A stretch of DNA of 64,000 nt from NCBI GenBank assembly GCA_024402715.1, contig JAKSTF010000002.1, positions 14,230 to 78,229 of the forward strand, given 5' to 3'. Below are positions 1-64,000 of the stretch, in pieces. Numbering within the stretch: position 1 is the stretch's first letter; each line of letters starts with the position of its first letter. The notes beneath the pieces are model-generated. The model did not search any database. It was given only the letters and a program-made list of their open reading frames with translations, and had not been told where the DNA came from. Position numbers and translations under genes: made by a program. The stretch comes from Alphaproteobacteria bacterium (GTDB taxonomy: Bacteria; Pseudomonadota; Alphaproteobacteria; Rs-D84).

Positions 1-57
1 TTTAACCACAGATTTTAATGCGTTATCCAATAAATTTTGATAATCAATTTTTGCCAT
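1..57 (-). CDS. 5' end of an unidentified CDS running off the left edge of the window
   Basis: ATG at complement 57..55, 3 nt beyond the recF stop. It reads MAKIDYQNLLDNALKSVVK with no stop before position 1. Only 19 codons are visible, so no product call. Confidence 0.35.
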   Translation of the reverse strand, partial: MAKIDYQNLLDNALKSVVK

Positions 58-60
58 GTT

Positions 61-1146
61 TTATTTTATCTCCGATGACAGTATATTATTTATATTACCG
101 TTTGTGCAAGTAACAAATGCTGCGTCAGGAACATCTTTGAATACATTAGTGTCCAGGCCGGTTGCCCAAACCTGGGCATTTGTAGAGCTTAATTCATTAA
201 ATAAATTGGTACGTGCGGCGGCATCCAAATGGGCGGCAGCTTCGTCTAATAAAATGATCGGTTGTTTTGAGGTTTTTGTATGAATTAATTTTGCGTGCGC
301 CAAAATTATATTTAATAAAACGGTTTTTTGTTGGCCGGTACTGGTTAAATTCGCGGGTAAATTTAGTGTATGATTAAAAACCCCAAAATCCGATTTGTGT
401 GGGCCGTCTAATACCATTTTGTCGCCAATCAGTTCACGATTTTCATTTAAATATTTTAAATATTCGCGTTCTGCTGTGGCCGCCGTAATACCATTTAACA
501 GCATTGATTCAATTATCCCAGAAACGGATATCGCACAATCGGATAAGAAATAATTTAATTCACCAGCATATTTTATACGGGCATCGGCAATTGTAATTGC
601 TGTCCCGGAAATTTGTATGTCCAATGCATCAATCCATCGAGAATCGCGGCCATTTTTTAATGCAAATGCTCGTTCGGATAATAATTTTGATAACTTAGCA
701 ACCCGACCTGGGTGGTTCGCATCAAAACTGGATACCAAACGGTCAAAAAATGTTCGGCGTTCAGATGCACCGTCAACAAAGATTCTGTCTTCGCGTGGGG
801 TTATCCAAACCATACGCAGTGTATTTGCTAAATCAGATAATGTGGCACTGTCGCCATCAATTTTTGCACGGCGGTTTGTATCTCCAGGATTGAAATACAC
901 AGAGATTTGTGTTTCGTCGGACAATTCCGCGAATATGGAAAATCCATTGTTGGCCCCAAATCTAGACATTTCCCCAATAGGTGCACCACGCATACCACGG
1001 TCACCTGATAATATTGATACCGCTTCTAAAATTGCGGTTTTACCCGCACCGTTTGGCCCGGTAATGATAATATTGTGGTGCCCCCCAGTTTTAATTCTGG
1101 ACGATGTATGGTTACGAAAATCTGTTAATGTTATATTTTCAATCAT
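61..1146 (-). CDS. recF: DNA replication and repair protein RecF
   Basis: 361-aa ORF with N-terminal Walker A GPNGAGKT and a C-terminal ILLDEAAAHLD Walker B/D-loop. Overall RecF (SMC-like ATPase) layout. Confidence 0.9.
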   Translation of the reverse strand: MIENITLTDFRNHTSSRIKTGGHHNIIITGPNGAGKTAILEAVSILSGDRGMRGAPIGEMSRFGANNGFSIFAELSDETQISVYFNPGDTNRRAKIDGDSATLSDLANTLRMVWITPREDRIFVDGASERRTFFDRLVSSFDANHPGRVAKLSKLLSERAFALKNGRDSRWIDALDIQISGTAITIADARIKYAGELNYFLSDCAISVSGIIESMLLNGITAATAEREYLKYLNENRELIGDKMVLDGPHKSDFGVFNHTLNLPANLTSTGQQKTVLLNIILAHAKLIHTKTSKQPIILLDEAAAHLDAAARTNLFNELSSTNAQVWATGLDTNVFKDVPDAAFVTCTNGNINNILSSEIK

Positions 1147-1200
1147 TTTACGGCATACTACAACAGTTTTATGTAATATACAAGTATATGCATCATAATA

Positions 1201-1224
1201 AAACGCCCCGTGTGGGGCGGTATA
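1201..1224 (-). terminator. rho-independent terminator after the ABC permease gene
   Basis: Hairpin cgcccc-gtgt-ggggcg flanked by A/T runs, directly downstream of the stop at 1225. Confidence 0.6.
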
Positions 1225-2442
1225 TTATTCATAACGCAGACTGTCAATTGGGTTTAGTTTTGCCGCTTTTAATGCTGGCATAACACCGGATGCCAAACCA
1301 ACAATTACCGCAACAGATACAGATAATATAACGGGCCATACAGAAAATGGAACGTTATATCCCATCCATAACCGGCCGACACCTTGGGACAAACCTATGC
1401 CGAAAAACAATCCCGCCATTGAGCCAATAAATGAAATTAAAATCGATTCTGATAAAAACTGGATGATAATTTGACTTTCTCGTGCCCCGATTGCTTTGCG
1501 AACACCGATTTCACGTGTGCGTTCTGCAACAGATACTAACATCATGTTCATAATGCCAATGGCGCCGACCAGTAAAGATACCGCCGCAATCGCAATTAAC
1601 AACAATTTTAAATACCCGGTTACTGTATTCATTGTATCCATTATTTGTTTCATATCTTGGATTTGAAAATCGTCGGCGTCAGAATCTTTTAATTTATGAC
1701 GATCGCGTAAAATGGTACTTATTTGGTTTATGACAATGGTATTATCTGCATCTGCATATAATTTTAGTGTTATCATACTGACCGAATTTGGAAAACGGCT
1801 GCCTTGTAGACGTTTTTTTAATGTTGTAATTGGTATAAAGATTAAATCATCTTGACTGCCCATGGCAGATTCCCCTTTGGCCTTTGTGATACCTATGATT
1901 GTAAAGGGGGTGTTTTGTATACGGACGGTTTGACCAATTGGATCAGCGGGTAATTCCAATTCTTTTGCAATGTTTGGGCCGATAATCGCGTGTGTTGAAG
2001 CGTTGCGAACGGCAATTTGATCAAAAAAAGTCCCTTTGTCCATTTCTATATTTTGAACATCAGTATATCCAGGATATACCCCAACCATTGATGTAGACCA
2101 GTTTTTGTTACCATAAATTACCTGGGCACCGCTCATTTGAACAGGGCTGATTGCGGCGACATCTGGTAATTTAGCAATATATTCTGCGTCATCGATTGTT
2201 AGTGTCATGCGATTACCGGATCGTACACCCGCACTTTGTGCGGCCCCTGCACGAATTATAACGGTCCCTGTTCCTAATGATGAAAATTGATCCGTTATTT
2301 GTTTTTGAACCGTTTCACCAACCGCCACCATAATAACAACGGCCATAACACCGATAACAATACCTAATACGGTCAAAAATGAACGCATTTTATTACCGCT
2401 AACCGATAACCATGATTCTTTTAATATGTCATTAAATGTCAT
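1225..2442 (-). CDS. ABC transporter permease, FtsX/MacB-type
   Basis: 405 aa with an N-terminal TM helix, a large periplasmic domain and a C-terminal 3-TM FtsX-like bundle. Follows the cognate ATPase gene. Confidence 0.85.
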   Translation of the reverse strand: MTFNDILKESWLSVSGNKMRSFLTVLGIVIGVMAVVIMVAVGETVQKQITDQFSSLGTGTVIIRAGAAQSAGVRSGNRMTLTIDDAEYIAKLPDVAAISPVQMSGAQVIYGNKNWSTSMVGVYPGYTDVQNIEMDKGTFFDQIAVRNASTHAIIGPNIAKELELPADPIGQTVRIQNTPFTIIGITKAKGESAMGSQDDLIFIPITTLKKRLQGSRFPNSVSMITLKLYADADNTIVINQISTILRDRHKLKDSDADDFQIQDMKQIMDTMNTVTGYLKLLLIAIAAVSLLVGAIGIMNMMLVSVAERTREIGVRKAIGARESQIIIQFLSESILISFIGSMAGLFFGIGLSQGVGRLWMGYNVPFSVWPVILSVSVAVIVGLASGVMPALKAAKLNPIDSLRYE

Positions 2443-2456
2443 TGTTGCCCCCGTTG

Positions 2457-3182
2457 TTATAAATTTCGTTCATCTTTTGGAATCGGACCATCGTAATTGA
2501 TGTGTCCATCGCGTATGTGTATTAATCGATTGGCGTATTTTGCAATATCAAATTCGTGGGTAATCATAACGATTGTTATTCCTAAATCTTTATTTAGTTG
2601 TTTAAAAAACGTTAGAATTTCATGTCCCATTTTACTGTCCAATGCCCCGGTTGGTTCATCGGCTAAAATTAATTTTGGGTCACCTGCCAATGCACGTGCA
2701 ATTGCAACGCGTTGTTTCATCCCGCCAGATAATTGCGTTGGTAAATATGTTTCAAACCGTTCTAAGCCAACACGAGATAACATTTCTCGTGCACGGCGTA
2801 CACGTTCTGACATTGGCATACCACGGTACATCAATGGTAACATTACGTTGTCTAACACACTGCGTTTTGCCAACAAATTAAATTGCTGAAATACAAATCC
2901 GATAAATTCATTACGGATGGTTGCCAATTCATCGGCGCTCATATTGGTTATATCACGACCATATAATTCATACGTACCGGATGATGGCGTGTCTAATGCG
3001 CCGATTATATTCATACAGGTCGATTTCCCGGAACCAGATGGTCCCATTATTGCAACAAATTCGCCAACGTGTACGTCAAAGTTAATGTCGAACAATACCT
3101 GTTGCTCCCCCCCCATTTCTAAAGGGAAACTTTTGCAAATTTTTTGCATAGATATAATTGAGTCTGTTTTATTTTTTTTCAT
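2457..3182 (-). CDS. ABC transporter ATP-binding protein (MacB/LolD-like)
   Basis: Walker A GPSGSGKST, signature LSGGMKQRVAIARAL, Walker B ILADEPTGALD. The ATG at complement 3182 (MKKNKTD...) is preferred over the ORF-track start at 3251, which would overlap the upstream gene. Confidence 0.9.
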   Translation of the reverse strand: MKKNKTDSIISMQKICKSFPLEMGGEQQVLFDINFDVHVGEFVAIMGPSGSGKSTCMNIIGALDTPSSGTYELYGRDITNMSADELATIRNEFIGFVFQQFNLLAKRSVLDNVMLPLMYRGMPMSERVRRAREMLSRVGLERFETYLPTQLSGGMKQRVAIARALAGDPKLILADEPTGALDSKMGHEILTFFKQLNKDLGITIVMITHEFDIAKYANRLIHIRDGHINYDGPIPKDERNL

Positions 3183-3228
3183 TATGCTGACCTTCGGATA
3201 AAAAACGCACCATGTTGGTGCGTCATAT

Positions 3229-4437
3229 TTACATTGGGCGTCCCGCACCACCGCGCATACCGCGTTTCATTGTTTGTGAAGTCGTATTTGTTGTTTGACC
3301 CATTTTTCCAACAATTACCCTATCTCCATCGTGGATGTCGTCTGAAATAATTTCTGTTTCGGTTGCTGTGACTAATCCTTTGGTAAATGGAATCAATACA
3401 GGTTTGTTATCGCGTAAAATGGCTAAGAATTTATTGGGCGTAGCGTCACCTGGATTGGAAATAATCCCATCAAAACTGCGTAACAGTAAGCCTGCATTTC
3501 TTATTTTAAATATATTAAATTTTTCAGAAACAATAATTGTAACGAATGCAGTCATGCCAGGCATTAAACGCAAATCAGAATTATCTACGTCGATAACAAC
3601 TGTATAAACAACAACATTTGATGTGGTTGTTGGTGATAAACGAATCTGGCGGACACTCCCTTTGAATTCTTGATTAGGGTATGCATCAACGGTAAATTTT
3701 ACATCTTGACCTTCTTTGATAACACCGATATCAGCTTCAGAAACAGACGTTTCTATTTGCATCTTTGATAAATCTTCAGCGATTTCAAATAAGTCTGGGG
3801 TTTGGAAAGATGCTGCAACGGTTTGACCTTTATCAACTTTGCGTGAAATCACGGTGCCGTCAACAGGGGATGTAATTGTTGCGTATCCCAAATTAGTAAC
3901 AGCGCGATCGTATTGAGATTTCATACGATTAACTGATTGTTCTGCTTGTTCGTATGCCGTTTGCGATTGTTCCATTTCAGCACGGGCAATAAAACCATCA
4001 GTATACAGGGTTTTATTACGTTTATATTCATTTTTTGCATAATTGCGTTGTGATTCAGCACTGACCAATGCTGCCTTGGCTTCGGCTACAGAGGCCTGTA
4101 ATACAGACGGTTCAATTTTTAATAAAATCTGTCCTTTTTTGACCTTTGAATTATAATCAACAAAGATTTCTTCTATGGTTCCTGATACCTGTGAACCGAC
4201 GCTGACAGTATTAACCGGTTGAATTTCGCCTGTTGCTGTTACTGCTTGACGTAAATCACCACGTACAATTGTAATTGTTGAAAATTCACTTTTGGGTGTA
4301 TTTGTTTTTCCACCAAATAAGGATAAAATAACAAACATTACAACGAGGGCAACAATAATCCACCATTTGTGTAACCAAAACCATTTGAGCATTCGTGTAA
4401 AGCGTGATGTTTTTGGTGATAAGTTATTTTGTTTCAT
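3229..4437 (-). CDS. efflux periplasmic adaptor, HlyD/MacA family
   Basis: 402 aa with an N-terminal membrane anchor, a long coiled-coil hairpin (AEAKAALVSAESQ...YEQAEQSVNRMKSQYD) and a beta-barrel C-terminal half. Sits between the TolC-like and ABC genes. Confidence 0.85.
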   Translation of the reverse strand: MKQNNLSPKTSRFTRMLKWFWLHKWWIIVALVVMFVILSLFGGKTNTPKSEFSTITIVRGDLRQAVTATGEIQPVNTVSVGSQVSGTIEEIFVDYNSKVKKGQILLKIEPSVLQASVAEAKAALVSAESQRNYAKNEYKRNKTLYTDGFIARAEMEQSQTAYEQAEQSVNRMKSQYDRAVTNLGYATITSPVDGTVISRKVDKGQTVAASFQTPDLFEIAEDLSKMQIETSVSEADIGVIKEGQDVKFTVDAYPNQEFKGSVRQIRLSPTTTSNVVVYTVVIDVDNSDLRLMPGMTAFVTIIVSEKFNIFKIRNAGLLLRSFDGIISNPGDATPNKFLAILRDNKPVLIPFTKGLVTATETEIISDDIHDGDRVIVGKMGQTTNTTSQTMKRGMRGGAGRPM

Positions 4438-4441
4438 TGTA

Positions 4442-5797
4442 TTATTCTCCCTTTTCCATATCTACCCTAATTTCCCCAACAGCCAACGCAACAGCGGCAC
4501 GTTTTGTAAATAAATCGTATTTTGCCGCATTGTTTTGTTTTTGGGCAGAAACTAATTCTGATTGTGCGGTTTGCCAATCCAACATCGTTGCCTTGCCAAC
4601 TTTGTACATGCCGGCGGTAACTCGTTCACTTTCTGTTGCAGATGCCAATAACGTATTGGTTTGTGTTAATACTGTTTGGGCGGTTTTATAATTTTGGTAT
4701 GCTGTAAATATATCTAAAATTGCCGAATCTTGGGTTACACGCTCCTGTTCTGTTGCCCGGTCATAATTTGCTTGGGCTTGGCGTACGCCATACATATTTG
4801 CAAATCCCGCAAATATTGGCATTGAAGCACGAACCGAAATACTGGCATTATATTTATCACCGCCAATGTTATCGATTTCAGTATCATTCCAATTTATGGT
4901 TGCAGACGCAGAAATACTTGGCAAATTTTTTAAAAATGATGCATTACGCCGATGCCAGGCTGCATTTTTATTTGCTGTGGCACGTAATAAATCAGGACGT
5001 TTTTTTTGTGCGATTTCAATTAATTTATCAATATTTTTGATTTCTGCTGTGGTCCCGAATTCAGCGGGCATATCGGCGATGTCGATATCTTGGTCGGCGG
5101 AAAATGATAACTTAGCCAACAATGTTCCCTTGGCAATTTCACGGTTGTTTTTTGCACGTTCTAAATCTAATTCACGACTGGCCAATGTAGTTGCGGCTTT
5201 TAATACGTCAGATTTTGCAACAACACCGGCCCTGAATTTCTTATCTGCGGTATCCTTTGCTGTTTTGGCAACCGTCAATAATGATTGGGCACTGGTAACA
5301 TCGGCATTGGTATTCAATAAATTGTAATATGCACCAATCAAGCCATAAATATAATTCTGAACGGTTTCATCGTATTCAAATCCACTTGCACGCCAGGTTT
5401 CTGTTAATGTATTTAAATCGGCCAAACGTTTACCAAAATCAAAAATCAAATATGATGCGGATATGCTGGCACCATACGATGTATCACCACGATTGCCATT
5501 GTTATATGGAATAGATGTAGATGCAGACAAATTAACTGATGGTAAATAATTTGCGTATCCGGCATTTTTTGCAAAACGTGCGGATTCTGATGCCAAATAT
5601 GCAGATGTTGTTTGCGGATTACGACAAAGCCCCAATTCGATAATTTCTGGTAATGCAATTTTACCACCAGGGACAGTGTTTCGTGTTGCACAATTTTTAT
5701 CTGCACCGTTTGCAACAAATGGTATCAAACATACCAATAATGGAAATAATTTCATTACAAACTCTCTCGTATTTGTATATTTCAAAGTATTTTTCAT
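4442..5797 (-). CDS. TolC-family outer membrane efflux protein
   Basis: 451 aa with two repeated alpha/beta halves typical of outer membrane factor proteins. First gene of a 4-gene efflux operon. An alternative start at complement 5755 (MKLFPLLVCLIPFVANG) gives a cleaner signal peptide. Confidence 0.8.
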   Translation of the reverse strand: MKNTLKYTNTREFVMKLFPLLVCLIPFVANGADKNCATRNTVPGGKIALPEIIELGLCRNPQTTSAYLASESARFAKNAGYANYLPSVNLSASTSIPYNNGNRGDTSYGASISASYLIFDFGKRLADLNTLTETWRASGFEYDETVQNYIYGLIGAYYNLLNTNADVTSAQSLLTVAKTAKDTADKKFRAGVVAKSDVLKAATTLASRELDLERAKNNREIAKGTLLAKLSFSADQDIDIADMPAEFGTTAEIKNIDKLIEIAQKKRPDLLRATANKNAAWHRRNASFLKNLPSISASATINWNDTEIDNIGGDKYNASISVRASMPIFAGFANMYGVRQAQANYDRATEQERVTQDSAILDIFTAYQNYKTAQTVLTQTNTLLASATESERVTAGMYKVGKATMLDWQTAQSELVSAQKQNNAAKYDLFTKRAAVALAVGEIRVDMEKGE

Positions 5798-5860
5798 ATT
5801 ATATAATTTTTCTGTTGAATTGTAAAATAATTTTGCGTAGTATGTATTTCGCAGAGATAT

Positions 5861-5934
5861 GGCTCGGTGGCAGAGTGGTTATGCAGAGGACTGCAAATCC
5901 TTGGATGCCGGTTCGATTCCGACCCGGGCCTCCA
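5861..5934 (+). tRNA. tRNA-Cys (anticodon GCA)
   Basis: Cloverleaf folded by hand. Acceptor GGCUCGG/CCGGGCC, anticodon loop CUGCAAA, T-loop UUCGAUU, encoded CCA. One mismatch in the T stem. Confidence 0.9.
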
Positions 5935-5942
5935 CTTAAACA

Positions 5943-5965
5943 ACGTCCCAAATGGGGCGTTTTTT
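5943..5965 (+). terminator. rho-independent terminator after tRNA-Cys
   Basis: acgtccc-aaat-ggggcgt followed by TTTTT. Confidence 0.65.
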
Positions 5966-6042
5966 AATTTTATTATCAATTTATTCATAATAACCTTCCC
6001 TTTTTATGCTTTGTAATAACGAATTCTTAGGGGATAAGGTTC

Positions 6043-6065
6043 AAAAAAATGCCCCAATGGGGCAT
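6043..6065 (-). terminator. rho-independent terminator after infC
   Basis: atgcccc/ggggcat hairpin; the plus-strand A7 run gives a U-run on the minus strand. Lies just past the infC stop at 6071. Confidence 0.65.
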
Positions 6066-6070
6066 TTGTG

Positions 6071-6619
6071 TTATTTTGCGGGTGCAACGATAATTGATTT
6101 TGTTCGTTCATCTGGTTTTGATTTCGATTCTAATGTTCCCTGGGAACCTATTAATTCCATAATGTGTGCGAATAAACCTGGAACCGCATCACGGCCTTTG
6201 GCCAATACACGTCGATTACCCTTTGTCATAACAGATATTTTTACTTTATTGCCATCATTTAGAAATTCGAAAACCTTTTTCATTTTGATGTTTAAATCAT
6301 TTTCTTCAATAAACGGTTTTACCCAAACTTCACGAAGTTCTGTCGTTTTTTGGTTTTTCTTGGCTTCGTTTGCGCGTTTCTTTTGGTCGTACTTAAATTT
6401 GCCGTAATCCATAATTTTTACGATTGGTGGCGTGGCTGTAGCATTGATTTCAACCAAATCTAATTCTTCATCTGCCGCCAATGACAACGCCTGCGCAATT
6501 GGCATTACACCAAGATTTTGCCCAGAATTGCTGATAACTTGAACTGATTTTGCAAAAATGCGGTTATTTATACGTGGACCTGCATCACGGCGATTATCGC
6601 GGTTTAATGTTGGTTTAAT
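6071..6619 (-). CDS. infC: translation initiation factor IF-3, ATT start codon
   Basis: The ORF-track fragment (from M at 6505) is the IF-3 C-terminal part. The frame stays open upstream (IKPTLNRDNRRDAGPRINNRIFAKSVQVISNSGQNLGV) to an in-frame ATT at complement 6619..6617, preceded by AAGGAG 6 nt upstream. Confidence 0.9.
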   Translation of the reverse strand: MKPTLNRDNRRDAGPRINNRIFAKSVQVISNSGQNLGVMPIAQALSLAADEELDLVEINATATPPIVKIMDYGKFKYDQKKRANEAKKNQKTTELREVWVKPFIEENDLNIKMKKVFEFLNDGNKVKISVMTKGNRRVLAKGRDAVPGLFAHIMELIGSQGTLESKSKPDERTKSIIVAPAK

Positions 6620-6658
6620 TGTAGGCTCCTTTATTTGTGCTTGTATGAAAATTATTAA

Positions 6659-7459
6659 CTATTTTTCGGGGTTTTTCAACAAAATTTGTACCTGTTGCAG
6701 TGCTGTCCAGGCGTCTCGTTTGGCGGTTGGTTTCAGCATTAAATAATTTGGATGAAAAATTGGAATACATTTTGTCCCATTTTCCATATCTTTGATAATC
6801 CCATGATCTTTTGGTAAATTAGAATTGCAAATTTCCGTTGCCGCCAGTGTACCCAAAGTTAAAATTACCGTTGGGGTCAATAATTCAATTATACGATTAA
6901 TAAATGGACGTGTTAAATCCAGTTCGTCGCGACTTGGTGTGCGCCCCCCCGGTGTGCGCCAAAATACCAACGGGCTTATTGATACATTTGAACGATCTAT
7001 GCCGATTGCGCCAATCATTTTGTCTAATAATTCACCACAATTGCCAGACAAAATATTACCTGTTTCGTCATCGTCTGTGCTGGGAATGTCTGTGATAATC
7101 AATAACCCTGATTGGTTTGTGCCAATATGTGGTAAAACCGTGTTCGTTGCGCCGGCCCGCAATGGATGTGAAAATTGTCCAATCATACGTAATAAACTGG
7201 GGATGTCTGTTGGACGGGCCGCCATTGATTGGGCGGTGGTGTTTGATATTGGTGCAATTGGTGCAATTGGTGGAACAATTGATGTTGGTGTACGTCCAGA
7301 TGTTGCTAATGCCAATTCTGGGGTAACAGGGGTATCTGTTTTGAATGTTGGGGCTGTGCCACGTATGGTCGCGGGTGCTTGCTGTACAACAGATGGTGTG
7401 TCTGTCAATTCCCAATTAACTCCGGCCAGAATTAAATCCTGTAATTCTTTGCGTGACAT
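6659..7459 (-). CDS. uracil-DNA glycosylase superfamily protein (family-4-like, divergent motif A)
   Basis: The C-terminal ~170 aa has the UDG fold pattern and motif B FHPNYLMLKP. The position of the GEAPG motif reads TDIPS. The N-terminal ~90 aa is Pro/Thr/Ala-rich. Confidence 0.6.
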   Translation of the reverse strand: MSRKELQDLILAGVNWELTDTPSVVQQAPATIRGTAPTFKTDTPVTPELALATSGRTPTSIVPPIAPIAPISNTTAQSMAARPTDIPSLLRMIGQFSHPLRAGATNTVLPHIGTNQSGLLIITDIPSTDDDETGNILSGNCGELLDKMIGAIGIDRSNVSISPLVFWRTPGGRTPSRDELDLTRPFINRIIELLTPTVILTLGTLAATEICNSNLPKDHGIIKDMENGTKCIPIFHPNYLMLKPTAKRDAWTALQQVQILLKNPEK

Positions 7460-7536
7460 TAGTGTTTCCCCTTGATTTTTTTTCGATTTTATTATACACT
7501 ACAGCACGAGCAACAGAAACTCAAGGGAGTATTTTC

Positions 7537-7953
7537 ATGAAAGTAAAAAACTTTGCTATGTTGGCCGGTGTTGCCGGTTTGATGGCAGCATGTGGCGGTT
7601 CTTCAATCGTAGAACCAGCAGATATGAATGAACAACGTGTATTTTTCGCATTGAATTCTTCAGAAATTTCTGATGAAGCACGCGATAATTTGTTGGGTCA
7701 AGCATTGTATATGAAAAATCATGCCGATACAAAAATCCAAATCGCTGGTAATTGTGACGAACGTGGTTCTACAGAATACAACTTGGCATTGGGTGCACGT
7801 CGTGCAAACGCCGCTAAATCTGTTATGGTTGAAGATGGCGTAGAAGCAAATCGTATTTCTACAATTTCATACGGTAAAGAACGTCCAATGGTTAAAGGTT
7901 CTGGTGAATCTGTATGGAAATGGAATCGTAACGCAACAACAACAGTTAAATAA
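7537..7953 (+). CDS. pal: peptidoglycan-associated lipoprotein Pal
   Basis: Lipobox LMAAC, OmpA-like C-terminal domain (NCDERGSTEYNLALGARRA...YGKERP), AAGGGAG SD upstream of the ATG at 7537. Confidence 0.85.
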   Translation: MKVKNFAMLAGVAGLMAACGGSSIVEPADMNEQRVFFALNSSEISDEARDNLLGQALYMKNHADTKIQIAGNCDERGSTEYNLALGARRANAAKSVMVEDGVEANRISTISYGKERPMVKGSGESVWKWNRNATTTVK

Positions 7954-7973
7954 TTGTTGATGTTATGGAAAAT

Positions 7974-7998
7974 ACGTCGGGTGACCGACGTATTTTTT
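7974..7998 (+). terminator. rho-independent terminator after pal
   Basis: acgtcgg-gtga-ccgacgt followed by a T run. Confidence 0.7.
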
Positions 7999-8068
7999 AT
8001 TTGTGTGTGCTTGCCTTTCGGTTTTTTATTTTGTATCGTTTTATCAACTAAATTGGGGGAAATAAATT

Positions 8069-8269
8069 ATGGAAGAAAATAAATTATCTTTTGAAGATGC
8101 GTATAAACAGTTGGTGGAATTGGTAAAAAAAATGGAATCCGGTGAATTACCGTTGGCAGATTCTGTTGCAGCATACGAACAGGGGATTAAATTAAAAGCA
8201 TATTGCGAACAATTATTGAAAGAGGCTGAGTTAAAAATTGAAACGTTAAAGGTTTCAACTGCGGCATAG
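8069..8269 (+). CDS. xseB: exodeoxyribonuclease VII small subunit
   Basis: 66 aa with the SFEDAYKQLVELVKKMESGELPLADSV...YEQG pattern typical of XseB. Confidence 0.85.
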   Translation: MEENKLSFEDAYKQLVELVKKMESGELPLADSVAAYEQGIKLKAYCEQLLKEAELKIETLKVSTAA

Positions 8270-8278
8270 GGGGCTGTT

Positions 8279-10837
8279 GTGGCTGATAAAAGCAAATTAA
8301 GCCCGGTTATGCAACAATACGTTGATATGAAGGCTGAAAATCCCGATGCATTGTTAATGTTTCGTTTGGGGGATTTTTATGAATCTTTTTTTGAAGATGC
8401 AAAAATGATTAGCTCTGCCTTGGGGCTGGTTTTAACACAACGGGGGACAGATGCAGATGGTGAAAATATACCGATGTGCGGGATCCCGTGGCATGCGGCG
8501 GATAATTATTTTGGTCGTTTGGTACGTTCTGGGTTTAATGTTGCGCTGGTTGAACAAATGGAAACACCAGCACAGGCCAAAGAGCGTGGACATAAATTTA
8601 TTGATCGTCAGGTTGTTCGTGTTTTGACCCCTGGGACGTTGACAGATGAAAATTTATTAAGCCCCAAAAAATCAAATTTTTTGGTTTCGGTTGTAGAAAT
8701 GTCAGGTGGAATATTTGATATTGCCGGGTGTGATATATCTACGGGTGAATTTTTTATCGGAAAAACAGCAGATATATTAGATGATTTGGTTCGTATTAAT
8801 CCGGCTGAGGTTATTTATCCGGAATCATGTGCCGAAGATGAAACAATGTTGCATTTGCGTGATATTTTTAAAACAACACCAGTGTATGAAAAATTATATC
8901 GGCGTGCAGATATTGAACAAATTATTGCGCGTGTATTTGCAGGGGCGGTCAATTCTGATGATTTTGCAGTGGATACAGAAAATGCAATTGCAATGTTGGC
9001 TGGATATTTGTCTAATACACAACGTGATGCGTTGATTACATTTCGTGCCCCATATGTGTATAAATCAGGGCGCCAATTATTGATAGATTCTGCCACATGG
9101 CGCAGTCTTGAAATAGATTCACCAATTAATGATGGTGGTGTTTGCCTGATAGATGTTTTGGATAATACAAAAACAGCGGCTGGGGCACGACGATTGCGTT
9201 CTTATTTGCGATCACTATCTGGTGATTGTGTTGAAATACATCGTCGTCAGGAACATATAAATCATTTGTTATCAAATCTAACAGTAATGGATTTGGTTGG
9301 TAATAATTTATCATCTGTTCCTGATGTCGGACGTGCATTAAGTCGTTTGTTGTCTGGACGTGGAACACCGCGTGATATGCGTAATGTTGGTGATTTTATT
9401 GGAAAATTGCCACAAATAAAGATGTTGGGAATGCGGTTGGATTCTGATTTGACAGTACAATTTGAAAAGATACAAACGCATGATGAATTGGGGTTGATAA
9501 TGCAACGGGCATTATCGGACAGTTTGCCTACATTTTTCCGTGATGGTGGTGTTATACGCGAAGGATTTGATTTGGCATTGGATAATATGCGTGGTTTGGC
9601 ACATGGCGCCAAAGAAACAATCGCAGGAATGCAGGCAGAATATGTTACAAATACTGGAATTAGTACATTAAAAATAAAATATAACAATATTTTGGGATAT
9701 TTTATAGAAGTTCCCAGCAGTCGTGCGGATGCATTAATGGCACCTGAATCAGGATTTATACATCGACAAACGTTAACTGGAAATGTACGTTTTACAACAT
9801 CTAAATTGATAGATTTGGATAACGATGTTCGCAGTGCTGCAGAAAAGTCTGCCGCAATAGAAGGGGAAATTATCAATGGATTAATTGAACGGATTCGTTT
9901 GGTTGCTGATGATTTGTTAAACAATGCCGAATTATTGGCGGATCTTGATGTATGGTATTCTTTGGCAGTTACGGCCGATAAATATGGATGGATTTGTCCA
10001 ACGATTACGGATGATTATCAATTTAATGTTGTTGGTGGACGGCATCCTGTAATAGAATCGGTTTTGCGTCCACGTGGTGATAATTTTGTAAAAAATGATT
10101 GCAATTTAAATGATAAATCAATTGCATTATTAACTGGACCGAATATGGCGGGTAAATCAACATATTTACGTCAAAATGCAATTTTGGTCGTCTTGGCCCA
10201 TTTGGGATCGTTTGTTCCTGCAAACAGTGCTACGATTGGTGTATGCGATCAGTTATTTAGTCGTGTTGGTGCATCGGACAATTTGGCCGCAGGACAATCT
10301 ACGTTTATGGTGGAAATGAGTGAAACTGCCAATATTTTACGGCGTGCAACACAAAGGTCGTTCATTATATTTGATGAAATTGGTCGGGGAACGGCAACAT
10401 ATGATGGTATGGCGATTGCACAGGCTGTGTTAGAATATTTGGATGGTATGCATCCGCGTACATTATTTGCAACACATTATCATGAATTGACCACGTTGGC
10501 AAATGCATATACTGGTACATTGAATAATGTTGCATGTTTAACAATTGATGTGCGTGAACATAATAATGAAATTGTGTTTATGCATAAAATTGTTCCCGGT
10601 GTTGCGAATCGGTCTTATGGTATTCATGTTGCACAAATGGCGGGGATGCCGGATTCTGTTGTGGCACGGGCAGAAAGTGTTTTGCAAGGTTTAGAATCAG
10701 CTAAAAATCATGTTGCAGCAACGGTTAATAATGATTATGTTGAAAAAAAAGAAACTGAAATAAAAACGACCACGGTGATTGGTGTAAAAGATAAAAAATC
10801 AAAAATAAATACGGGGCAATTAAATTTATTTGGATAA
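8279..10837 (+). CDS. mutS: DNA mismatch repair protein MutS (GTG start)
   Basis: 852 aa with N-terminal mismatch-binding motif (PVMQQY...FRLGDFYE), Walker A GPNMAGKST, DEIGRGT, and a C-terminal helix-turn-helix region. Confidence 0.95.
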   Translation: MADKSKLSPVMQQYVDMKAENPDALLMFRLGDFYESFFEDAKMISSALGLVLTQRGTDADGENIPMCGIPWHAADNYFGRLVRSGFNVALVEQMETPAQAKERGHKFIDRQVVRVLTPGTLTDENLLSPKKSNFLVSVVEMSGGIFDIAGCDISTGEFFIGKTADILDDLVRINPAEVIYPESCAEDETMLHLRDIFKTTPVYEKLYRRADIEQIIARVFAGAVNSDDFAVDTENAIAMLAGYLSNTQRDALITFRAPYVYKSGRQLLIDSATWRSLEIDSPINDGGVCLIDVLDNTKTAAGARRLRSYLRSLSGDCVEIHRRQEHINHLLSNLTVMDLVGNNLSSVPDVGRALSRLLSGRGTPRDMRNVGDFIGKLPQIKMLGMRLDSDLTVQFEKIQTHDELGLIMQRALSDSLPTFFRDGGVIREGFDLALDNMRGLAHGAKETIAGMQAEYVTNTGISTLKIKYNNILGYFIEVPSSRADALMAPESGFIHRQTLTGNVRFTTSKLIDLDNDVRSAAEKSAAIEGEIINGLIERIRLVADDLLNNAELLADLDVWYSLAVTADKYGWICPTITDDYQFNVVGGRHPVIESVLRPRGDNFVKNDCNLNDKSIALLTGPNMAGKSTYLRQNAILVVLAHLGSFVPANSATIGVCDQLFSRVGASDNLAAGQSTFMVEMSETANILRRATQRSFIIFDEIGRGTATYDGMAIAQAVLEYLDGMHPRTLFATHYHELTTLANAYTGTLNNVACLTIDVREHNNEIVFMHKIVPGVANRSYGIHVAQMAGMPDSVVARAESVLQGLESAKNHVAATVNNDYVEKKETEIKTTTVIGVKDKKSKINTGQLNLFG

Positions 10838-10838
10838 A

Positions 10839-11714
10839 ATGGCATCGGGATGGGTTGTTTTAGATAAAGATTCAGGGGTGTTTTCACGAACGGCCGGTGG
10901 TCGTGTTGCACGTTTATTTGGTCAAAAAACGTTTGGACATATTGGAACATTGGATCCGATGGCATCTGGGGTTTTGGCAATTGCGGTTGGTGATGCCACA
11001 AAAATGATACCATTTGTTGAAAATATAAATGGTGCCGACGTCAAAGAATATTTATTTTCTGTTCAATTTGGTTTTTTAACAGATACGTTGGATATAATGG
11101 GACGCCAAACGGCACGTGATAATTTTGTGCCACGTGTTGCGGATGTTGTTGGTGTATTACCCAGATTTTTAGGGGATGTTTTGCAAATCCCACCAATATA
11201 CAGTGCGATTCATGTTAATGGCACACGCGCATATCAAATGGCATTATCTGGTAAAATACCGCAAATGCAACCACGATCAGTTCATATTTATGAATTGGAA
11301 TTTTTGGGAATATCTGGTCATTCGTGGAATTTTAAAACCAGATGTAGTCGTGGAACATATGTTCGCAGCCTGGGGCGTGATATTGCCGCAATGTGTGGTG
11401 CAATGGGGACGGTTGATATGATACGCCGCGAAAAATCTGGAATTTTTGATATAGAAAATGCCGTAAAACTTGATTTTTTGGAAAAATTGGTTAATAATGG
11501 CGATAATTTCAAGGATTACTTGAAATCGATTGATTTTGGACTGGGGGACATTCCGGTTCTGAATCTGGATGATAAGGCGGCGCATCTATACAAAAATGGT
11601 GGCTTTATCGATGTTAACGGTGCAAACGGTGTCAGACGCGTTTATTCTGATGATGTATTCATTGGAATTGGAATTGTGCTTGATGATGTATTGCGACCAA
11701 AGCGAACAATTTAA
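10839..11714 (+). CDS. truB: tRNA pseudouridine-55 synthase TruB
   Basis: The GHIGTLDPMASGVL catalytic Asp motif. ATG at 10839 lies just after the mutS stop; the ORF-track start at 10830 is a TTG overlapping mutS. Confidence 0.9.
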   Translation: MASGWVVLDKDSGVFSRTAGGRVARLFGQKTFGHIGTLDPMASGVLAIAVGDATKMIPFVENINGADVKEYLFSVQFGFLTDTLDIMGRQTARDNFVPRVADVVGVLPRFLGDVLQIPPIYSAIHVNGTRAYQMALSGKIPQMQPRSVHIYELEFLGISGHSWNFKTRCSRGTYVRSLGRDIAAMCGAMGTVDMIRREKSGIFDIENAVKLDFLEKLVNNGDNFKDYLKSIDFGLGDIPVLNLDDKAAHLYKNGGFIDVNGANGVRRVYSDDVFIGIGIVLDDVLRPKRTI

Positions 11715-11733
11715 AAAAACAAAAGGAAATAAA

Positions 11734-12006
11734 ATGTCCGTTACAAAAGAAAAAAAGACAGAATTAATTAATGCGTTTAAAACAACTGAAAAAGATAACG
11801 GTGGTTCTGCCGCTGCTCAGGTTGCTGTTTTAACAGAACGTATTCGTAATTTAACAGAACATATGAAAAATAATCACAAAGACCAACATTCAAAACGTGG
11901 TCTGTTGTTGATGGTCAATCGTCGTAAAAAACTGTTGGCATACATCAAGAATAATGATGTTGATGAATACGAAGAATTAATTAAGAAATTAGGTCTGCGT
12001 AAATAA
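11734..12006 (+). CDS. rpsO: 30S ribosomal protein S15
   Basis: 90 aa: MSVTKEKKTELINAFK...QVAVLTERIRNLTEHMKNNHKDQHSKRGLLLMVNRRKKLLAY. AAGGAAA SD before the ATG at 11734. Confidence 0.95.
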   Translation: MSVTKEKKTELINAFKTTEKDNGGSAAAQVAVLTERIRNLTEHMKNNHKDQHSKRGLLLMVNRRKKLLAYIKNNDVDEYEELIKKLGLRK

Positions 12007-12010
12007 TAAA

Positions 12011-12033
12011 AACCGCCAATTGGCGGTTTTTTT
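12011..12033 (+). terminator. rho-independent terminator after rpsO
   Basis: aaccgcc-aat-tggcggtt followed by T7. Confidence 0.75.
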
Positions 12034-12078
12034 CTGTATTTGATATTTTGTCTTTGTCAACGTAAGCCCGGGGGTGTT

Positions 12079-12588
12079 TTACTCAGAATAAATTGACATA
12101 AATAATCCATCCTTATCGGCAGGTCCAATTACATTTAGGCGTCCTTTATCTAAAAATCCGGCCAGCCCTGCGGATGCCTTGAAAATATAAACGTTTTGTG
12201 TGTCTGCTATTAAATCATTAATATCCATTTTTGTTCCATCGTTATAAACCAAATGATGATTTGCGGCGGTTTTTGGTTTGTTTTTTTGTGTCAACAGCTC
12301 ATCTGTTGCAGGGCAACGATATAATAAATTTTTATTGGCAATATCGGTATTGCGTTTGGCTATATCTCTTTCACAATCTTCGGGTGTTTTAACCTGTGAC
12401 ATACATCTGGCAAAATCATCGGGTAAACCAGAAAAATCGTCTTTGCAAATTTGTTCTGTTTTACAAAATGATACATTATACGTACCAACCTCGTGACCAA
12501 TCTGTTCGCAATTGGATAAATCAATTGCGGCAAACGCATCAAATGAAATAAAAAATATGCCAAGCATATAATAAATATATTTAAACAT
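12079..12588 (-). CDS. hypothetical secreted protein (6 Cys)
   Basis: Signal peptide MFKYIYYMLGIFFISFDAFA from the ATG at complement 12588, with GGAGAGAA SD. No recognised domain. Confidence 0.5.
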   Translation of the reverse strand: MFKYIYYMLGIFFISFDAFAAIDLSNCEQIGHEVGTYNVSFCKTEQICKDDFSGLPDDFARCMSQVKTPEDCERDIAKRNTDIANKNLLYRCPATDELLTQKNKPKTAANHHLVYNDGTKMDINDLIADTQNVYIFKASAGLAGFLDKGRLNVIGPADKDGLFMSIYSE

Positions 12589-12792
12589 TTTTCTCTCCTT
12601 TTTTACGATGTAAATTATAGCAAAAAAATCGATTGAAAAGATATAAAACAAAGCACTTTGTTAAGGGTAAACATTATAATAATTGTTTTTAAATTGTGAA
12701 AAATACGAATTTTTAAAAGTTTTTTGCGGCAATGGATTCTGGTTAATGTGTGATAATATATTGTATTTATTTGATATTAAATGTTTTGCGAT

Positions 12793-12816
12793 AAAAAACG
12801 GGCGTCAGCCCGTTTT
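12793..12816 (-). terminator. rho-independent terminator after accC
   Basis: acgggc-gtca-gcccgt flanked by A6/T6, abutting the accC stop. Confidence 0.7.
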
Positions 12817-14205
12817 TTATTCATTGCCTTCAGTTTGATCATTACTTGATGGCTGATCAACAGGTTGTTTTAAATAATTTTCTAACCAATGATTGTCAAA
12901 ACGCAATGTTTTTACATCATAATTATCCAACAGACGTTGTTGCAAAGGAATGGTCGTTTTTATGCCTTCGATTACAAATTCATCCAACGCACGTTTTGCA
13001 CGCATTATGCATGCGGTTCTGTTTTGGGCGTAAACGATCAATTTTGCAATCATAGAATCATAGGTTGGTGGAATTTCATAACCTGTATAAACCGCACTGT
13101 CAACACGAACACCCAGTCCACCAGATGGGGCATATAATGTAATTTTACCTGGATTAGGGATAAATGTTTCCGGATCTTCAGCATTTATCCGAAATTCAAT
13201 TGCGTGACCATGTGGAATAACATTTGACTGTGTGTAACCTAATTGCTCACCCGCGGCGATGCGAATTTGTTCACGAACCAAATCAACACCATATACCATT
13301 TCGGTTACAGGATGTTCTACCTGCAAACGGGTATTCATTTCCAGAAAATAGAATTTACCATCTTCAAACATAAATTCAAACGTTCCAGCGTTCATATAAC
13401 CCATTTTTTTAGCCGCATTTTTACATATTTCGATCATATCATCGCGTTGTTTTTGGGTTAATGCTGCTGCGGGGCATTCTTCCATAACTTTTTGGTTTTT
13501 ACGTTGCAACGAGCAATCGCGTTCACCGAATATTACAACGTTGCCATGTTGATCACCTAAAACCTGAAATTCGATGTGACGCGGATGTAATAACAATTTT
13601 TCCATGTATAACGTATCGTCACCAAAACCCGAACGTGCTTCGTTCTTGGTAATTTGGAACGCGGCTGCCATTTCATCAGCGGACATTATTGGACGCATAC
13701 CACGTCCGCCACCACCCGCAGATGCCTTTAACATTACAGGATATCCAATTTGTTCTGCACATTTTAATGCATCTTCGATTGTTTCAACCGCACCATCAGA
13801 ACCAGGAACAACCGGCAAACCGCATTCAATTGCGGTGCGTTTTGCATTAACCTTATCACCCATTTTTATAATCATTTCTGGTGATGGACCAATCCAAATC
13901 ATTCCATGGCTTTGAACCTTTTGTGCAAAATCTGCACGTTCAGATAAAAAACCATAACCCGGGTGGATTGCGTCTGCATTTGCTAACAATGCAGCGGTTA
14001 ATATTGCAGATTCATTTAAATATGAATCCTTTGAGGGGCCTGGCCCAATGCAAACCGATTCGTCAGCCAATTGAACGTGCAGGGCATTTTTATCAACAGT
14101 TGAATAAACTGCAACGGTTCTGATACCCATATCGCGGCACGCACGAATTATTCGCAATGCAATTTCGCCACGATTGGCAATCAATACTTTTTTTATTTGT
14201 GACAT
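12817..14205 (-). CDS. accC: acetyl-CoA carboxylase biotin carboxylase subunit
   Basis: KKVLIANRGEIALRIIRAC N-terminus, an ATP-grasp glycine loop, and LEMNTRLQVEHPVTE. The ATG at complement 14205 is preferred over the TTG at 14223. Confidence 0.95.
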   Translation of the reverse strand: MSQIKKVLIANRGEIALRIIRACRDMGIRTVAVYSTVDKNALHVQLADESVCIGPGPSKDSYLNESAILTAALLANADAIHPGYGFLSERADFAQKVQSHGMIWIGPSPEMIIKMGDKVNAKRTAIECGLPVVPGSDGAVETIEDALKCAEQIGYPVMLKASAGGGGRGMRPIMSADEMAAAFQITKNEARSGFGDDTLYMEKLLLHPRHIEFQVLGDQHGNVVIFGERDCSLQRKNQKVMEECPAAALTQKQRDDMIEICKNAAKKMGYMNAGTFEFMFEDGKFYFLEMNTRLQVEHPVTEMVYGVDLVREQIRIAAGEQLGYTQSNVIPHGHAIEFRINAEDPETFIPNPGKITLYAPSGGLGVRVDSAVYTGYEIPPTYDSMIAKLIVYAQNRTACIMRAKRALDEFVIEGIKTTIPLQQRLLDNYDVKTLRFDNHWLENYLKQPVDQPSSNDQTEGNE

Positions 14206-14215
14206 AGTATTCTTT

Positions 14216-14668
14216 TTATTCAATTACAATAATTGGTTGATCGAATTCAACAGCCTGACCGTCTGAAACTAAAATTTCACGGACGGTACCATCTTTGTCA
14301 GACTTAATAGGATTAAATGTTTTCATTGCTTCGATCAATGCAATTGTATCGCCAGATTTTACCTGAGAACCAACCGTAACAAATGGTTTTGAACCAGGTT
14401 CTGGTGCCAAATATGCAACACCAACCATTGGTGATTTTAATGTGTGACCAGATGCCTGAACAGATACGGCTTGTGTATTTTTTACAGTTGTGGCTTCGGT
14501 TGATATTGGGGTACATGCCGCAGGCGCTACAACGGTTCCCTGTAATTTAGATAAATGTATGTGTTTGCGGTATACACCAAACAAAAATTGACGTTCTAAT
14601 TCTAATTCTGTTATCCCCATTTCATCCATAATCTTTGACATGGATTCTACGTTTGAACGAAAAGACAT
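14216..14668 (-). CDS. accB: biotin carboxyl carrier protein
   Basis: C-terminal lipoyl/biotinyl domain with the EAMK biotinylation motif (LIEAMKTFNPI). Confidence 0.9.
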   Translation of the reverse strand: MSFRSNVESMSKIMDEMGITELELERQFLFGVYRKHIHLSKLQGTVVAPAACTPISTEATTVKNTQAVSVQASGHTLKSPMVGVAYLAPEPGSKPFVTVGSQVKSGDTIALIEAMKTFNPIKSDKDGTVREILVSDGQAVEFDQPIIVIE

Positions 14669-14731
14669 AATAAAAATCCTTTTATAAAATTAATCCTTTG
14701 CCCCAAAATTTTATCATAATCATTGCATATG

Positions 14732-14980
14732 TCAAGGGACAGGGTCATAACCATAACCACCACCAGGTCTGCAGCGTGTGATGCGACGTATGGCCATTAA
14801 GCATCCACGTAAAACACCATGTTTTTCAATTGCCTGTATTGCATATGTACTGCAACTGGGGGTAAAACGACACGTCGCACGCCCTCCAATTATCGGCGAA
14901 ACGACTTTTTGATACAGACGTATCATGGTGGTAATTGCATAAATTGGAATGTTTTTATTGATTTGTGGTATCTTTGTCAT
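14732..14980 (-). CDS. yidD: membrane protein insertion efficiency factor YidD
   Basis: 82 aa with the YQKVVSP...CRFTPSCSTYA..AI.KHG motif. Confidence 0.85.
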   Translation of the reverse strand: MTKIPQINKNIPIYAITTMIRLYQKVVSPIIGGRATCRFTPSCSTYAIQAIEKHGVLRGCLMAIRRITRCRPGGGYGYDPVP

Positions 14981-15314
14981 TTTTTATTGTTGCCATGATA
15001 TATCGTAATGCCTTGGACATGGCGGTTATACCATCTGTCAATGTGGCATCCAAGATTGGTTGACGCGCAATAAAAATATAGTCCATGTCAGAGATCAAAA
15101 AATTTTCGTTTTTTGCAATCCAAACACGCAACAACCGTTTTGCCCGATTTCGATCAACCGCATGTTTGAAGGTTCGTTTTGTCGCAATCAAGCCAAAGCG
15201 GGGATCTTTTTGATATTTTGCGCTTTTTGTACGGATGATAAAGAAAGCATTGCGCGCGACGGGGGTGTCGTCTGGGGTTAAAAAATCTTGATGCTTTTTA
15301 ATCGTATTTCTCAT
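14955..15314 (-). CDS. rnpA: ribonuclease P protein component
   Basis: 119 aa, basic, with GLIATKRTFKHAVDRNRAKRLLR (RNR motif). Overlaps yidD by 26 nt. Confidence 0.85.
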   Translation of the reverse strand: MRNTIKKHQDFLTPDDTPVARNAFFIIRTKSAKYQKDPRFGLIATKRTFKHAVDRNRAKRLLRVWIAKNENFLISDMDYIFIARQPILDATLTDGITAMSKALRYIMATIKNDKDTTNQ

Positions 15315-15432
15315 ACCGCTTATAATAACACAATATTATTGAAATCAAATAAAAAAGCAAAAATGGTTGTTTTTTTGTATTTAGGGTGCTTGATTTTTTT
15401 ATATGAAGTTTATATACTGGAATCGAAATTGA

Positions 15433-16503
<1,071 letters not shown>

Positions 16504-16775
16504 CAGAAATGCTTTATCAGAATATTATCCAAAAAAAATGGTGTAATAAATGCTCTCGGTGTTTCGCCGGGGGTATTTTTATGTTTAATGAAATATACAA
16601 AGATGAAAAAATTGTAATGTATATTTTTTTATGGGAAATATTCAAATTCTACCTTTATAATTTTTTACTATCGGCTGTTATTTTTTATACTTTGTGTGAA
16701 TTTGGAATCAAACTTAATGACATTTGTTTTTTTTGTACGAATATAGATAAATCTAATGCTAATGCATAATGGTGG

Positions 16776-18983
16776 TTAGCTGCTTTTTACACATTTATTT
16801 TCGCTTGTTAATGTATAACCAGTGTTGCATTGGCATTTTTTGTTAGTTGAATTGTAAGTTGAATTTTCTGGGCATTTTACACATTTACCTTCGCTTAACA
16901 TATAGTTAGTGTTGCAGTCACACGTGAGGCTAGTTGAATTGAATGTTGAATTTTCTGGGCATAACAGAGATTGATAGAACATCTCAGAAATAGTTCCTAT
17001 GCATGTATCTTTTTGGTTGTCGTCGGTGGGACATGACTTTTCGTCGCCATAGAAAACCGCATACGCACATGTTAATGCAACATTTCGGCATGCCCCCTTC
17101 ATAATATTATATACACTGGATGTGGATGCCGTGTTGGACCATGTATTAACCTGGGTAACCTGTTGGTTATAACAATTTGCAACGTCGGTCATGCAACTGG
17201 ATGCATAATCTGAAACGATTTTTCGTTGCTGGGCACGAATATTTGTTAATGCCCGTTGAATATAATTTACAACAACATCATTATACTGATTATATGTATC
17301 ATCGGTATATGTATAACGTTGGCATTTATCCAAAACCGCACGACATAATCCCGAATCTGTACCGGTTGATTTTGCCCCGGTTCCAATTTTTTGTAACAGA
17401 TATTTTGTAATTAATTTCCCGTCGTCATTTGTAGTATCTGTTTCTGTTTTAGCACTTTCTAAAAAACTTTGATTGATTTTGCTGTTGTCATAGTCGTTCG
17501 TAAAGTTTATTACGTTTGAAATATTCTGACCTAAAATAACCTTGCCATTTTCGTCTATGTACTTTTTTGTCGGATCTAAACAATTTATATAGTCTTCACC
17601 GCATACCATATCATCAATCATACAATTATCCAACGCAGCGATACACCCCTTGGCATCATATGCATTTTTATTTTCCAATAATGCCAAACGGGCCTTTTGC
17701 AACATTAAATTTGCACTGCGGACATTGGATATCAGGCCTTCGTTCATTTTCTTTAAGCCCTGTTCGTATGCTATGCAATCCTTATCAATTGCCAAATCAT
17801 AATTACCGGTTATTTGTTTTGATGTTGCCCCAACATTTACACATTGTGTTAATACCGTATTACAACGTTTTTTTGCCGCATTATATAATTCGGTTCCGCG
17901 TAAATTGGAAATACTGTTACTGGTGCTGTTACCTAAAAAGTCTAAATTAAATATATCCGCCGAATCAGATGAAAAATTTAAATCCATATCCAACCCAAAC
18001 GATGTATCACTGGAATATGATGTGGAACTGGTTGGGTCTTTGATTAAATCTTCGATTTCGGTCAACATATTACGTGTTGTAGTATTGTCTTTATTTTTAT
18101 CCAATGCCAATTCAGCCTCGGTCGCATTCATAATTGCACGGATTTCATCAGCCGACAGGCCAACATAACGTATACGTTGGGCAACTTCGTTCAATTCAGC
18201 ATTTGCATCCTTAACTGCGGTTTCAACGCGGGTGTATCGTGATAAATTTCCAGAACAAGAACACCGTTTTTGATTTTGGTCAACAACCGCACAAAACTGA
18301 TCCATACATTCATTATATTGTTCTTGGCATGATTTATTTAAATCAGCGGTTTGTTCCAGACGTTCTTTGGCCTCTTTTATTGATTCTGGGGTTTGGTTGA
18401 CTGCTGCACGTGTAGAAATATTGCGAATTTCTTTATCTATGTTGGAACCGGTTTGAATGTTTGTTCCTGCAATTGTTGCACGACCGCCTACCTCAGCTGT
18501 GGTGGGACGCAGCGTTAATCCAGCCCGACGAACCGCAGGATTATTGTTGATACTGGCCTCGGTAACACGGCTGTTCCGACCAACTGTATTAACCGCAGCA
18601 TCCAAGCCAGTACGTTCATTTGAATTTTGTCCCGTTATTCCAGCACGCGATGCAGTTGACCCCGATCGGGTGGCAACGGTACCGTCGCGTTGTGTGTTGG
18701 TATTGACGTTTGATACACGTGTGCTACTGCGGGTAATTGTTTGTTTATCAACTTGCGGTGATTGTGTTATCGCACGGGCTGCAACGCGCGATGCGTTTGG
18801 TTGCATTTGATTATTTGATACAGTTCGTGCTGTAATATTCTGTGATGATTGTGCGGCCGTATGAATGTTATCATTTGATTGGTTTGTTGGTATTACGCGC
18901 GAAACCGACACCCCTCCATCAACGCCAAATGCGGATGGAACAGACAATGTGATTGCCGATAAAATCGTCACAAATTTTTTCAT
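16776..18983 (-). CDS. large secreted Cys-rich protein, paralog A (function unknown)
   Basis: 735 aa with signal peptide MKKFVTILSAITLSVPSAFG, an R/S/T/N-rich tract (about res 25-195), C-x6-C-x4-C-x9-C-x-C at res 219-243, many further C-x6-C units, and two EGF-like 29-aa repeats at the C-terminus. Confidence 0.8.
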   Translation of the reverse strand: MKKFVTILSAITLSVPSAFGVDGGVSVSRVIPTNQSNDNIHTAAQSSQNITARTVSNNQMQPNASRVAARAITQSPQVDKQTITRSSTRVSNVNTNTQRDGTVATRSGSTASRAGITGQNSNERTGLDAAVNTVGRNSRVTEASINNNPAVRRAGLTLRPTTAEVGGRATIAGTNIQTGSNIDKEIRNISTRAAVNQTPESIKEAKERLEQTADLNKSCQEQYNECMDQFCAVVDQNQKRCSCSGNLSRYTRVETAVKDANAELNEVAQRIRYVGLSADEIRAIMNATEAELALDKNKDNTTTRNMLTEIEDLIKDPTSSTSYSSDTSFGLDMDLNFSSDSADIFNLDFLGNSTSNSISNLRGTELYNAAKKRCNTVLTQCVNVGATSKQITGNYDLAIDKDCIAYEQGLKKMNEGLISNVRSANLMLQKARLALLENKNAYDAKGCIAALDNCMIDDMVCGEDYINCLDPTKKYIDENGKVILGQNISNVINFTNDYDNSKINQSFLESAKTETDTTNDDGKLITKYLLQKIGTGAKSTGTDSGLCRAVLDKCQRYTYTDDTYNQYNDVVVNYIQRALTNIRAQQRKIVSDYASSCMTDVANCYNQQVTQVNTWSNTASTSSVYNIMKGACRNVALTCAYAVFYGDEKSCPTDDNQKDTCIGTISEMFYQSLLCPENSTFNSTSLTCDCNTNYMLSEGKCVKCPENSTYNSTNKKCQCNTGYTLTSENKCVKSS

Positions 18984-19045
18984 TACTGTTCCACAATTAT
19001 ACCATATTAGGCATATTGATAAAAGATTAAAATGAATAAAAACAA

Positions 19046-19073
19046 TAAAAAACCGCCATATCAGTAATGGCGG
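19046..19073 (-). terminator. rho-independent terminator between 19083..20345 and paralog A
   Basis: accgccat-atcagta-atggcggt with the plus-strand A run giving a minus-strand U-run. Confidence 0.65.
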
Positions 19074-19082
19074 TGTATAACG

Positions 19083-20345
19083 CTATGGACATAATGCCAA
19101 TTGATTTAGTACATTTTGAACATCGGTGTTTACCGATACGGTAATTTCACGTTGTAAACCATCGGTATATGTATAGTAAAATTTTTGATTTTTAAATTCA
19201 GGTACTGTTTGATACACATATTTAAATGGCGCTAACATCGCTTGAAACCATTGACGACCACGACATAAACAGCCATTGCGGACATCTGCTGCGACTGCCG
19301 CAGTGGCTGTATTTGGATAATTTTTATCCAATTCATCATCTGTCATCATTAAACAGCGTGAACCAAAACCATAAAAGTTTGCATCATCAGACATGAATTT
19401 GTATATTAAATCAGGTTTTGCCCCCGCGGTGCGTAATGAATAAACCATACCGTCTGTGCAACATGCCTGTGCGGAATTCATTAACATTTTGTATCGTTCC
19501 AACAGTGGAGCGGATACAGGGGCATCTGCACGTAATTTTGAATTACACTTTGCCTTTGTTATAAATTCATTCATATTGTCGTCGCGAATTTTGGGACTGC
19601 GTGGGGATACTGTTTCACGAATAATTGGTTTGCGACGCCATATTTCGCATTCTGTTTCTGTTTCAAACGGACAACCATCGCTTGGTGCACCAAATGCATT
19701 TTTGATTACCGTGCTCATATCTTGGGCAACGTATTCTGGACGTGGTGCCGGTATAGTGATACGTTGACTAAACAATGGTTTTGAATTCGATTCGATGATT
19801 TTATCAGTTGTCCATAGACTATTTTTTGGGCGTGATGGATTTAATAAGTCTTCAACCCGTGCACGTGTTTCGGCTGCACTGTCCATTGTGTCGGCATACA
19901 TGTCTGTAATGGCAACGTTATTTGTTACGTTTGTATCGCGTAAATACAATTCGTCCATTGGTTGCAAAAACCAATCAGAAAAATCTTTATCCGTATATGA
20001 CGATATTGAATCGTCCCACAATGGTACACCATCACGCCAATCAACCGTTTTGTCGAACGCACGTGGTTTGTATACCCCAGTTGTGCCGTCCCATATGGGT
20101 GGACGATTATCTGATGGAACAGGTTTAATGGATAATAATTTTACCTGGTGCATCTGATTGGGATTTGAATGAAATGAAATTTGTGGTTGTGATGAATGGT
20201 GTGACGCACCCGATATTTGTTCGGAATCATCAAATGTATCAAACCATGTTGGAACACAATCAGGACCAATGCATTCGGATGCATTTGCATAGGAAATGTG
20301 AAATACACATAAAAGTGACGAAATAATTGCAATTTTGTTTTTCAT
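19083..20345 (-). CDS. hypothetical secreted Cys-rich protein (different family from A/B/C)
   Basis: 420 aa with signal peptide MKNKIAIISSLLCVFHISYANA. The Trp/Asp-rich N-terminal half and the C-terminal half carry 14 Cys (CIGPDC, CPFETETEC, QACCTDG, NGCLCRG, terminal LALCP). Confidence 0.7.
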   Translation of the reverse strand: MKNKIAIISSLLCVFHISYANASECIGPDCVPTWFDTFDDSEQISGASHHSSQPQISFHSNPNQMHQVKLLSIKPVPSDNRPPIWDGTTGVYKPRAFDKTVDWRDGVPLWDDSISSYTDKDFSDWFLQPMDELYLRDTNVTNNVAITDMYADTMDSAAETRARVEDLLNPSRPKNSLWTTDKIIESNSKPLFSQRITIPAPRPEYVAQDMSTVIKNAFGAPSDGCPFETETECEIWRRKPIIRETVSPRSPKIRDDNMNEFITKAKCNSKLRADAPVSAPLLERYKMLMNSAQACCTDGMVYSLRTAGAKPDLIYKFMSDDANFYGFGSRCLMMTDDELDKNYPNTATAAVAADVRNGCLCRGRQWFQAMLAPFKYVYQTVPEFKNQKFYYTYTDGLQREITVSVNTDVQNVLNQLALCP

Positions 20346-20486
20346 GTCTTGAATAATATCACAAAAAGCAATGTATTTGTAATAACAATTTTAATAAATG
20401 TTATTTTTTGTTGATTACATTATTTTTATGTTTAATGCTGATTATCAGCAATTTTTTAGGAATTAAAACCCAAAGGAGGAAACTTT

Positions 20487-21386
20487 ATGAAGTTGCTATT
20501 AATTGGTGGGTTTGTTGGAGGTTTGACTGTTTTTCCTGTTTATGCCAAATATGATGACATATATGGTGGAAAAATATATGGTGAACAATACGATTTTGAA
20601 ATTGATTCGGATATTGAAACAGGTGAAAGCCCTTTTCAGGGCTTGCAATTCGGAACAGGAATATCCGGCACCAGTGGCATAAATATGTTTTTGGGGTATG
20701 CAAATAAAGATTTGCCGTCATTTTGGTTGAAACGTATTGGATTAAGATTTGATTTTGCAACAACGATCCCCGTAAAAACGACAATTAATAATGAAATAAA
20801 AAGAGCAATTGATGCGGATGGCATAGAATATGATGGCGGTTTGTTCGTTAATAACATAGGGATTTCGGCTAAACATACGGCGGCAATGATAGATTTTTAC
20901 CCGTTTGGAAACATGTGGTTTTTTGGTGGATGGCGTATAACGGGTGGATATTACAGTGGAAATTTAAAGGTAAATGCCGATTTAACGGGTGGTGGCGATT
21001 GTTTTTCCGATTCGGAAATTGAATTTGAATTATCAGAAAAAGAATATAAATATATTGGCGATGGTGTTATTGGAATTGCAAAGGCAAATTGGAAATACCG
21101 TGGACCATATTTGGGAACAGGGATTGATGTTGGTATTTTTGCTGGACTTAAAATATATATAGATGCGGGTGTTGTGTTCACAAATAAGACTGCTATGTTA
21201 AATTTTGATATTCCGGCGGTGGGGTTGCAAAAATGGGATGGGTATAGTTGGGTTGATGTTGACAGTGATACTTTGCGGGCGGAATTGGATGAAGATATCG
21301 CGGATGCGCTGGCAGATACACAATCTGATTTGGATAAAATTAACTTTTTCCCAATAGTAAAGGTTGGTTTTATGTACAGATTTTAA
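20487..21386 (+). CDS. putative outer-membrane beta-barrel protein
   Basis: Signal peptide ending VYA, alternating amphipathic Gly/aromatic-rich strands, and a C-terminal FMYRF typical of an OMP terminal strand. AAGGAGG SD. Confidence 0.6.
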   Translation: MKLLLIGGFVGGLTVFPVYAKYDDIYGGKIYGEQYDFEIDSDIETGESPFQGLQFGTGISGTSGINMFLGYANKDLPSFWLKRIGLRFDFATTIPVKTTINNEIKRAIDADGIEYDGGLFVNNIGISAKHTAAMIDFYPFGNMWFFGGWRITGGYYSGNLKVNADLTGGGDCFSDSEIEFELSEKEYKYIGDGVIGIAKANWKYRGPYLGTGIDVGIFAGLKIYIDAGVVFTNKTAMLNFDIPAVGLQKWDGYSWVDVDSDTLRAELDEDIADALADTQSDLDKINFFPIVKVGFMYRF

Positions 21387-21409
21387 TAAGAGACGATAAA
21401 AAATATTCA

Positions 21410-21435
21410 CGGTGTCCGATTCGACACCGTTTTTT
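21410..21435 (+). terminator. rho-independent terminator
   Basis: cggtgtc-cgattc-gacaccg followed by T6. Confidence 0.75.
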
Positions 21436-21628
21436 GTTGTTAAAATCAATAGGAATAATAGAAAAATGATACAACCGAATCTGTTTTTGTGTAAAAACCG
21501 AATCAGAAAGTTAAAAAAAGTTGAAAAAAATAAAAAAAATTACAAAAATAAAATGGCGGATTTCTGGGATATTTTCCTGTTATTTTTAATCATTTGAAAA
21601 AATATTAAAATTATTTTTGAAAAAGCGC

Positions 21629-21657
21629 TTGACTTTTTCGAAGTTTAAACACATACT
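21629..21657 (+). promoter_or_regulatory. candidate rRNA operon promoter
   Basis: TTGACT (21629-21634), 17-nt spacer, CATACT (21652-21657). Preceded by a very A/T-rich UP-like tract, about 360 nt upstream of the 16S. Confidence 0.5.
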
Positions 21658-21820
21658 ATGCAGGCTTTCAAGTTAAGAACGAACGAAAAAAAGAAAGTTC
21701 CTAACCTCTGAGATAAGGCGGTTTACAGAATGTCAAGAATGGTTCTGATAAAACGCAACATTGTGAATAAAAGCAGCTCATCAAAAGATTTTTGATGCAA
21801 ATCAAGAATCTGTTCAAGAA

Positions 21821-21848
21821 GAGATATGCAGACAGTTGAATTTGGTAT
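21821..21848 (+). promoter_or_regulatory. 5' strand of the 16S rRNA processing stem
   Basis: gagatatgcagacagttgaatttgg is complementary (7+8+4 bp blocks) to 23541-23569 (caaatccaaagcgactgtctgaatatctc) downstream of the 16S. Confidence 0.7.
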
Positions 21849-22017
21849 ATCCAAACTTTGACTAAGTCAATGTGCATATCTTAGACAGGTAGTAGGTTCA
21901 AATTAAGTTTGTGAACCTCGTTAAAAACTTGTCTTGCGAATAATTAATTATGTAAAGACGAACTGATATATTAGTCAGCTTTGTTTGTATGCACGGGACT
22001 TAAACCCAAGTTTTTTA

Positions 22018-23513
<1,496 letters not shown>

Positions 23514-23634
23514 ATAGAGAATACCGTTACACGAAACGGTCAAATCCAAAGCGACTGTCTGAATATCTCTTTTTGATTGGCAATTCTGGTATCAGCGGAA
23601 CTATGTCATTGTTTTTATGAAATCAGAAAATAAT

Positions 23635-23711
23635 GGGTCAGTAGTTCAGTTGGTTAGAATGTCGCTCTGATACAGCGAAGGTCGAAGATTCGAGTTCTTC
23701 CTGACCCACCA
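23635..23711 (+). tRNA. tRNA-Ile (anticodon GAU) in the 16S-23S spacer
   Basis: Perfect 7-bp acceptor GGGUCAG/CUGACCC, anticodon loop CUGAUAC, T-loop UUCGAGU, encoded CCA. Confidence 0.95.
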
Positions 23712-24008
23712 TATTTTTTTTGATGAGGTTGGAATCAGAAATGATTTTTCATTTTTGATTCCAGATGTTTCAGTAATATCTTCGGAATCTGCTTTTATGC
23801 AATATATTGTTAATCGGTTTATATGTCGCAAATCAAGATTTATAGAAATATAAGTTTGATTTGTTGAACATCGTAATCTCAAAAATCTTTCTAAAAAGAG
23901 TAATCACGAAAGTGGTAATTCAATTTAAGAAAAGCAAGAATCAACTTAAATGCTTAAAAAACTCATTAAGTGTTCTTTTTGTTGTTTGAAGACATTCTCT
24001 TCAAGCAT

Positions 24009-26765
<2,757 letters not shown>

Positions 26766-26847
26766 CGTTTGATTTTTCAAACGAATGCTTGAAGAGAACG
26801 TTGACAATTGATTCTGAAAGTTGTATTATGATGTTCGCTGGATTTAT

Positions 26848-26961
26848 TCTGGTGATTATTGAGCGGGAGTCACCCTCTGTTCCATTCCGAACCAGACAGG
26901 GAAACCCCGTATCGCCGATGGTACTTTGGCTTAAGCCACGGAAGAGTAGGTCGTCGCCAGA
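26848..26961 (+). rRNA. rrf: 5S ribosomal RNA
   Basis: ctggtga...ccattccgaaccagacagggaaac...gatggtactttgg...tcgccag with a terminal helix I. Confidence 0.9.
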
Positions 26962-26998
26962 GTAAATCCAGTTTGTTGGATATATAAACCGAGTTTAT

Positions 26999-27020
26999 AC
27001 CGCCCTTGTGGCGGTTTTTT
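26999..27020 (+). terminator. rRNA operon terminator
   Basis: accgcc-cttgt-ggcggt followed by T6. Confidence 0.75.
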
Positions 27021-27074
27021 GCTGGAATTTTTGTGAAGTGAGAATGTAGCAATTAATTAAAAGATGGAAAAAAC

Positions 27075-27722
27075 ATGAAAGAACAGCATATTGTTAATAT
27101 TTTATCTGATGTTTTAAGGGTGTTGTGTTGCGTTAATACAACGGTTCGTATTGGAAAAATATGGACGAAATTATATTCAAAAGACGGTGATTTATATCGT
27201 TTGACATCAGAAGGTCAATACTGGCCAAATTTAGATATAAAAAATAAAGAAAATTACAATATACCATTTTCAACAATTGGTAATACCGGATATGGTTCAA
27301 TGTTTATGAATGGATCTAATGCAGTTAATTGGGATTTGGGTGGTGGTATATATGTTCAACGTGATAAATTTGAAATGGTATATATTATACATACGCCAAA
27401 TGGTCAATGTAAAGACACCGATTTGACCAAAGAATTACGTGCAGATTTTCATATAATTATGTCTGCAATTATTGCAAAAACACCTGTCAATTGTTTCGGA
27501 ATGGAATGGAACAGGTTAAAAAAACGTAATAATTATACAATGGGCTTGCAAAACAAGACATTGAAAATGGTTGCATATGAAATATTAAATGATAATCGCA
27601 TACATCGTCGCAGAAAACACAGCAAATATAAAATTGCAAAAAATAATCTTAATAGTTTGGGGATAAAAGAAACGCCGCGCTTGGATGCGTTGATTGCGCA
27701 GATGAAATCAAAAAACAAATAA
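27075..27722 (+). CDS. hypothetical protein, related to 28529..29431
   Basis: 215 aa. N-terminus HIVNILSDVLRVL and C-terminus LGIKETPRLDALIAQMKSK match motifs in the 28529 ORF. No known domain recognised. Confidence 0.55.
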   Translation: MKEQHIVNILSDVLRVLCCVNTTVRIGKIWTKLYSKDGDLYRLTSEGQYWPNLDIKNKENYNIPFSTIGNTGYGSMFMNGSNAVNWDLGGGIYVQRDKFEMVYIIHTPNGQCKDTDLTKELRADFHIIMSAIIAKTPVNCFGMEWNRLKKRNNYTMGLQNKTLKMVAYEILNDNRIHRRRKHSKYKIAKNNLNSLGIKETPRLDALIAQMKSKNK

Positions 27723-28178
27723 TTTGTTTTTGTCTTTTTTGTATTGCTGCCCCCTTTGGAATGGGGGTAGGCTTATTGTATACTTTTGAATACGATTGCA
27801 TTAACCCATCCTGTCAAATTCTGTACATTTGAGTACAAAACGTTTATATGTTATTCTTTGTTGTTTTGTGTTTATTACATGCGGAAATCATTTACAATAC
27901 TAAAAAATTGTATAATTTTGGTTTGTTCAGAACGTTTTTGACAGAATTTGAACAAACGTTTTGTTATTTTATTGGTGTAGATTCTGATGAAACCACCAAA
28001 AATTTTAAAAATTACGTCCTGTAAAAAATATTTGGCGATATGTATTCTTTTATATGCTTAATTCCAGTAATTTACAGACGTTTTTAATTAAAAAATCTAC
28101 CTTTCATAAAGGTATAGATAAAAATTGACATTAAATATTTTTGTGTTAATTTAAATATGCTTGATAAAGGAATTTAAA

Positions 28179-28469
28179 ATGAAAAAAGTATTTGGTTTGT
28201 TTATATTGTGTATCTTACCGTCTGTGGTTGATGCTGAATATATTCGTAAAACCGGTGATGGGGTATATGAATTTTATGTTGACGATTGCTCGATTGATTC
28301 GATGAAACAGGCATTGGATTGGGCAACAGTTGCGCAACGTGCAATGATTACAACGGTTAAATGTGAATATAAACCGCATTTTGATTATTCGGTTATTACA
28401 CTTGTTGATGAATACATTTTGTATGAAAAAAAATACACAATTATTAATCAAAAGCAGTTGATAAAATAA
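28179..28469 (+). CDS. small hypothetical secreted protein
   Basis: Signal peptide MKKVFGLFILCILPSVVDA from the ATG at 28179. Confidence 0.5.
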   Translation: MKKVFGLFILCILPSVVDAEYIRKTGDGVYEFYVDDCSIDSMKQALDWATVAQRAMITTVKCEYKPHFDYSVITLVDEYILYEKKYTIINQKQLIK

Positions 28470-28528
28470 TGTATTTGTAGTATATTTCTGTAGAAGTTGT
28501 GTGATGGTTGGAATAGGAGATTATTAGA

Positions 28529-29431
28529 ATGTATTTTCATACGGATAAGCAGATTTTATTATTTAATGATGTTATACATGCATTGTTAAATAAAAATGTT
28601 CGTGTACATGAAACGAAGATTGCTGGTGTAAAAAATAGCAAGATATTTGAATTGGATAAAGGAAAAATCTCAGTTGGATATTCTGATCATAGATATTTTA
28701 TTAACACCCCCGCTGGCCAAGATTTTTTTGAATGGCTTGATCCTAATTTTTTTGGAATATGGCAAGCCGCAGAGCTTAAAACAAAAAAGTCGGACAGAAT
28801 TAGAAATGTGTTGTTAAATTTTTTTGATGATGCCTCTTTAAAAAATATTGTTAGTGAATGTACGGATAAAAAATATTTAAAAATGGTGGCAGAAGAAAGT
28901 AGAGATAAATTTACGAATGTGCAAATTTTAGTGTTGTCGGATGTTATTCGTTCGTTAACGGATGAAAATGCTAAGGCTCGTTATGAAAAGATAGATGGCC
29001 GAGTACCTAAACATATAGATAATTATTTGTCAGGTACGCTTGTGTGGTCTGCAATTAATTTAGATGGTGGAATATCGATAAAAATTATTCCAGACCACAA
29101 AATTCTTATAAGAACCCAAAGTGGTGAAGCGATATTTGATCGTAAAAATAGAGATTTGAATATGTATATTTTGAATGCAATAGGTCGAAAAATAGCGTTG
29201 TGTCATGGTAATAGTATAAGTGTAAATAAAGATTATCTATCTGTTTTGTCCGACAATTTACGAGATGAAAGGTTGCGTAAAGTATTAGAAGAATGTTTGA
29301 CAAATAAAAAAAATTTATTTGATAAGTCGTCTGTTTTTAAAAAATCAATAGACAGGGTTGAAAGGTTAGGGGTATTAAAACATTCTCGTTTGGATGATAT
29401 GATTGATTATAAAAAAAATACTCGAATATAA
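28529..29431 (+). CDS. hypothetical protein with an internal two-fold duplication
   Basis: 300 aa. Residues about 8-120 and 131-262 repeat (QILLFNDVIHALL../QILVLSDVIRSLT.. and NVLLNFFDDASLKNIVSECTDKK/SVLSDNLRDERLRKVLEECLTNKK). GGAG SD. Confidence 0.6.
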   Translation: MYFHTDKQILLFNDVIHALLNKNVRVHETKIAGVKNSKIFELDKGKISVGYSDHRYFINTPAGQDFFEWLDPNFFGIWQAAELKTKKSDRIRNVLLNFFDDASLKNIVSECTDKKYLKMVAEESRDKFTNVQILVLSDVIRSLTDENAKARYEKIDGRVPKHIDNYLSGTLVWSAINLDGGISIKIIPDHKILIRTQSGEAIFDRKNRDLNMYILNAIGRKIALCHGNSISVNKDYLSVLSDNLRDERLRKVLEECLTNKKNLFDKSSVFKKSIDRVERLGVLKHSRLDDMIDYKKNTRI

Positions 29432-29525
29432 AAGATTAAAAACGCCATTAGTTTGGCTTTTTAATTTGTTGACATAATATGTATTTTATTCTGCAAATGG
29501 TAATATGCCGGGTTGTGGTTAATTT

Positions 29526-30017
29526 TTATATGTGTACACCTAAAAAATATTGAGCAAATTGCCCGATAAAAAATGCAATTATGGAAATCCCCACGCATAC
29601 AAACAGCATTTCAATAAATCTTGGTAAAAATTTTGTGTGATTTAATTTTGACGCCCAAATATTAAAGAATGTTATAATAAGCACGGCCATTATAAATGTT
29701 GATAATGTTGCAAAAAGTCGGTTGTATATAAATATAAATGGTAATATTAGTAATAGACATGTTGTAAAATATGCTGCACCGGTATAAATGGCTGTGCGTA
29801 ATGCGTTAGGATTACGTTCGGCACGATGTGCTAAATAGTTTGATGCCCCCATTGATAAACTGGCGGTAACAGATGCAATTATGCATGTTAATACAATTTC
29901 AATTCGTGATACAGATGTAAATGCCAAACCTATAATTAAGCCGGTTAATGATACAATGGCATCGTGCATTCCCAAAACCAGGGCACCTGTGCGATTAAAA
30001 TTTGGCGTTTGTGACAT
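29526..30017 (-). CDS. VIT1/CCC1-family membrane protein (putative Fe/Mn transporter)
   Basis: 163 aa with LVLGMHDAIVSLTGLIIGLA, matching the VIT-family GxxDGxxSxxxLxxG-type helix. Four to five TM segments. Confidence 0.6.
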   Translation of the reverse strand: MSQTPNFNRTGALVLGMHDAIVSLTGLIIGLAFTSVSRIEIVLTCIIASVTASLSMGASNYLAHRAERNPNALRTAIYTGAAYFTTCLLLILPFIFIYNRLFATLSTFIMAVLIITFFNIWASKLNHTKFLPRFIEMLFVCVGISIIAFFIGQFAQYFLGVHI

Positions 30018-30076
30018 AATATGTATTATTGCACAATTATTTGTGTTTACATTGGGATTTATGGCATAATTTTAAT

Positions 30077-30616
30077 ATGATTTTAACGCGTGATTTTTTT
30101 ATGGACGATTCAATTGATATGGCTAAAAGGTTATTGGGAACATATTTATGTCGTCGTATGCCAGATGGGATGGTTATTCGTGCAAAGATATGTGAGGTGG
30201 AATTGTATCATGAATCAGAACGTGGATGTCATGCATATGCTGGACGACAAACAACGGCAAATGAAGCGATGTTTTTAAAGGGGGGACATATATACGTATA
30301 TTTATGTTATGGAATGTATAATATGTTAAATGTTGTTGTGGGAAAATCTGGGGTTGCGGCCGCTGTTTTTATACGGGCATTGGAATACGATGGGTGTAGT
30401 GGGCCGGGAAAATTGACCCGTAAATTAAATATATCATGTCATGATAATAAATTAGATTTGTGTAATTTGGCTTCAAATATATGGATAGAAAACAGGGATA
30501 CAACACCTGAAATTGTACCTTTGAAACGAATTGGAATTGGTTTTGCGGGTTCTGATGCAGATTTATTGTGGCGATTTGTTATTAATAACAGTCTATATCT
30601 GTCGCGTCCAATATAA
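30077..30616 (+). CDS. mpg: DNA-3-methyladenine glycosylase (Mpg/AAG family)
   Basis: AKRLLGTYL...IRAKICEVELYHESERGCHAYAGRQTTANEAMFLKGGHIYVYLCYGMYNMLNVV matches the AAG family core. ATG at 30077. Confidence 0.85.
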   Translation: MILTRDFFMDDSIDMAKRLLGTYLCRRMPDGMVIRAKICEVELYHESERGCHAYAGRQTTANEAMFLKGGHIYVYLCYGMYNMLNVVVGKSGVAAAVFIRALEYDGCSGPGKLTRKLNISCHDNKLDLCNLASNIWIENRDTTPEIVPLKRIGIGFAGSDADLLWRFVINNSLYLSRPI

Positions 30617-31175
30617 CTGCACCCTGACGTGCGGTTGTAATTTTTCCGTTGTCATCCAATATAATGACTGTACTGGGGGCACCACCCATCGGTTGATATG
30701 CATTATCTATGACAAGTATATCTGGAAATTGTTTGCGAATGTCTGTGGCATTATTCAGTGGTTGCATGCCAGAAATATTGGCTGACGATGTGACCAAACA
30801 ATGTCCTGTAATAACGGCACATAAATCATGAAATGGTTTATAGTTTGGAACACGAACGCCCCCAAATATGCCGGTGTCATTTTCTGACACTGGGGTGCCA
30901 ATAGTTAATGCACCCGGCCAATATTTTTTTGCCAATTTAAATGCGTGCGGTGGAAAGTGCACCATATAAGGCATTATGTGTTCCAAACAATCCGACATAA
31001 CAATTAAGTGTTTATTTGTGGGCCGTTTTTTTGTTTTAAATAATGCATCTGCACCGGCCCTTGTTGGTAATGCCCCAAATCCCCAAACTGTATCTGTTGG
31101 AAAAGCAACGACCCCACCATTATTTAGATGGTTATTTAGTTTTGTAATAAATTCAGGAGTATATAAATTTAACAT
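30582..31175 (-). CDS. tsaC: L-threonylcarbamoyladenylate synthase (YrdC/TsaC family)
   Basis: VVAFPTDTVWGFGALP and KTKKRPTNKHLIVM motifs. The 3' end overlaps mpg convergently by 35 nt. Confidence 0.8.
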   Translation of the reverse strand: MLNLYTPEFITKLNNHLNNGGVVAFPTDTVWGFGALPTRAGADALFKTKKRPTNKHLIVMSDCLEHIMPYMVHFPPHAFKLAKKYWPGALTIGTPVSENDTGIFGGVRVPNYKPFHDLCAVITGHCLVTSSANISGMQPLNNATDIRKQFPDILVIDNAYQPMGGAPSTVIILDDNGKITTARQGAVILDATDIDCY

Positions 31176-31501
31176 GTTTTTTGATTAACTACATAGATAC
31201 TACAAGTGCTTATTAATTCTTTTGCTAATTTTTGGTCTAATAATTTTGATTTGCCGTTTATAAATAGATTGGCGGATAAAATTGGTGGAATACCATTTCT
31301 ATTGGCTGAGGTTTTGTATAAAATCTCCATACGGCATTTTTCAACCAATTTATTTGGCGTTGATATAGTTATGACTTCACGGGGGCCGTATTGGGAAGTG
31401 GTGACATAAGAATCCTTTAACATGTCGTTAATAATGTATTTGATAATATTTGGATTCATGTTTACATTTTGATTATGTTTGAAATTGTTTTCGTTGTTCA
31501 T
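31169..31501 (-). CDS. small hypothetical protein
   Basis: 110 aa from the ATG at complement 31501 (MNNENNFKHN...). The longer ORF-track start would overlap the upstream gene. Overlaps the tsaC start by 7 nt. Confidence 0.4.
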   Translation of the reverse strand: MNNENNFKHNQNVNMNPNIIKYIINDMLKDSYVTTSQYGPREVITISTPNKLVEKCRMEILYKTSANRNGIPPILSANLFINGKSKLLDQKLAKELISTCSIYVVNQKTC

Positions 31502-31529
31502 TTTTATAACCCTCGGATAGAGAATTTTG

Positions 31530-32090
31530 TTAAAAACTGTATGTGATGGCCAGACCAGCAAAATTAAATCCACGATTTGGATATGTAAAATTACCATTCG
31601 AAAAATGTATAGTAAATATTTCGCCGCGTAATGTGTTTGAAATATTTTTTCCAATAAAAAATTTTTCACCGAATACTAATCTACTGTCAACCCAACGATC
31701 ACGTTCATCACGCATATATGGCCCCATCCCTATCCCCATATACAGGTCGTGGTATTGTAATAGTGCCACGTCCCATGAAATACCAATTCCGAAAAATGAT
31801 AGACCGTGCCCACCATTATATCCAATGTTTTGGACCATGTTCAAATTTATTCGTGCATCCAACCGAAAGACTTGGGTTGGTTGACTGTATTGAACCAAAA
31901 ATAATGTCTGGGGTAAGAAATCCCACATGTTTGGTGCAAATAATTTGAATAATGTTCCGTCACCTGTACTTTGTGCCATATACATTGCGATACTGTTTTG
32001 AGTGTCGGGTGTAAACATAACATTTGCGTTTGATGTACCCGTCATAATCGCAGTAATTACACCTAAAAGTACGGAATGATATTTTGTCAT
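31530..32090 (-). CDS. PagL-like lipid A deacylase / acyloxyacyl hydrolase family outer membrane protein
   Basis: Signal peptide, small beta-barrel-like sequence, IHFSNGN (His-x-Ser-Asn catalytic motif as in PagL) and a terminal ITYSF. Confidence 0.55.
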   Translation of the reverse strand: MTKYHSVLLGVITAIMTGTSNANVMFTPDTQNSIAMYMAQSTGDGTLFKLFAPNMWDFLPQTLFLVQYSQPTQVFRLDARINLNMVQNIGYNGGHGLSFFGIGISWDVALLQYHDLYMGIGMGPYMRDERDRWVDSRLVFGEKFFIGKNISNTLRGEIFTIHFSNGNFTYPNRGFNFAGLAITYSF

Positions 32091-32186
32091 AAGATGAATT
32101 ATAACGATGAAATTTTTTATTGCAAAAATAAATTTGTTGACCAGGGCTGAATATATTCTTAGGATATGTGGAAAAAGGGGGATTAA

Positions 32187-32630
32187 ATGAAAAAAAATAT
32201 TGTTATTAGTGTGGTCTGTGTTATGGTAACAACGTCTGTAAATGCCGGTTGGTTTTCAAATTTGTTTAATAAAACCTCAGAACCGACTACATTGGCCCAA
32301 GCCTGTAATACGGACGAGATAACCACAATTTGTCCAGAAATTTTATTGGGACAGAAAACGATGCAAGAATGTTTAATGGAAAACGTATCAAAATTATCTG
32401 ATAAATGTGCTAAATTCGTCAAAAAAAGCGTAAAAACAAAGGTTGATAAGGTAAAATCAAATTTGACAACTGGACATGCAGCAATTACTGAGGCTGGAAC
32501 TGCAAAACAAGCAGAAATAGATGCAAAAATTCAAAATGTAAAAAAATCTGCCCAGGGGGTAAAAGCTGGTGTAAAACAGGTGTCAGACAGCGTTAAACAA
32601 ACAGGTGATGCATTAAAACCTTTGTTCTAG
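32187..32630 (+). CDS. secreted protein with one bacterial Cys-rich repeat and a Lys/Ala-rich tail
   Basis: Signal peptide, then ACNTDEITTICPEILLGQKTMQECLMENVSKLSDKCAKFV (C-x3-[DE]-x4-C-...-CL-x6-LS-x2-C pattern), then a K/A/V/Q-rich helical tail. Confidence 0.6.
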   Translation: MKKNIVISVVCVMVTTSVNAGWFSNLFNKTSEPTTLAQACNTDEITTICPEILLGQKTMQECLMENVSKLSDKCAKFVKKSVKTKVDKVKSNLTTGHAAITEAGTAKQAEIDAKIQNVKKSAQGVKAGVKQVSDSVKQTGDALKPLF

Positions 32631-32767
32631 TTAATTACCCGCATTTTATGCGGGTTTTCTTGTTTACAGATATTGTAAAAAATGGTATAATACCAACACA
32701 TGGGCGTATTGTTTTTTGTATTAAATTAATTGCAAAAGCATATTTAGCCCCCACAGGGAGAGTATTT

Positions 32768-34978
32768 ATGAAAAAACATAATGGCACAGAAATTTGTAAA
32801 AATGCGGTTGGAACAATGTTTCTGCTGGCAAGTGCATTTTTTGTTTGTTCTACGTTATTATCGATGCGGTCAGTGTTGGCGGATCCGATTGCACCGGTGA
32901 ATGCAACTAACCAACCAACGGGAAATATGTCACCACGTGTCAACGCTACACGTCGCAATACGGCGACTGTACGTACGACAACCAACAACAGGGTTGTGAA
33001 TTCTGGTGGCAATCGGACGACGTCGTCTGTTGCGGGGCGTGGTGTTGCATCGCGTAACCAAATGCCTGCGACACGTTCAACGAATATCACAAACACCCCC
33101 ACGGGAACAACAACTGCACGTGGTGTTTCAACGCGCAGCAGAACAAATATTGCGGGCCGTAGTAATGCAGCAACAACGGTTTCTGCATCTGGGGGACGTT
33201 CAGTTCGTGCCCGTACAGGGGTAAATTCACGGACAACCCAGTCGCGTATTTCATTGCAGGGTACGGCCATTCGTGGCAGTTCAACGGGTATAACAAATAA
33301 TTATACGTATTTGCAGGGGAAATTGTATGCCGGTAATTATTCAAATATTATTGATTCGCAAACCGGTTTGATTTCAGCAGATGCATATTCCACGTGTTTA
33401 GAGGCATATTATACATGTATGGATGAAATCTGTACGGCGCGCAATGCCGCACAACGTCGTTGTGCGTGTGCGGGACGTGTTAAAGCATTTGCAGAAGCTG
33501 AAACGGCACTTGAAACGGCAAATGAAGAATTGATAAAGGTGTCGGGTGAATTGGCATTATTGGTTGCCAATAAAGGAAAGGATGTCAGCAGTGCATTCCA
33601 ATTAACCGATGCTGAAAAAGTTATGAATTGTGTTTCATGGCAAGAAATGGCTGATAGGTATAAAGGAGGTTATACCCAAATATATAAAAAAGATGGTTCT
33701 TATTCGAAGAGCGGATCCGGTGAAGGTTATGTGGATGCTGGTACTTATTGGTGTGAAGCACATGGTTTATACGATAGTGGAAAGTGTTCTGGGGAAAAAG
33801 AACCAAACTATTGTAAGAAAGCTGGAAATACATTTGGGTTTGATATAGCGAATATCGACGGTAATTCCAGTGATATTATGGCGTCGCTGAAATCATGGGC
33901 AGAGGCTAAGGAGTCAACACTAACGATATTAACAGAGAATACAGAAAACTTATCTAAAGTATTTAGTGGTTTATCCAATGTTGTTTCCAATATGTCGGGT
34001 ATAAGTGGTTCGTTAAATAATTCTGACTCTTTACAGGATAGTTTGGCTAAAACATGGGGGTATGATTTGTTTGCGTATGCACATAATAATGTATGCAGTC
34101 GTGTCTTGGATTCGTGTTTTAATGGTATATACGAAGGTTGTGGTACACCACCCAGTGGTGGTAAATGTGCCAATGGTAATACGTCAAATTGTCCATATAA
34201 TTATAACAGTAAAATTAACGTATCATCCGCGGGCGATATAACATTGGTTGAACGTGGTACAAACAGTAATTCGGTTAATGTCAGTGCAACGTGTTTTGGT
34301 TATACATCTGCATCCGGTGATCCGTATGCATCATTGCGGGGGCCGGTTGCGGATGCCCGTCGCAGTGTTATGAATAAATATTTGTTAGATGCAAATGCCG
34401 ATTGTGATGCGTATGGCGAACAATTACGAACAACCGCACAAAATATAGGTTATCAAAAGGTTGCCGCACAACAGGCATTACAACAAAAGCGGTTGGAATT
34501 TGTTCAGGAAGCAGAACAGACAATCGCAACAGAATTTGCCGCGGCCCGCAGTAACTTTAATGAATGTTTGTCTGAATTATATGATTGTTATACGGATACC
34601 GCTGAAACAAATAAAAATTGGTCGGCATCACGTATAAAAACGTATTGTCAACAGGTTGCAAATGTTCCACATTGTTATGAAACAATGGTGTGTGAGGCGC
34701 CAAATAATAAATTGGCGGCGGTTATTACACGTGATGTAGATAATAAGGAGGATACGATGTGCGACAATTCTGAAACATATGAAAAGAACACCTGTCGCAA
34801 TGTTATAACATTAAATGAAATTTTGAGTCCTTCATATGCTGACAAAGGAAATGGTGCCGCAAAAAAGCGTGAAGAATGTTTACAACAGATTGGGATAAAC
34901 GGTGTACGTAAGTGGGATAAAGGTGATACTTCTGAGAAAGCCTCTTGGCCTGATAATGACGAAGATTTGACTGAATAA
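32768..34978 (+). CDS. large secreted Cys-rich protein, paralog B (function unknown)
   Basis: About 736 aa from the ATG at 32768 (GGGAGAG SD). Signal peptide ..SMRSVLA, R/S/T/N-rich tract (res about 40-175), and C-x6-C-x4-C-x9-C-x-C at res 210-234, the same spacing and position as paralog A. Confidence 0.8.
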   Translation: MKKHNGTEICKNAVGTMFLLASAFFVCSTLLSMRSVLADPIAPVNATNQPTGNMSPRVNATRRNTATVRTTTNNRVVNSGGNRTTSSVAGRGVASRNQMPATRSTNITNTPTGTTTARGVSTRSRTNIAGRSNAATTVSASGGRSVRARTGVNSRTTQSRISLQGTAIRGSSTGITNNYTYLQGKLYAGNYSNIIDSQTGLISADAYSTCLEAYYTCMDEICTARNAAQRRCACAGRVKAFAEAETALETANEELIKVSGELALLVANKGKDVSSAFQLTDAEKVMNCVSWQEMADRYKGGYTQIYKKDGSYSKSGSGEGYVDAGTYWCEAHGLYDSGKCSGEKEPNYCKKAGNTFGFDIANIDGNSSDIMASLKSWAEAKESTLTILTENTENLSKVFSGLSNVVSNMSGISGSLNNSDSLQDSLAKTWGYDLFAYAHNNVCSRVLDSCFNGIYEGCGTPPSGGKCANGNTSNCPYNYNSKINVSSAGDITLVERGTNSNSVNVSATCFGYTSASGDPYASLRGPVADARRSVMNKYLLDANADCDAYGEQLRTTAQNIGYQKVAAQQALQQKRLEFVQEAEQTIATEFAAARSNFNECLSELYDCYTDTAETNKNWSASRIKTYCQQVANVPHCYETMVCEAPNNKLAAVITRDVDNKEDTMCDNSETYEKNTCRNVITLNEILSPSYADKGNGAAKKREECLQQIGINGVRKWDKGDTSEKASWPDNDEDLTE

Positions 34979-34985
34979 GGTAAAA

Positions 34986-35007
34986 ACGCCACAATTGTGG
35001 CGTTTTT
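34986..35007 (+). terminator. rho-independent terminator after paralog B
   Basis: acgccacaa/ttgtggcgt palindrome followed by T5. Confidence 0.7.
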
Positions 35008-35073
35008 ATTCTTGCAAACAATACACCGGGGCTTGCAAAGGTGATTAATTTAATTTTTTTAATTATAATAATG

Positions 35074-35096
35074 AAAAAATGCCCCATGTGGGGCAT
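35074..35096 (-). terminator. rho-independent terminator after rpmA
   Basis: atgcccca/tggggcat hairpin with an A6 run on the plus strand (U-run on minus). Confidence 0.7.
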
Positions 35097-35100
35097 TTTT

Positions 35101-35364
35101 TTATTTTACTTCATCTGGTTCAATAAACACAGTTTTTCGATCACCGTTACCGCGTTTGAACTTAACAATACCCGCAATCTTTGCGAATAATGTATGATCT
35201 TTACCCATGCCAACATTCAAACCAGGGTGGACCGAAGTACCACGTTGACGAATTATAATGTTACCTGGGATAACATGGCTGCCACCGGATTTTTTTATAC
35301 CCAGTCTGCGTCCTTCCGAGTCGCGTCCATTTGTGGTCGCTGAACCTGCTTTCTTATGTGCCAT
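35101..35364 (-). CDS. rpmA: 50S ribosomal protein L27
   Basis: [25 protein letters not shown]...[10 protein letters not shown] signature. Confidence 0.97.
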
Positions 35365-35396
35365 AATTTAACTCCTTTGGATATTCAGGGTTTTGT

Positions 35397-35696
35397 TTAG
35401 CCCTTGATTTCCGTGATTTTCAGAACGGTCACAAATTGACGATGACCTTTTGTGCGACGATAATTTTGACGACGTTTCTTTTTGAAAACCAAAATTTTAT
35501 CGTTGCGTTTTTGTTCAATAACCTGGGCAATAACCTTGGCACCATTAATTAAAGGTGTACCAATTTTGTCGCCAATCATCAAGACTTGGTCGAATTCGAC
35601 TGTCCCTTCGGCATTCAGTTTTTCAACCTTTACAATATCGCCCGCCTGGACACGGTATTGTTTTCCGCCTGTTTGAAAGATTGCAAAATCGCTCAT
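35397..35696 (-). CDS. rplU: 50S ribosomal protein L21
   Basis: [24 protein letters not shown]... and ..[15 protein letters not shown]. Confidence 0.95.
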
Positions 35697-35808
35697 TTTC
35701 TTTCTCTTATATTTTTGTTCTTGTTAATGTTTTTGTTAAAAACTGATGCAAATATAATATTTTTTATTAAAAAAGTCAAGGATTTGCATAAAAATTTAGA
35801 CAAATTGG

Positions 35809-37131
35809 TTAATTTTTATCCGGTTGCGACAATATGTCATCTGATTTTATGTATTCAGGACAATCTTTTTTTAAAGTTTTTTTTGCCTGCTTTGCGTATG
35901 TTTTTGCCTGTTTGATATCGCCCAATAAATTGTAATATTCTGCCCGTGCCCAATCAGATCGACCATCGGTATATGCCCGGGCCAATACCAAATATGTTAA
36001 TGGCGATGGTGCAATTAATAACGATTGTTTTGCCAGTATAATTGCATTATTTATATCGTCTTTCTTTTTGCGTTCTGTTAATACTAATGCCAGTGCGGTT
36101 TGTATTTGGGGGGCATTGTTTGATAATTTAAGGCTGTGTGTATAGGAATCAATACTGGCATCATATTGGCCTGATTGGTATTCGATATCCCCCAATAATT
36201 CGTAAAAATAGGGGTTTTGTGGTATTCGTGATATTAAAGTTTTTGCACCAATGCGAGCGGCATTTAACCGCCCCGTACGCATTGCAGATATTGCACGTGC
36301 GTAAATTGCGGCATCGGATTTATCTTCGTATGGATACAATATTTTAATGCGGTCTGTATTATCTAAGTATCCAATTAATTTTGCACGGATCAATTCGTAT
36401 TTTGTTTTATTTGCATTATTTTCTTTGGTAGTTTGTTTCATGGTATTTATACGGTCACGAATATTTTTTAATCGTTCACGTGTTAATGGGTGATTTATGC
36501 GGTTGGGGTTTATGTGATCTTCGGCTGCGGATGTGACCTCTGCCATTTGTTCAAAAACCTGAATAAATCCATTGGGGTTTAATCCGGCCCGAATCATTAA
36601 ATCTAAACCCAGATTATCAGCCATGCGTTCTTCATCACGTGAAAAAGCCAGCAGCGATTGTGTGGCCACCCCACCGGCCCCAGCTAATACCCCAGCACCC
36701 AACGATGAATTCTGCCCAAATGCCATTAAACCGATTCCTAATGCTTGGATAATCATTGCACGTTTCATTTCTGCATCCAATCGTGCAGACATTTGGACCA
36801 TATGCCCCCCCAATGTGTGTCCCAATTCATGTGCAATTACGGCCTGCAATGCGTTTGGTGATTTTATTTTTGTTAATAGCCCTGTGTACACATATATATC
36901 ATCACCACCGGCAACAAATGCGTTAAAATCATTATCGTTTATAATATGAATTTTTAATCTGTTATCTGGAATATGTGCAGCTGTTGCCAATGGGGTTATT
37001 AATTCGTTTAATACACGTTCTATTTCAGTATCATTAATTGATGTTGCGGCATGTGCAATCATTGGAAATGATAAAGAAAATGCGAAAAAAATAGCAAAAA
37101 TTTTATGCACTGATTTTTGCCCCCTGATCAA
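35809..37131 (-). CDS. M48-family zinc metalloprotease with C-terminal TPR repeats (BepA/YfgC-like)
   Basis: Signal peptide, the HELGHTLGGH HExxH motif, and TPR-like helices in the C-terminal half. Confidence 0.8.
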   Translation of the reverse strand: MIRGQKSVHKIFAIFFAFSLSFPMIAHAATSINDTEIERVLNELITPLATAAHIPDNRLKIHIINDNDFNAFVAGGDDIYVYTGLLTKIKSPNALQAVIAHELGHTLGGHMVQMSARLDAEMKRAMIIQALGIGLMAFGQNSSLGAGVLAGAGGVATQSLLAFSRDEERMADNLGLDLMIRAGLNPNGFIQVFEQMAEVTSAAEDHINPNRINHPLTRERLKNIRDRINTMKQTTKENNANKTKYELIRAKLIGYLDNTDRIKILYPYEDKSDAAIYARAISAMRTGRLNAARIGAKTLISRIPQNPYFYELLGDIEYQSGQYDASIDSYTHSLKLSNNAPQIQTALALVLTERKKKDDINNAIILAKQSLLIAPSPLTYLVLARAYTDGRSDWARAEYYNLLGDIKQAKTYAKQAKKTLKKDCPEYIKSDDILSQPDKN

Positions 37132-39166
37132 ATATAAACATTAAATCATGTGTCCAATCATCCGACACAGGTGTAGTCATTGCTGCATGTGAAGCTAAAC
37201 GAAATAAATCGCGGTGTTCACGATAATCAACAAAATGATAATTTATCCACCCACTTTGGCGTGTGCCGATTAATTCCCCGGTTCCGCGCATCATTAAATC
37301 TTGTTCCGCAATTACAAAACCGTCGTCTGTTTCGCATAATGTTTCCAACCGTTTAATTCCCGTTTCAGAAATATTATTACCATACAATAATATGCAGTAT
37401 GATTGTTTGTTCCCACGACCGACACGTCCGCGCAGTTGATGTAATGCCGCCAAACCAAAACGTTCGGCGTTTTCAATTACGATAATTGTGGCATTGGGGA
37501 CATCTATTCCAACCTCGATTACGGTTGTGGCAACCAGTATGGAAATATTGGATTTTGTGGATGCAAAATCAGTCATTATTTTATCACGTTCGTGCTTATC
37601 CATCTGGCCGTGGACCAGTCCGGCATTTGGGAAAAATTGTTTTAAATATTCATGTCTATCTGTGGCTGTTGCTAAATTACCTGTGCCAACATTTTCATCA
37701 TCACAAACCAATGGACATATCCAAAACACCTGGGCGCCATCGGTAATTTGTATTTTTAATCGATTGACTAAATCTGTTATACGCCCAATTGGTAATTTGG
37801 TCGTTTTTATTGGTATGCGGCCCGCAGGTTTTTCATTTATAATTGAAACGTCCATGTCACCATACATTGTCATAGATAATGTTCGTGGAATTGGGGTGGC
37901 TGATAATGCCAAAATATCTGTGGCGTTTCCTTTATTTCGTAATGATTCACGTTGAGATACACCAAAACGATGTTGTTCATCAATAATAACCAAACCTAAA
38001 TCTTTATATGTAACATCTTCTGAGAACAATGCGTGTGTTCCGACAATAATACGTGTTCGACCGGATCGAATTGATGTTAATTTTTCACGTCGTTTTACCC
38101 CCTTGTCTCGTCCCGTCAATATATCGCACACAATGCCAATTTTTTCGCACAACGCGTTTAATTTTGTAAAGTGTTGAATGGCTAATGTATCTGTTGGGGC
38201 TAATATTGCGGTTTGCCCCCCATATTCCGCCATTTTAATGGCCGCAGCCAGTGCAACAATTGTTTTGCCACTGCCTACGTCACCTTGGACCAATCGCATC
38301 ATAGGAATATCTTTTTCCATGTCATTGAAGATTTCATCAATTGTATTTTTTTGAGCATTAGTTAAATCAAATGGAATTGTATTGAAAAAGTGTGTTAATA
38401 AATTGTATTTTTTTTGACGCAAAATTCGTTTGTTTTGTGGGGCTTTACGATTATTACGACTGATTGCTATGGCAGATTGTTGGGCCAATAACTCCCAATA
38501 CGCTAATTTTACAATAAATGGTGATTGTGGGCTTAAATCGTCCGTGGATGATGGATAATGTACATGGCGTAATGCATCGAAGAATTCGCATTCATTTGTA
38601 TCATTGGAAAGTGTTATCTTGTCGTCTAATAATGCAAAAATTTTATCACGTATGGCGGAAAATGTTTTTTGGGTTAATCCTTCGCCTGCAGGATAAATTG
38701 CTTGAACTGATGGGATTTTTGATGCGTTTTGCAGTTCTTCAATAAAATCTGGATGATTGATTGTTGGTTTAGATGTTTTTTCTAGTTTGCCACTGATCAT
38801 ACGCCATGTGCCAATTGGTAATTTTTCCAACCAATAATCTAAAAACTTACCATTAAAAAATTGTATTGTAACGTTTGTACCTGTTTTATCAGTACAAATT
38901 ATTTGTGTTGGACTGCGTCTGCCTCGGAAAAAACGTCCTGATTTGTGCGATTTCACTTGTAATGGAATTTTTATTGTATCCCCTGGAATTGCATCGGCAA
39001 TGCATTCTGTTATTTCTCGGGGGCGGACGTATGATGGTATGTGTAATAAAAAGTCTAGTATTCGCCGGCCCCCCAATACGTCACAAAAACGTGCTGCCAA
39101 TATTGGGCCAACACCGCGAACAAATTGTAAATCCGTATTTAAAAAATCGAACAATTCTTTTTTCAT
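37103..39166 (-). CDS. recG: ATP-dependent DNA helicase RecG
   Basis: 687 aa with a wedge domain, Walker A GDVGSGKT, DEQHRFG, and the TATPIPRTL-type (SATPIPRTL) and QLRGRVGRG motifs. Confidence 0.95.
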   Translation of the reverse strand: MKKELFDFLNTDLQFVRGVGPILAARFCDVLGGRRILDFLLHIPSYVRPREITECIADAIPGDTIKIPLQVKSHKSGRFFRGRRSPTQIICTDKTGTNVTIQFFNGKFLDYWLEKLPIGTWRMISGKLEKTSKPTINHPDFIEELQNASKIPSVQAIYPAGEGLTQKTFSAIRDKIFALLDDKITLSNDTNECEFFDALRHVHYPSSTDDLSPQSPFIVKLAYWELLAQQSAIAISRNNRKAPQNKRILRQKKYNLLTHFFNTIPFDLTNAQKNTIDEIFNDMEKDIPMMRLVQGDVGSGKTIVALAAAIKMAEYGGQTAILAPTDTLAIQHFTKLNALCEKIGIVCDILTGRDKGVKRREKLTSIRSGRTRIIVGTHALFSEDVTYKDLGLVIIDEQHRFGVSQRESLRNKGNATDILALSATPIPRTLSMTMYGDMDVSIINEKPAGRIPIKTTKLPIGRITDLVNRLKIQITDGAQVFWICPLVCDDENVGTGNLATATDRHEYLKQFFPNAGLVHGQMDKHERDKIMTDFASTKSNISILVATTVIEVGIDVPNATIIVIENAERFGLAALHQLRGRVGRGNKQSYCILLYGNNISETGIKRLETLCETDDGFVIAEQDLMMRGTGELIGTRQSGWINYHFVDYREHRDLFRLASHAAMTTPVSDDWTHDLMFIFDQGAKISA

Positions 39167-39206
39167 ATATATGAAATTTACCTAAATTTGGATAAATAGG
39201 CAATAA

Positions 39207-39230
39207 ATAAAACGCCCATTTGGGCGTTTT
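39207..39230 (-). terminator. rho-independent terminator after fabZ
   Basis: aaacgccca-tt-tgggcgttt with flanking A/T-rich runs. Confidence 0.6.
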
Positions 39231-39232
39231 AT

Positions 39233-39682
39233 TTATTTTGTAATGTTTGTATTTTCTAAATCCATAATTGCTGAAAACGTGGCTTCGGCAACCTTTTTAT
39301 CACCGACCATTGCAACACCATGGAATTTATACATACGCATTTTGCTCATTAACAATTCTACATGTAATTCCAACACATCGCCTGGGGTTACCATATTGGA
39401 AAAACGAATTTTATCCATTGTGGTAAAATATCCCAATGCTTTTCCATCTTTCACCCCTAAATGATGCAAAACAATAAAACATGCTGTTTGTGCCAATGCC
39501 TCAATCTGCAAAACGCCAGGCATAACGGGTTTTTGTGGAAAATGGCCAGAACACCAAAATTCGTCATCCCGAACATAGTGTATTCCAATACCATGTTTTT
39601 CATCGAATTCACGTATTTCATCGATTAAGCGCATTGCACCGCGATGTGGAATTGCCTGTTCTATTTCTTTTGCCCCAATCAT
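39233..39682 (-). CDS. fabZ: 3-hydroxyacyl-ACP dehydratase FabZ
   Basis: IPHRGAMRLID...HFPQKPVMPGVLQIEALAQ hot-dog fold motif. Confidence 0.93.
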   Translation of the reverse strand: MIGAKEIEQAIPHRGAMRLIDEIREFDEKHGIGIHYVRDDEFWCSGHFPQKPVMPGVLQIEALAQTACFIVLHHLGVKDGKALGYFTTMDKIRFSNMVTPGDVLELHVELLMSKMRMYKFHGVAMVGDKKVAEATFSAIMDLENTNITK

Positions 39683-39700
39683 AAAAATCCCCCTTGGTTT

Positions 39701-40744
39701 TTAATTGTGTGCGTTTTTCTTAATCCATGCGCATTGACGCAAGAATTCAGTACCAGGGGCGGCAGGGTAACCCATATGACGCTGACCATCAGGGACAGTT
39801 CTGAATACACCACTTTGGGCGCCCACTTCGGCATCGTTTCCGATATGAACGCCATTTGCAACCCCAACGTGACCGCCCAACAAAGCACGATCACCAATAA
39901 CCACGCCACCCGCCAGTCCAACGCCGGACGCCAGAAAACATTCACGTCCGACAACCACGCCATGTGCGATTTGGCACAGGTTATCAATCTTTGTTCCGTC
40001 ACCAATCATTGTATCTGTCATTGCACCGCGATCGATACATGTGTTGGAACCCACAGATACGCGGTCGCCCAAAACAACCCGACCAACATGTGGAATAAAT
40101 ACGTTATGCCCGTCTTGACGGGTATAGCCAAAACCATTTTTTCCGATAACGGCATTTGCGTTAATTATGCATTCGGCACCAATTGTCGCATTTTCAATAT
40201 GCGCACCTGTTTGAACAATGGTTCCACGACCAATTGTTACATTACGTCCAATAAAGGCCCCTGGGTATATTTTTACATCGGGTTCAATTACTGCCCCTCG
40301 TTCAATTGTTGCATATTGGCCAACATACACAGTGCGTTTGGCACGAAAATATACGCCACGTTCGACGGTTGCGTCCCTAGAAATTCCAAAACGTGGTTTT
40401 TCGCGGTAAATTTCGCCCAATATTTTTACGATGTTTCCACGTGGTGTGTCCGTTATCAATAATGTTGCCCCTGCTGGAGCATCATCAATATGTTCTGGTT
40501 GAACCAGAATTACACTGGCCTTTGTATTTTTTAATACATCGATTGGTAAAATTTTAAATGCAGCACTGTTACGTTCGGTTGAATAAAATGCCAATTGGCC
40601 AGATTTTGCATCTGCAATTGGGGCAATGCCACGGATAACAGTATTTGGATTGCCACGCAATTCCAAACCGAATTTTTTTGCCAACGCCCCGGCCGATGTT
40701 TTTGTTGCAGCGGGGGCAAATAACGATTTAATTTTGTTTAACAT
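39701..40744 (-). CDS. lpxD: UDP-3-O-acylglucosamine N-acyltransferase LpxD
   Basis: 347 aa with an N-terminal LpxD domain and long left-handed beta-helix hexapeptide repeats. These also generate the 272-aa antisense shadow ORF. Confidence 0.9.
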   Translation of the reverse strand: MLNKIKSLFAPAATKTSAGALAKKFGLELRGNPNTVIRGIAPIADAKSGQLAFYSTERNSAAFKILPIDVLKNTKASVILVQPEHIDDAPAGATLLITDTPRGNIVKILGEIYREKPRFGISRDATVERGVYFRAKRTVYVGQYATIERGAVIEPDVKIYPGAFIGRNVTIGRGTIVQTGAHIENATIGAECIINANAVIGKNGFGYTRQDGHNVFIPHVGRVVLGDRVSVGSNTCIDRGAMTDTMIGDGTKIDNLCQIAHGVVVGRECFLASGVGLAGGVVIGDRALLGGHVGVANGVHIGNDAEVGAQSGVFRTVPDGQRHMGYPAAPGTEFLRQCAWIKKNAHN

Positions 40745-40817
40745 AATGTGATTATACGAAATATTTTTTAAATTAAAAGCAGAAAGTTACATTGACAAAT
40801 GTATTTATACGATAAAA

Positions 40818-40846
40818 ATACCGCCAGAAATGGCGGTATTTGTTGT
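40818..40846 (-). terminator. rho-independent terminator after skp
   Basis: ataccgcca-gaa-atggcggtat with a plus-strand A-rich run upstream. Confidence 0.6.
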
Positions 40847-40851
40847 TTTGT

Positions 40852-41526
40852 TTAGAACCCTAACGGCGTATTCATTTTAATGTTAGAAACTTTTTTATCC
40901 AAAGATTTTACAACATCGTTTGTGATATCTAAATTTTGAGCATTAGAACCTAAACGGGCAAAACGACCATCAATCACAATGGATAAATTCTTTTTTGCAA
41001 TTATACCTTCGATAATTGGATCCAGGTGTTTTGTTTGAATTTCAGCCAATGCTTTTTGGTATGATGTTTCGATGCTTTGGGCACGTTCCGCCAAATCACG
41101 TTGTAATTTATTTACGCGATTTTGATAATCTACAACACGACGTTGCAGTGCTTCACGCGATAAAACATCTTGTGATTTTTCAATTTCAGTTTTTTCTTTT
41201 TCTAAATCTTTTTGTGTTTTTGTTAATTCTTTACGCAGTTTTTCTTCGAACGTTTCTTTTTGTTTACGTAAATCTTTTAATACAGCGGCATCTGTTTGAA
41301 TTGCATCCATGCGAACAACCGCAATGCGGACATCCGCTGCATTAGTTGCATCAGATGAAACGTTTTCGATTACATCGGATACAGATGAATCTTTGTGGCT
41401 GGATACCGCATTTGTCGCCAATACCCCCAGTGCCGCAACCAATACAACCGCGGTTGCAATAATACCGATGCGTGCATAGTTTTGTGCAACAGGTGCAATT
41501 TTTTTATTTGATGTTTTATTTGCCAT
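40852..41526 (-). CDS. skp: OmpH/Skp-family periplasmic chaperone
   Basis: N-terminal anchor/signal, long Lys/Glu/Gln coiled-coil arms, and position upstream of lpxD-fabZ. Confidence 0.75.
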   Translation of the reverse strand: MANKTSNKKIAPVAQNYARIGIIATAVVLVAALGVLATNAVSSHKDSSVSDVIENVSSDATNAADVRIAVVRMDAIQTDAAVLKDLRKQKETFEEKLRKELTKTQKDLEKEKTEIEKSQDVLSREALQRRVVDYQNRVNKLQRDLAERAQSIETSYQKALAEIQTKHLDPIIEGIIAKKNLSIVIDGRFARLGSNAQNLDITNDVVKSLDKKVSNIKMNTPLGF

Positions 41527-41605
41527 AATTTTATCCTTTGTTATATTCGGCCATAGTATATCAATAATTTGATTGAAATGAAAGGGAAAGTTATCCGGAT
41601 TATCC

Positions 41606-42286
41606 TTAACGGGCCGGTGTTATTTTTATTTCAACGCGGCGATTCATACGTCGTCCAATATCATCTTGACCCGCGATTGGACGGGCTGCCCCCCGGCCAA
41701 TAATAAACATACGAAATGGATTGATTTTATGCTGTGATAAATGTACCGCAACACGTTGTGCCATGTCTGTGGATAATGCGTTAGCGGCATTTTTATTTGT
41801 CATGGCATCTGTATAACCGGAAATTTCAATAAATGTCGCGTCGTATTTTGTTAATATTTTGGCAATACGTTTTAATGCATTGTCACCAGATACAGAAATC
41901 TCTGGGGCCGATATATCCATAATTGCATCACGAACTAAAACAACGGTAACATCTGTTCCCGCACGTTGGACCGACATTCCTGGTTTCAATAAAGAATTAT
42001 ACAGTTCATCTTCCAGTGCGGCCATATATATAACACTTAGTGTATTATCATTCTGATTTTTATCGCCGTAATTTAATTTGACTGGAATTTTTTCATTTGT
42101 TACTAAGTGTCCCCCAGAACCCAAATATACTGGGCGTTTTGCGATTTTTTCGTTTTCATTCATATCATTATAACTGGCCCCATGCAAATATGCACCCCAT
42201 GTTGAACGTGCTGGGCTGGTATATCGTGCACATGCCATTAAAGAAAACGTTAATAGTGTTAAAAGTGCTTTGTTGTATATGGACAT
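41606..42286 (-). CDS. OmpA/MotB-domain lipoprotein
   Basis: Lipobox LMAC from the ATG at complement 42286. C-terminal OmpA-like domain (ISGYTDAMT...NRRVEIKI). Confidence 0.75.
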   Translation of the reverse strand: MSIYNKALLTLLTFSLMACARYTSPARSTWGAYLHGASYNDMNENEKIAKRPVYLGSGGHLVTNEKIPVKLNYGDKNQNDNTLSVIYMAALEDELYNSLLKPGMSVQRAGTDVTVVLVRDAIMDISAPEISVSGDNALKRIAKILTKYDATFIEISGYTDAMTNKNAANALSTDMAQRVAVHLSQHKINPFRMFIIGRGAARPIAGQDDIGRRMNRRVEIKITPAR

Positions 42287-42291
42287 TAATT

Positions 42292-42753
42292 TTATTCCAC
42301 GATAAATGAAATTTGGTTCATTGCATTGGTCGTGCAATGTGAAATTCCATCAGACATTTCATACCCGTTAACCAAAATAATTTTGGCCCAATCTGGTTTT
42401 ACGTATGCAAAATATTCACAATCACCATTGTTTAAATTCATTAAATTGATGGAAAAAGATAATCCGTCATATGATGATGTAATATTCCATCCCTTATCGC
42501 CAATTGGGGGAATGTCAGATTTTAATGCCCCGGCTTTGATTAAGTATTCAACAGATACCCCATCATAATTTCCGCGCATTCCAAATAATAATTTGGTGTC
42601 GTTGGCAATTTGTTCCAACTGTATGTCGGCCATTTTTCGTATATGGCTGTGGCGTATTGCATGGTACATGTGAACACTGGATGCTGTAATAATTCCTGCA
42701 ATTGCCATTGTCCCGATTAATTCGATCAAGGAACGGCCAGATTCGTTTTTCAT
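42292..42753 (-). CDS. type IV pilin / pseudopilin-like protein
   Basis: Leader MKNESG, then RSLIELIGTMAIAGII (Gly at -1, Glu at +5, hydrophobic helix), the class III signal. 153 aa with two Cys near the C-terminus. Confidence 0.75.
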   Translation of the reverse strand: MKNESGRSLIELIGTMAIAGIITASSVHMYHAIRHSHIRKMADIQLEQIANDTKLLFGMRGNYDGVSVEYLIKAGALKSDIPPIGDKGWNITSSYDGLSFSINLMNLNNGDCEYFAYVKPDWAKIILVNGYEMSDGISHCTTNAMNQISFIVE

Positions 42754-42761
42754 TTTTTATC

Positions 42762-44324
42762 CTATTTTGATACACCTGTAATTTGGGCGCCTTCGAATAA
42801 ACTCATTGCGCTGGCAATCATTGGGTCAGATTCTAATTCGGTTCGTTTTTGTTCGGATACAGTTTGAACATTTTGTGATTCATCTGCACGTTCCAAAGTC
42901 CAGTTTTTTTCGGTTGTATTAAACAGCCATGTTGATAATTTATGTGCAAAATCGGCATCGCCATGACGGTCAAAATATTTTATTTTATTATCAGCAATCT
43001 CTATTATTTCTATATTTGCACTGAAATATGAATATAACAGGATTTCTTTGGTTTCTTGTAACGCGGTCCCTAATTCTGTTGCATTTGTTATCTTGCGTAT
43101 TGTTTTTGCTGGTGGCATTTGTTGTGATATTGGTGATGCATTATTTGCAGAACGTTGTATTGGTTGTGATATTTGATGGTCTGGTTGCTTTTTTAATATT
43201 TCTGCAACGGATGGCATATCCGCAATATGCATCATGCGAATTATTAACATATCGAAACATTGCTTTTGGTTGCCGGCAGCTTGCATTTCAGAAACGGCTG
43301 CAACCATTACTTGCCATATTCTGGACAGGGTATTTAATGATATGTTTGATATAATTTCATGAATTTGTTCGCGTTGGTCTGCCGTAAATGGTGTGTTTTG
43401 TACATTGCCTGCACGTAATGCCGGGTGCATGCGTGTCGCCCAATGTGTCCATTCCATCATATCTGTTAACAACATTGATAAATCAGCACCATTTGTATAT
43501 ATTTGGTCAACTTTATCCAATGCGGCCGCAGTATCACCAGATAGAACCGTTTTCATGAAATCAACGACAACCCCACGGTCTGCACGTTTTAACATATCTA
43601 AAACTGCACTTTCATCAACGTTTCCACCGGTTTGTGCAATCGCCTGATCAAACAATGATAATCCATCACGTACAGAACCATCAGCCGCACGTGCCAACAG
43701 TTCGTTTGCACTGTCTGTTAAGTTAACGTTTTCTTTTTCTGCAATCCAGGCAAAATGCTTTTTCAATGTTTCAACTGGAACACGAACTAAATCAAAACGT
43801 TGGCAGCGCGATAAAATTGTAACAGGAACTTTGCGAATTTCGGTTGTTGCTAAAATAAATATTACATGTGCCGGTGGTTCTTCTAATGTTTTTAATAATG
43901 CATTAAATGCACTGGTTGATAACATGTGAACTTCGTCGATAATATATACCTTGTATCTGCCGTTTGTTGGACGATACTGGGCTGCATCTAAGATATCGCG
44001 CATATTATCAACACCGGTATGTGATGCCGCATCGATTTCCATAACATCAATGTGTTGGCCTGCGGCAATTGCACGGCAATTTTCGCATTGCCCACATGGT
44101 GTTGCCGTTGCACGATCCGATGATTGGCAATTTAACGCCTTGGCCAAAATACGGGCAGTACTGGTTTTCCCAGTTCCCCGAATTCCGGTAAAAATATATG
44201 CATGCGCAATGCGTGATGTATTTATGGCGGTTGTTAATGTTTTTACTAAAACATCTTGCCCAATCAGTGACTGAAAATCTTGACTGCGATACTTGCGCGC
44301 CAAAACGGTATAATTACTGTCCAT
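42762..44324 (-). CDS. dnaX: DNA polymerase III subunit gamma/tau
   Basis: Walker A GIRGTGKTS, the Zn module CGQCENC, DEVHMLS, and SRCQRF sensor motifs. 520 aa. Confidence 0.95.
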   Translation of the reverse strand: MDSNYTVLARKYRSQDFQSLIGQDVLVKTLTTAINTSRIAHAYIFTGIRGTGKTSTARILAKALNCQSSDRATATPCGQCENCRAIAAGQHIDVMEIDAASHTGVDNMRDILDAAQYRPTNGRYKVYIIDEVHMLSTSAFNALLKTLEEPPAHVIFILATTEIRKVPVTILSRCQRFDLVRVPVETLKKHFAWIAEKENVNLTDSANELLARAADGSVRDGLSLFDQAIAQTGGNVDESAVLDMLKRADRGVVVDFMKTVLSGDTAAALDKVDQIYTNGADLSMLLTDMMEWTHWATRMHPALRAGNVQNTPFTADQREQIHEIISNISLNTLSRIWQVMVAAVSEMQAAGNQKQCFDMLIIRMMHIADMPSVAEILKKQPDHQISQPIQRSANNASPISQQMPPAKTIRKITNATELGTALQETKEILLYSYFSANIEIIEIADNKIKYFDRHGDADFAHKLSTWLFNTTEKNWTLERADESQNVQTVSEQKRTELESDPMIASAMSLFEGAQITGVSK

Positions 44325-44379
44325 GTGAAAACTTCCTTTAATAGACAGAATATCAAAAACATCCGCAATTTCAACAATT

Positions 44380-44425
44380 AAAACAAAATAAAAATACGTA
44401 ATGTGTGATTTATAACATTACGTAT
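44380..44425 (-). terminator. rho-independent terminator after 44452..44760
   Basis: 11-bp stem atacgtaatgt/acattacgtat with a plus-strand A-rich run giving a minus-strand U-run. Confidence 0.6.
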
Positions 44426-44451
44426 GAATTTTGATTTTATTTGTGTAATTT

Positions 44452-44760
44452 TTATTTCAGATTTGTAATAAAATCTGGAAATGGTGAGTCGTCGTCATCG
44501 GTGCCGTCTGTATTTTCAGATGATTCAACCGCGGCCGTTTCAGCGGCTATTTTTTCGGCTGGCGTCCTGCTTTGATCGATTTTATTTTGTTCTTCGTTAA
44601 CAATACGTCCATAATGTTCTGCCGCTTGTAATAAACGTTCGCGTTCAATTTCATCGGCGGTTTGACGTGCTAAATCCATATATTGTTTTCTTTTTTGACG
44701 CCATTTGTGACAGCGCTGAATCATCGAACCGACAGACGATTGTTGTTTTTTATTTTGCAT
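44452..44760 (-). CDS. DUF4167-like small basic/acidic protein
   Basis: KQYMDLARQTADEIERERLLQAAEHYGRI resembles the alphaproteobacterial DUF4167 core (..LAR......E...QHAEHY.R). Acidic C-terminus. Confidence 0.5.
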   Translation of the reverse strand: MQNKKQQSSVGSMIQRCHKWRQKRKQYMDLARQTADEIERERLLQAAEHYGRIVNEEQNKIDQSRTPAEKIAAETAAVESSENTDGTDDDDSPFPDFITNLK

Positions 44761-44917
44761 TTTGTTTCTTTATTTATTGGAATTCAATTGGACGTTAATG
44801 TGTGCTGATATAAACATTATCGTCAACCCGTAACGGGGTAAAATATAAAACATCTTAAAACCGATTGCAATATTTTTTTTCAATTGCTATTCTGTAATTT
44901 GTAGGAGGCCTTTTATT

Positions 44918-46276
44918 TTGTATTCGCGTCAAGATGGAAATTTTTTATTACAGGCATTGTTGGCGTTAACCTTGGTATTTATGTTTGTTCCGTTTGTTGC
45001 AAAAAATTTGGTTGAACGGAATTTAAATGCACAAATGTATGCGACAACAAAACAAATCGAGGTCGCACAAACGGCAGCGCGAATTTATGTGCGTGAAAAT
45101 GCATCTAAATTGAATTATGGAACGGTGGTTATCCGTGGTGATGTTTTTTCGGATTTATTAGAACCATATGGATTGCCGTTGGGCTTTGTTCCAAAAACTG
45201 CGTTGGGACAAGATATAGTGTTGGTTTTAGATAAAACAGAAAATCAGATAAATGCATATTTGAAAATAATTGGTGGTAATTTAACACAATTAAAAATTGC
45301 AGAATTGGCGCGTCGTGTTGGTTTTTATGCGATGCCAGATGGCAATGCATTATCGGTTGGATTGGCGTTGGAGTCCGGATATGTAGATGTTGTATCTAGA
45401 AACGGTACAGACGGAATTAATAATGCTTTTTTGACAGATTTAGATATGGGCGGTTTTGTTGTTGATAATGTTGGTGATGTTTTTGGACAAGATGGTGAAT
45501 TTGAAACCGCAGAATTTGGGATGTTGAATATATTGGGGATTGAAAATGGACGTCGTTCAAAAAATGTGATAAAAATGGTTACATCGGATAAAACGATATT
45601 TCAAACCAAAGATGGAACGGCGGCATTGACGTTGGTTCGTGGTAATATGAGTGCTGAAAATGTTACGGCCCGTACAGTGTCAAAGTTTGGAGATGGCGGA
45701 ATTTTTAATGCCAATGATGCGGCGGCAAACGAATTTGCAATGGCGGCGGGATACACGAATTTTGTTGGCCCAATTGATTGGAATGTGCATGGTAACGTTG
45801 TGACCAGTCGTATAAATTTAAGTGTTAATCAGTTGGATATAGAATCTTATTTGGATGCGGCACGTGGTCAGGATGTTTACATAAATACAGATGATTTGGA
45901 ATATTCGGCATCCAGTGGTATTGATACCGATTATATAAATGCGTCCAATATAACATTACGAAATCAAACGTCTCGGGCATTGTCTATGGGAAGAAGTGGT
46001 GGTATATTGTTGGATATTCGGCCGGCTGGAACATCTGTATTGCCGGATATTTCTGTGGATAATATTGATAATGGCGAAATTGCAATTTTGGCAAATGCGC
46101 AGGCTGATAATTCAAAAACGGTTGATTGTAAATCAATTATATCTGGTTTGGGTGGTGTGTATAATGCAAAATCTGTGGCGCAAAATATTGTTTGCCAATA
46201 TGTTTTTTTGCAGCGTTTGGAACACAGAATAAATATGAAACAATGTCTGTTGGATGGAAAAAGTGGCTGTAATTAA
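44918..46276 (+). CDS. large pilin-like protein P1 (prepilin-type N-terminus, TTG start)
   Basis: AGGAGG SD, leader MYSRQDG, then NFLLQALLALTLVFMFVPFV (Gln at +5). 452 aa with C-terminal Cys pairs. Confidence 0.65.
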   Translation: MYSRQDGNFLLQALLALTLVFMFVPFVAKNLVERNLNAQMYATTKQIEVAQTAARIYVRENASKLNYGTVVIRGDVFSDLLEPYGLPLGFVPKTALGQDIVLVLDKTENQINAYLKIIGGNLTQLKIAELARRVGFYAMPDGNALSVGLALESGYVDVVSRNGTDGINNAFLTDLDMGGFVVDNVGDVFGQDGEFETAEFGMLNILGIENGRRSKNVIKMVTSDKTIFQTKDGTAALTLVRGNMSAENVTARTVSKFGDGGIFNANDAAANEFAMAAGYTNFVGPIDWNVHGNVVTSRINLSVNQLDIESYLDAARGQDVYINTDDLEYSASSGIDTDYINASNITLRNQTSRALSMGRSGGILLDIRPAGTSVLPDISVDNIDNGEIAILANAQADNSKTVDCKSIISGLGGVYNAKSVAQNIVCQYVFLQRLEHRINMKQCLLDGKSGCN

Positions 46277-47465
46277 TAAATTTGTTTTTATTAATCATGA
46301 ATTTGGTTCCTCTATGACTGAGGTTGTTTTATCATTGGCGATTATTGCAATGGCAACACCGTTTTTATATGGTCAGATGCAACGGGCCAATGATACTGTT
46401 CGTGATGTATCTGTTGCCAATCAAATTGTATCCAGTCGTGATAATGTATTGAATTTTATTCGTTTAAATCAAGAATCGTGGCCTGATGTGGCACAAATAA
46501 ATTTATCATCAGATGATTTAAAAAATATGTCCAGTGATGCGGTTGCGGGATTTATTGATAAGTATAAAGTTAATGGCTTGTCTGTTACAGATGTTTATTT
46601 AGCATTTGATATTGATAATAATTATGTGCGTGCAAATAAAATAGCGCGTCGTATTGGAGATGCCGCGGCGGTTGTGATGACAGATGGAATCGTTTATGGA
46701 AATACGTGGGCGGTTGCAGTGCCAAATTTTGAACCAGGATATTTGGTTTACAAAATATCGCGTGATGTTTCGGAAATTGATTCGTCGCGTTATTTGCATC
46801 GCACGGCATCTGGCGATTTAAATTTAAATGTTATGCAACGTGATTTGAATATGTCTGGGCATAACATTGAAAATGTTGGAAAAATCGAAGCTCAAAGTGT
46901 TCGGGGCAAAGGTGTGATAACAACATTTGTTGAAACGGATGAATTAGTTGCAGGAGCCGTACATTTTTCATCGGGGGCTAATTTAGAAGGTGGAAATGCA
47001 CAATTTGAAAATATTCGTGTCTCTGGTGATGTGTCTGGTTTTCGCAATATATATGCAGATAATATGAATGGTGTGACGTATACAACATTGGGGCGTATTA
47101 TTGCAGATCGTGCAAATGTTTCAGAAACATTAAATGTTGCCAAAGATTTTGTTGTTAAATCTGATTATGTTCGAACAATTTCTGGGTTTTCCGGTATTAA
47201 GGCCAATCGTGTCGCAGTGCCGTTTTTACGGACAGAACAATTGTTGTTTTTTGAAAATTTTGGTTTGACGGTGTCCGGAGAATTGCTAAATTCAGCCACC
47301 GCCCCATTGAAAATCGGGACTTGGGTATATCCATCGACGTCACTGCCAAATTTTCACAGCATAACATTTTCACGGACCGAAATCCCAACCGTGCCACAGA
47401 AAGATGAATTTTACATTATAATGGGTGATAATTGGCAGTCATTCCAGCCGGAGAAATTGCAATGA
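46254..47465 (+). CDS. large pilin-like protein P2
   Basis: Leader ...NHEFG, then SSMTEVVLSLAIIAMATPFL (Glu at +5). Overlaps the P1 stop by 23 nt. 403 aa. Confidence 0.65.
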   Translation: MEKVAVINKFVFINHEFGSSMTEVVLSLAIIAMATPFLYGQMQRANDTVRDVSVANQIVSSRDNVLNFIRLNQESWPDVAQINLSSDDLKNMSSDAVAGFIDKYKVNGLSVTDVYLAFDIDNNYVRANKIARRIGDAAAVVMTDGIVYGNTWAVAVPNFEPGYLVYKISRDVSEIDSSRYLHRTASGDLNLNVMQRDLNMSGHNIENVGKIEAQSVRGKGVITTFVETDELVAGAVHFSSGANLEGGNAQFENIRVSGDVSGFRNIYADNMNGVTYTTLGRIIADRANVSETLNVAKDFVVKSDYVRTISGFSGIKANRVAVPFLRTEQLLFFENFGLTVSGELLNSATAPLKIGTWVYPSTSLPNFHSITFSRTEIPTVPQKDEFYIIMGDNWQSFQPEKLQ

Positions 47466-48769
47466 TTAAACAAAAATTTAATTTTTTGAAAAATAATTCA
47501 GATGCAGGAAATATGTTAATTGAATTATTGTTAAGTGTTGCGTTGGTTACGGTTATAATGCCATTTGTTATTCAATATCATCGTAGAACTGTGCGCCGTG
47601 CAGAAAATATTGCTATTACACAACAGATGGATGCTGTTCGTGTTGCATTGGAACGTTATATTGCACAAAATCGCGAACATTTATTGAATACTGTTGGCAA
47701 TACAATTACACGTGTAAATATGGATGCTTTGGCTGAATATGGCGCAGATATTCAACATAATGCGAATTATCAATTACGAATATTAAAATCAGGCACCGCA
47801 GATGGTCGTGCATCTTTACAGGGGGTGATTGTTTATAACAGTGATGATATCACCCCAATTCGAACCCGGGAAATTGTTGCGGTGGGTGGGCAAAATATTG
47901 GTTTTGTTGATGGAAAACGGACGTATGGTGCGTATGGTACGTGGCGTATGGATAATGTCGATTTAGGAATTGGTGGATTAAATGGTATTGTTAAAACCAC
48001 GACTGTAAATCAAGATAATGCATTATATTTGTGGCGGTCGCCATCAGATGATGCGGCGGATGCAACAATGAATGTCGCATTGAATTTGGGGCAACACGAT
48101 TTAAAAAACGTTTTATCATTAAATACAACAATGATGAATATAAATGATCGGTTAAAATTTGGTGCAGGTGTTGCTAATACGGTTGTTTTTCAAAACAGAA
48201 CCGCGATTGATTCTAATTATCAAACAAAAAATGCCAGTGTAAATGGTGTATTGTCTGCGGATGGACGCTCGATGGATGTTGCAAAATCTTTTAAATTGGA
48301 AGATGTCGGAAAATTTTCTGGTTTTAATGTTAGAAATTTATGGGTTTCAAAATTAACGTTACCAGGCTTTTCTGTTGACAGCAATTCGGATAAACCTGCA
48401 ATATTACGTATTAATGAAACATTGGATATGGTTTTGGGGCGTATAAATGCATTGATGGTGACCGTTGGTTTTTCCGGATCGGTTACCCCACGGTTGATTG
48501 TTCGTAATAAAATTTCTGATTCAATTAATCCGGATTATTATTGGGACATAGATAATGGAACTGCAAATTTTAATGATATGATATTATCTGAATTAAATCG
48601 AATGGCACCATTGGTTTTGAAACAAGAACAGGTGTCCGGATCTGATTCAACACGAATATTTTCATCTATATCATCAAATTCAAATGCCACAATTGCAGAT
48701 TTTGCCAATGCAATTACTGAAATTCAGGCCCGTGTGCGTGCAAAATATCGTTTGTTGAATTTAGAATAA
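47462..48769 (+). CDS. large pilin-like protein P3
   Basis: ATG at 47462 overlaps the P2 stop as ATGA, with GGAGAA SD. Leader MIKQKFNFLKNNSDAG, then NMLIELLLSVALVTVIMPFV (Glu at +5). Confidence 0.7.
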   Translation: MIKQKFNFLKNNSDAGNMLIELLLSVALVTVIMPFVIQYHRRTVRRAENIAITQQMDAVRVALERYIAQNREHLLNTVGNTITRVNMDALAEYGADIQHNANYQLRILKSGTADGRASLQGVIVYNSDDITPIRTREIVAVGGQNIGFVDGKRTYGAYGTWRMDNVDLGIGGLNGIVKTTTVNQDNALYLWRSPSDDAADATMNVALNLGQHDLKNVLSLNTTMMNINDRLKFGAGVANTVVFQNRTAIDSNYQTKNASVNGVLSADGRSMDVAKSFKLEDVGKFSGFNVRNLWVSKLTLPGFSVDSNSDKPAILRINETLDMVLGRINALMVTVGFSGSVTPRLIVRNKISDSINPDYYWDIDNGTANFNDMILSELNRMAPLVLKQEQVSGSDSTRIFSSISSNSNATIADFANAITEIQARVRAKYRLLNLE

Positions 48770-48789
48770 TTTATGATATAAATGTTCGT

Positions 48790-49302
48790 ATGAAAACAGT
48801 ATGCAATTTTTGTAAAACAGAATATTCTATTGATGGTGCAACATCTGGCCCTGTTCGGTGTGCGGTTTGTGGTTACGTGTGGAATGTTACGCATGCACCG
48901 CGTCGTGGGGCGGTATTAACATTATTTGCTGCAATGTGTGCAGCATTGGCCGCGTTGGTTTTTGCGGCGGCGGTTATGATTACAAATCATAATTCTGCAA
49001 AGAAGATGCGACAACCATTGGTTGTTCGTGTAACGGATACCCGTACGGCACCAGATGCGGTTGGTGTACCACGATTTATTGTAACGGGGGTTGTAGAAAA
49101 TAAATCTGATGAAATATATGGGGCCCCGGATTTGGTTGCGATTTCATATGATGCCAATGGCACGGTTATTGGACGGCAAAAGTTTATTCCATCGGCAACA
49201 TTGATTGATGCCGGGACATCTGTCCCGTTTAGCCAGGTTTTAACCAGTCCTGCTGATAAAGTTAAAAAGATAATGGTTAAATTTTCAACCCAGGGTGAAT
49301 AA
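48790..49302 (+). CDS. ZitP-like protein: MJ0042-type zinc ribbon + TM + DUF3426-like domain
   Basis: N-terminal CNFC...(17)...CAVC zinc ribbon, one TM (VLTLFAAMCAALAALVFAAAVMI), and a C-terminal beta-rich domain of about 95 aa. Confidence 0.6.
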   Translation: MKTVCNFCKTEYSIDGATSGPVRCAVCGYVWNVTHAPRRGAVLTLFAAMCAALAALVFAAAVMITNHNSAKKMRQPLVVRVTDTRTAPDAVGVPRFIVTGVVENKSDEIYGAPDLVAISYDANGTVIGRQKFIPSATLIDAGTSVPFSQVLTSPADKVKKIMVKFSTQGE

Positions 49303-49303
49303 T

Positions 49304-49771
49304 ATGAAACGTACATGTTTTTTACTGGTGATAATTGTATCAATGATAACGGGGGGGGCATTTTCTGCAACCGATATGTCAAAGCCGCGGGTCAGCCTTT
49401 TTTCCACCAGTACGGATTGGCAAGCTTTGACGGGGTTGCAATTAAACCAATACCACGGGACATTTATTACCAATACGAAATTGGTGGCCAAGGGCTTGGA
49501 ATTATATTATTTGGATTCGTTCCCATGTTATGGGTTGGGCTATGGGGTTCGTGTATGGGTTGGCCCAGATGGTTCGCATGATGGAACGTTAAATATTGTA
49601 TGTTTATATCCACCGAAACAATTAAATTTTGCATATCGTAATTCAAAACAAAATGCAGACCAGGGGATTAGTACCGGAATGTTGGTTTGCAATGTTGATG
49701 TAAATGGACGTGATATAGAAATTAATTTATCAAAATGTGATAAATCTAAAAATTGGTCAGAATACAAATAA
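49304..49771 (+). CDS. hypothetical secreted protein with a G8 tract in the signal-peptide region
   Basis: MKRTCFLLVIIVSMITGGAFSA signal peptide. ATG at 49304 lies 2 nt after the upstream stop. Confidence 0.55.
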   Translation: MKRTCFLLVIIVSMITGGAFSATDMSKPRVSLFSTSTDWQALTGLQLNQYHGTFITNTKLVAKGLELYYLDSFPCYGLGYGVRVWVGPDGSHDGTLNIVCLYPPKQLNFAYRNSKQNADQGISTGMLVCNVDVNGRDIEINLSKCDKSKNWSEYK

Positions 49772-49787
49772 TTGTGGGTATATTGAT

Positions 49788-50750
49788 ATGGGTGAAATGC
49801 GTGATTTTATTGTGGATTTGAATTCTGTTGGTATGCGTTTGGATAAATATTTGGCTGTGCAAATGCCGGATTTTTCGCGTGCCCAGATTCAGCGTTTTAC
49901 AGTTTATGTAAATGGAAATATAGCAAAATTTTCAATAAAATTGCGTGCAAATGATTGTGTTTCTGTTGATGTTGCTGTGCCAAATAAAAATGTGGTTGCA
50001 ATGGAAAAAACTTTATCGGATTTGGATTTTGATATCTTATACGAAGATAATGATATAATTGTAATTGATAAACCGCGTGGTGTTGTTATGTATCCATCGG
50101 CGGGAAATACAACGGGAACGTTGGTTCAAAGTTTATTGTCACATACTAATTTGTCTGCGCTGGGCGGTGATATTCGCCCCGGTGTTGTTCATCGTTTGGA
50201 TAAAGATACCAGTGGTGTAATGGTTTTTGCAAAATCTGATGCTGCATTTCGTGGGTTGGTTGATATATTTTCCCGTCATGATTTGACACGGCGTTATGTT
50301 GCGTTTGTTTGGGGGGTGCCGAATTGGGATGGCGCCGAAATCACCGGTAATATTGCACGTTCATCCCGCAATCGGAAAAAAATGTCGATGGTTAAATCTG
50401 GGGGCAAAACAGCCCAAACAAATGTAAATGTTATGTCTGTTTGGACACGTTGTGGGATATCTGCGTTTCGTTGTACATTATTAACGGGACGGACACACCA
50501 AATACGTGTTCATTTATCTGCGCATGGTTTTCCAGTATTGTGTGATCCATTGTACGGACGCGGAACAAATCGTTTGGCCAGTGTAAAAAATCGTGAATTA
50601 TTAGAGTTTTTGCGTACACATGATGGTCAGATGTTGCATGCCGAATATTTGGAATTTGTTCATCCCGTGACCCGTGAAAAAATGCATTTTAAATCACATC
50701 TGCCTGCTGATATGTTGGAATTACAGGCGATTTTGGATGATATCGGATAA
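49788..50750 (+). CDS. rluD: 23S rRNA pseudouridine synthase, RluA/RluD family
   Basis: N-terminal S4 domain (RLDKYLA), catalytic HRLDKDTSGVMVFAKS, and GRTHQIRVH. Confidence 0.9.
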   Translation: MGEMRDFIVDLNSVGMRLDKYLAVQMPDFSRAQIQRFTVYVNGNIAKFSIKLRANDCVSVDVAVPNKNVVAMEKTLSDLDFDILYEDNDIIVIDKPRGVVMYPSAGNTTGTLVQSLLSHTNLSALGGDIRPGVVHRLDKDTSGVMVFAKSDAAFRGLVDIFSRHDLTRRYVAFVWGVPNWDGAEITGNIARSSRNRKKMSMVKSGGKTAQTNVNVMSVWTRCGISAFRCTLLTGRTHQIRVHLSAHGFPVLCDPLYGRGTNRLASVKNRELLEFLRTHDGQMLHAEYLEFVHPVTREKMHFKSHLPADMLELQAILDDIG

Positions 50751-50843
50751 TACCCGTTAATAAATCCGGAATAATTTTATGTTTTTGGCTTTTTAAACCC
50801 CGCGTTTTATGATATAATGATACATAAAATATGGAGTGAGTCG

Positions 50844-53800
50844 ATGTTTTTTATGAAAAAAACTGTTAGTTTTCTGGCGTTTATGGCATGTTTTTCAAGT
50901 GTATTTGCTGTAACGGCACGGCCCAGTGTTGTGACAACTGTGGCATCGCGTTCAAACATGCCAAATTTTATAAACCCAAATAATCAGTTTAAATATACCA
51001 CCACAAATGGGCGTCCTGCCACGACGGTTACAACGACGGTGACGGGGACTACAAATTTGATGGATAATGCAGAATGCATCGACGCATATACCGAATGTAT
51101 AACCGCGGATGACGTATGTGGTGCAAATTTCGAAGAATGCACGACAACCGAATTATTTCATGGCCAAATGGCAAAATGTTCCAGTACATTATACCAATGC
51201 AAATCGGATGGTATTACCGCATTGTTTGGGACAAATTCTGTGACCGCGTTGGGTGCTGTAACCAACGGTACCGCCGGTAAAGAGGGTGCAACCTATACAT
51301 ATCCAACGGTTACCAGTATTATGGGACAACGTGTTGCGGGTGGTGCGATTTCGAATCGGTATGATACATCACAATGTGTAAAAAAATATACAAATTGTGT
51401 TCACAAAGATACCGTATGTGGTCCCGATTTTGAATTGTGTACAGGTATAAAAGAATTTAAAAAGCAAATGTCATTTTGTGCATCGACATTGGTCCGTTGC
51501 CCCAAAGAGGGTATAATTGCCCTGTTTGGACAAGATATTGATATAAACGATGATGGTTCGTTAAAGAGTAACACAAACGGAATTAAATTGGATGGTAAAG
51601 ACAGTCGTATTGGTCAAATGATTGATGACGGTGCGGCATTGGCGGCGAAAAACGCTGTTAATACCTGTTACAAGGTTGTAGACAGTTGTATTATTAGTGC
51701 CTGTAAAGATAATCCGTTCAAATGTAAGACCGATGTGTTTGTTTCTTTGACAGATGCAGTGGAACAGATAGAAAACAATTCTGAATATAATAGTTTGGCG
51801 GAAAAATATAATTCTTTGTTGAAACAAGAGTATTCATCGGATGTAACAACAAATAAAACGGTAGAAAAGTATATACGAAGCAAATGTTTGGATACAATTG
51901 GTGGTAATAAATATTGTCAATTGGTTGTTAAAGGGACGGCTAGTGCCAAACAAATTATAGATCCAGAAGAATTGGCTGATGATTATACAGAAGTTTTTGA
52001 TGATTTGTATAATGCACGTATGAATGCAGCGGCACATGAAAAAATTAATACATTGGCGGAACAATTTGATACCAAGGCCAAAAATAAATGCTATGAAACG
52101 ATTAAATCATGTGCAATGCGTTCGTGTGGTAATGGTAACGGTGCGGCATGTTATGCATCCGTATTTGGTACAGATGGTGTTACAAATGGCAGCATAAATG
52201 GAACAAAGTCATACAGCAATATTCAGGCTGGGTGCGAGGCAATCGTTAACACCGATCCGTATTGCATTTATTCAAAGGTTGACGAAAGTGGTAAAGGCAT
52301 AACATCAGATACGTTAAATACGTATGCGGATTCTTCTGCGTTTGAAATATTATTCCCAGCCTATGATGGTACAACAAAATCTGATCCGATTGGGGCGGTT
52401 GCAAAATTAAATGCGTCACTGTCATCGGCATTTAATGCATCGGCAATTGCACAAAAACGTAAACAGTGCATTAAGACCGCACAAAATTGTGTAAAATCAA
52501 TGTGTGGGGATGATTATGAAAATTGTTATCGTAATCGTACAGATGCTATGTCTAAGATCACAAGCACAAGTAAAAACGATTATAATGAAAGTATGAACAG
52601 GGTTGGTGGTGTATTGGATCGTACAATTGTTGTCGGTTTGTGTATGAATACGGTAAGAGATAGTGCAGCTTGCGAAGATCATTTGGCAATTAAATTGGCG
52701 GAAATATCTGCAACATATGCAAATAAAAATGCCGCAGACAGTTGGGGAAACAGCACAACAGTTCGTAATGGTTGGTTGGGTGCAGGTGCCTCGGATGGGG
52801 CAGAATATGATGAAAATGAAGCAAAGGAAGAGACGTCCGAAGAAAAAGCGGCTGAAAATTTATTTGCTGAAATTTTGGATGATATTGAAGTAGAAGTCCA
52901 GGCAAAATATAACGCAAAATTGACCAAGGAACAGAACGTTTGTTTGAAAAATAATGGTGGGGTCAGCGGTATTGATTCTGGAACATATATGTGGGCCAAA
53001 TTAAAAAATGGCAAGGTTCCGGATGGTTATTCAACAAATGGTTTGGTTGACACGGATTTGAGTGCATCAAATGATTTGTATGGTTCATTCTGTCGTGTGC
53101 GTGTTACAATGACATCAACCGATCCAAAGATTAAAAAATTCTTGGAAGGCAATTCTGCAAAAGCAACGCGGTATTTTGCGGTTGGTGATGCATTTGTCTG
53201 TGGATCATGGTTAACATCGCAGGATAAAGATGGAGAAGATGGAGAAGATGGAGATAGTGATCTTACTAAAATTGAAAAACTTGTGAAAGGTGATGTTATA
53301 TCCAGTTCCACAGAAAAACGTCAGGAAAGAAATAAAGTAATGGCGACGGCGATATCCGCTTTGGCTGGTGGTGTTGGTGGTGGCGTATTGGGTAATAAAA
53401 TCGGAAACGGTGATATTTTACCAAATTTGACCAGTAATAAGGCTGATAACAAAAAAATAAGTGACTGTAATAATTATGTAAATTACTTAAGTGGGGTTAG
53501 CAAAGACTCGTTACGTACTATCGTGGAATCTCGGTTGGATGCGTTGAACAAGCTTAATTCAGGATTTGGCGTAAAGTCTGAATGGGCAAACTTAGATAGT
53601 AGTTGTGCTAATAATAATAATAATAATAATATTACTGAGTGTGCTGCGAATCTTATTAAAGATGCCATGAATGGAATTAAATGTTCCAGTCTTGCTGAAC
53701 AAAAAGGTGTATTTAAAGGTAAATTAACTGGTGCACAATTTGGTACGGCCATTGGGGCAGCGGTTGGTTCGTTTGGGGCTGGTTTCGCCGCGTATAAAAT

Positions 53801-53951
53801 AGCGGATTCTAGCCAGCAAATAAAGAATGCTGAAGCCAAAGATGCCGCATGGGAAGAATTTATGGCGGAAATCGGTTCCAAAATCCGGTGCTATATCGGC
53901 ACGACCGAGGCCGGCGGTTACGGTGATACGGTAATGTTAACCGTTGAATAA
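50844..53951 (+). CDS. very large secreted Cys-rich protein, relative C (function unknown)
   Basis: About 1035 aa with signal peptide MFFMKKTVSFLAFMACFSSVFA and a short T/R-rich tract. Contains a duplicated six-Cys module, further C-x6-C-x4-C units, an acidic DGEDGEDGD stretch, an Asn7 run, and two Gly-zipper hydrophobic segments near the C-terminus. Confidence 0.8.
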   Translation: MFFMKKTVSFLAFMACFSSVFAVTARPSVVTTVASRSNMPNFINPNNQFKYTTTNGRPATTVTTTVTGTTNLMDNAECIDAYTECITADDVCGANFEECTTTELFHGQMAKCSSTLYQCKSDGITALFGTNSVTALGAVTNGTAGKEGATYTYPTVTSIMGQRVAGGAISNRYDTSQCVKKYTNCVHKDTVCGPDFELCTGIKEFKKQMSFCASTLVRCPKEGIIALFGQDIDINDDGSLKSNTNGIKLDGKDSRIGQMIDDGAALAAKNAVNTCYKVVDSCIISACKDNPFKCKTDVFVSLTDAVEQIENNSEYNSLAEKYNSLLKQEYSSDVTTNKTVEKYIRSKCLDTIGGNKYCQLVVKGTASAKQIIDPEELADDYTEVFDDLYNARMNAAAHEKINTLAEQFDTKAKNKCYETIKSCAMRSCGNGNGAACYASVFGTDGVTNGSINGTKSYSNIQAGCEAIVNTDPYCIYSKVDESGKGITSDTLNTYADSSAFEILFPAYDGTTKSDPIGAVAKLNASLSSAFNASAIAQKRKQCIKTAQNCVKSMCGDDYENCYRNRTDAMSKITSTSKNDYNESMNRVGGVLDRTIVVGLCMNTVRDSAACEDHLAIKLAEISATYANKNAADSWGNSTTVRNGWLGAGASDGAEYDENEAKEETSEEKAAENLFAEILDDIEVEVQAKYNAKLTKEQNVCLKNNGGVSGIDSGTYMWAKLKNGKVPDGYSTNGLVDTDLSASNDLYGSFCRVRVTMTSTDPKIKKFLEGNSAKATRYFAVGDAFVCGSWLTSQDKDGEDGEDGDSDLTKIEKLVKGDVISSSTEKRQERNKVMATAISALAGGVGGGVLGNKIGNGDILPNLTSNKADNKKISDCNNYVNYLSGVSKDSLRTIVESRLDALNKLNSGFGVKSEWANLDSSCANNNNNNNITECAANLIKDAMNGIKCSSLAEQKGVFKGKLTGAQFGTAIGAAVGSFGAGFAAYKIADSSQQIKNAEAKDAAWEEFMAEIGSKIRCYIGTTEAGGYGDTVMLTVE

Positions 53952-53952
53952 T

Positions 53953-53980
53953 AAAAAATCCCCCAATTGGGGGATTTTTT
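53953..53980 (+). terminator. rho-independent (bidirectional) terminator
   Basis: aaaaaatccccc-aatt-gggggatttttt. Confidence 0.8.
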
Positions 53981-54038
53981 ATTATTGCCAACGTTAATCC
54001 CCATGGCGATTTATTAAATACCCATTTAATGATAATTT

Positions 54039-54120
54039 TGTATCACTGCACACAGTGATACACAGTGATTGCGTTTCACTGTGGGGTAAAATTTGTATCA
54101 CTGTGGCAATTCACTGCGTA
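54039..54120. repeat. array of six TCACTG/CAGTGA motifs, including a 10-bp-arm inverted repeat
   Basis: tgtatcactg-caca-cagtgataca (54039-54062). Further copies at 54063, 54076, 54098 and 54111. tgtatcactg occurs twice (54039, 54094). Confidence 0.8.
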
Positions 54121-54257
54121 TCTGTGTGCATATTACATTAACCAATAATTCATATTATATGGTGGGTTAATGATAAACACACCAAAATCCATTTGTGTAT
54201 TGATAAACATATTTTAGATTATACCATTTTGCAAATATAAAATTGGTGGTAAAATTT

Positions 54258-55253
54258 TTATGGTCTGCGATTTAATATACTGATAACAACCTGTTTAACG
54301 GTATCTGCTTCGGATGGTGTGCTTTCCGCTATCAATAATGTCAATGCAAATAATGTGGCACTATCTATAATATTTTGACCATTATTCCCATACAATATCT
54401 TGTTTTTATCCAAGAAATATAAAAAGCAACTGGCGCCGATACGTTTGTTTCCATCAACAAAACTGTGATTTTTTACGATTAAATATAGTAAATTTGCCGC
54501 TTTTTCTTCCAATGTTGGATACAAGTCTTTGCCATCAAATGTTTGATATATTTGACCGATGGAACTATAAAAACTTTCATCTTTGGGTTTTGCGAATACA
54601 TCACTGGCAAAATTTCCCTTCATTTTATCAACCACGGATAAAAATTCATCTGGGGGAATTACGATTGCGGTTGATTCTGTTTTTCCTTGGAAATCCAATG
54701 TTTTATGGTCAAAATCATCAAGCAAATTCAACCCCTTTACAAAATCATTCAGAACACGTGATACCTGTTGCGCCTGGTCAATGGTTTGTGCTTGATTTTC
54801 AATACTGCGACTCATTAAATCTAATGTTTTTTGCAACATTAACATCTTTGATTTTTGTTCGGATAACATCTGTTGATTTACAACATACCCATTTAACAAA
54901 TAATCTTTTAATGTTTTTGTTGCCCAGATACGAAATTGTGTTGCTGTTTTAGATTTTACACGATATCCCACAGACAGAATCATATCAAGGTTGTAATGCG
55001 AAATTTGACGAGAAACCCTGCGTTTCCCTTCTGAACGAACTATTAAGAAATCCTTAATAGTTGAATTTTCGTCCAATTCGCCTTCGGATATAATATTCTT
55101 AATATGCATATTTATATTAGGTATCGTCGTTCCAAACAATTTTGATATTGCGTCCTGGGTTAACCATACCGTGTCATCCTGAACACGAACATCAATTTGT
55201 GTTTGCCCGTTTTCAGCAATATATATAGCAATTTGATTATTTACATCTGTCAT
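54258..55253 (-). CDS. RhuM-family N-terminal domain fused to a Fic/Doc domain protein
   Basis: N-terminus ..LSVGYRVKSKTATQFRIWATKTLKDYL (RhuM-like). The C-terminus carries HSFVDGNKRIGA (Fic/Doc HxFx[DE]GN[GK]R motif). Confidence 0.8.
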   Translation of the reverse strand: MTDVNNQIAIYIAENGQTQIDVRVQDDTVWLTQDAISKLFGTTIPNINMHIKNIISEGELDENSTIKDFLIVRSEGKRRVSRQISHYNLDMILSVGYRVKSKTATQFRIWATKTLKDYLLNGYVVNQQMLSEQKSKMLMLQKTLDLMSRSIENQAQTIDQAQQVSRVLNDFVKGLNLLDDFDHKTLDFQGKTESTAIVIPPDEFLSVVDKMKGNFASDVFAKPKDESFYSSIGQIYQTFDGKDLYPTLEEKAANLLYLIVKNHSFVDGNKRIGASCFLYFLDKNKILYGNNGQNIIDSATLFALTLLIAESTPSEADTVKQVVISILNRRP

Positions 55254-55400
55254 GGTCTTTCCTGTTTATGGAAACATTATATTAAAAGATTAACAAGTTA
55301 TAAACAAAAAACGCGATAAATTCAAAAAGTACCAAGCAAAGTGTCAGGCATTTTGGTGTTTTTTGATTTAAAATTGTCTGTAAAGGGCGTATTCACCCCC

Positions 55401-55437
55401 CAGTGCCGTCATTCCGGCACAGGCCGGAATCCACTGC
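55401..55437. repeat. GC-rich palindromic element
   Basis: attccggc-acag-gccggaat (55411-55430) nested inside cagtg...cactg. Stands out against AT-rich flanks. Confidence 0.7.
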
Positions 55438-55487
55438 GTCGCAGACAGTAAAATAAACATTGTTCACATCAAATAATCACACAGGTT

Positions 55488-56798
55488 TTACAAATTGTCT
55501 TTGATTAATTTCCATATTTTTTCGGTTTGCGCCTTTGATAAATTCCATGTATTTGTTAAATCTGACTTAATTTGATTTATCAATCCGGTTCCACTATCAA
55601 TATTGCCAGCCAATTTTTTTGCAATATCTTCGGTGCCATCAATAAAATATATGACCAAACAAATTGATAATAATGTTGAAATAAAACCCAAGTCCGTTGG
55701 GGTTGGAATATGTGTTTGTATATCAATCGGCATCAACCATGATAATAACGCCCCACAAAATCCAATTGATACCGCCAATGATACATAATATAACGATGCA
55801 TTTATGAATTTTTTTATAACAGATTCCAATTTAAATTTATCTGTTTTAAATAAGCCCATAAAACTGTTTATAATATTGCCAACAATTCCATCATATTTTG
55901 TTTTTGCCGTTGTTTCTGCAATTGCGGTCAATGGTAATAATAAAATTGATAAAAACAAATCCAATATTACCCCCAATGAAATAAATGCAAATTTAAATGC
56001 GGCCAAAATAAATAAAACAACAAATGCAAAACCAATTAAAAATGTAAAACCGCTGTTGCCGATACCAAAACGCATCCATTGAAATCCGGTGGCAACGCCC
56101 GTGTACAAAAATCCGGTTAATCGCGTTGGAATACACATTAAACCGGCCGCCGCATCCGGGGCAATTAACATTTGTTGAGATGTGTTTGCAGCGGCATATT
56201 GATATATTGCATTGCAGGTATCTGGAATTTGTATCCCGGCAAAGTTTGTTACCGTATTTAAAATCATGTCAGATACATATACGCCAAATAATATTATTGG
56301 GGTTGCAACCGCCATAAATATTTTTGCGGGACCAAAGCGTAATATTATGATGCAAATGGCAATTTTTACCCCTTGGCGGACAATTGATTGTAATAAATCC
56401 ATGATATTACTGCTGCTTTGCATCATTTTATATGTTTCGCCCATTATCCAAAATGCGAACATGGTAACCATAAACAATATTGCAAATCTAAATAATGATA
56501 TATCCAGCATGTGGCCCACCAACGAAATGCCGTTCATCAATGCCAGGCCAACCTTGGCCTCGATCGGGACAAAATCATCAACCAATTGCACGTGTTGGAT
56601 ATTTTTTCCAAATTGATCTAAATCAGTGGATAAATTTGATGTAATATTCGTGATTGTTGTTTGATCAATTATATTAGTGTTGTCGCCACTTTCGGAATTT
56701 TGTGGCGCATTATCGCCAAATGCATTACACAGTCCGGCGTTTATTATAAATATACCACAAATAATAATTTTAAAAAATTTTGTTAAATACTGTTTCAT
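55488..56798 (-). CDS. polytopic membrane protein M1, VirB6/TrbL-like (tentative)
   Basis: 436 aa with a signal peptide and at least 6 TM segments. Central LLLPLTAIAETTAKTKYDG segment, analogous to the P-L-x..W/T region of VirB6. Last gene of a 4-gene coupled operon. Confidence 0.45.
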   Translation of the reverse strand: MKQYLTKFFKIIICGIFIINAGLCNAFGDNAPQNSESGDNTNIIDQTTITNITSNLSTDLDQFGKNIQHVQLVDDFVPIEAKVGLALMNGISLVGHMLDISLFRFAILFMVTMFAFWIMGETYKMMQSSSNIMDLLQSIVRQGVKIAICIIILRFGPAKIFMAVATPIILFGVYVSDMILNTVTNFAGIQIPDTCNAIYQYAAANTSQQMLIAPDAAAGLMCIPTRLTGFLYTGVATGFQWMRFGIGNSGFTFLIGFAFVVLFILAAFKFAFISLGVILDLFLSILLLPLTAIAETTAKTKYDGIVGNIINSFMGLFKTDKFKLESVIKKFINASLYYVSLAVSIGFCGALLSWLMPIDIQTHIPTPTDLGFISTLLSICLVIYFIDGTEDIAKKLAGNIDSGTGLINQIKSDLTNTWNLSKAQTEKIWKLIKDNL

Positions 56799-56804
56799 TT
56801 TATT

Positions 56805-58238
56805 TTATGAATTAATCCATCCCCGATTTTTTGCAAATGCAGTAATATATTTTTGTGCCTGATTATATGTGTTTTTACCCAATGTTTTTAATGCACCGCC
56901 AAAATCAAAATTGTCAGATGCAGGTTTAACTAAAACATCATCAATTTTTGGCGATATTACATAGTAATATAAAAAGAATATCAAAATCATAATCATTATG
57001 AATTCCCATCCATCTGACATAAAATCAAATGCATGCGGATATTTACGTTCAACCATTGCACGTTGTGCAGTAAAACATGTTATAAATTTATCTTTGTCTA
57101 ATACCCCAGATACGCTTGCCTTTTCTTCACAGGTTTTGAATACATTTACAACAGATAATGTTTGATTGTCTGGATTTTGAATATTTTGTCCAAATGTTGG
57201 TGGAAAAATAGCCGTATATCCGTCCATCGGGGCTGGAAAATATGCATCGGCTGCAACGGTTATTGTTGCGTATGTAATTATTGTTTTAAGGGTTATTGAA
57301 ATTATGCTTAGGGCCGAGGTTACAATCATATTTATTGCACCATTAATTGCGCCTGAGGCAACTGACCATGTTTTGTCCCATGCCGCCGCTGCCAATAAAA
57401 ATGGTAAAAATATTATTATAAATATTAATTTGAAAATAATTGTTAAAATTTGAAAAAATAAATCAAATCCGATTATTATGAACATAATAACCAATGTTAA
57501 TCCCGCCATCCATGTAAATATCCCGCCACCCATACCCATCCATGCATAATTCATCAATGAAAAACCACCTGCGACACCGGCCAACATAACGCTGTTTAAA
57601 TTTCCGATAACGCACATGAATGATTGAAATACAGGTCCCATAACATCGTTTGCAGCGTTTGTTAATGCATAGCATGATGCACCCTCTATTGCGCCCGTTG
57701 CCATCATTGACAATACACTGCCAATATATAATACGGGGGTAATTAAAACGTATGATACTGCACGTAATATTGTGTTGCCACCCACGCCTAAAACACCAAT
57801 TAATGCCCCAACGATTAAAATGCGAATTAATAATTTACGAATCGTTTCAAACCATTTGCTAAAATCTATTTTCTTTTCATTTGTGTCCAATTTGGTTGTT
57901 GTTTTTGCAGCATCTAAGATGTATTGGCCAGAATATATAAATAAGTAAATACCAAATCCAATCGCCATTAAAACCCACAGGGCGTTTACAATTGTAGACC
58001 AAAATTTTTCTGTGGCATCACCCAATATGCCAAATGTTTTTTCCAATATTTCACATAAAAAGCAACCATTTGTATTTGCAATATTACCGTTTGCCCCAAC
58101 GGCGTTCAAAAAACGGTCCATGCTGGAATATGTAATTGCACCACCGCCAATTGATGTGTAAACATACCATATCGCAATGCTGATAGTGATTATCGGTAAA
58201 ATGGCTTTGACTAAAAAAGAAATAATTACTTTTTTCAT
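56805..58238 (-). CDS. polytopic membrane protein M2, VirB6/TrbL-like (tentative)
   Basis: 477 aa with an N-terminal C-x2-C (GCFLCEILEKTF), many TM segments, and IFLPFLLAAAAWDKTW. The start overlaps the M3 stop (ATGA). Confidence 0.45.
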   Translation of the reverse strand: MKKVIISFLVKAILPIITISIAIWYVYTSIGGGAITYSSMDRFLNAVGANGNIANTNGCFLCEILEKTFGILGDATEKFWSTIVNALWVLMAIGFGIYLFIYSGQYILDAAKTTTKLDTNEKKIDFSKWFETIRKLLIRILIVGALIGVLGVGGNTILRAVSYVLITPVLYIGSVLSMMATGAIEGASCYALTNAANDVMGPVFQSFMCVIGNLNSVMLAGVAGGFSLMNYAWMGMGGGIFTWMAGLTLVIMFIIIGFDLFFQILTIIFKLIFIIIFLPFLLAAAAWDKTWSVASGAINGAINMIVTSALSIISITLKTIITYATITVAADAYFPAPMDGYTAIFPPTFGQNIQNPDNQTLSVVNVFKTCEEKASVSGVLDKDKFITCFTAQRAMVERKYPHAFDFMSDGWEFIMIMILIFFLYYYVISPKIDDVLVKPASDNFDFGGALKTLGKNTYNQAQKYITAFAKNRGWINS

Positions 58239-59413
58239 GGTTTGATTTTTTTAATAATATCGTTAATTTTCTGACCAAAATTTTTTACGTTATCAGGTAA
58301 TCTGAACATATCAGTGGCCATATTTTCATTCATTTTTGTATCCGCCGATACTTTGAATACATCCAATATCATTTTTTGAATTGATGGAATCTTTTTTGAA
58401 ATAAAATCTAAAACATATACCAATACGATTGTGCTGAAAATTCCCAATATCGCCAGATTGTTTTCTGATAATTGGGCATTAAATATATCGCCTGATAATA
58501 TTTTTGACATTAAATCTGATGCTGATACACCCTGGACGGTAAAGAATTTTGCAATTATTACCATAATTATTGTATATGAAATTACGGCCGCCACCAGGCC
58601 AACAATGGCATTAATAACACGTTTGAAATATCCCGTCCCAAATTCTTTGCCAATCCCAGCCATCCAAGATGGAACGTCTTTGGCACCATTAAACGCGACC
58701 ATTGATAACGATAACGGAAAGAAAAATGAAAAATATGCCATGGCGATTATAATGTCTACGAAATAAAAACAATAACGTAAGAACAATTCAAAAAATTTAT
58801 ACGATATAAACAAACCGATAAAAAATATAATTATATGTTTAATAAACATTCCGATACTTAACATGGCGGACCATGAAAACGCCTGATCCATTATTGCAAT
58901 GCCCAATTTAATAAACGATTGAAACATTGTAACAGATGATTTCATTAACGTTATTATTGTGTCCCGTAATTGTGGTCGGAAAAATCCGTCCTGGGATATT
59001 TTTTCTGGTTGATATGTTACGCGTTCATTAACGGTTGCCGGGTCGGTTTGCAACATTGAATCTGTATAAATTAATGCGATTTGTGCGGCCGGTTCAAATG
59101 TTATGGTTGTTAAAAAACGTGGGAATATTACGCCGGTACTAAGTAAAGCGAATGCAACAATTGCATTTATAAATACGCGTTGTAATGAATCTTTGTACCA
59201 TGTATCTTGGGCGTTGTTTTCACGAATGTTTTTCCATACGACGTTTAAAATATAAAATGCCAATAATATGATAAACAATATCATGCAAATAATTGCCATT
59301 TTATGGTATATTGCCGCCGCCATCGTTGAAACGATTTGAAACAACCGGTCAAATACAGCACAGCCCCAGCACTGAACCGATGAATCAATCAAAATGTTTG
59401 CCAAATCTGTCAT
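58235..59413 (-). CDS. polytopic membrane protein M3, VirB6/TrbL-like (tentative)
   Basis: 392 aa with N-terminal QCWGCAVFDRLFQIVSTMAAAIY, closely matching M5 SCWSCQMFSDILAVLSKIAANAY. Also FFFPLSLSMVAFNGAKDVPSW. Confidence 0.45.
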   Translation of the reverse strand: MTDLANILIDSSVQCWGCAVFDRLFQIVSTMAAAIYHKMAIICMILFIILLAFYILNVVWKNIRENNAQDTWYKDSLQRVFINAIVAFALLSTGVIFPRFLTTITFEPAAQIALIYTDSMLQTDPATVNERVTYQPEKISQDGFFRPQLRDTIITLMKSSVTMFQSFIKLGIAIMDQAFSWSAMLSIGMFIKHIIIFFIGLFISYKFFELFLRYCFYFVDIIIAMAYFSFFFPLSLSMVAFNGAKDVPSWMAGIGKEFGTGYFKRVINAIVGLVAAVISYTIIMVIIAKFFTVQGVSASDLMSKILSGDIFNAQLSENNLAILGIFSTIVLVYVLDFISKKIPSIQKMILDVFKVSADTKMNENMATDMFRLPDNVKNFGQKINDIIKKIKP

Positions 59414-59415
59414 TG

Positions 59416-60675
59416 TTATTTTTTAATCCATCCTAATGCTTTGCCAATGGTTACCGCGTTGTTTTTTATAGTATTTGCAAAATTTTTTGTGTCGGCAGTT
59501 GCTGTTTTATACATTGCATCTGCATTTGAACCGGCAAATTTTAATAATATTTGGCGGGTTTTATTGAATAATTCATACATTATATAAATTGTTAATATTG
59601 CCGTTATCCATATAATTGTATGCGAACCAAATGAAAAATTGTTCCCCGATGCATCGGCAAACAGTGTATTAAGCCAGCCTAGCATAGAATTGGCAATGGC
59701 AATATTTATCCCCAAAATAATTGCACATGCAATCATTGTGATTATTAATTGTTGTAATGCTTTGACAATGCCAGAAAATGCCGGCCAAACATCAAACCAA
59801 CCATCACTATTTTTAGCGGTAACAACCCATGTTAATACCTGAAATGGATATAATATTAATGCCATCCCCATTTCAAATATGGCCCCAATTATCAATAATG
59901 CCATAAATATATTACATCCAACAAATGCAATAATTAATAATATACCCGTTAATATGTTCATAAAATCTGTCCCGCCGTGAAAGATAGGGGTGAACAGACC
60001 TGTTAAACCATTAATCACAAAATCTAAACCATTTTTAACAATTTGGTTGTTCGCGTGTGATAAATCGGATACTGGTTGCAATAAATAATTACAAGATGCT
60101 TGAGATATCCAGCCATTTGATATAATTTCAGGTGGACATACTGTGGAACTGGGGGTTGGGATGTTTATGACGGATAAAACACCATTCGTATAAATGGCTC
60201 CGAATTGTAAAAATGGGTTAATCAAAACGTCTGTTACAAATGTTGGTTTGATTTGTAATAATACAACGGTCGCAATTATTGCACGTATACCTGGACGCAA
60301 AATGTTTGATGCGATTTTTTCCGGTTTTTCACCTGATATCATTTCACCGCCACCGGAAAAGCCGGCAAATTCAACCCATGTTTTTGGAAAATACATTTTT
60401 ATTAAATATAGTGTAATAGATAAAGCAAAAAATCCCCATATTAACATCTGTATAATTCCGATACCCGATGTTGGTTTTACAAAAAATTCGTATCCACCGG
60501 TCGCAACCATCATCATGGCATCCAATACCATTGAAACAAATGGTGCCAAATTTAATGCATCAACAAAATCCCAATCCGCCAATGCTGTGGCCGGGATCAT
60601 AACAATTGATGTTATAATCAACATAGGAACGCGATGGGATAGTATCCAAATAAATAAATGTTGAACCAGATTCAT
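59416..60675 (-). CDS. polytopic membrane protein M4, VirB6/TrbL-like (tentative)
   Basis: About 420 aa from the ATG at complement 60675 (MNLVQHLF...). The ORF-track start at 60807 would overlap M5. Contains ILYPFQVLTWVVTAKNSDGW. Confidence 0.45.
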   Translation of the reverse strand: MNLVQHLFIWILSHRVPMLIITSIVMIPATALADWDFVDALNLAPFVSMVLDAMMMVATGGYEFFVKPTSGIGIIQMLIWGFFALSITLYLIKMYFPKTWVEFAGFSGGGEMISGEKPEKIASNILRPGIRAIIATVVLLQIKPTFVTDVLINPFLQFGAIYTNGVLSVINIPTPSSTVCPPEIISNGWISQASCNYLLQPVSDLSHANNQIVKNGLDFVINGLTGLFTPIFHGGTDFMNILTGILLIIAFVGCNIFMALLIIGAIFEMGMALILYPFQVLTWVVTAKNSDGWFDVWPAFSGIVKALQQLIITMIACAIILGINIAIANSMLGWLNTLFADASGNNFSFGSHTIIWITAILTIYIMYELFNKTRQILLKFAGSNADAMYKTATADTKNFANTIKNNAVTIGKALGWIKK

Positions 60676-60696
60676 ATTTGTATATTTTTTATCAAT

Positions 60697-60726
60697 TATA
60701 TCACATTTAAGGCAAAATGTGATATA
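60697..60726. promoter_or_regulatory. perfect 12-bp-arm palindrome in the M4/M5 divergent promoter region
   Basis: tatatcacattt-aaggca-aaatgtgatata, centred in the 62-bp gap between the M4 start (60675) and the M5 start (60738). Confidence 0.7.
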
Positions 60727-60737
60727 CTTTAACATAA

Positions 60738-62693
60738 ATGAATGTGTTAAAAAAATTTTGGGCTGTTTTTTTGTCGTTTTTGCCGTTTTCTGCGGGGGCA
60801 ATTGCACCTGTTGTTATTGGGGGGATTGCTGGGTTGGGGCTGATCGCAGGTTTTTCATTGTATCGTACGTATGTGCCTGCCGATATGTCCAGTGCATTAA
60901 ATTTTTTTACCAGTTGTTGGTCATGCCAAATGTTTTCTGATATATTGGCGGTTTTATCTAAAATTGCTGCAAATGCATACACCGGTATTGGAATGGTTTT
61001 AGTTCCTATATCTGCTGGGTTGTGTGCTGTATGGTTCGCATGGAATATATTTTCGGGTTTTTTAAACGCAAAAATTGATGACCCGTGGCGGGTTACTGAA
61101 ATGTTTACAACACAGTTAATAAAGTTAGGGGTTGTATTGGCGTTATTATTAGCCCCATTACCACGTTTGATGTCAAATATTGTTTTTGAACCGTTGTTTA
61201 ATGTTGGATTGTCTGTAAATCATGTTATTACGGATAATGATTCATATGCAAATTGTCTTGTCGCAACTGCGCTGGTCGATGCGGTGTCGGCTGATGGAGA
61301 AAAATTGGATGATTTTGGGGCATATCCCGTGCGTTTGCGGCATAATTTGGCATGTGAAATTGGTAATGTTCATCAAATGACAGGATTGGGAATGACGGTT
61401 GGGTGGACAATGTTGAATATGGCATTTGATGCGGATTATATGCATAAAATTGCCGATACAGTTCCAATTTTTCCAAACGTTGTAATGTTTTTTGTGGGAT
61501 TGGCGATAATGGTATTGTTTTTCTGGGCAATGTTACCTGTGCCAATGTATTTTTTGGAAATATTTTTAGAGTTAACGTTGGATTTAATAATGTTGCCTTT
61601 GGCATTTTTTTCGTGGTTGTTTAAAGGGTGGAAAATATTTCCCGGAATGGGCGCTAAAGATATTCGGGGTATCGTAAATGATGTTGTTAAAAATACTGTT
61701 GGAATTGCAATGGTGTGTGTATTCATAACATTTGCGATTATGTTGTTAAATGCGATGTTTGGGACGTGGAATGGGGCCGATACATTGCAGGTCGCATTAC
61801 AACAAAACGATTCGAAATTGTTGATAGATGGTATGAATATGCGTAATGACAGTTTGTTGGTCATTGTAATGTTAGGGATATTTATTGCCATGTTTATGAC
61901 GATGATACCAACATTGGTTAAAACATTATTTGCAAATGTTGCAATTCCAGAAAAGATGTTTAATAACGCAATATCAGATTTTAAAATTTTGGCGGATAAG
62001 GTTAAAACGTGGATTGATAAGGCACGTGGTATCAATAATACCAATACCACGGGTGGTGGAACGGATGGTGGAACATCTGGTGGTGGCGGTGGCGGCGGTA
62101 ATTCCAGCGGTGGTACACAAAATAACATTGTATTTTTAAATTGGTTGCAAAGTGATGGACGGGCATATATTAATACCGGATTTGTTCCGGATGGAACATC
62201 AGGCATTCGTTTGTATGTTGATGGTGATTCGTCCCGAACGGCGATGCGGGCATTTGTAGGAACCTGTACATCACGAACAGATTCGAATTCTAAATGGGGA
62301 ATTGGGGCCACCGCAGATATATTTTTTGGATGGAATGGTGTCGAATATGGCACGTCACCTGTTGCGGTTGGGGGACGTGTAAAAATAGATGTTAATTATA
62401 AAAATGATAACTTATGCAAAGTTGATGATACAACCATATTTAATATTACAGATTCGTTAAATCCCGGTGGTTCGGGTTGGCCTGCGTATATATTTGGATA
62501 TAATGCAAATGGATATGATTCTGATTCGGTTTGTTGGGATAGAATTTATCAAGTTGTATTTACCCGTGGTGGGCGTGTTGTTCATGATTTTAGGCCGGCA
62601 CGGCGCATTTCTGATAATGTGTTGGGAATGTATGATGTTGAAAGTGGACAGTTTTTTGTAAATTCTGGCAGCGGTTCATTTGTCGCAGGATAA
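60738..62693 (+). CDS. polytopic membrane protein M5 (VirB6/TrbL-like, tentative) fused via poly-Gly to a C-terminal beta-rich domain
   Basis: 651 aa with a signal peptide, the C-W-x-C motif, a TM bundle with LIMLPLAFFSWLFKGW, the linker TTGGGTDGGTSGGGGGGGNSSGG, and a soluble domain of about 190 aa ending NSGSGSFVAG. Confidence 0.5.
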   Translation: MNVLKKFWAVFLSFLPFSAGAIAPVVIGGIAGLGLIAGFSLYRTYVPADMSSALNFFTSCWSCQMFSDILAVLSKIAANAYTGIGMVLVPISAGLCAVWFAWNIFSGFLNAKIDDPWRVTEMFTTQLIKLGVVLALLLAPLPRLMSNIVFEPLFNVGLSVNHVITDNDSYANCLVATALVDAVSADGEKLDDFGAYPVRLRHNLACEIGNVHQMTGLGMTVGWTMLNMAFDADYMHKIADTVPIFPNVVMFFVGLAIMVLFFWAMLPVPMYFLEIFLELTLDLIMLPLAFFSWLFKGWKIFPGMGAKDIRGIVNDVVKNTVGIAMVCVFITFAIMLLNAMFGTWNGADTLQVALQQNDSKLLIDGMNMRNDSLLVIVMLGIFIAMFMTMIPTLVKTLFANVAIPEKMFNNAISDFKILADKVKTWIDKARGINNTNTTGGGTDGGTSGGGGGGGNSSGGTQNNIVFLNWLQSDGRAYINTGFVPDGTSGIRLYVDGDSSRTAMRAFVGTCTSRTDSNSKWGIGATADIFFGWNGVEYGTSPVAVGGRVKIDVNYKNDNLCKVDDTTIFNITDSLNPGGSGWPAYIFGYNANGYDSDSVCWDRIYQVVFTRGGRVVHDFRPARRISDNVLGMYDVESGQFFVNSGSGSFVAG

Positions 62694-62768
62694 AAAAATA
62701 AAAAATCAAGTCATTTATTCAACCTGGGGGACTTTTTTATAAAAGTTAAATTTGATATAATTCACAGC

Positions 62769-63281
62769 ATGAAGCAATTTCCGATTCTTTATTGGCCACA
62801 CAAGACAACTGGTGATTCGGATTATCAGATGTCCCGCAGAATCATAAATGCCAATACTGGTGTTATGCCGGATGTTATTATGGGGGATATTGATTTGGCG
62901 GCTGTGTTAAATGAAAATCCAAATGCGGCCATTTATTATCCTGTTTTTTGTGAATCAACCGGATGGTGGGGGGAATTGTTGGGCAGTGATGCCGTTGTCA
63001 CTGATAAAGTTATAATTTCCTCAGAATGTCAATTGATGGTTATTGAAAAACAGGCGGTTGTGCATAAACATATGGGGGCAAACCACTTGTTGGCAGCAGA
63101 AATTCACCCCAGCAGTGGCTTTTTCAAAAAAATGAATTCTGGCATTGCAACCGTTGCAGATATGTTGGCAACAGATACAGGCACAATATTAGCATTATTT
63201 TCAGGTAAGAATCAAACCCAGTTCGTAAATATTTTAGAATCGACTGGGAATTCTTATTTAGGGTGTATTGGACGGTATTAA
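62769..63281 (+). CDS. hypothetical cytoplasmic protein
   Basis: 170-aa ORF with no signal peptide or recognised motif. Confidence 0.45.
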   Translation: MKQFPILYWPHKTTGDSDYQMSRRIINANTGVMPDVIMGDIDLAAVLNENPNAAIYYPVFCESTGWWGELLGSDAVVTDKVIISSECQLMVIEKQAVVHKHMGANHLLAAEIHPSSGFFKKMNSGIATVADMLATDTGTILALFSGKNQTQFVNILESTGNSYLGCIGRY

Positions 63282-63354
63282 TTTTATTAAATTCTTGATT
63301 TTTTGAAAAATATTTGTATAATCTGGGCGCTATTTAAAATAAAAAGGGTATAAT

Positions 63355-63570
63355 ATGAAAAAAGGTATTCATCCTGAATATTATGAAATCAACGTCACAC
63401 GTACTGACGGAAAAACAGTAAAAATGTATTCATCTGTTAAAAAAGATTTGGTTTTATCTACGGATAATTTGAATCATTCGGCGTGGACTGGTCAACGTTC
63501 AAACGCCGCCGAAAAAGGGCAACGTGTTGCTAAATTTAAAGGCAAATTCGCTGGGTTTGGCGATTTGTAA
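63355..63570 (+). CDS. rpmE: 50S ribosomal protein L31 (Cys-less, alpha-type)
   Basis: MKKGIHPEYYEINV...HSAWTGQ...RVAKFKGKF. The zinc-binding CxxC motifs are absent. Confidence 0.9.
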   Translation: MKKGIHPEYYEINVTRTDGKTVKMYSSVKKDLVLSTDNLNHSAWTGQRSNAAEKGQRVAKFKGKFAGFGDL

Positions 63571-63594
63571 AGATATTAACTGTATTGGGATTGG

Positions 63595-64000
63595 ATGGGG
63601 CATACAATGGAATTGTTGATTAAGGGTTCAACAGAATTGAACAAGATGTTTATGGCGTTGCAACGTACGGCATCTGGTTTACGTCGTGATTTTGGCGAAG
63701 TTGAAAATTTACAACAATCATTACGTGGTGCACGTGATTTTGTACAAAAGGCGTCCCAACGAATCGAAGAAAGTATTTTATCTGACCTGCGGTTGGTACG
63801 TCCGGCGGCGGGTTTGTTGACGTCAAATGTGTCTTTGTCGGGTGATGGTCGGGATGAATTTGTTTTGGCGTTATCTGGGGCGTCAAATTTTGTTCGTGCA
63901 AACCCACATTTTGCTATATCGTTGGCATTGCGTTCCAATGATGAAACAAAGATTGCATTGGTGTATTCACCGATTGATGAACGTCTGTATTATGCAGAAG
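63595..64000 (+). CDS. inositol monophosphatase/SuhB-family protein, 5' part (open to window end), active-site motifs degenerate
   Basis: Open frame from the ATG at 63595 (or 63607) to the window end. It is not in the ORF track because no stop is reached. RDFGEVENLQ...DFVQKA...NFVRANPHFAISLAL...VYSPIDERLYYAE aligns with the SuhB N-terminal half. Confidence 0.75.
   Translation, partial: MGHTMELLIKGSTELNKMFMALQRTASGLRRDFGEVENLQQSLRGARDFVQKASQRIEESILSDLRLVRPAAGLLTSNVSLSGDGRDEFVLALSGASNFVRANPHFAISLALRSNDETKIALVYSPIDERLYYAE

What the first reader, a model, noticed from the sequence alone, without database searches (positions are those of the whole stretch)
16776..18983. Dispersed family of giant secreted Cys-rich proteins with identical architecture (A here, B at 32768..34978, larger relative C at 50844..53951)
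A and B are both about 735 aa. Each has a signal peptide followed by a ~150-aa Arg/Ser/Thr/Asn-rich tract. At the same distance from the N-terminus, each then has an identically spaced motif, C-x6-C-x4-C-x9-C-x-C (A: SCQEQYNECMDQFCAVVDQNQKRCSC; B: TCLEAYYTCMDEICTARNAAQRRCAC). A coiled-coil-like stretch follows, and then many more C-x6-C units. In A these are CNTVLTQC, CIAALDNCMIDDMVCGEDYINC, CRAVLDKC, CMTDVANC and CRNVALTC. In B they are CSRVLDSC and CLSELYDC. C uses the same C-x6-C logic. I cannot place this module in any named domain family. More than 2500 codons in three loci within 64 kb is a heavy investment for an AT-rich, apparently compact genome. That suggests a surface or host/prey-interaction function dependent on disulfide chemistry.
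Basis: partly seen in the sequence, partly recalled or inferred. Interest (0 to 1): 0.8.

Follow-up and report, generated by a model that had tools for sequence, protein, structure and literature searches.

The report
Disulfide-stapled helical envelope proteins of Enterousia
Three large exported proteins of an uncultured, tiny-genome gut bacterium (Candidatus Enterousia) belong to a conserved, unnamed protein family whose helices appear to be pinned together by many paired cysteines; their job is unknown, but they look like core cell-envelope or surface parts.

Summary
A (16776-18983, minus strand, 735 aa), B (32768-34978, 736 aa) and C (50844-53951, 1035 aa) are real, separately transcribed genes. 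Each has a signal peptide and 28, 24 and 38 mature cysteines. C-x6-C spacing is far above chance in A (8 vs 1.0) and C (13 vs 1.4), and marginal in B (3 vs 0.9).

The host is Candidatus Enterousia (order Rs-D84), a gut alphaproteobacterium with a fermentative genome under 1 Mb. Each protein has about 900-1200 matching database clusters; the best 120 are near full-length. Cysteines are essentially invariant, and their number is even in 119/120, 120/120 and 111/120 orthologs although counts vary. That strongly indicates disulfides.

"Identical architecture" is overstated. A and B share the Arg-rich tail plus a ~70-aa Cys module. A and C share only a ~30-aa C-x6-C-x6-C-x6-C motif. B and C show no detectable homology.

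Pfam, NCBIfam, PHROGs and PDB sequence searches find nothing. A confident AlphaFold model of A (pLDDT 86) is a long-helix core with EGF-like C-terminal hairpins and no Foldseek match. A and B evolve about as slowly as housekeeping genes. Relatives add surface-type repeats at the C-terminus. B sits just upstream of A in 26/70 species.

Best reading: disulfide-stapled envelope or surface scaffold proteins. Function is unproven.

The parts
16776..18983 (-). Gene A, 735 aa. Layout: signal peptide, Arg/Thr/Asn/Ser-rich tail, Cys-stapled helical core, then two 4-Cys EGF-like hairpin repeats.
   Evidence: ORF. More than 1000 homologs, about 60% identical over full length. 21 invariant Cys. AlphaFold model of residues 196-735 has pLDDT 85.8.
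18924..18983 (-). A signal peptide, residues 1-20 (MKKFVTILSAITLSVPSAFG).
   Evidence: The only hydrophobic 19-mer in A is at the N-terminus. An AFG/AFA site is conserved in orthologs. No signal-peptide predictor was available.
18384..18923 (-). A cationic tract, residues 21-200, predicted disordered. Residues ~113-200 form a strongly conserved sub-segment.
   Evidence: Composition and net charge +9. pLDDT below 50. 78-86% identity in the bins covering residues 126-175.
18255..18329 (-). A module I: C-x6-C-x4-C-x9-C-x-C, residues 219-243.
   Evidence: Shared with B: hhalign 97.6% probability; module HMM E = 8.5e-32 for A and 1.9e-23 for B.
17580..17645 (-). A module II: C-x6-C-x6-C-x6-C, residues 447-468.
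   Evidence: An HMM built from A-family sequences only hits C twice, at iE = 2e-07 and 2.6e-05.
17841..17864 (-). A C-x6-C dyad at residues 374-381. Further dyads lie at 17322-17345, 17172-17195 and 17067-17090.
   Evidence: These Cys are at least 90% conserved across 141 relatives with identity down to about 30%.
16791..16961 (-). Two C-terminal 4-Cys repeats (CPENSTxNST..CxCNxxY..C), residues 675-731. They are beta-hairpin, EGF/ephrin-receptor-like, and their copy number varies between orthologs.
   Evidence: Beta strands in the model. Only local, non-significant Foldseek similarity: Pfs25 and EphA2 CRD (E = 1.8 and 2.9), ephrin-receptor-like giant-virus proteins (E = 0.35-2.2). Sub-threshold Pfam EGF hits. 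Variable copy number.
32768..34978 (+). Gene B, 736 aa. Layout: long signal peptide or anchor, Arg-rich tract, module I, then a Cys-containing body not detectably homologous to A.
   Evidence: ORF. 100% identical to an NCBI 'hypothetical protein MJ187_00995'. 23 of 24 mature Cys are invariant.
32768..32881 (+). B signal peptide or anchor, residues 1-38. It is unusually conserved among orthologs.
   Evidence: Hydropathy. Invariant columns K11 to P43.
32882..33352 (+). B cationic tract, residues 39-195, net charge +19.
33395..33469 (+). B module I: C-x6-C-x4-C-x9-C-x-C, residues 210-234.
32663..32691 (+). Promoter-like site for B (TTTACA-17-TATAAT with an upstream TG), just after a terminator-like hairpin at 32637-32655.
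   Evidence: This is a consensus match only.
50844..53951 (+). Gene C, 1035 aa. Layout: signal peptide, short Thr-rich linker, two module II units, three C-x6-C-x4-C-x6/7-C + C-x9-C units, an acidic region, then two Gly-zipper-like hydrophobic segments and a conserved C-terminal tail.
   Evidence: ORF. 860 homologs, about 42% identical over full length. Cys invariant. Spacing analysis.
51075..51200 (+). C module II copy 1 (C-x6-C-x6-C-x6-C-x12-C-x6-C), residues 78-119. Copy 2 lies at 51375-51500, residues 178-219.
51666..51725 (+). C C-x6-C-x4-C-x6-C unit, residues 275-294. Further units lie at 52089-52151 and 52467-52526. They share the spacing pattern of module I but are not detectably homologous to it.
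   Evidence: The module I HMM does not hit C.
53340..53405 (+). C glycine-zipper-like segment 1, residues 833-854. Segment 2 lies at 53730-53804, residues 963-987.
   Evidence: Weak PF05433 hit, E = 0.069. Hydropathy peak at residue 831. Conserved G-rich columns.
53959..53973 (+). Terminator-like hairpin directly after the stop codon of C.
19052..19074 (-). Terminator-like hairpin between gene D (19083-20345) and A, so A is its own transcription unit.

Best explanation
A, B and C are lineage-specific, Sec-exported cell-envelope proteins of Candidatus Enterousia (order Rs-D84). Their long alpha-helices are locked together by disulfide 'staples'.

In a C-x6-C dyad the two thiols sit two helical turns apart on the same face. 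That is too far apart to bond each other, but well placed to bond a matching dyad on a neighbouring helix. A therefore folds into a rigid, protease-resistant helical core of about 10 disulfides.

This core carries two other parts. At the C-terminus is a variable number of small 4-Cys EGF/ephrin-receptor-like hairpin modules; in relatives there are also Listeria-Bacteroides repeats. At the N-terminus is an Arg-rich, acid-poor, disordered tail, which I infer tethers the protein to an anionic envelope component (LPS or peptidoglycan) or to a conserved partner.

B is a distant paralog of A, sharing the tail and Cys module I. C shares only Cys module II and probably anchors through C-terminal glycine-zipper segments. 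One copy of each is present per genome and they are often adjacent. They most likely act together as a core structural or surface scaffold of this partner-dependent bacterium, with the variable C-termini facing outward.

Shown: the genes, the motif statistics, Cys invariance and even parity, family breadth, lack of any known homolog or fold, slow evolution, synteny, and C-terminal variability.

Inferred: export, the exact disulfide pairing, the tether role of the tail, surface exposure, and co-assembly.
For: - Organism and lifestyle. The loci carry Candidatus Enterousia or gut Alphaproteobacteria titles. Rs-D84 genomes are under 1 Mb, fermentative, lack respiratory chains and are proposed to be partner-dependent (PMC12306168).
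- Motif statistics are given.
- Cys conservation. 21 Cys are invariant in 18 A orthologs. 18 core Cys are at least 90% conserved in 141 relatives with identity down to about 30%. The same holds for B and C.
- Parity. Cys counts are even in 119/120 A, 120/120 B and 111/120 C orthologs, and in 111/127 divergent representatives, while counts range from 24 to 48 (up to 120 in relatives). An even-number bias is an accepted indicator of disulfide formation (PMC2823432).
- Structure. The deep-alignment AlphaFold model has pLDDT 85.8 and pTM 0.67. The C-x6-C dyads lie in or at the ends of long helices, and beta hairpins form the C-terminus.
- No homolog or fold match.
- Family size. 685 clusters at 50% identity have E <= 1e-3. 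275 species genomes encode a relative.
- Evolutionary rate. A and B are 56-62% identical between species that share 59-60% identity in TruB, 66-68% in RecF, 70-71% in MutS and 68% in Skp. Most 25-aa bins of A's core are 70-87% identical to the window protein.
- C-terminal variability and surface-type domains. Flg_new occurs in 7/27 long relatives (best E = 6.9e-41) and Ephrin_rec_like in 2/27. One B-family relative carries CPL1-like above Pfam's cut-off and cEGF just below it.
- Linkage. B lies upstream of A on the same strand in 26/70 loci, and C directly downstream of A in 2/79. A, B and C orthologs appear to share contigs, judged from equal contig lengths.
- Tail composition. The tails use Arg rather than Lys in an AT-rich genome.
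Against: - No signal-peptide, topology or localisation predictor, and no experiment, was available.
- No known outer-membrane anchor or secretion signal (beta-barrel, lipobox, T1SS or T5SS signal) is present, so surface exposure is conjecture.
- The organism is an anaerobic fermenter without a respiratory chain, and no Dsb-type oxidase was seen in the roughly 64 kb inspected. How about 45 disulfides would be formed is therefore unexplained.
- The very slow evolution of the core is atypical for exposed adhesins.
- B has only 3 C-x6-C dyads, and B and C are not detectably related, so 'one system' rests mainly on synteny and co-occurrence.
Confidence: 0.45

Rival explanations
1. They are purely periplasmic structural proteins that are never surface-exposed. 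The Arg-rich tail binds peptidoglycan or the inner leaflet of the outer membrane. The rigid disulfide-stapled helices act as a periplasmic scaffold or spacer that compensates for envelope functions lost during genome reduction.
For: There is a Sec-type N-terminus but no recognisable outer-membrane translocation or anchoring device. Conservation is at housekeeping level. The neighbours are envelope-biogenesis genes: MreB, PagL, Skp, a Pal-like protein, a BepA-like protease and LpxD. C has glycine-zipper segments like those of outer-membrane lipoproteins, though the hit is weak (E = 0.069).
Against: C-termini of family members are extended by repeat types typical of extracellular or surface proteins (Flg_new, Ephrin_rec_like, cEGF, CPL1-like), and their copy number varies between species. 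That is hard to explain for a buried periplasmic scaffold.
Confidence: 0.25
2. They are released effectors or toxins aimed at a eukaryotic or bacterial partner cell. The EGF/ephrin-receptor-like modules would mimic host ligands, and the Arg-rich tail would act as a translocation or cell-penetrating segment.
For: The modules look eukaryote-like. A partner-dependent lifestyle has been proposed. Pseudopilin-like genes in the window could belong to a type II secretion system, which exports folded, disulfide-bonded proteins (the property of type II secretion is from general knowledge).
Against: The genes are single-copy, present in essentially all species examined across very different animal hosts, and evolve as slowly as housekeeping genes. 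No immunity or chaperone gene is linked. No toxin or enzyme domain was found.
Confidence: 0.1
3. The cysteines are not in disulfides. Instead they bind metals or act as a thiol redox buffer in the anaerobic gut.
For: The organism is an anaerobic fermenter with no respiratory chain, so no obvious quinone is available to drive DsbB or VKOR. No Dsb gene was seen in the window.
Against: Strict even parity across hundreds of relatives despite changing counts. Cysteines at positions i and i+7 on one helix are about 10 Å apart and cannot chelate the same ion (helix geometry). No CxxC or CxxCH-type metal motifs occur in A, B or C. The C-terminal 4-Cys hairpins match disulfide-knotted EGF-like modules only weakly.
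Confidence: 0.07
4. They are not a system at all: three unrelated Cys-rich hypothetical proteins whose shared spacing is convergent or coincidental.
For: B and C show no detectable homology (hhalign probability 1.5%). A and C match by hhalign at only 42%. B's C-x6-C excess is marginal.
Against: A-B homology is significant. The module II HMM built from A alone hits C at E = 4.7e-10. No other ORF in the window matches either profile. B-A adjacency recurs in 26/70 species and A-C adjacency in 2/79.
Confidence: 0.05

Closest known systems
Chlamydial cysteine-rich outer-membrane-complex proteins (OmcB/OmcA; from general knowledge, not tested by a paper here)
   Same: Sec-exported, Cys-rich envelope proteins of a host-dependent bacterium with a reduced genome. 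Disulfide bonding is thought to give the envelope mechanical stability.
   Different: There is no sequence relationship: no Pfam family, including the chlamydial ones, matches above E = 0.01. A is alpha-helical, whereas OmcB is built from beta-rich repeats. The Cys spacing differs. Intermolecular cross-linking has not been shown for A, B or C.
Helicobacter cysteine-rich proteins (HcpB/HcpC, Sel1-like repeat family)
   Same: Secreted helical-repeat proteins in which regularly spaced cysteine pairs form disulfides that lock neighbouring helices (PMC3851747).
   Different: No Sel1 or TPR Pfam hit and no Foldseek hit to 1KLX/1OUV-type folds. There is no 36-aa repeat periodicity. In Hcp, each closely spaced pair bonds across a helix-helix turn. 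Here, many dyads lie within continuous long helices, so they must pair with other helices.
Twin Cx9C / twin Cx3C helix-hairpin proteins of the mitochondrial intermembrane space (CHCH fold; general knowledge)
   Same: The same structural logic: two cysteines a whole number of helical turns apart on one helix, disulfide-bonded to a matching pair on the antiparallel helix.
   Different: The spacing is 6 rather than 3 or 9. A, B and C are 735-1035 aa multi-helix bacterial exported proteins, not ~10-kDa eukaryotic proteins. There is no homology.
EGF-like / ephrin-receptor-like cysteine-rich repeats (Pfam EGF families, PF07699, PF12662)
   Same: The C-terminal CPxNST..CxCNxGY..C units of A are ~28-aa, 4-Cys beta hairpins. 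Local Foldseek similarity to Pfs25, EphA2 CRD and ephrin-receptor-like viral proteins is not significant (E = 0.35-2.9). Relatives reach Pfam significance for Ephrin_rec_like, and one comes just under the cut-off for cEGF.
   Different: This applies only to the last ~60 residues of A. A's own Pfam scores are below threshold (E = 0.14-0.48). The conserved helical core has no counterpart in these families.
Glycine zipper 2TM domain (Rickettsia 17-kDa antigen / SlyB-type outer-membrane lipoproteins, PF05433)
   Same: C has two conserved G-x3-G-rich hydrophobic segments near its C-terminus.
   Different: The score is 13.5 bits against a cut-off of 24.2. C has no lipobox. This covers only a small part of C and is absent from A and B.

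Membership tests
Disulfide-bonded exported proteins (operational class) | Even number of cysteines in the mature protein, maintained across relatives | tested here: met
   A has 28, B 24 and C 38 mature Cys. Orthologs are even in 119/120, 120/120 and 111/120 cases despite variable counts. The criterion comes from PMC2823432.
Disulfide-bonded exported proteins (operational class) | N-terminal Sec signal peptide | tested here: inconclusive
   A basic N-terminus, a single N-terminal hydrophobic segment and an AxA-like site are seen by eye and by hydropathy. No dedicated predictor was available.
Disulfide-bonded exported proteins (operational class) | A disulfide-forming pathway (DsbA/DsbB, VKOR or equivalent) in the genome | not testable with these tools
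   Only the 64-kb window and short flanks of related loci could be read, and none was seen there. Whole genomes could not be fetched.
Chlamydial cysteine-rich OMPs (OmcB-type) | Match to the family's Pfam models; beta-rich repeat fold | tested here: not met
   No such Pfam hit at E <= 1. The AlphaFold model is mainly helical.
Helicobacter Hcp / Sel1-like repeat proteins | Tandem ~36-aa Sel1-like alpha/alpha repeats (Pfam Sel1) cross-linked by disulfides | tested here: not met
   No Sel1 or TPR hit in A, B or C. No SLR structure appears among the Foldseek hits.
EGF-like / ephrin-receptor-like Cys-rich repeats (C-terminus of A only) | Small beta-hairpin module with a conserved 4-6 Cys pattern, scoring above Pfam thresholds | tested here: inconclusive
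   A's own hits are sub-threshold (EGF_MSP1_1 E = 0.14; Pvs28 EGF E = 0.48). Beta hairpins are present in the model. Local Foldseek probabilities are 0.57-0.95. Relatives give Ephrin_rec_like at E = 2.2e-6 (above Pfam's cut-off not stated) and cEGF at E = 1.4e-5, 25.2 bits against a cut-off of 26.6.
Twin CxnC helix-hairpin (CHCH-like) proteins | Two Cx9C (or Cx3C) motifs in a single helix-turn-helix of about 60-100 aa | tested here: not met
   The spacing spectrum shows a peak at x6, not x9 or x3. The proteins are 735-1035 aa.
Type V (autotransporter) or other known Gram-negative surface adhesins | C-terminal beta-barrel translocator or other recognised anchor or secretion domain | tested here: not met
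   No such Pfam or NCBIfam domain in A, B or C, nor in the 36 long A- and B-family relatives scanned.
Glycine zipper 2TM (PF05433) - C only | Score above the Pfam gathering threshold (24.2 bits) | tested here: inconclusive
   13.5 bits, E = 0.069 at residues 837-856. The G-rich columns are conserved in orthologs.
Phage structural or tail proteins | Match to a PHROG family or a BFVD structure | tested here: not met
   No PHROG hit. The best BFVD E-value is 0.03 with a TM-score of 0.10.

The most novel reading that the evidence does not exclude
A, B and C are the building blocks of a previously undescribed, disulfide-cross-linked envelope or attachment structure. It is built on a new 'twin C-x6-C' helical-staple fold and is a core trait of the whole Rs-D84 order. 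Because these bacteria are strict fermenters without a respiratory chain or quinone pool, its roughly 45 disulfides per protein set would be made by a non-canonical oxidative-folding route. A candidate is the conserved tandem cluster of polytopic membrane paralogs with invariant N-terminal CxxC motifs (window 55488-62693), which lies next to A or C in several genomes.
Probability: 0.15. Interest if true: 0.8.

Novelty: new variant of a known kind. Interest (0 to 1): 0.6.

Why it matters
Rs-D84/Enterousia are widespread, uncultured gut bacteria found in humans (especially non-industrialised populations), ruminants, horses and poultry. Their genomes are below 1 Mb, and how they live, probably attached to or dependent on other cells, is unknown.

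A, B and C together take up about 0.8% of the genome. They are present in essentially every species sampled and are conserved like housekeeping genes, yet they match nothing known in sequence or fold. They are therefore prime candidates for the envelope or contact machinery that defines this lifestyle.

They also pose a clean biochemical question: how does a quinone-less anaerobe make dozens of structural disulfides? In addition, they offer a new, confidently modelled helical fold for structural study, and possible lineage-specific markers or antigens.

Tried and rejected
- Known-family searches. Pfam, NCBIfam and PHROGs on A, B, C and neighbour D gave only sub-threshold noise.
- PDB sequence profile searches with the three family alignments found nothing meaningful.
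- First AlphaFold run. With an 18-sequence alignment the model was poor (pLDDT 51) and was discarded. The 100-row alignment worked.
- Foldseek against PDB and BFVD gave no hit at E <= 1e-3. The top hits are generic long-helix proteins with TM-scores around 0.1-0.3 and were rejected as meaningless.
- Model coordinates are not exposed, so Cys-Cys distances and the disulfide map could not be extracted.
- Search for a Dsb pathway. There is none in the window. Extending the source contig with two look-ups gave only short Logan contigs and no thioredoxin-fold genes. The supplements of the Rs-D84 paper are not held. This is not evidence of absence.
- Homology of C's C-x6-C-x4-C units to module I of A and B is not detectable, so it is kept as a pattern resemblance only.
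- Literature searches on Enterousia and Rs-D84 found no paper describing these proteins.
- The membrane-protein cluster was tested as VirB6/TrbL or DsbB/VKOR. There was no Pfam, NCBIfam or PDB support even at E <= 10.
- Parity of Cys in other exported proteins of the window: the sample is too small and the result mixed (D appears to have 11), so it was not used.
Full report
**What is there**

The three ORFs exist as described.
- A: 16776-18983, on the minus strand, 735 aa.
- B: 32768-34978, plus strand, 736 aa.
- C: 50844-53951, plus strand, 1035 aa.

For B, a longer ORF begins at 32648. However, a terminator-like hairpin (32637-32655) and an 11/12 promoter-like site (32663-32691) lie in front of the ATG at 32768. 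A is separated from its upstream neighbour D by a terminator-like hairpin, and C is followed by one. The three therefore look like independent transcription units.

**Is it more than chance?**

I compared the C-x6-C count with 20,000 shuffles of each protein.
- A has 8 C-x6-C pairs against a mean of 1.0; no shuffle reached this.
- C has 13 against 1.4; no shuffle reached this.
- B has 3 against 0.9 (P = 0.05).

In A and C the spacing spectrum has a single sharp peak at x6. Mature cysteine counts are 28, 24 and 38, all even.

C is internally repetitive. It has two copies of C-x6-C-x6-C-x6-C-x12-C-x6-C and three copies of C-x6-C-x4-C-x6/7-C, each followed by a C-x9-C.

The N-terminal tracts of A and B are strongly cationic, with net charges of +9 and +19. 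They use Arg almost exclusively (18-19 Arg, 1-2 Lys). The rest of each protein is acidic and prefers Lys. This points to selection for arginine in an AT-rich genome.

**Whose genes are these?**

The window carries a bacterial rRNA operon. Loci encoding relatives of A come from MAGs titled Candidatus Enterousia, or uncultured Alphaproteobacteria or Rickettsiales, from human, chicken, ruminant and other guts. 275 species genomes in the GTDB-based collection encode a relative.

B is 100% identical to an NCBI 'hypothetical protein' from an alphaproteobacterial MAG.

Enterousia and its order Rs-D84 have genomes below 1 Mb. They are fermentative, lack the TCA cycle and respiratory chains, and are proposed to depend on partner cells (PMC12306168). 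No paper found describes these proteins.

**Conservation**

- A has 1003 matching database clusters at E <= 0.001, B has 1191 and C has 860. None carries a name or, with one exception, a Pfam domain. In the best 120 listed, A and B are about 55-62% identical over nearly the full length, and C is about 40-48% identical over 76-100% of its length.
- An exhaustive HMMER search with the A profile finds 685 clusters (at 50% identity) at E <= 1e-3 and 225 at E <= 1e-30.
- In 18 A orthologs, 21 cysteines are invariant.
- In 141 relatives with identity down to about 30%, all 18 cysteines between residues 219 and 639 are at least 90% conserved.
- B keeps 23 of its 24 mature Cys invariant. C keeps its N-terminal 30 or so invariant.

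The number of cysteines after the first motif is even in 119/120 A, 120/120 B and 111/120 C orthologs, and in 111/127 divergent representatives. Meanwhile counts range from 24 to 48, and up to 120 in long relatives. Cysteines are therefore gained and lost in pairs, which is the accepted signature of disulfide bonding (PMC2823432).

**Are A, B and C one family?**

Only partly.
- A-B: BLASTP gives 31% identity over 85 residues (E = 3e-11). hhalign gives 97.6% probability over 57 columns. A deep A-family profile hits B at E = 1.9e-23 across the Arg-rich tract, Cys module I and the following helices.
- A-C: a 35-residue HMM of A's C-x6-C-x6-C-x6-C motif, built from A-family sequences alone, hits C at E = 4.7e-10 with two good copies and one weak one. 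Whole-profile hhalign gives only 42%.
- B-C: not detectably related.
- No other ORF in the window matches any of these profiles.

A therefore bridges B and C, and 'identical architecture' applies only to the N-terminal ~290 residues of A and B.

**Structure**

A shallow alignment gave a useless model (pLDDT 51). A 100-sequence alignment of residues 196-735 of A gave pLDDT 85.8 and pTM 0.67.

The model is a set of long helices, including helices of 33, 50 and 47 residues, followed by eight short beta strands that form the two C-terminal 4-Cys repeats. Several C-x6-C dyads lie inside continuous helices. Examples are C219/C226 in the first helix and C597/C604 in the 47-residue helix.

Two cysteines seven residues apart on one helix are about 10 Å apart on the same face. 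They cannot bond each other, but they are ideally placed to bond a matching dyad on a neighbouring helix (helix geometry; inference).

Foldseek finds no match at E <= 1e-3 in the PDB (best E = 0.5, TM-scores around 0.1-0.3) or in BFVD. Only the C-terminal hairpins resemble EGF or ephrin-receptor cysteine-rich modules locally.

**Evolutionary behaviour and context**

Between the same pairs of genomes, A and B are 56-62% identical over the full length. This compares with 59-60% for TruB, 66-68% for RecF, 70-71% for MutS, 68% for Skp and 87% for AccC. Most 25-aa bins of A's core are 70-87% identical to the window protein across the 17 aligned orthologs. The far N-terminus and the C-terminus are variable.

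The C-terminus is where the family varies.
- Orthologs carry from none or a degenerate copy to about six CPxNST..CxCNxGY..C repeats.
- 7 of 27 long relatives carry Listeria-Bacteroides (Flg_new) repeats (best E = 6.9e-41).
- 2 of 27 carry Ephrin_rec_like domains.
- One B-family relative (P0274) carries a CPL1-like domain and a cEGF match just under Pfam's cut-off.

These are all extracellular or surface-type modules.

In related genomes the genes are often adjacent. B lies upstream of A on the same strand in 26 of 70 loci with enough flank, typically with rplU and rpmA between them. C lies directly downstream of A in 2 of 79 loci. The dispersed arrangement in this window is therefore one of several.

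**Interpretation**

The best-supported reading has four parts, applying in full to A:
- Sec-exported proteins with a rigid, disulfide-stapled helical core.
- A cationic, disordered N-terminal tail. It includes a highly conserved segment, so it probably binds a conserved partner or envelope polymer.
- A variable, outward-facing C-terminus.
- A role as core envelope or surface scaffold proteins of this partner-dependent lineage.

B shares the first two parts; C shares only the disulfide-rich core.

A strictly periplasmic scaffold is the main rival. It has in its favour the absence of any recognisable outer-membrane anchor and the slow evolution. Against it are the surface-type C-terminal additions. 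Effector, metal-binding and 'unrelated proteins' readings are less likely, for the reasons given in the rival entries.

The biggest open problem is how an anaerobe without a respiratory chain would oxidise about 45 cysteine pairs. I could not scan whole genomes for Dsb or VKOR genes.

**Comparison with known systems**

The proteins work like other disulfide-stabilised envelope or secreted proteins of host-associated bacteria. These include the chlamydial OmcB/OmcA (general knowledge) and the Helicobacter Hcp proteins, whose helical repeats are cross-linked by disulfides (PMC3851747). The staple logic resembles the twin-CxnC hairpins of mitochondria.

Membership in each of these families was tested and not met. 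Only the last ~60 residues of A can be tentatively assigned to the EGF/ephrin-receptor-like repeat class.

**Verdict**

This is a real, statistically solid and very widespread protein family. It is unnamed and, by the PDB and BFVD searches done here, structurally unmatched. There is strong indirect evidence for extensive disulfide bonding. Function and location remain inferred.

I rate it a new variant of a known kind (Cys-rich envelope or surface proteins of reduced-genome symbionts), with interest 0.6.

Noticed in passing
window 55488-62693 (genes 55488-56798 -, 56805-58238 -, 58235-59413 -, 59416-60807 -, 60738-62693 +): A tandem cluster of five polytopic membrane proteins (392-651 aa) with no Pfam, NCBIfam or PDB match. 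The 392-aa and 651-aa proteins are paralogs (BLASTP E = 1.6e-11). Three of the five carry an N-terminal CxxC (CWGC, CWSC, CFLC) that is kept in orthologs at 46-62% identity. The cluster, or at least its 436- and 477-aa genes, lies close to the A ortholog in five related loci, and next to C here. It could be a set of VirB6-like channel paralogs or a membrane thiol oxidoreductase system. This is unresolved.
   Followed up: partly
window 42292-42753 (-) and 44918-48769 (+): Four genes whose N-termini look like prepilin cleavage and methylation motifs (G|RSLIEL, G|NFLLQA, G|SSMTEV, G|NMLIEL). Three of them are unusually large for pilins, at 403-452 aa. Only the small one gets a weak N_methyl Pfam hit. 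This suggests a type II secretion or type IV pilus-like system in this reduced genome, which could export folded, disulfide-bonded proteins.
   Followed up: partly
window 19083-20345 (-): Gene D encodes 420 aa with a signal peptide and 12 Cys. It has no Pfam, NCBIfam or PHROG hit and is not related to A, B or C. It lies next to the A ortholog in four related loci, usually together with the 299-aa secreted protein encoded at 20487-21386. A terminator-like hairpin separates D from A.
   Followed up: partly
window 32187-32630 (+): A small secreted 147-aa protein with 4 mature Cys lies immediately upstream of B. It has a weak hit to the eukaryote-type 'Cysteine rich repeat' (Cys_rich_FGFR, PF00839; E = 0.0034, below the cut-off). 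Its ortholog sits directly upstream of A in L072 and L084.
   Followed up: no
window 32798-32896 (B residues 11-43): The signal-peptide or anchor region of B (KNAVGT.FLLAGAFFVCSTLLSMR.V.ADPIAP) is almost invariant across orthologs that are only ~60% identical overall. That is unusual for a cleaved signal peptide. It may be a retained membrane anchor or a recognition element.
   Followed up: partly
window 27000-30000: A low-GC stretch (30% in 28001-30000, against about 38-40% elsewhere) lies just downstream of the rRNA operon. It contains two unannotated ORFs (27075-27722 and 28529-29431). It may be a foreign insertion.
   Followed up: no
window 54258-55253 (-): A RhuM-family/Fic-domain gene sits between C and the membrane-protein cluster. 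A Fic gene and prophage genes (terminase, ParB-methylase) also flank the 2338-aa A-family relative in L085.
   Followed up: no
window 22018-26962: In the rRNA operon, ARAGORN and Rfam find only tRNA-Ile (23635-23711) in the 16S-23S spacer. There is no tRNA-Ala, which is usual in alphaproteobacterial operons.
   Followed up: no
L010; P0279 and P0397: Orthologs of A, B and C occur in public bins labelled 'Bacteroides fragilis' and 'Muribaculaceae bacterium'. These contigs look mis-binned or mislabelled, because everything else points to Enterousia.
   Followed up: no
L001: The exact A protein is recorded on a 2208-bp NCBI record that is exactly the length of the gene. It belongs to assembly GCA_024500515.1, whose accession numbering runs above 11 million records. 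This looks like a gene-catalogue-style deposit rather than a genome contig.
   Followed up: no

Follow-up and report, generated by a model that had tools for sequence, protein, structure and literature searches.

The window, the 64 kb stretch of DNA analysed here, comes from a gut bacterium with a small genome (Candidatus Enterousia, order Rs-D84). Between positions 44918 and 48769, ORF calling reproduced the three overlapping plus-strand open reading frames of the initial annotation, which encode proteins of 452, 403 and 435 aa, respectively (P1, P2 and P3; Table 1). An AGGAGG Shine-Dalgarno sequence at 44903-44908 lies 9 nt upstream of the TTG start codon of P1. The overlap of 23 nt reported between P1 and P2 was confirmed when counted from the P2 start codon ATG 46254; the alternative start GTG 46263, implied by the 400 aa NCBI version of the protein (P0241), gives an overlap of 14 nt. 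The ATGA overlap of P3 with the P2 stop codon, also reported, holds from the conserved P3 start ATG 47462 ('MIKQKFNF', 435 aa) but not from the listed ORF start TTG 47432.

Table 1 Coordinates of the pilin-like genes, their central motifs and the adjacent genes in the window.
Feature	Position	Strand	Description
153 aa type IV pilin-like protein	42292..42753	-	N-terminus MKNESG/RSLIE; Glu +5; two Cys, 112 and 140
P1	44918..46276	+	452 aa PilV-like pilin paralogue; TTG start; ORF
P1 copy of central PilV motif, LTDLDMGGFVVDNVG	45428..45472	+	residues 171-185
P2	46254..47465	+	403 aa PilV-like pilin paralogue; ORF
P2 copy of central PilV motif, MQRDLNMSGHNIENVG	46833..46880	+	residues 194-209
P3	47462..48769	+	435 aa PilV-like pilin paralogue; ORF opens at TTG 47432
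P3 copy of central PilV motif, MNVALNLGQHDLKNV	48068..48112	+	residues 203-217 of 435 aa protein
ZitP-like protein, 170 aa	48790..49302	+	N-terminal CxxC-x19-CxxC zinc ribbon; TM segment 39-67; FxLYD/DUF3426-like periplasmic domain
158 aa protein, hydrophobic N-terminal segment	49295..49771	+	no Pfam/NCBIfam family; position conserved

The N-termini had been described as prepilin-type, and direct reading agreed (P1 G/NFLLQ, P2 G/SSMTE, P3 G/NMLIE, with the slash between -1 and +1). In the family alignments, Gly -1 was invariant in all three families, and for P2 and P3 so were Glu +5 and Pro +18. The leader of P1, MYSRQDG, is followed by NFLLQ, in which the Gln at +5 is conserved, and Pro stands at +18. 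Homologues of 250 aa or more were fetched, 464 in all, and 445 of them had Gly -1, Glu or Gln +5, and Pro +18; 326 of these carried Glu and 119, which constitute the P1 family, carried Gln. The pattern was missing from just 14 of the 464, most of them truncated. With 326 + 119 of 464 homologues bearing the signature, the prepilin pattern is far beyond chance. The exception at +5 is P1, its Gln being conserved in all 119 P1-family sequences; apical pseudopilin subunits such as GspK also lack Glu +5. The N-terminus of IncI2 PilV has identical spacing (KG/VSLLEV...IP, with Pro at +18). Hydropathy analysis gave a single hydrophobic segment per protein, at the N-terminus, and the Pfam scan with N_methyl (PF07963) gave no match to P1-P3 at E <= 1. 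Four C-terminal cysteines (404, 426, 443 and 451) are invariant in the P1-family alignment, which fits an extracytoplasmic location. P1, P2 and P3 are each predicted to carry a class III (prepilin) leader.

Pairwise comparison identified P1, P2 and P3 as paralogues of one another, and homologue searches returned 639 matches for P3, 941 for P1 and 1026 for P2. None of the three matched a Pfam, NCBIfam or PHROG family; the Shufflon_N model (PF04917) gave no match at E <= 1 in the Pfam scan, and neither did the NCBIfam PilV models match. An exhaustive profile search with P3 recovered 339 relatives, and seven of its matches (E 1e-8 to 1e-12) bear the Pfam Shufflon_N domain with E-values down to 4e-74. 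One Shufflon_N-bearing bridge protein is 58% identical to an annotated plasmid 'pilus tip adhesin PilV'. Aligned by hhalign against the seven PilV (Shufflon_N) proteins, P3, P2 and P1 gave probabilities of 99.7% (E 2e-26), 98.9% (E 1.7e-17) and 95.6% (E 1.1e-8), respectively, over 190-250 columns that include the central motif. A PilV-derived HMM detected P3 at E 6.4e-26, P2 at E 1.5e-15 and P1 at E 1.5e-6, and in the reverse direction the family HMMs detected IncI2 PilV at 4e-12 (P3), 9e-8 (P2) and 5e-4 (P1).

The shared internal motif pointed out in the initial annotation is real; its copies occupy equivalent alignment positions in P1, P2 and P3 and correspond to the central PilV motif, the P1 copy aligning to 'MNTAIDMGGNxINNAG' of Shufflon_N proteins. 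The likeness to PilV/shufflon proteins suggested for it was correct, the hhalign and reciprocal HMM results indicating that P1-P3 are remote homologues of the PilV Shufflon_N constant region. The suggested likeness to phage tail fibres also has a counterpart, as PilV resembles long-tail-fibre proteins just after the motif (residues 226-343). The proteins had further been called giant; IncI2 PilV has 424 aa, so 400-450 aa is normal PilV size and P1-P3 are not giant for their class. Judged by these comparisons, P1-P3 are chromosomal, PilV-like type IVb minor pilins and very distant relatives of PilV.

The AF2 model of P3 (pLDDT 82.7) has a 57-residue N-terminal helix (residues 13-69) followed by beta-rich domains, and P3 ends in a conserved three-helix region. 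A profile search matched PDB sequences only at type IV pilin N-terminal helices. A whole-chain Foldseek search of this model against the PDB gave a best E-value of 0.34 and returned no solved pilin, CofB/TcpB-type minor pilins included.

The gene directly downstream of P3 encodes a ZitP-like protein in every relative examined. In the window copy, Zn_ribbon_4 matched at E 3.9e-5, TIGR02098 at 23.2 bits (cut-off 20.9) and FxLYD at 36.2 bits (cut-off 23), and DUF3426 at E 0.0028 with 18.2 bits, below its cut-off of 27.7. ZitP is widespread in Alphaproteobacteria, so the adjacency to P1-P3 could be unrelated to function. The 170 aa protein shares with Caulobacter crescentus ZitP the zinc ribbon, the single TM segment and, putatively, the periplasmic DUF3426-type domain, whereas Caulobacter ZitP has 311 aa and serves the Tad/Cpa (type IVc) pilus through CpaM, which was not seen here. 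The DUF3426 domain of Caulobacter ZitP is needed for pilus biogenesis (PMC5182063). Counterparts of the 158 aa protein (135-165 aa) occupy the same position in all relatives, and it is a possible accessory protein. On the other side of the operon, the 153 aa pilin-like protein matched N_methyl (E 0.0044) and PilS_N (E 0.025), both under cut-off. IncI2 PilS matched its orthologues in relatives' loci L002 and L003 at E about 1e-6, but BLASTP between PilS and the copy in the window gave nothing. The gene adjoins the operon in most relatives, not all, and is absent beside it in locus L013; the protein is a candidate major pilin. The block P1-P2-P3-ZitP-like-~150 aa-RluD is kept in relatives down to about 30% identity, even with different flanks, and the neighbourhood of the operon consists of housekeeping genes conserved across genera. 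Set among such genes, P1-P3 are chromosomal and vertically inherited.

The reported lack of assembly genes in the window was upheld by Pfam scans that covered most larger ORFs, by phmmer searches of all window ORFs of at least 50 aa with IncI2 PilN, O, P, Q, R, T, U and VirB11, and by a regular expression for the secretion-ATPase Walker A motif, all of which came back empty. No gene for a prepilin peptidase, assembly ATPase, platform protein or secretin was found in the window or in the relatives' loci L001-L003 and L011-L013, whose flanks were scanned over at most 10 kb and over shorter distances where the contig was short. No shufflon was found at P1-P3 either: positions 44700-49900 hold no sfx-like repeats, just short repeats at chance level, and no Rci or other recombinase was present among the window ORFs scanned. 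Type IVa systems ordinarily have minor-pilin operons at a distance from the assembly genes, and the arrangement, at first considered unusual, stands out only in comparison with R64/IncI-type IVb systems and their one-operon layout. Comparative genomics of Rs-D84/Enterousia reported type IV pili for another lineage, not this one (PMC12306168).

PilV, with roughly 430 aa, is the minor pilin and adhesin of the type IVb 'thin' pili of IncI plasmids, PAPI-1-like islands and Salmonella SPI-7. P1-P3 share with PilV (IncI1 R64, IncI2 TP114, PAPI-1 PilV2; PF04917) the prepilin leader with Gly -1, Glu +5 and Pro +18, a size of about 400-450 aa, and homology over the N-terminal 200-250 aa or so, a stretch that ends in the 'YL.R...LN.M...L.MGG..I.N' motif; in both, the C-terminal domains, the presumed binding part, are divergent. 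They differ from PilV in the Gln at +5 of P1 and in having diverged beyond the reach of Pfam/NCBIfam models. PilV is the last gene of the pilK-pilV operon of a conjugative element, a single gene whose C-terminal cassettes are inverted by means of sfx repeats and the Rci recombinase. In contrast, P1-P2-P3 are three fixed, translationally coupled versions, tandem chromosomal paralogues outside any such operon and without repeats or recombinase.

CofB of ETEC CFA/III and TcpB of the Vibrio cholerae toxin-coregulated pilus are large type IVb minor pilins that form a tip trimer and prime assembly. Both systems have one minor pilin about three times as large as the major pilin, and the three co-translated paralogues P1-P3 could be a heterotrimeric equivalent. 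However, CofB (cited in PMC9045228) and TcpB are encoded by single genes and form homotrimers, and no sequence or Foldseek similarity to P1-P3 was found. For the Tad pseudopilins (TadE/F/G), the TadE-like model PF07811 gave no match to P1-P3 at E <= 1.

PilV serves as a minor pilin and as the adhesin that selects target cells, and binding to target surfaces, e.g. LPS, is described for PilV of R64, TP114 and PAPI-1 (PMC9045228). We consider it reasonably likely that P1-P3 are ancient PilV paralogues that are processed into a type IV filament and displayed as adhesins. A prepilin peptidase would cleave each protein after the conserved Gly, and its N-terminal helix, about 55 residues long, would dock it into a filament built mainly of a small pilin, for which the 153 aa protein is the candidate. 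Displayed as adhesins would then be the Shufflon_N-like domain and the C-terminal domains that are specific to each paralogue. P1 has lost Glu +5, as have tip subunits such as GspK, and P1-P2-P3, present in roughly equal amounts, may make up a complex at the tip that serves priming and adhesion. The ZitP-like zinc-finger/DUF3426 membrane protein may position or support assembly. The likely role would be attachment to partner or host cell surfaces, with P1-P3 probably aiding the adherence of the bacterium to other cells. A more specific version, in which the three assemble 1:1:1 as a heterotrimeric tip with the Glu5-less P1 at its apex, a counterpart of the CofB/TcpB homotrimer latching onto partner cells, is rather doubtful; in this version, assembly might be polar and ZitP-guided and might rely on machinery too divergent or minimal for annotation.

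The failure to find an assembly gene in any region examined would also suit proteins that derive from PilV and have lost the filament, the machinery having disappeared and P1-P3 being anchored in the inner membrane by an uncleaved helix, or periplasmic, with another envelope function. The published survey, with type IV pili not reported for Rs-D84, points the same way, as do PilV-like relatives of ~1000 aa in other gut bacteria that are likewise far from any assembly gene. Yet Gly -1 and Glu +5 matter just for cleavage and packing and are near-invariant over hundreds of sequences and three paralogues, which in a shrinking genome is hard to explain if the machinery is gone; a small pilin that bears this signature has been kept too. 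We regard such a loss of the filament as unlikely. 

Alternatively, P1-P3 could be minor pseudopilins at the tip of a short periplasmic piston in a type II secretion-like or competence-like machine. The tip of the type II secretion pseudopilus is formed by GspK-GspI-GspJ, like P1-P3 a co-encoded pilin-like trio with one member lacking Glu +5 (in the Gsp trio, the apical one), and the N-terminal part gave faint hits on XpsI (E 0.16) and ComGE (E 0.079). These matches cover the hydrophobic helix only and lie far under the cut-offs (XpsI, the only Gsp pseudopilin model with a match, 12 bits against 150); no homology to the Gsp trio was detected past that helix, and sizes and domain content are very different, with P1-P3, at 400-450 aa, far above GspI and GspJ. 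The significant homology goes to PilV adhesins rather than to GspH/I/J/K, and no gsp genes lie nearby, so a pseudopilus seems quite improbable. A phage or prophage tail-fibre origin, with a coincidental pilin resemblance of the N-terminus, could draw on a Foldseek search of BFVD, in which uncharacterised Caudovirales and S74 tail-fibre proteins matched weakly (best E 1.6e-4, TM 0.13), and on the tail-fibre likeness of PilV itself. It is extremely improbable and essentially refuted by the lack of a PHROG match, by 0 relatives in 2.9 million viral contigs, by the position of the genes between DnaX, RluD and LpxD with conserved synteny and typical local G+C, and by the conserved prepilin signature.

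Bacteria of Candidatus Enterousia/Rs-D84 are common in the gut, have genomes of about 0.75-1.0 Mb, lack respiration and standard nutrient transporters and are thought to be partner-dependent (PMC12306168). The organism studied here has a genome in this size range and is probably partner-dependent as well, and P1-P3, read as PilV-like adhesins, are a concrete candidate for an Enterousia attachment apparatus. More than 2,600 'hypothetical protein' clusters (639 + 941 + 1026 matches) now become readable as PilV-like pilins, the PilV/Shufflon_N superfamily is extended well beyond conjugative elements, and sequences are supplied that current Pfam/NCBIfam models miss. Since IncI PilV is diversified by a DNA-inversion shufflon and three fixed paralogues stand in its place here, the locus would represent a second way to diversify the adhesin.

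P1, P2 and P3, three PilV-like pilins of 452, 403 and 435 aa, are encoded head to tail by genes whose overlaps (23 nt between P1 and P2, ATGA at the P2 stop and P3 start) are seen directly in the sequence, as the initial annotation had stated. With the alternative GTG start of P2 at 46263, used in the 400 aa NCBI version, the first overlap would be 14 nt. Chance ORFs were rejected. Full-length homologue clusters numbered 639 for P3, 941 for P1 and 1026 for P2; these homologues were all unnamed or labelled 'hypothetical protein [Alphaproteobacteria bacterium]', and none had a precomputed Pfam domain. The locus was compositionally not distinct within the window (G+C ~38% throughout), and the window belongs to an uncultured member of Candidatus Enterousia (order Rs-D84), a genus in which a MAG contig carries a 94% identical copy of P3.

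Each of the three proteins has a single hydrophobic segment, located at the N-terminus. Within each family the Gly before this stretch, the residue at +5 and a Pro at +18 are invariant or nearly so, residue +5 being Glu in the P2 and P3 families and Gln in the P1 family. Among 464 fetched sequences of at least 250 aa, with members down to ~18% identity, G-x4-E...P(+18) was present in 326 and G-x4-Q...P(+18) in 119, and the exceptions (n = 14) were mostly N-terminally truncated. Hence, the prepilin-type N-termini noted earlier, whose sequences were given correctly, are more than chance. P1 also has four invariant C-terminal cysteines, which would fit an extracytoplasmic location.

Scans of P1-P3 against Pfam, NCBIfam and PHROG gave nothing usable, only faint matches to the hydrophobic helix, and phmmer and profile searches of PDB sequences returned only pilin N-terminal helices (E about 0.02). 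When 1.84 billion representatives were searched exhaustively with the P3 profile (HMMER), 339 relatives emerged, all retaining the same N-terminus and most, including branches of 600-1200 aa, without a Pfam domain. Seven of these matches (E 1e-8 to 1e-12) carry Pfam Shufflon_N (PF04917, E down to 4e-74), the constant region of PilV. One of the seven, P0478, shares 58% identity with a gene whose annotation is 'shufflon system plasmid conjugative transfer pilus tip adhesin PilV', and has matches in 2,835 plasmid records, most of them conjugative. An alignment of the seven proteins, compared profile to profile with each family, matched P3 (99.7%, E 2e-26, 252 aligned columns), P2 (98.9%, E 1.7e-17, 200 columns) and P1 (95.6%, E 1.1e-8, 191 columns). 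The corresponding HMM found the window P3, P2 and P1 at 6.4e-26, 1.5e-15 and 1.5e-6, respectively, and reciprocally the HMMs of P3, P2 and P1 found IncI2 PilV at 4e-12, 9e-8 and 5e-4. The PilV consensus motif 'DYLYR.AVPGRP.LNRMNTAIDMGGN.INNAG' aligns with one segment in each protein, namely 'ALYLWR.PSD...DATM...LNLGGHDI.N' in P3, 'KYLHR.TSGED.LNVM.RDLNM..H.VYNV' in P2 and 'FLTDLDMGGF.F.N.G' in P1. The N-terminus of IncI2 PilV (424 aa), MKKTDKG/VSLLEVLLVIGIMVMVIP (slash, predicted cleavage point), places Gly, Glu and Pro at these same positions (-1, +5 and +18). Based on the Shufflon_N profile matches, the aligned motif and this shared spacing, the resemblance to PilV/shufflon-type pilins proposed in the initial annotation was correct. 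The initial annotation was largely right in its interpretation, but 'giant' should read 'PilV-sized', as 400-450 aa is normal for the PilV class.

Pairwise BLASTP among P1-P3, and against IncI2 PilV, was marginal, and the relationship is visible only by profiles: P3 matched P2 (97.6%, E 3.4e-12) and P1 (96.4%, E 1.1e-9), and P1 matched P2 (66.6%, E 5e-5). These alignments span the helix, a domain of ~200 residues and the shared internal motif pointed out earlier, which is thus real. Judged by these profiles, P1, P2 and P3 are paralogues. In contrast to plasmid PilV, they constitute a chromosomal, triplicated, shufflon-less variant too divergent for current family models. A shufflon was rejected, since sfx-like inverted repeats were lacking and no recombinase was present among the ORFs scanned.

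A separate branch of PilV-like proteins of 900-1230 aa (representatives P0451, P0474 and P0496) was found at 79 metagenome loci (L014-L092), many labelled human gut. Its members have the N-terminus 'G/SMMVEALAMLGLI..VTP.LYKKAAERT' and a conserved C-terminal domain with 'PAYTSVMHDIKLTTRGG.RLSDILP'. The genes are solitary, on contigs of ~48% G+C, and no pilus assembly genes were found in 958 kb of flanks.

With 34 close homologues, AF2 modelled P3 poorly (pLDDT 49.5), and Foldseek matches of this model were meaningless; a second model, from a 78-sequence alignment including distant relatives, reached pLDDT 82.7. Foldseek with the latter gave no solved structure in the PDB at E < 0.3 and only weak viral (BFVD) matches. 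In the PDB, a profile of genuine PilV proteins likewise matched pilin N-terminal helices alone, so that no structure with the Shufflon_N fold seems to have been solved so far.

The motif had also been likened to phage tail fibres. This is accounted for by genuine PilV (IncI2, locus L007, 13977-15251): in tblastn (E 1e-9 to 6e-4), its residues 226-343 resemble long-tail-fibre proteins of Aeromonas phages as well as crAss-like phage proteins that are hypothetical or carry the annotation 'peptidase'. The similarity suggests that a shaft module may be common to pilus adhesins and tail fibres. A phage origin of P1-P3 is highly improbable and was rejected, given the lack of PHROG matches, the weakness of those in BFVD and a scan of viral contigs that found no relatives.

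The block formed by P1-P2-P3, the ZitP-like gene, a ~150 aa gene and RluD is kept in relatives from 52% down to ~30% identity, even where upstream neighbours differ, and all three paralogues are always present; distant family members show the same synteny or lie on short contigs. In the ZitP-like protein, an MJ0042-type zinc ribbon is followed by one TM segment and a periplasmic FxLYD/DUF3426-like domain. This layout resembles that of Caulobacter ZitP, in which pilus biogenesis depends on the DUF3426 domain (PMC5182063). The 153 aa candidate major pilin has a G/RSLIE N-terminus and a Cys pair, and is kept in most relatives; in locus L013 it is not beside the operon. Its family scores were weak (N_methyl E 0.0044, PilS_N E 0.025). 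IncI2 PilS matched its orthologues at about 1e-6, and the window copy itself had no BLASTP match to PilS.

The DUF4167-like gene is transcribed divergently from P1 and keeps its place (as a 105-116 aa protein) in all relatives examined, even in L013 with its otherwise different upstream genes. In all relatives, RluD is immediately followed by the gene for the 1044 aa Cys-rich protein (1039-1239 aa). This gene may be part of the P1-P3 transcription unit, and an intrinsic terminator was seen only after its end. This protein and the 776 and 735 aa Cys-rich proteins, all without family, have a hydrophobic stretch near the N-terminus and may be secreted; between the latter two there is weak paralogy (E 7e-5). 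The array of five multi-pass membrane proteins, which are encoded side by side, had no Pfam match. Its 436 and 477 aa members are paralogous (E about 1e-9), as are those of 392 and 651 aa (E about 3e-16). The block also occurs on another contig (L008), and with its genes in tandem it is reminiscent of the Rickettsiales VirB6 arrays; TrbL/VirB6 gave no match.

Features of the window and regions of the P3 model
Feature	Position	Strand	Remarks
735 aa Cys-rich protein	16776-18983		
rRNA operon	22018-26962		complete (16S, tRNA, 23S, 5S)
Low-G+C stretch	27000-30000		after rRNA operon; G+C 0.30 at 28-30 kb; ORFs of 215 and 300 aa without family
776 aa Cys-rich protein	32648-34978		
153 aa pilin-like protein	42292-42753	-	
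102 aa DUF4167-like protein	44452-44760	-	
P1	44918-46276	+	TTG start, AGGAGG box 9 nt upstream
P2	46254-47465	+	
P3	47462-48769	+	ORF opens 47432; ATG start placed by alignment with 33 homologues
ZitP-like protein, 170 aa	48790-49302	+	
1044 aa Cys-rich protein	50817-53951		
Terminator-like hairpin	53959-53973		bidirectional; just before RhuM/Fic gene
RhuM-family/Fic-domain protein	54258-55253	-	between Cys-rich gene and membrane-protein array
Membrane-protein array	55488-62693		436, 477, 392, 463 aa (-); 651 aa (+)
P3 model, N-terminal helix	residues 13-69		AF2; 57 residues
P3 model, alpha/beta domain	residues 82-179		AF2
P3 model, motif-bearing loop			AF2; between alpha/beta domain and beta-rich region
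P3 model, beta-rich region	residues 236-295		AF2
P3 model, three-helix unit	residues 376-431		AF2; C-terminal

In agreement with the earlier observation, no assembly genes were detected in the window by Pfam scans of most larger ORFs, by phmmer with IncI2 PilN, O, P, Q, R, T, U and VirB11, or by a regular expression for the secretion-ATPase Walker A motif, and the flanks of relatives likewise contained none. These negative results are the chief weak point of a pilus model, together with a gene-content analysis of Rs-D84 in which flagella were not reported and type IV pili were given only for a different lineage (PMC12306168). Our literature search found nothing linking Rs-D84 or RF32 with pili. 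The lack of such genes in the regions examined would favour a reading in which P1-P3 derive from PilV and are no longer assembled into a filament. We consider this unlikely, as Gly -1 and Glu +5 are near-invariant despite a shrinking genome; to our knowledge, these residues act only in recognition by the peptidase and in packing of the filament. Such conservation argues that an assembly machinery would exist. It is rather improbable that P1-P3 are instead pseudopilins of a T2SS-like machine. Membership of the Tad or Gsp families was rejected, the Pfam and NCBIfam matches being confined to the hydrophobic helix.

We propose that P1-P3 are PilV-like minor pilins that would be cleaved after the Gly and take their place in a type IVb-like filament through the N-terminal helix, with the paralogue-specific C-terminal domains displayed as adhesins. 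Translational coupling suggests roughly equal amounts of the three proteins, and the conserved loss of Glu +5 in P1 parallels apical subunits such as GspK. The CofB/TcpB tip is a homotrimer, and both features make a three-membered tip complex of P1-P3 plausible as its heteromeric analogue. Since the Rs-D84 organism is probably partner-dependent (PMC12306168), P1-P3 would most likely serve in attachment to cells of a partner or host.

What the first reader, a model, noticed from the sequence alone, without database searches (positions are those of the whole stretch)
55488..62693. Array of five paralogous polytopic membrane proteins resembling a rickettsial-style VirB6/TrbL expansion, without other T4SS genes in view
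M4-M3-M2-M1 (minus strand) are packed with 2-nt, ATGA-overlap and 6-nt junctions, and M5 is divergent. All five share the same plan. A short periplasmic N-terminus comes first; in M2, M3 and M5 it carries C-x2-C, and M3 QCWGCAVFDRLFQIVSTMAAAIY and M5 SCWSCQMFSDILAVLSKIAANAY are near-identical in pattern. Two TM helices around a charged loop follow, then a variable loop. The plan ends with a TM bundle carrying a Pro-Leu/Phe ... Trp/Thr segment (M2 FLPFLLAAAAWDKTW; M5 MLPLAFFSWLFKGW; M4 LYPFQVLTWVV; M3 FFPLSLSMVAF..SW). That segment is reminiscent of VirB6 ..GPLFIALAMFQATRRFTEAW. Tandem arrays of 4-5 divergent VirB6 paralogs are an established hallmark of the Rickettsiales rvh type IV secretion system. 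Here the array lacks flanking virB3/virB4 and sits next to a Fic-domain gene. Either this is a scattered T4SS of a lineage where it has not been described, or it is a new membrane-protein family.
Basis: partly seen in the sequence, partly recalled or inferred. Interest (0 to 1): 0.75.

Follow-up and report, generated by a model that had tools for sequence, protein, structure and literature searches.

The report
Five-gene array of divergent VirB6-like proteins
A gut bacterium with a tiny genome (Candidatus Enterousia) keeps a conserved block of five very old, very diverged copies of VirB6, the inner-membrane base protein of type IV secretion machines, which standard annotation misses and which lies far from any other recognisable secretion gene.

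Summary
Five intact polytopic membrane genes lie at 55488-62693, with the stated junctions and Cys motifs. The window is a chromosomal piece of Candidatus Enterousia (order Rs-D84, gut Alphaproteobacteria, genomes under 1 Mb). The same five genes in the same order occur in 75 of 80 related species genomes, under purifying selection (dN/dS 0.07-0.23).

Pfam and NCBIfam find nothing in them. A profile of their distant relatives, all unnamed proteins from gut Alphaproteobacteria, matches all five paralogs (98.7-100%). It also matches nine plasmid VirB6 proteins (95.8%, E 7e-9; controls 3.2% or less). AlphaFold models of M3 and M2 both rank R388 TrwI/VirB6 highest by Foldseek probability, but with weak scores.

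So these are members of an undescribed, highly divergent branch of the VirB6/TrbL superfamily. No other T4SS gene is in the 64 kb window or within 10 kb in 80 genomes. A solitary, strongly conserved VirD4 coupling protein is encoded elsewhere in at least three related genomes.

VirB4 and VirB8-11 could not be searched genome-wide. A scattered T4SS-like machine is therefore the best-supported reading, but it is unproven. The Fic gene is strain-specific and unrelated.

The parts
55488..56798 (-). M1: VirB6-like paralog, 436 aa. Has an N-terminal signal or anchor, no CxxC, and a conserved loop Cys pair C195/C222. Last gene of the M4-M3-M2-M1 operon.
   Evidence: ORF; hydropathy; family HMM A4core E 6.7e-21; hhalign to the family core 99.5%; Cys conservation; dN/dS 0.16-0.23.
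56805..58238 (-). M2: VirB6-like paralog, 477 aa. Carries CxxC (C59/C62), a loop Cys pair C189/C209 and a second pair C370/C388.
   Evidence: More than 500 homologs with no Pfam domain. A4core E 1e-24; hhalign 99.5%. AF2 model pLDDT 61, with TrwI chains as the highest-probability Foldseek hits. An apparent ortholog sits in the L006 array (79 bits).
58235..59413 (-). M3: the smallest VirB6-like paralog, 392 aa. It has no N-terminal anchor and starts almost directly with the CWGC motif. It overlaps M2 by ATGA.
   Evidence: 935 homologs with no Pfam domain. The profile search of 1.84 billion representatives gave only 103 hits. AF2 model pLDDT 76; Foldseek top hits are TrwI/VirB6, prob 0.96. hhalign to the family core 99.7%.
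59416..60675 (-). M4: VirB6-like paralog, first gene of the four-gene operon. The longest ORF runs to 60807; the likely start is Met45 at 60675 (419 aa), which gives a signal-peptide-like N-terminus. It has no CxxC and a loop Cys pair C224/C239.
   Evidence: a gene caller gives 439 aa. Ortholog N-termini have a median of 38 residues before DALNLAPF, against 82 in the longest ORF. A4core E 1.4e-20; hhalign 98.7%.
60676..60737 (.). Short divergent intergenic region between M4 and M5 (about 62 nt if M4 starts at 60675). Presumed to hold the two divergent promoters.
   Evidence: Inferred from the start-site comparison; the L003 relative has 72 nt here. Promoter-like hexamers with a TG extension occur on both strands (60723-60695 minus, 60700-60728 plus), but the count in the region equals the chance expectation.
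60738..62693 (+). M5: divergently transcribed VirB6-like paralog, 651 aa. The core is about aa 1-435, with CxxC C60/C63 and a loop pair C173/C206. It is followed by a Gly-rich linker and a domain of about 190 aa of unknown fold, found only in this clade.
   Evidence: hhalign to the family core 100%, E 4e-46. M3-M5 profile match 98%. The extension is present only in the window, L010 and L011; the other 70-odd orthologs are about 430 aa. The extension has no Pfam, phage or PDB match.
62769..63281 (+). p170: a conserved soluble 170-aa protein directly downstream of M5. Possible accessory component; membership uncertain.
   Evidence: Adjacent to M5 in 78 loci at 70-97% identity. No Pfam, NCBIfam or PDB-sequence match. 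The adjacency could simply reflect the strong general synteny of these genomes.

Best explanation
M1-M5 are five anciently duplicated members of a previously unrecognised, highly divergent branch of the VirB6/TrbL superfamily.

Architecture. Each paralog keeps the VirB6 plan:
- a short periplasmic N-terminus, with a CxxC in three of the five;
- two membrane helices;
- a helical periplasmic loop pinned by a conserved Cys pair (in four of the five; M3 lacks it);
- a bundle of hydrophobic helices carrying the conserved Pro...Trp segment.

Expression. The genes form a core-genome module. M4-M3-M2-M1 have overlapping or abutting stops and starts, so they are probably translationally coupled and made in fixed proportion. 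M5 is read divergently.

Most likely function (inferred). Together they form the inner-membrane base or translocation platform of a chromosomal, extremely scattered T4SS-like apparatus. It would work with the solitary, highly conserved VirD4 coupling ATPase of this lineage. Its role would be exchange of macromolecules with partner cells, on which these metabolically crippled bacteria are predicted to depend.

Speculative extension. R388 VirB6 is a homopentamer, and arrays of five recur here, so the five paralogs may assemble 1:1:1:1:1 into a hetero-pentameric base.

Shown: the genes, their conservation, selection, paralogy, remote homology to VirB6, and the co-occurring VirD4. Inferred: operon coupling, topology, T4SS function, pentamer.
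For: Homology
- A family core profile built from 24 distant members, none from the window, matches the M1-M5 ortholog profiles at 99.5, 99.5, 99.7, 98.7 and 100%. By HMMER the E-values are 1e-20 to 5e-63.
- The same profile matches an alignment of nine plasmid VirB6 proteins at 95.8%, E 7e-9, over 219 columns (VirB6 56-274). LLPL..W aligns with GPlFI..F/W.
- Reversed and block-shuffled controls give 3.2% or less.
- The link survives removal of all members that hit Pfam TrbL (92.4%). Thirty pooled Enterousia sequences alone reach 57.7%, E 1e-4.
- Seven of 25 distant relatives hit Pfam PF04610, two above the gathering score, in the colinear C-terminal bundle.

Fold
- AF2 models of M3 (pLDDT 76) and M2 (pLDDT 61) both give TrwI/VirB6 chains the highest Foldseek probability (0.96-0.97) among 350,542 PDB chains.
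- The chain identity was confirmed.

Conservation
- Same order in 75 of 80 species loci.
- ATGA overlaps dominate the junctions.
- dN/dS is 0.07-0.23.
- Five columns are invariant across 95 orthologs of all five paralogs.

T4SS link
- VirD4 (Pfam T4SS-DNA_transf, TrwB_AAD_bind, TraG-D_C) is 70-92% identical across the lineage.
- It occurs in the same genomes as the array: JAAVBP010000004.1 carries both, as do JAFVFD01 and L047.
- A TrbC/VirB2 pilin gene lies 10 kb from a family member in another lineage.

Fivefold count
- Five family members are in the window, five in L006 and five in L103.
- The VirB6 pentamer is described in PMC9259494.

Lifestyle
- Rs-D84 lacks standard transporters and most biosynthesis and is predicted to be partner-dependent (PMC12306168).
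Against: - No Pfam or NCBIfam VirB6/TrbL/TraG_N hit on any of the five. Only 1 of 95 orthologs touches TrbL, at E 0.01.
- Direct profile matches of the individual M families to VirB6 are weak, 0.3-10%. Membership therefore rests on intermediates.
- Foldseek E-values are 0.09-0.3 and TM-scores 0.28-0.48, and the M2 model is low-confidence.
- No VirB4, VirB8-11, VirB2 or VirB3 was found in the window, in 1.74 Mb around the array, or in 1.04 Mb around VirD4.
- VirD4 is never adjacent to the array except loosely in L047.
- VirD4 could not be shown in the window's own genome. The contig extending the left edge shows SspB, a radical-SAM-like gene and Nth instead.
- L104 and L009 show four detectable members, not five.
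- No expression or interaction data exist.
Confidence: 0.55

Rival explanations
1. The proteins derive from VirB6 but no longer belong to a secretion machine. They would be a stand-alone set of inner-membrane channels or transporters, for example for nutrient, lipid or DNA uptake, standing in for the standard importers this lineage lacks. The lone VirD4 would then be functionally unrelated or serve something else.
For: No other T4SS gene lies near the array or near VirD4 in about 2.8 Mb of related sequence. The context is always housekeeping genes. Rs-D84 genomes lack standard sugar, amino-acid and peptide transporters and are described as rich in unexplained membrane proteins (PMC12306168). 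The family is so diverged that the curated VirB6 models fail.
Against: To my knowledge no VirB6-family protein works outside a T4SS. VirD4 is retained at 70-92% identity in genomes under 1 Mb, which argues for a working partner channel. A VirB2/TrbC gene lies near a family member in a sister lineage. Five co-conserved paralogs fit a structural assembly better than five separate transporters do.
Confidence: 0.25
2. The resemblance to VirB6 is convergent, coming from hydrophobic helices and composition. The five proteins and their relatives would be an unrelated new membrane-protein family.
For: No direct Pfam or NCBIfam hit. Single-family profile matches to VirB6 are 10% or less. Foldseek E-values are not significant on their own. 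A spurious membrane-protein family (FAM70) scores better than TrbL in the family-wide Pfam scan.
Against: The family core against VirB6 gives 95.8%, while reversed or shuffled controls give 3.2% or less. The result holds when the members that hit TrbL are removed. The alignment is colinear over 219 columns and the conserved Pro motif is in register. Two relatives pass the Pfam TrbL gathering score. Two independent models both rank the only solved VirB6 highest by probability.
Confidence: 0.12
3. The array is a decaying remnant of an integrated conjugative element or plasmid T4SS.
For: VirB6 genes usually live on mobile elements. An accessory RhuM-Fic gene with low GC sits beside M1.
Against: The locus and gene order are the same in 75 of 80 species, with intact ORFs under purifying selection. 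No integrase, relaxase or repeats are nearby. There is no homolog in 72,556 plasmids. The Fic gene is confined to one species.
Confidence: 0.03

Closest known systems
VirB6/TrbL family (Pfam PF04610), e.g. TrwI of plasmid R388 (PDB 7O3V, 8RT9, 8RTD) and VirB6 of Agrobacterium
   Same: Polytopic inner-membrane protein with two N-terminal membrane helices, a helical periplasmic region and C-terminal hydrophobic helices carrying a conserved Pro-containing segment followed by Trp. Profile-profile homology runs through the family core (95.8%). TrwI gives the highest-probability fold matches.
   Different: Not detected by PF04610 or the NCBIfam models. Adds an N-terminal CWxC motif and loop disulfide Cys pairs. 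Present as five paralogs rather than one gene. Chromosomal core-genome location with no virB neighbours. No plasmid relatives.
Rickettsiales rvh T4SS, with its tandem RvhB6a-e (VirB6) array (PMC2653234; hallmarks listed in PMC11077975)
   Same: Tandem array of four to five extremely diverged VirB6 paralogs in a reduced alphaproteobacterial genome. T4SS genes are scattered among housekeeping genes. VirD4 is retained.
   Different: The Rickettsia array directly follows rvhB3-rvhB4a, and RvhB6 proteins are 670-1150 aa with a recognisable TrbL domain. Here the proteins are 390-480 aa, apart from a clade-specific M5 tail, TrbL is not recognised, and no B3/B4 is adjacent. virD4 is solitary rather than in a B8-B11-D4 cluster. 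The host lineage is Rs-D84, not Rickettsiales. Whether the two arrays share a common origin was not tested, because no RvhB6 sequences were available.
Similar unnamed arrays in other uncultured gut Alphaproteobacteria (loci L006, L009, L103, L104)
   Same: Same family: CWxC, the loop Cys pair and the LLPL..W motif. Four to five tandem paralogs in a housekeeping context. All are annotated as hypothetical proteins.
   Different: The proteins are often larger (up to 868 aa) with charged C-terminal tails. Some members still touch Pfam TrbL. Only M2 has a clear one-to-one counterpart (L006 514 aa, 79 bits), so it is unclear whether the arrays are orthologous or independent expansions.
F-type TraG N-terminal domain (PF07916) and ComB6 of Helicobacter (VirB6 analogues)
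   Same: Polytopic inner-membrane T4SS components thought to be functional equivalents of VirB6.
   Different: No sequence match at E up to 1. These were considered from general knowledge only.

Membership tests
VirB6/TrbL superfamily (PF04610) | Significant match to curated VirB6/TrbL models (Pfam PF04610; NCBIfam TrbL/VirB6 models) | tested here: not met
   No hit at E up to 1 for M1-M5. One of 95 orthologs hits at E 0.0099, below the cut-off.
VirB6/TrbL superfamily (PF04610) | Demonstrable sequence homology to bona fide VirB6 proteins | tested here: met
   The homology is transitive. Family core against nine plasmid VirB6 proteins: 95.8%, E 7e-9. Core against M1-M5: 98.7-100%. Controls 3.2% or less. 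Robustness checks hold. Direct single-family matches reach only 0.3-10%; the pooled M sequences reach 57.7%.
VirB6/TrbL superfamily (PF04610) | VirB6 fold as in TrwI (seven long helices, two of them inserted in the membrane) | tested here: inconclusive
   TrwI chains have the highest Foldseek probability for both models (0.96-0.97). However, E is 0.09-0.3, TM-scores are 0.28-0.48, and model pLDDT is 76 and 61.
VirB6/TrbL superfamily (PF04610) | Polytopic plan with a large periplasmic loop and a conserved Pro...Trp hydrophobic segment | tested here: met
   Hydropathy. Conserved loop Cys pairs, which imply a periplasmic location. An invariant Pro across 95 orthologs. The motif aligns with GPlFI of VirB6. 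The Trp itself is offset by two positions in the alignment, and M1 lacks it.
VirB6/TrbL superfamily (PF04610) | Encoded with other T4SS genes (virB2-B4, B8-B11, D4) | tested here: not met
   None in the 64 kb window. None within 10 kb in 80 genomes except a virD4 in L047. virD4 lies elsewhere in the same genomes. The rest of each genome was not searchable.
Rickettsiales rvh T4SS | Multicopy tandem VirB6 | tested here: met
   Five paralogs, four in tandem and one divergent.
Rickettsiales rvh T4SS | Array directly downstream of rvhB3-rvhB4; virD4 at the end of a B8-B9-B10-B11 cluster | tested here: not met
   The flanks are L31/p170 on one side and UvrD or Fic on the other. virD4 is solitary between rsmE and sspB or accC.
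Rickettsiales rvh T4SS | Duplicated RvhB4, RvhB8 and RvhB9; no VirB5 | not testable with these tools
   Whole genomes could not be fetched. Only about 2.8 Mb around two anchor genes was scanned.
Rickettsiales rvh T4SS | Organism belongs to Rickettsiales | tested here: not met
   The 98%-identical locus is from Candidatus Enterousia sp.. NCBI places the genus in Alphaproteobacteria incertae sedis. GTDB places it in order Rs-D84 (PMC12306168). Some NCBI MAG titles say 'Rickettsiales'. No phylogeny was run here.
Integrative/conjugative element T4SS | Relaxase, integrase, patchy distribution and plasmid relatives | tested here: not met
   No such genes in the window. The locus is fixed in 75 of 80 species. 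No plasmid match.

The most novel reading that the evidence does not exclude
The five paralogs form an obligate hetero-pentameric VirB6 base, one copy of each. It would belong to a stripped-down, non-canonical T4SS-like conduit that lacks a recognisable VirB4 and outer-membrane core and is driven by the lone VirD4. Enterousia, an obligate partner-dependent gut bacterium, would use it to take up or exchange macromolecules with other cells. The multi-copy VirB6 of Rickettsiales would then be another instance of the same heteromeric design, either inherited or convergent.
Probability: 0.12. Interest if true: 0.85.

Novelty: new variant of a known kind. Interest (0 to 1): 0.62.

Why it matters
Multi-copy VirB6 has been treated as a signature oddity of the Rickettsiales rvh system, and why several copies are kept in shrinking genomes is still unexplained. 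This finding offers a second, independent set of genomes. It is widespread in human and livestock guts and has hundreds of sequenced variants. These genomes keep five ultra-diverged VirB6-like genes in fixed order plus a lone VirD4, within less than 1 Mb of DNA.

That makes three things testable:
- The heteromer hypothesis, using co-evolution analysis and multimer modelling.
- The minimal composition of a T4SS, once whole genomes are searched.
- How Enterousia, which lacks ordinary importers and most biosynthesis, might interact with partner cells.

The family also exposes a blind spot in annotation. Pfam, NCBIfam and PGAP label every member checked as hypothetical, so T4SS surveys of gut metagenomes would miss it.

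Tried and rejected
- Direct Pfam and NCBIfam scans of M1-M5 and of 95 orthologs gave no usable TrbL, VirB6 or TraG_N signal.
- The M3 profile against PDB sequences gave nothing.
- hhalign of the M3 profile, or of any M family, against single TrwI or R751 TrbL sequences gave 0.1-0.8%. A signal appeared only with a nine-sequence VirB6 alignment and the broad family core.
- tblastn of M3 and of a TrbL-positive relative against 72,556 plasmids gave no match.
- Weak VirB11 hits near the array turned out to be RarA/MgsA-type AAA ATPases.
- I inferred from synteny that virD4 lies just outside the window's left edge, because the window starts inside sspB as in L106-L109. A same-strain contig shows sspB, a 319-aa radical-SAM-like gene and nth instead, so that inference was rejected.
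- A scan around 80 metagenomic virD4 loci found no other T4SS gene and no family member.
- The M5 C-terminal domain and p170 have no Pfam, phage or PDB-sequence match.
- The promoter and terminator scan was no better than chance.
- The Fic gene as a possible effector clue was rejected as strain-specific.


Full report
**What is in the sequence**

The five ORFs exist as described:

| Gene | Coordinates | Strand | Length |
|---|---|---|---|
| M1 | 55488-56798 | - | 436 aa |
| M2 | 56805-58238 | - | 477 aa |
| M3 | 58235-59413 | - | 392 aa |
| M4 | 59416-60807 | - | longest ORF |
| M5 | 60738-62693 | + | 651 aa |

The junctions are a 2-nt gap (M4/M3), an ATGA overlap (M3/M2) and a 6-nt gap (M2/M1). 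Comparison with 80 orthologs puts the real M4 start at Met45, position 60675. That leaves a divergent intergenic region of about 62 nt.

All five share one hydropathy plan: an N-terminal anchor that M3 lacks, two membrane helices, a loop of 70-95 residues, a double hydrophobic span of about 50 residues, two more hydrophobic helices, and a basic tail.

The conserved cysteines are as follows:
- CxxC is 100% conserved in M2, M3 and M5.
- A loop Cys pair is 100% conserved in M1, M2, M4 and M5.

Conserved cysteine pairs in these segments suggest that they face the periplasm. This is an inference.

**Organism and context**

The window carries an rRNA operon and housekeeping genes. M3 is identical to a protein of a MAG labelled 'Alphaproteobacteria bacterium'. 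A 98%-identical locus belongs to Candidatus Enterousia sp..

Enterousia belongs to GTDB order Rs-D84. Its genomes are 0.75-1.0 Mb, it lacks respiration, most biosynthesis and standard importers, and it is predicted to be an obligate symbiont or parasite of other gut cells (PMC12306168).

No T4SS family was found by Pfam in the window ORFs of 90 aa or more that were scanned (a few short or spurious ORFs were not), nor with R388 and R751 T4SS proteins as phmmer queries. The RhuM-Fic/DOC gene next to M1 is present only in this species and its 98% relative, so it is an accessory insertion.

**Conservation**

- In 80 species-representative genomes that carry an M3 ortholog, 75 loci show M5(-) M4 M3 M2 M1(+) in exactly this order. 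The other five lack only terminal genes.
- Junctions are mostly 4-nt or 1-nt overlaps.
- dN/dS against the two closest species is 0.07-0.23 for every gene.
- A soluble 170-aa protein (62769-63281) and rpmE always follow M5.

The block is therefore a core-genome module under purifying selection, not a mobile-element remnant. There are no plasmid homologs.

**Are the five paralogs?**

Single-sequence comparison shows only M3-M5 clearly. Profiles of about 80 orthologs each give these matches, all colinear:

| Pair | hhalign probability |
|---|---|
| M3-M5 | 98% |
| M1-M4 | 88% |
| M1-M2 | 77% |
| M2-M5 | 74% |

A profile of 24 distant relatives from other lineages ('A4core') matches the five families at these levels:

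| Family | hhalign probability |
|---|---|
| M1 | 99.5% |
| M2 | 99.5% |
| M3 | 99.7% |
| M4 | 98.7% |
| M5 | 100% |

As an HMM it scores the five window proteins at E 1e-20 to 5e-63 and scores no other window ORF. Five columns are invariant across 95 orthologs of all five paralogs. The paralogy is real and very old.

**Is it VirB6/TrbL?**

Pfam and NCBIfam give nothing for the five, and only 1 of 95 orthologs touches TrbL, at E 0.01.

The M3 profile searched against 1.84 billion representatives finds only 103 proteins. Of the 25 most distant full-length ones, seven hit PF04610, two above the gathering score. The hits fall in the C-terminal hydrophobic bundle, colinear with the M3 match.

These relatives share a CWxC...F...F..S motif, a loop Cys pair and an LLPL....W.FP segment. 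All those that carry a source name are 'hypothetical protein [Alphaproteobacteria bacterium]'.

I built an alignment of nine annotated plasmid VirB6 proteins, including TrwI. The results were:
- hhalign of the family core against it gives 95.8%, E 7e-9, over 219 columns (VirB6 56-274), with the Pro motif in register.
- Reversed and block-shuffled controls give 3.2% or less.
- The link holds without the members that hit TrbL (92.4%).
- Thirty pooled Enterousia sequences alone reach 57.7%, E 1e-4.
- Individual M families against VirB6 reach only 0.3-10%.

On the structural side, the AF2 model of M3 (pLDDT 76) and the weaker model of M2 (pLDDT 61) both give TrwI/VirB6 chains the highest Foldseek probability in the PDB (0.96-0.97). 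E-values are about 0.1-0.3 and TM-scores 0.28-0.48. The chain identity was confirmed.

Taken together, I place the family inside the VirB6/TrbL superfamily as a new, strongly diverged branch, with confidence of about 0.8. I note that membership rests on intermediates and on a fold match that is weak by itself.

**Other T4SS genes**

One Enterousia locus (L047) has a 749-aa VirD4-like gene a few kb from the array. Searching with it showed the following:
- The protein is 70-92% identical across the lineage. It carries the T4SS-DNA_transf, TrwB_AAD_bind and TraG-D_C domains, and NCBI names it a type IV coupling protein.
- It is always solitary among housekeeping genes, in the order TPR, rluB, rsmE, virD4, then sspB or accC.
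- It sits in the same genomes as the array. JAAVBP010000004.1 carries both about 85 kb apart, and MAG JAFVFD01 has them on two contigs.

No VirB4, VirB8-11, VirB2 or VirB3 was detected in 1.74 Mb around the arrays or in 1.04 Mb around 80 metagenomic virD4 loci. In a sister lineage a TrbC/VirB2 pilin gene lies 10 kb from a family member.

Whole genomes could not be fetched, so the presence of VirB4 and the outer-membrane core is untested. VirD4 could not be confirmed in the window's own genome. The window begins inside sspB, which abuts virD4 in several relatives, but a same-strain contig shows other genes there.

**Similar arrays elsewhere**

Other uncultured gut alphaproteobacterial lineages carry tandem arrays of the same family, again among housekeeping genes:

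| Locus | Detectable members | Sizes (aa) |
|---|---|---|
| L006 (GC 28%) | five | 557, 678, 730, 514, 858 |
| L103 | five | not listed |
| L104 | four, plus an unassigned 365-aa gene | not listed |
| L009 | four | not listed |

Only M2 has a clear counterpart, the L006 514-aa protein. Whether the arrays are orthologous is therefore open.

**Interpretation**

R388 VirB6 forms a pentamer that makes the inner-membrane base of the T4SS stalk (PMC9259494). Rickettsia keeps five RvhB6 paralogs, and multicopy RvhB6 is listed as an rvh hallmark (PMC2653234; PMC11077975).

The best-supported reading is that M1-M5 are structural subunits of an inner-membrane VirB6-type platform. They would be produced in fixed proportion from a coupled operon and would work with the lineage's VirD4 in a scattered T4SS-like apparatus. 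That fits a partner-dependent lifestyle.

A hetero-pentamer is an attractive but untested extension. The main rival is a VirB6-derived membrane family that has left the T4SS context. Convergence and a mobile-element remnant are unlikely.

**Novelty and score**

The family is unannotated and invisible to the curated models, yet it belongs to a known superfamily and resembles a known phenomenon, the rvh multicopy VirB6. I rate it a new variant of a known kind, with interest 0.62. It is surprising to T4SS and Rickettsiales specialists and opens a tractable comparative data set. The functional claim still depends on a whole-genome search that I could not run.

Noticed in passing
window 16776-18983 (-), 32648-34978 (+), 50817-53951 (+): Three large paralogous secreted proteins (735, 776 and 1044 aa). 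Each has a Ser/Thr/Asn/Arg-rich N-terminal region and repeated Cys motifs of the type C-x3-Y-x2-C-x2-x-C...C-x-C. None has a Pfam or NCBIfam hit. The 735-aa and 776-aa ones have orthologs in 60 and 34 of the related loci, and in many relatives the 735-aa ortholog lies only about 3 kb from M1.
   Followed up: partly
window 42292-42753 (-) and 44918-48769 (+): A 153-aa protein with a type IV prepilin-like N-terminus (GRSLIELIGTMAIAG), followed by three tandem 400-450-aa proteins with pseudopilin-like hydrophobic N-termini. All lack Pfam hits. This may be a divergent type II secretion or type IV pilus-like set.
   Followed up: no
window 54258-55253 (-): A RhuM-Fic/DOC fusion gene in a low-GC stretch (0.33), inserted between M1 and the 1044-aa gene. 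It is found only in this species and the 98% relative L010, so it is accessory.
   Followed up: yes
window about 62040-62693 (C-terminal 220 aa of M5): A Gly-rich linker plus a domain of about 190 aa, appended to M5 only in the window species, L010 and L011. It has no Pfam, phage or PDB-sequence match. Its location (cytoplasmic or exported) and role are unknown.
   Followed up: partly
window 62769-63281 (+): A 170-aa soluble protein that always lies between M5 and rpmE in 78 loci (70-97% identity). It has many invariant Trp, Gly and Cys residues and no match in Pfam, NCBIfam or PDB sequences.
   Followed up: partly
L047 3425-5674; L099, L101, L106-L109 10001-12274: A solitary virD4 (T4SS coupling protein) is conserved at 70-92% identity across the Enterousia lineage. 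It is always wedged between rsmE and sspB or accC, with no other T4SS gene within 10 kb.
   Followed up: yes
window 27075-29431 (+): A low-GC stretch (0.30 at 28-30 kb) just after the 5S rRNA gene. It holds three ORFs (215, 102 and 300 aa) with no Pfam hit, and the 215-aa and 300-aa products look related to each other. It may be a small island.
   Followed up: no
L110 8519-9478 (just beyond the window's left edge in the same strain): A 319-aa protein with a CxxxCxxC-like radical-SAM-type motif (CWYNCHHCC) and no Pfam hit on record. It sits between sspB and nth, where relatives have virD4.
   Followed up: no
L008 1-75: In a sister gut alphaproteobacterial lineage, a TrbC/VirB2-type pilin gene (Pfam PF04956) lies 10 kb from a VirB6-like family member. 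It is cut off by the locus end.
   Followed up: no
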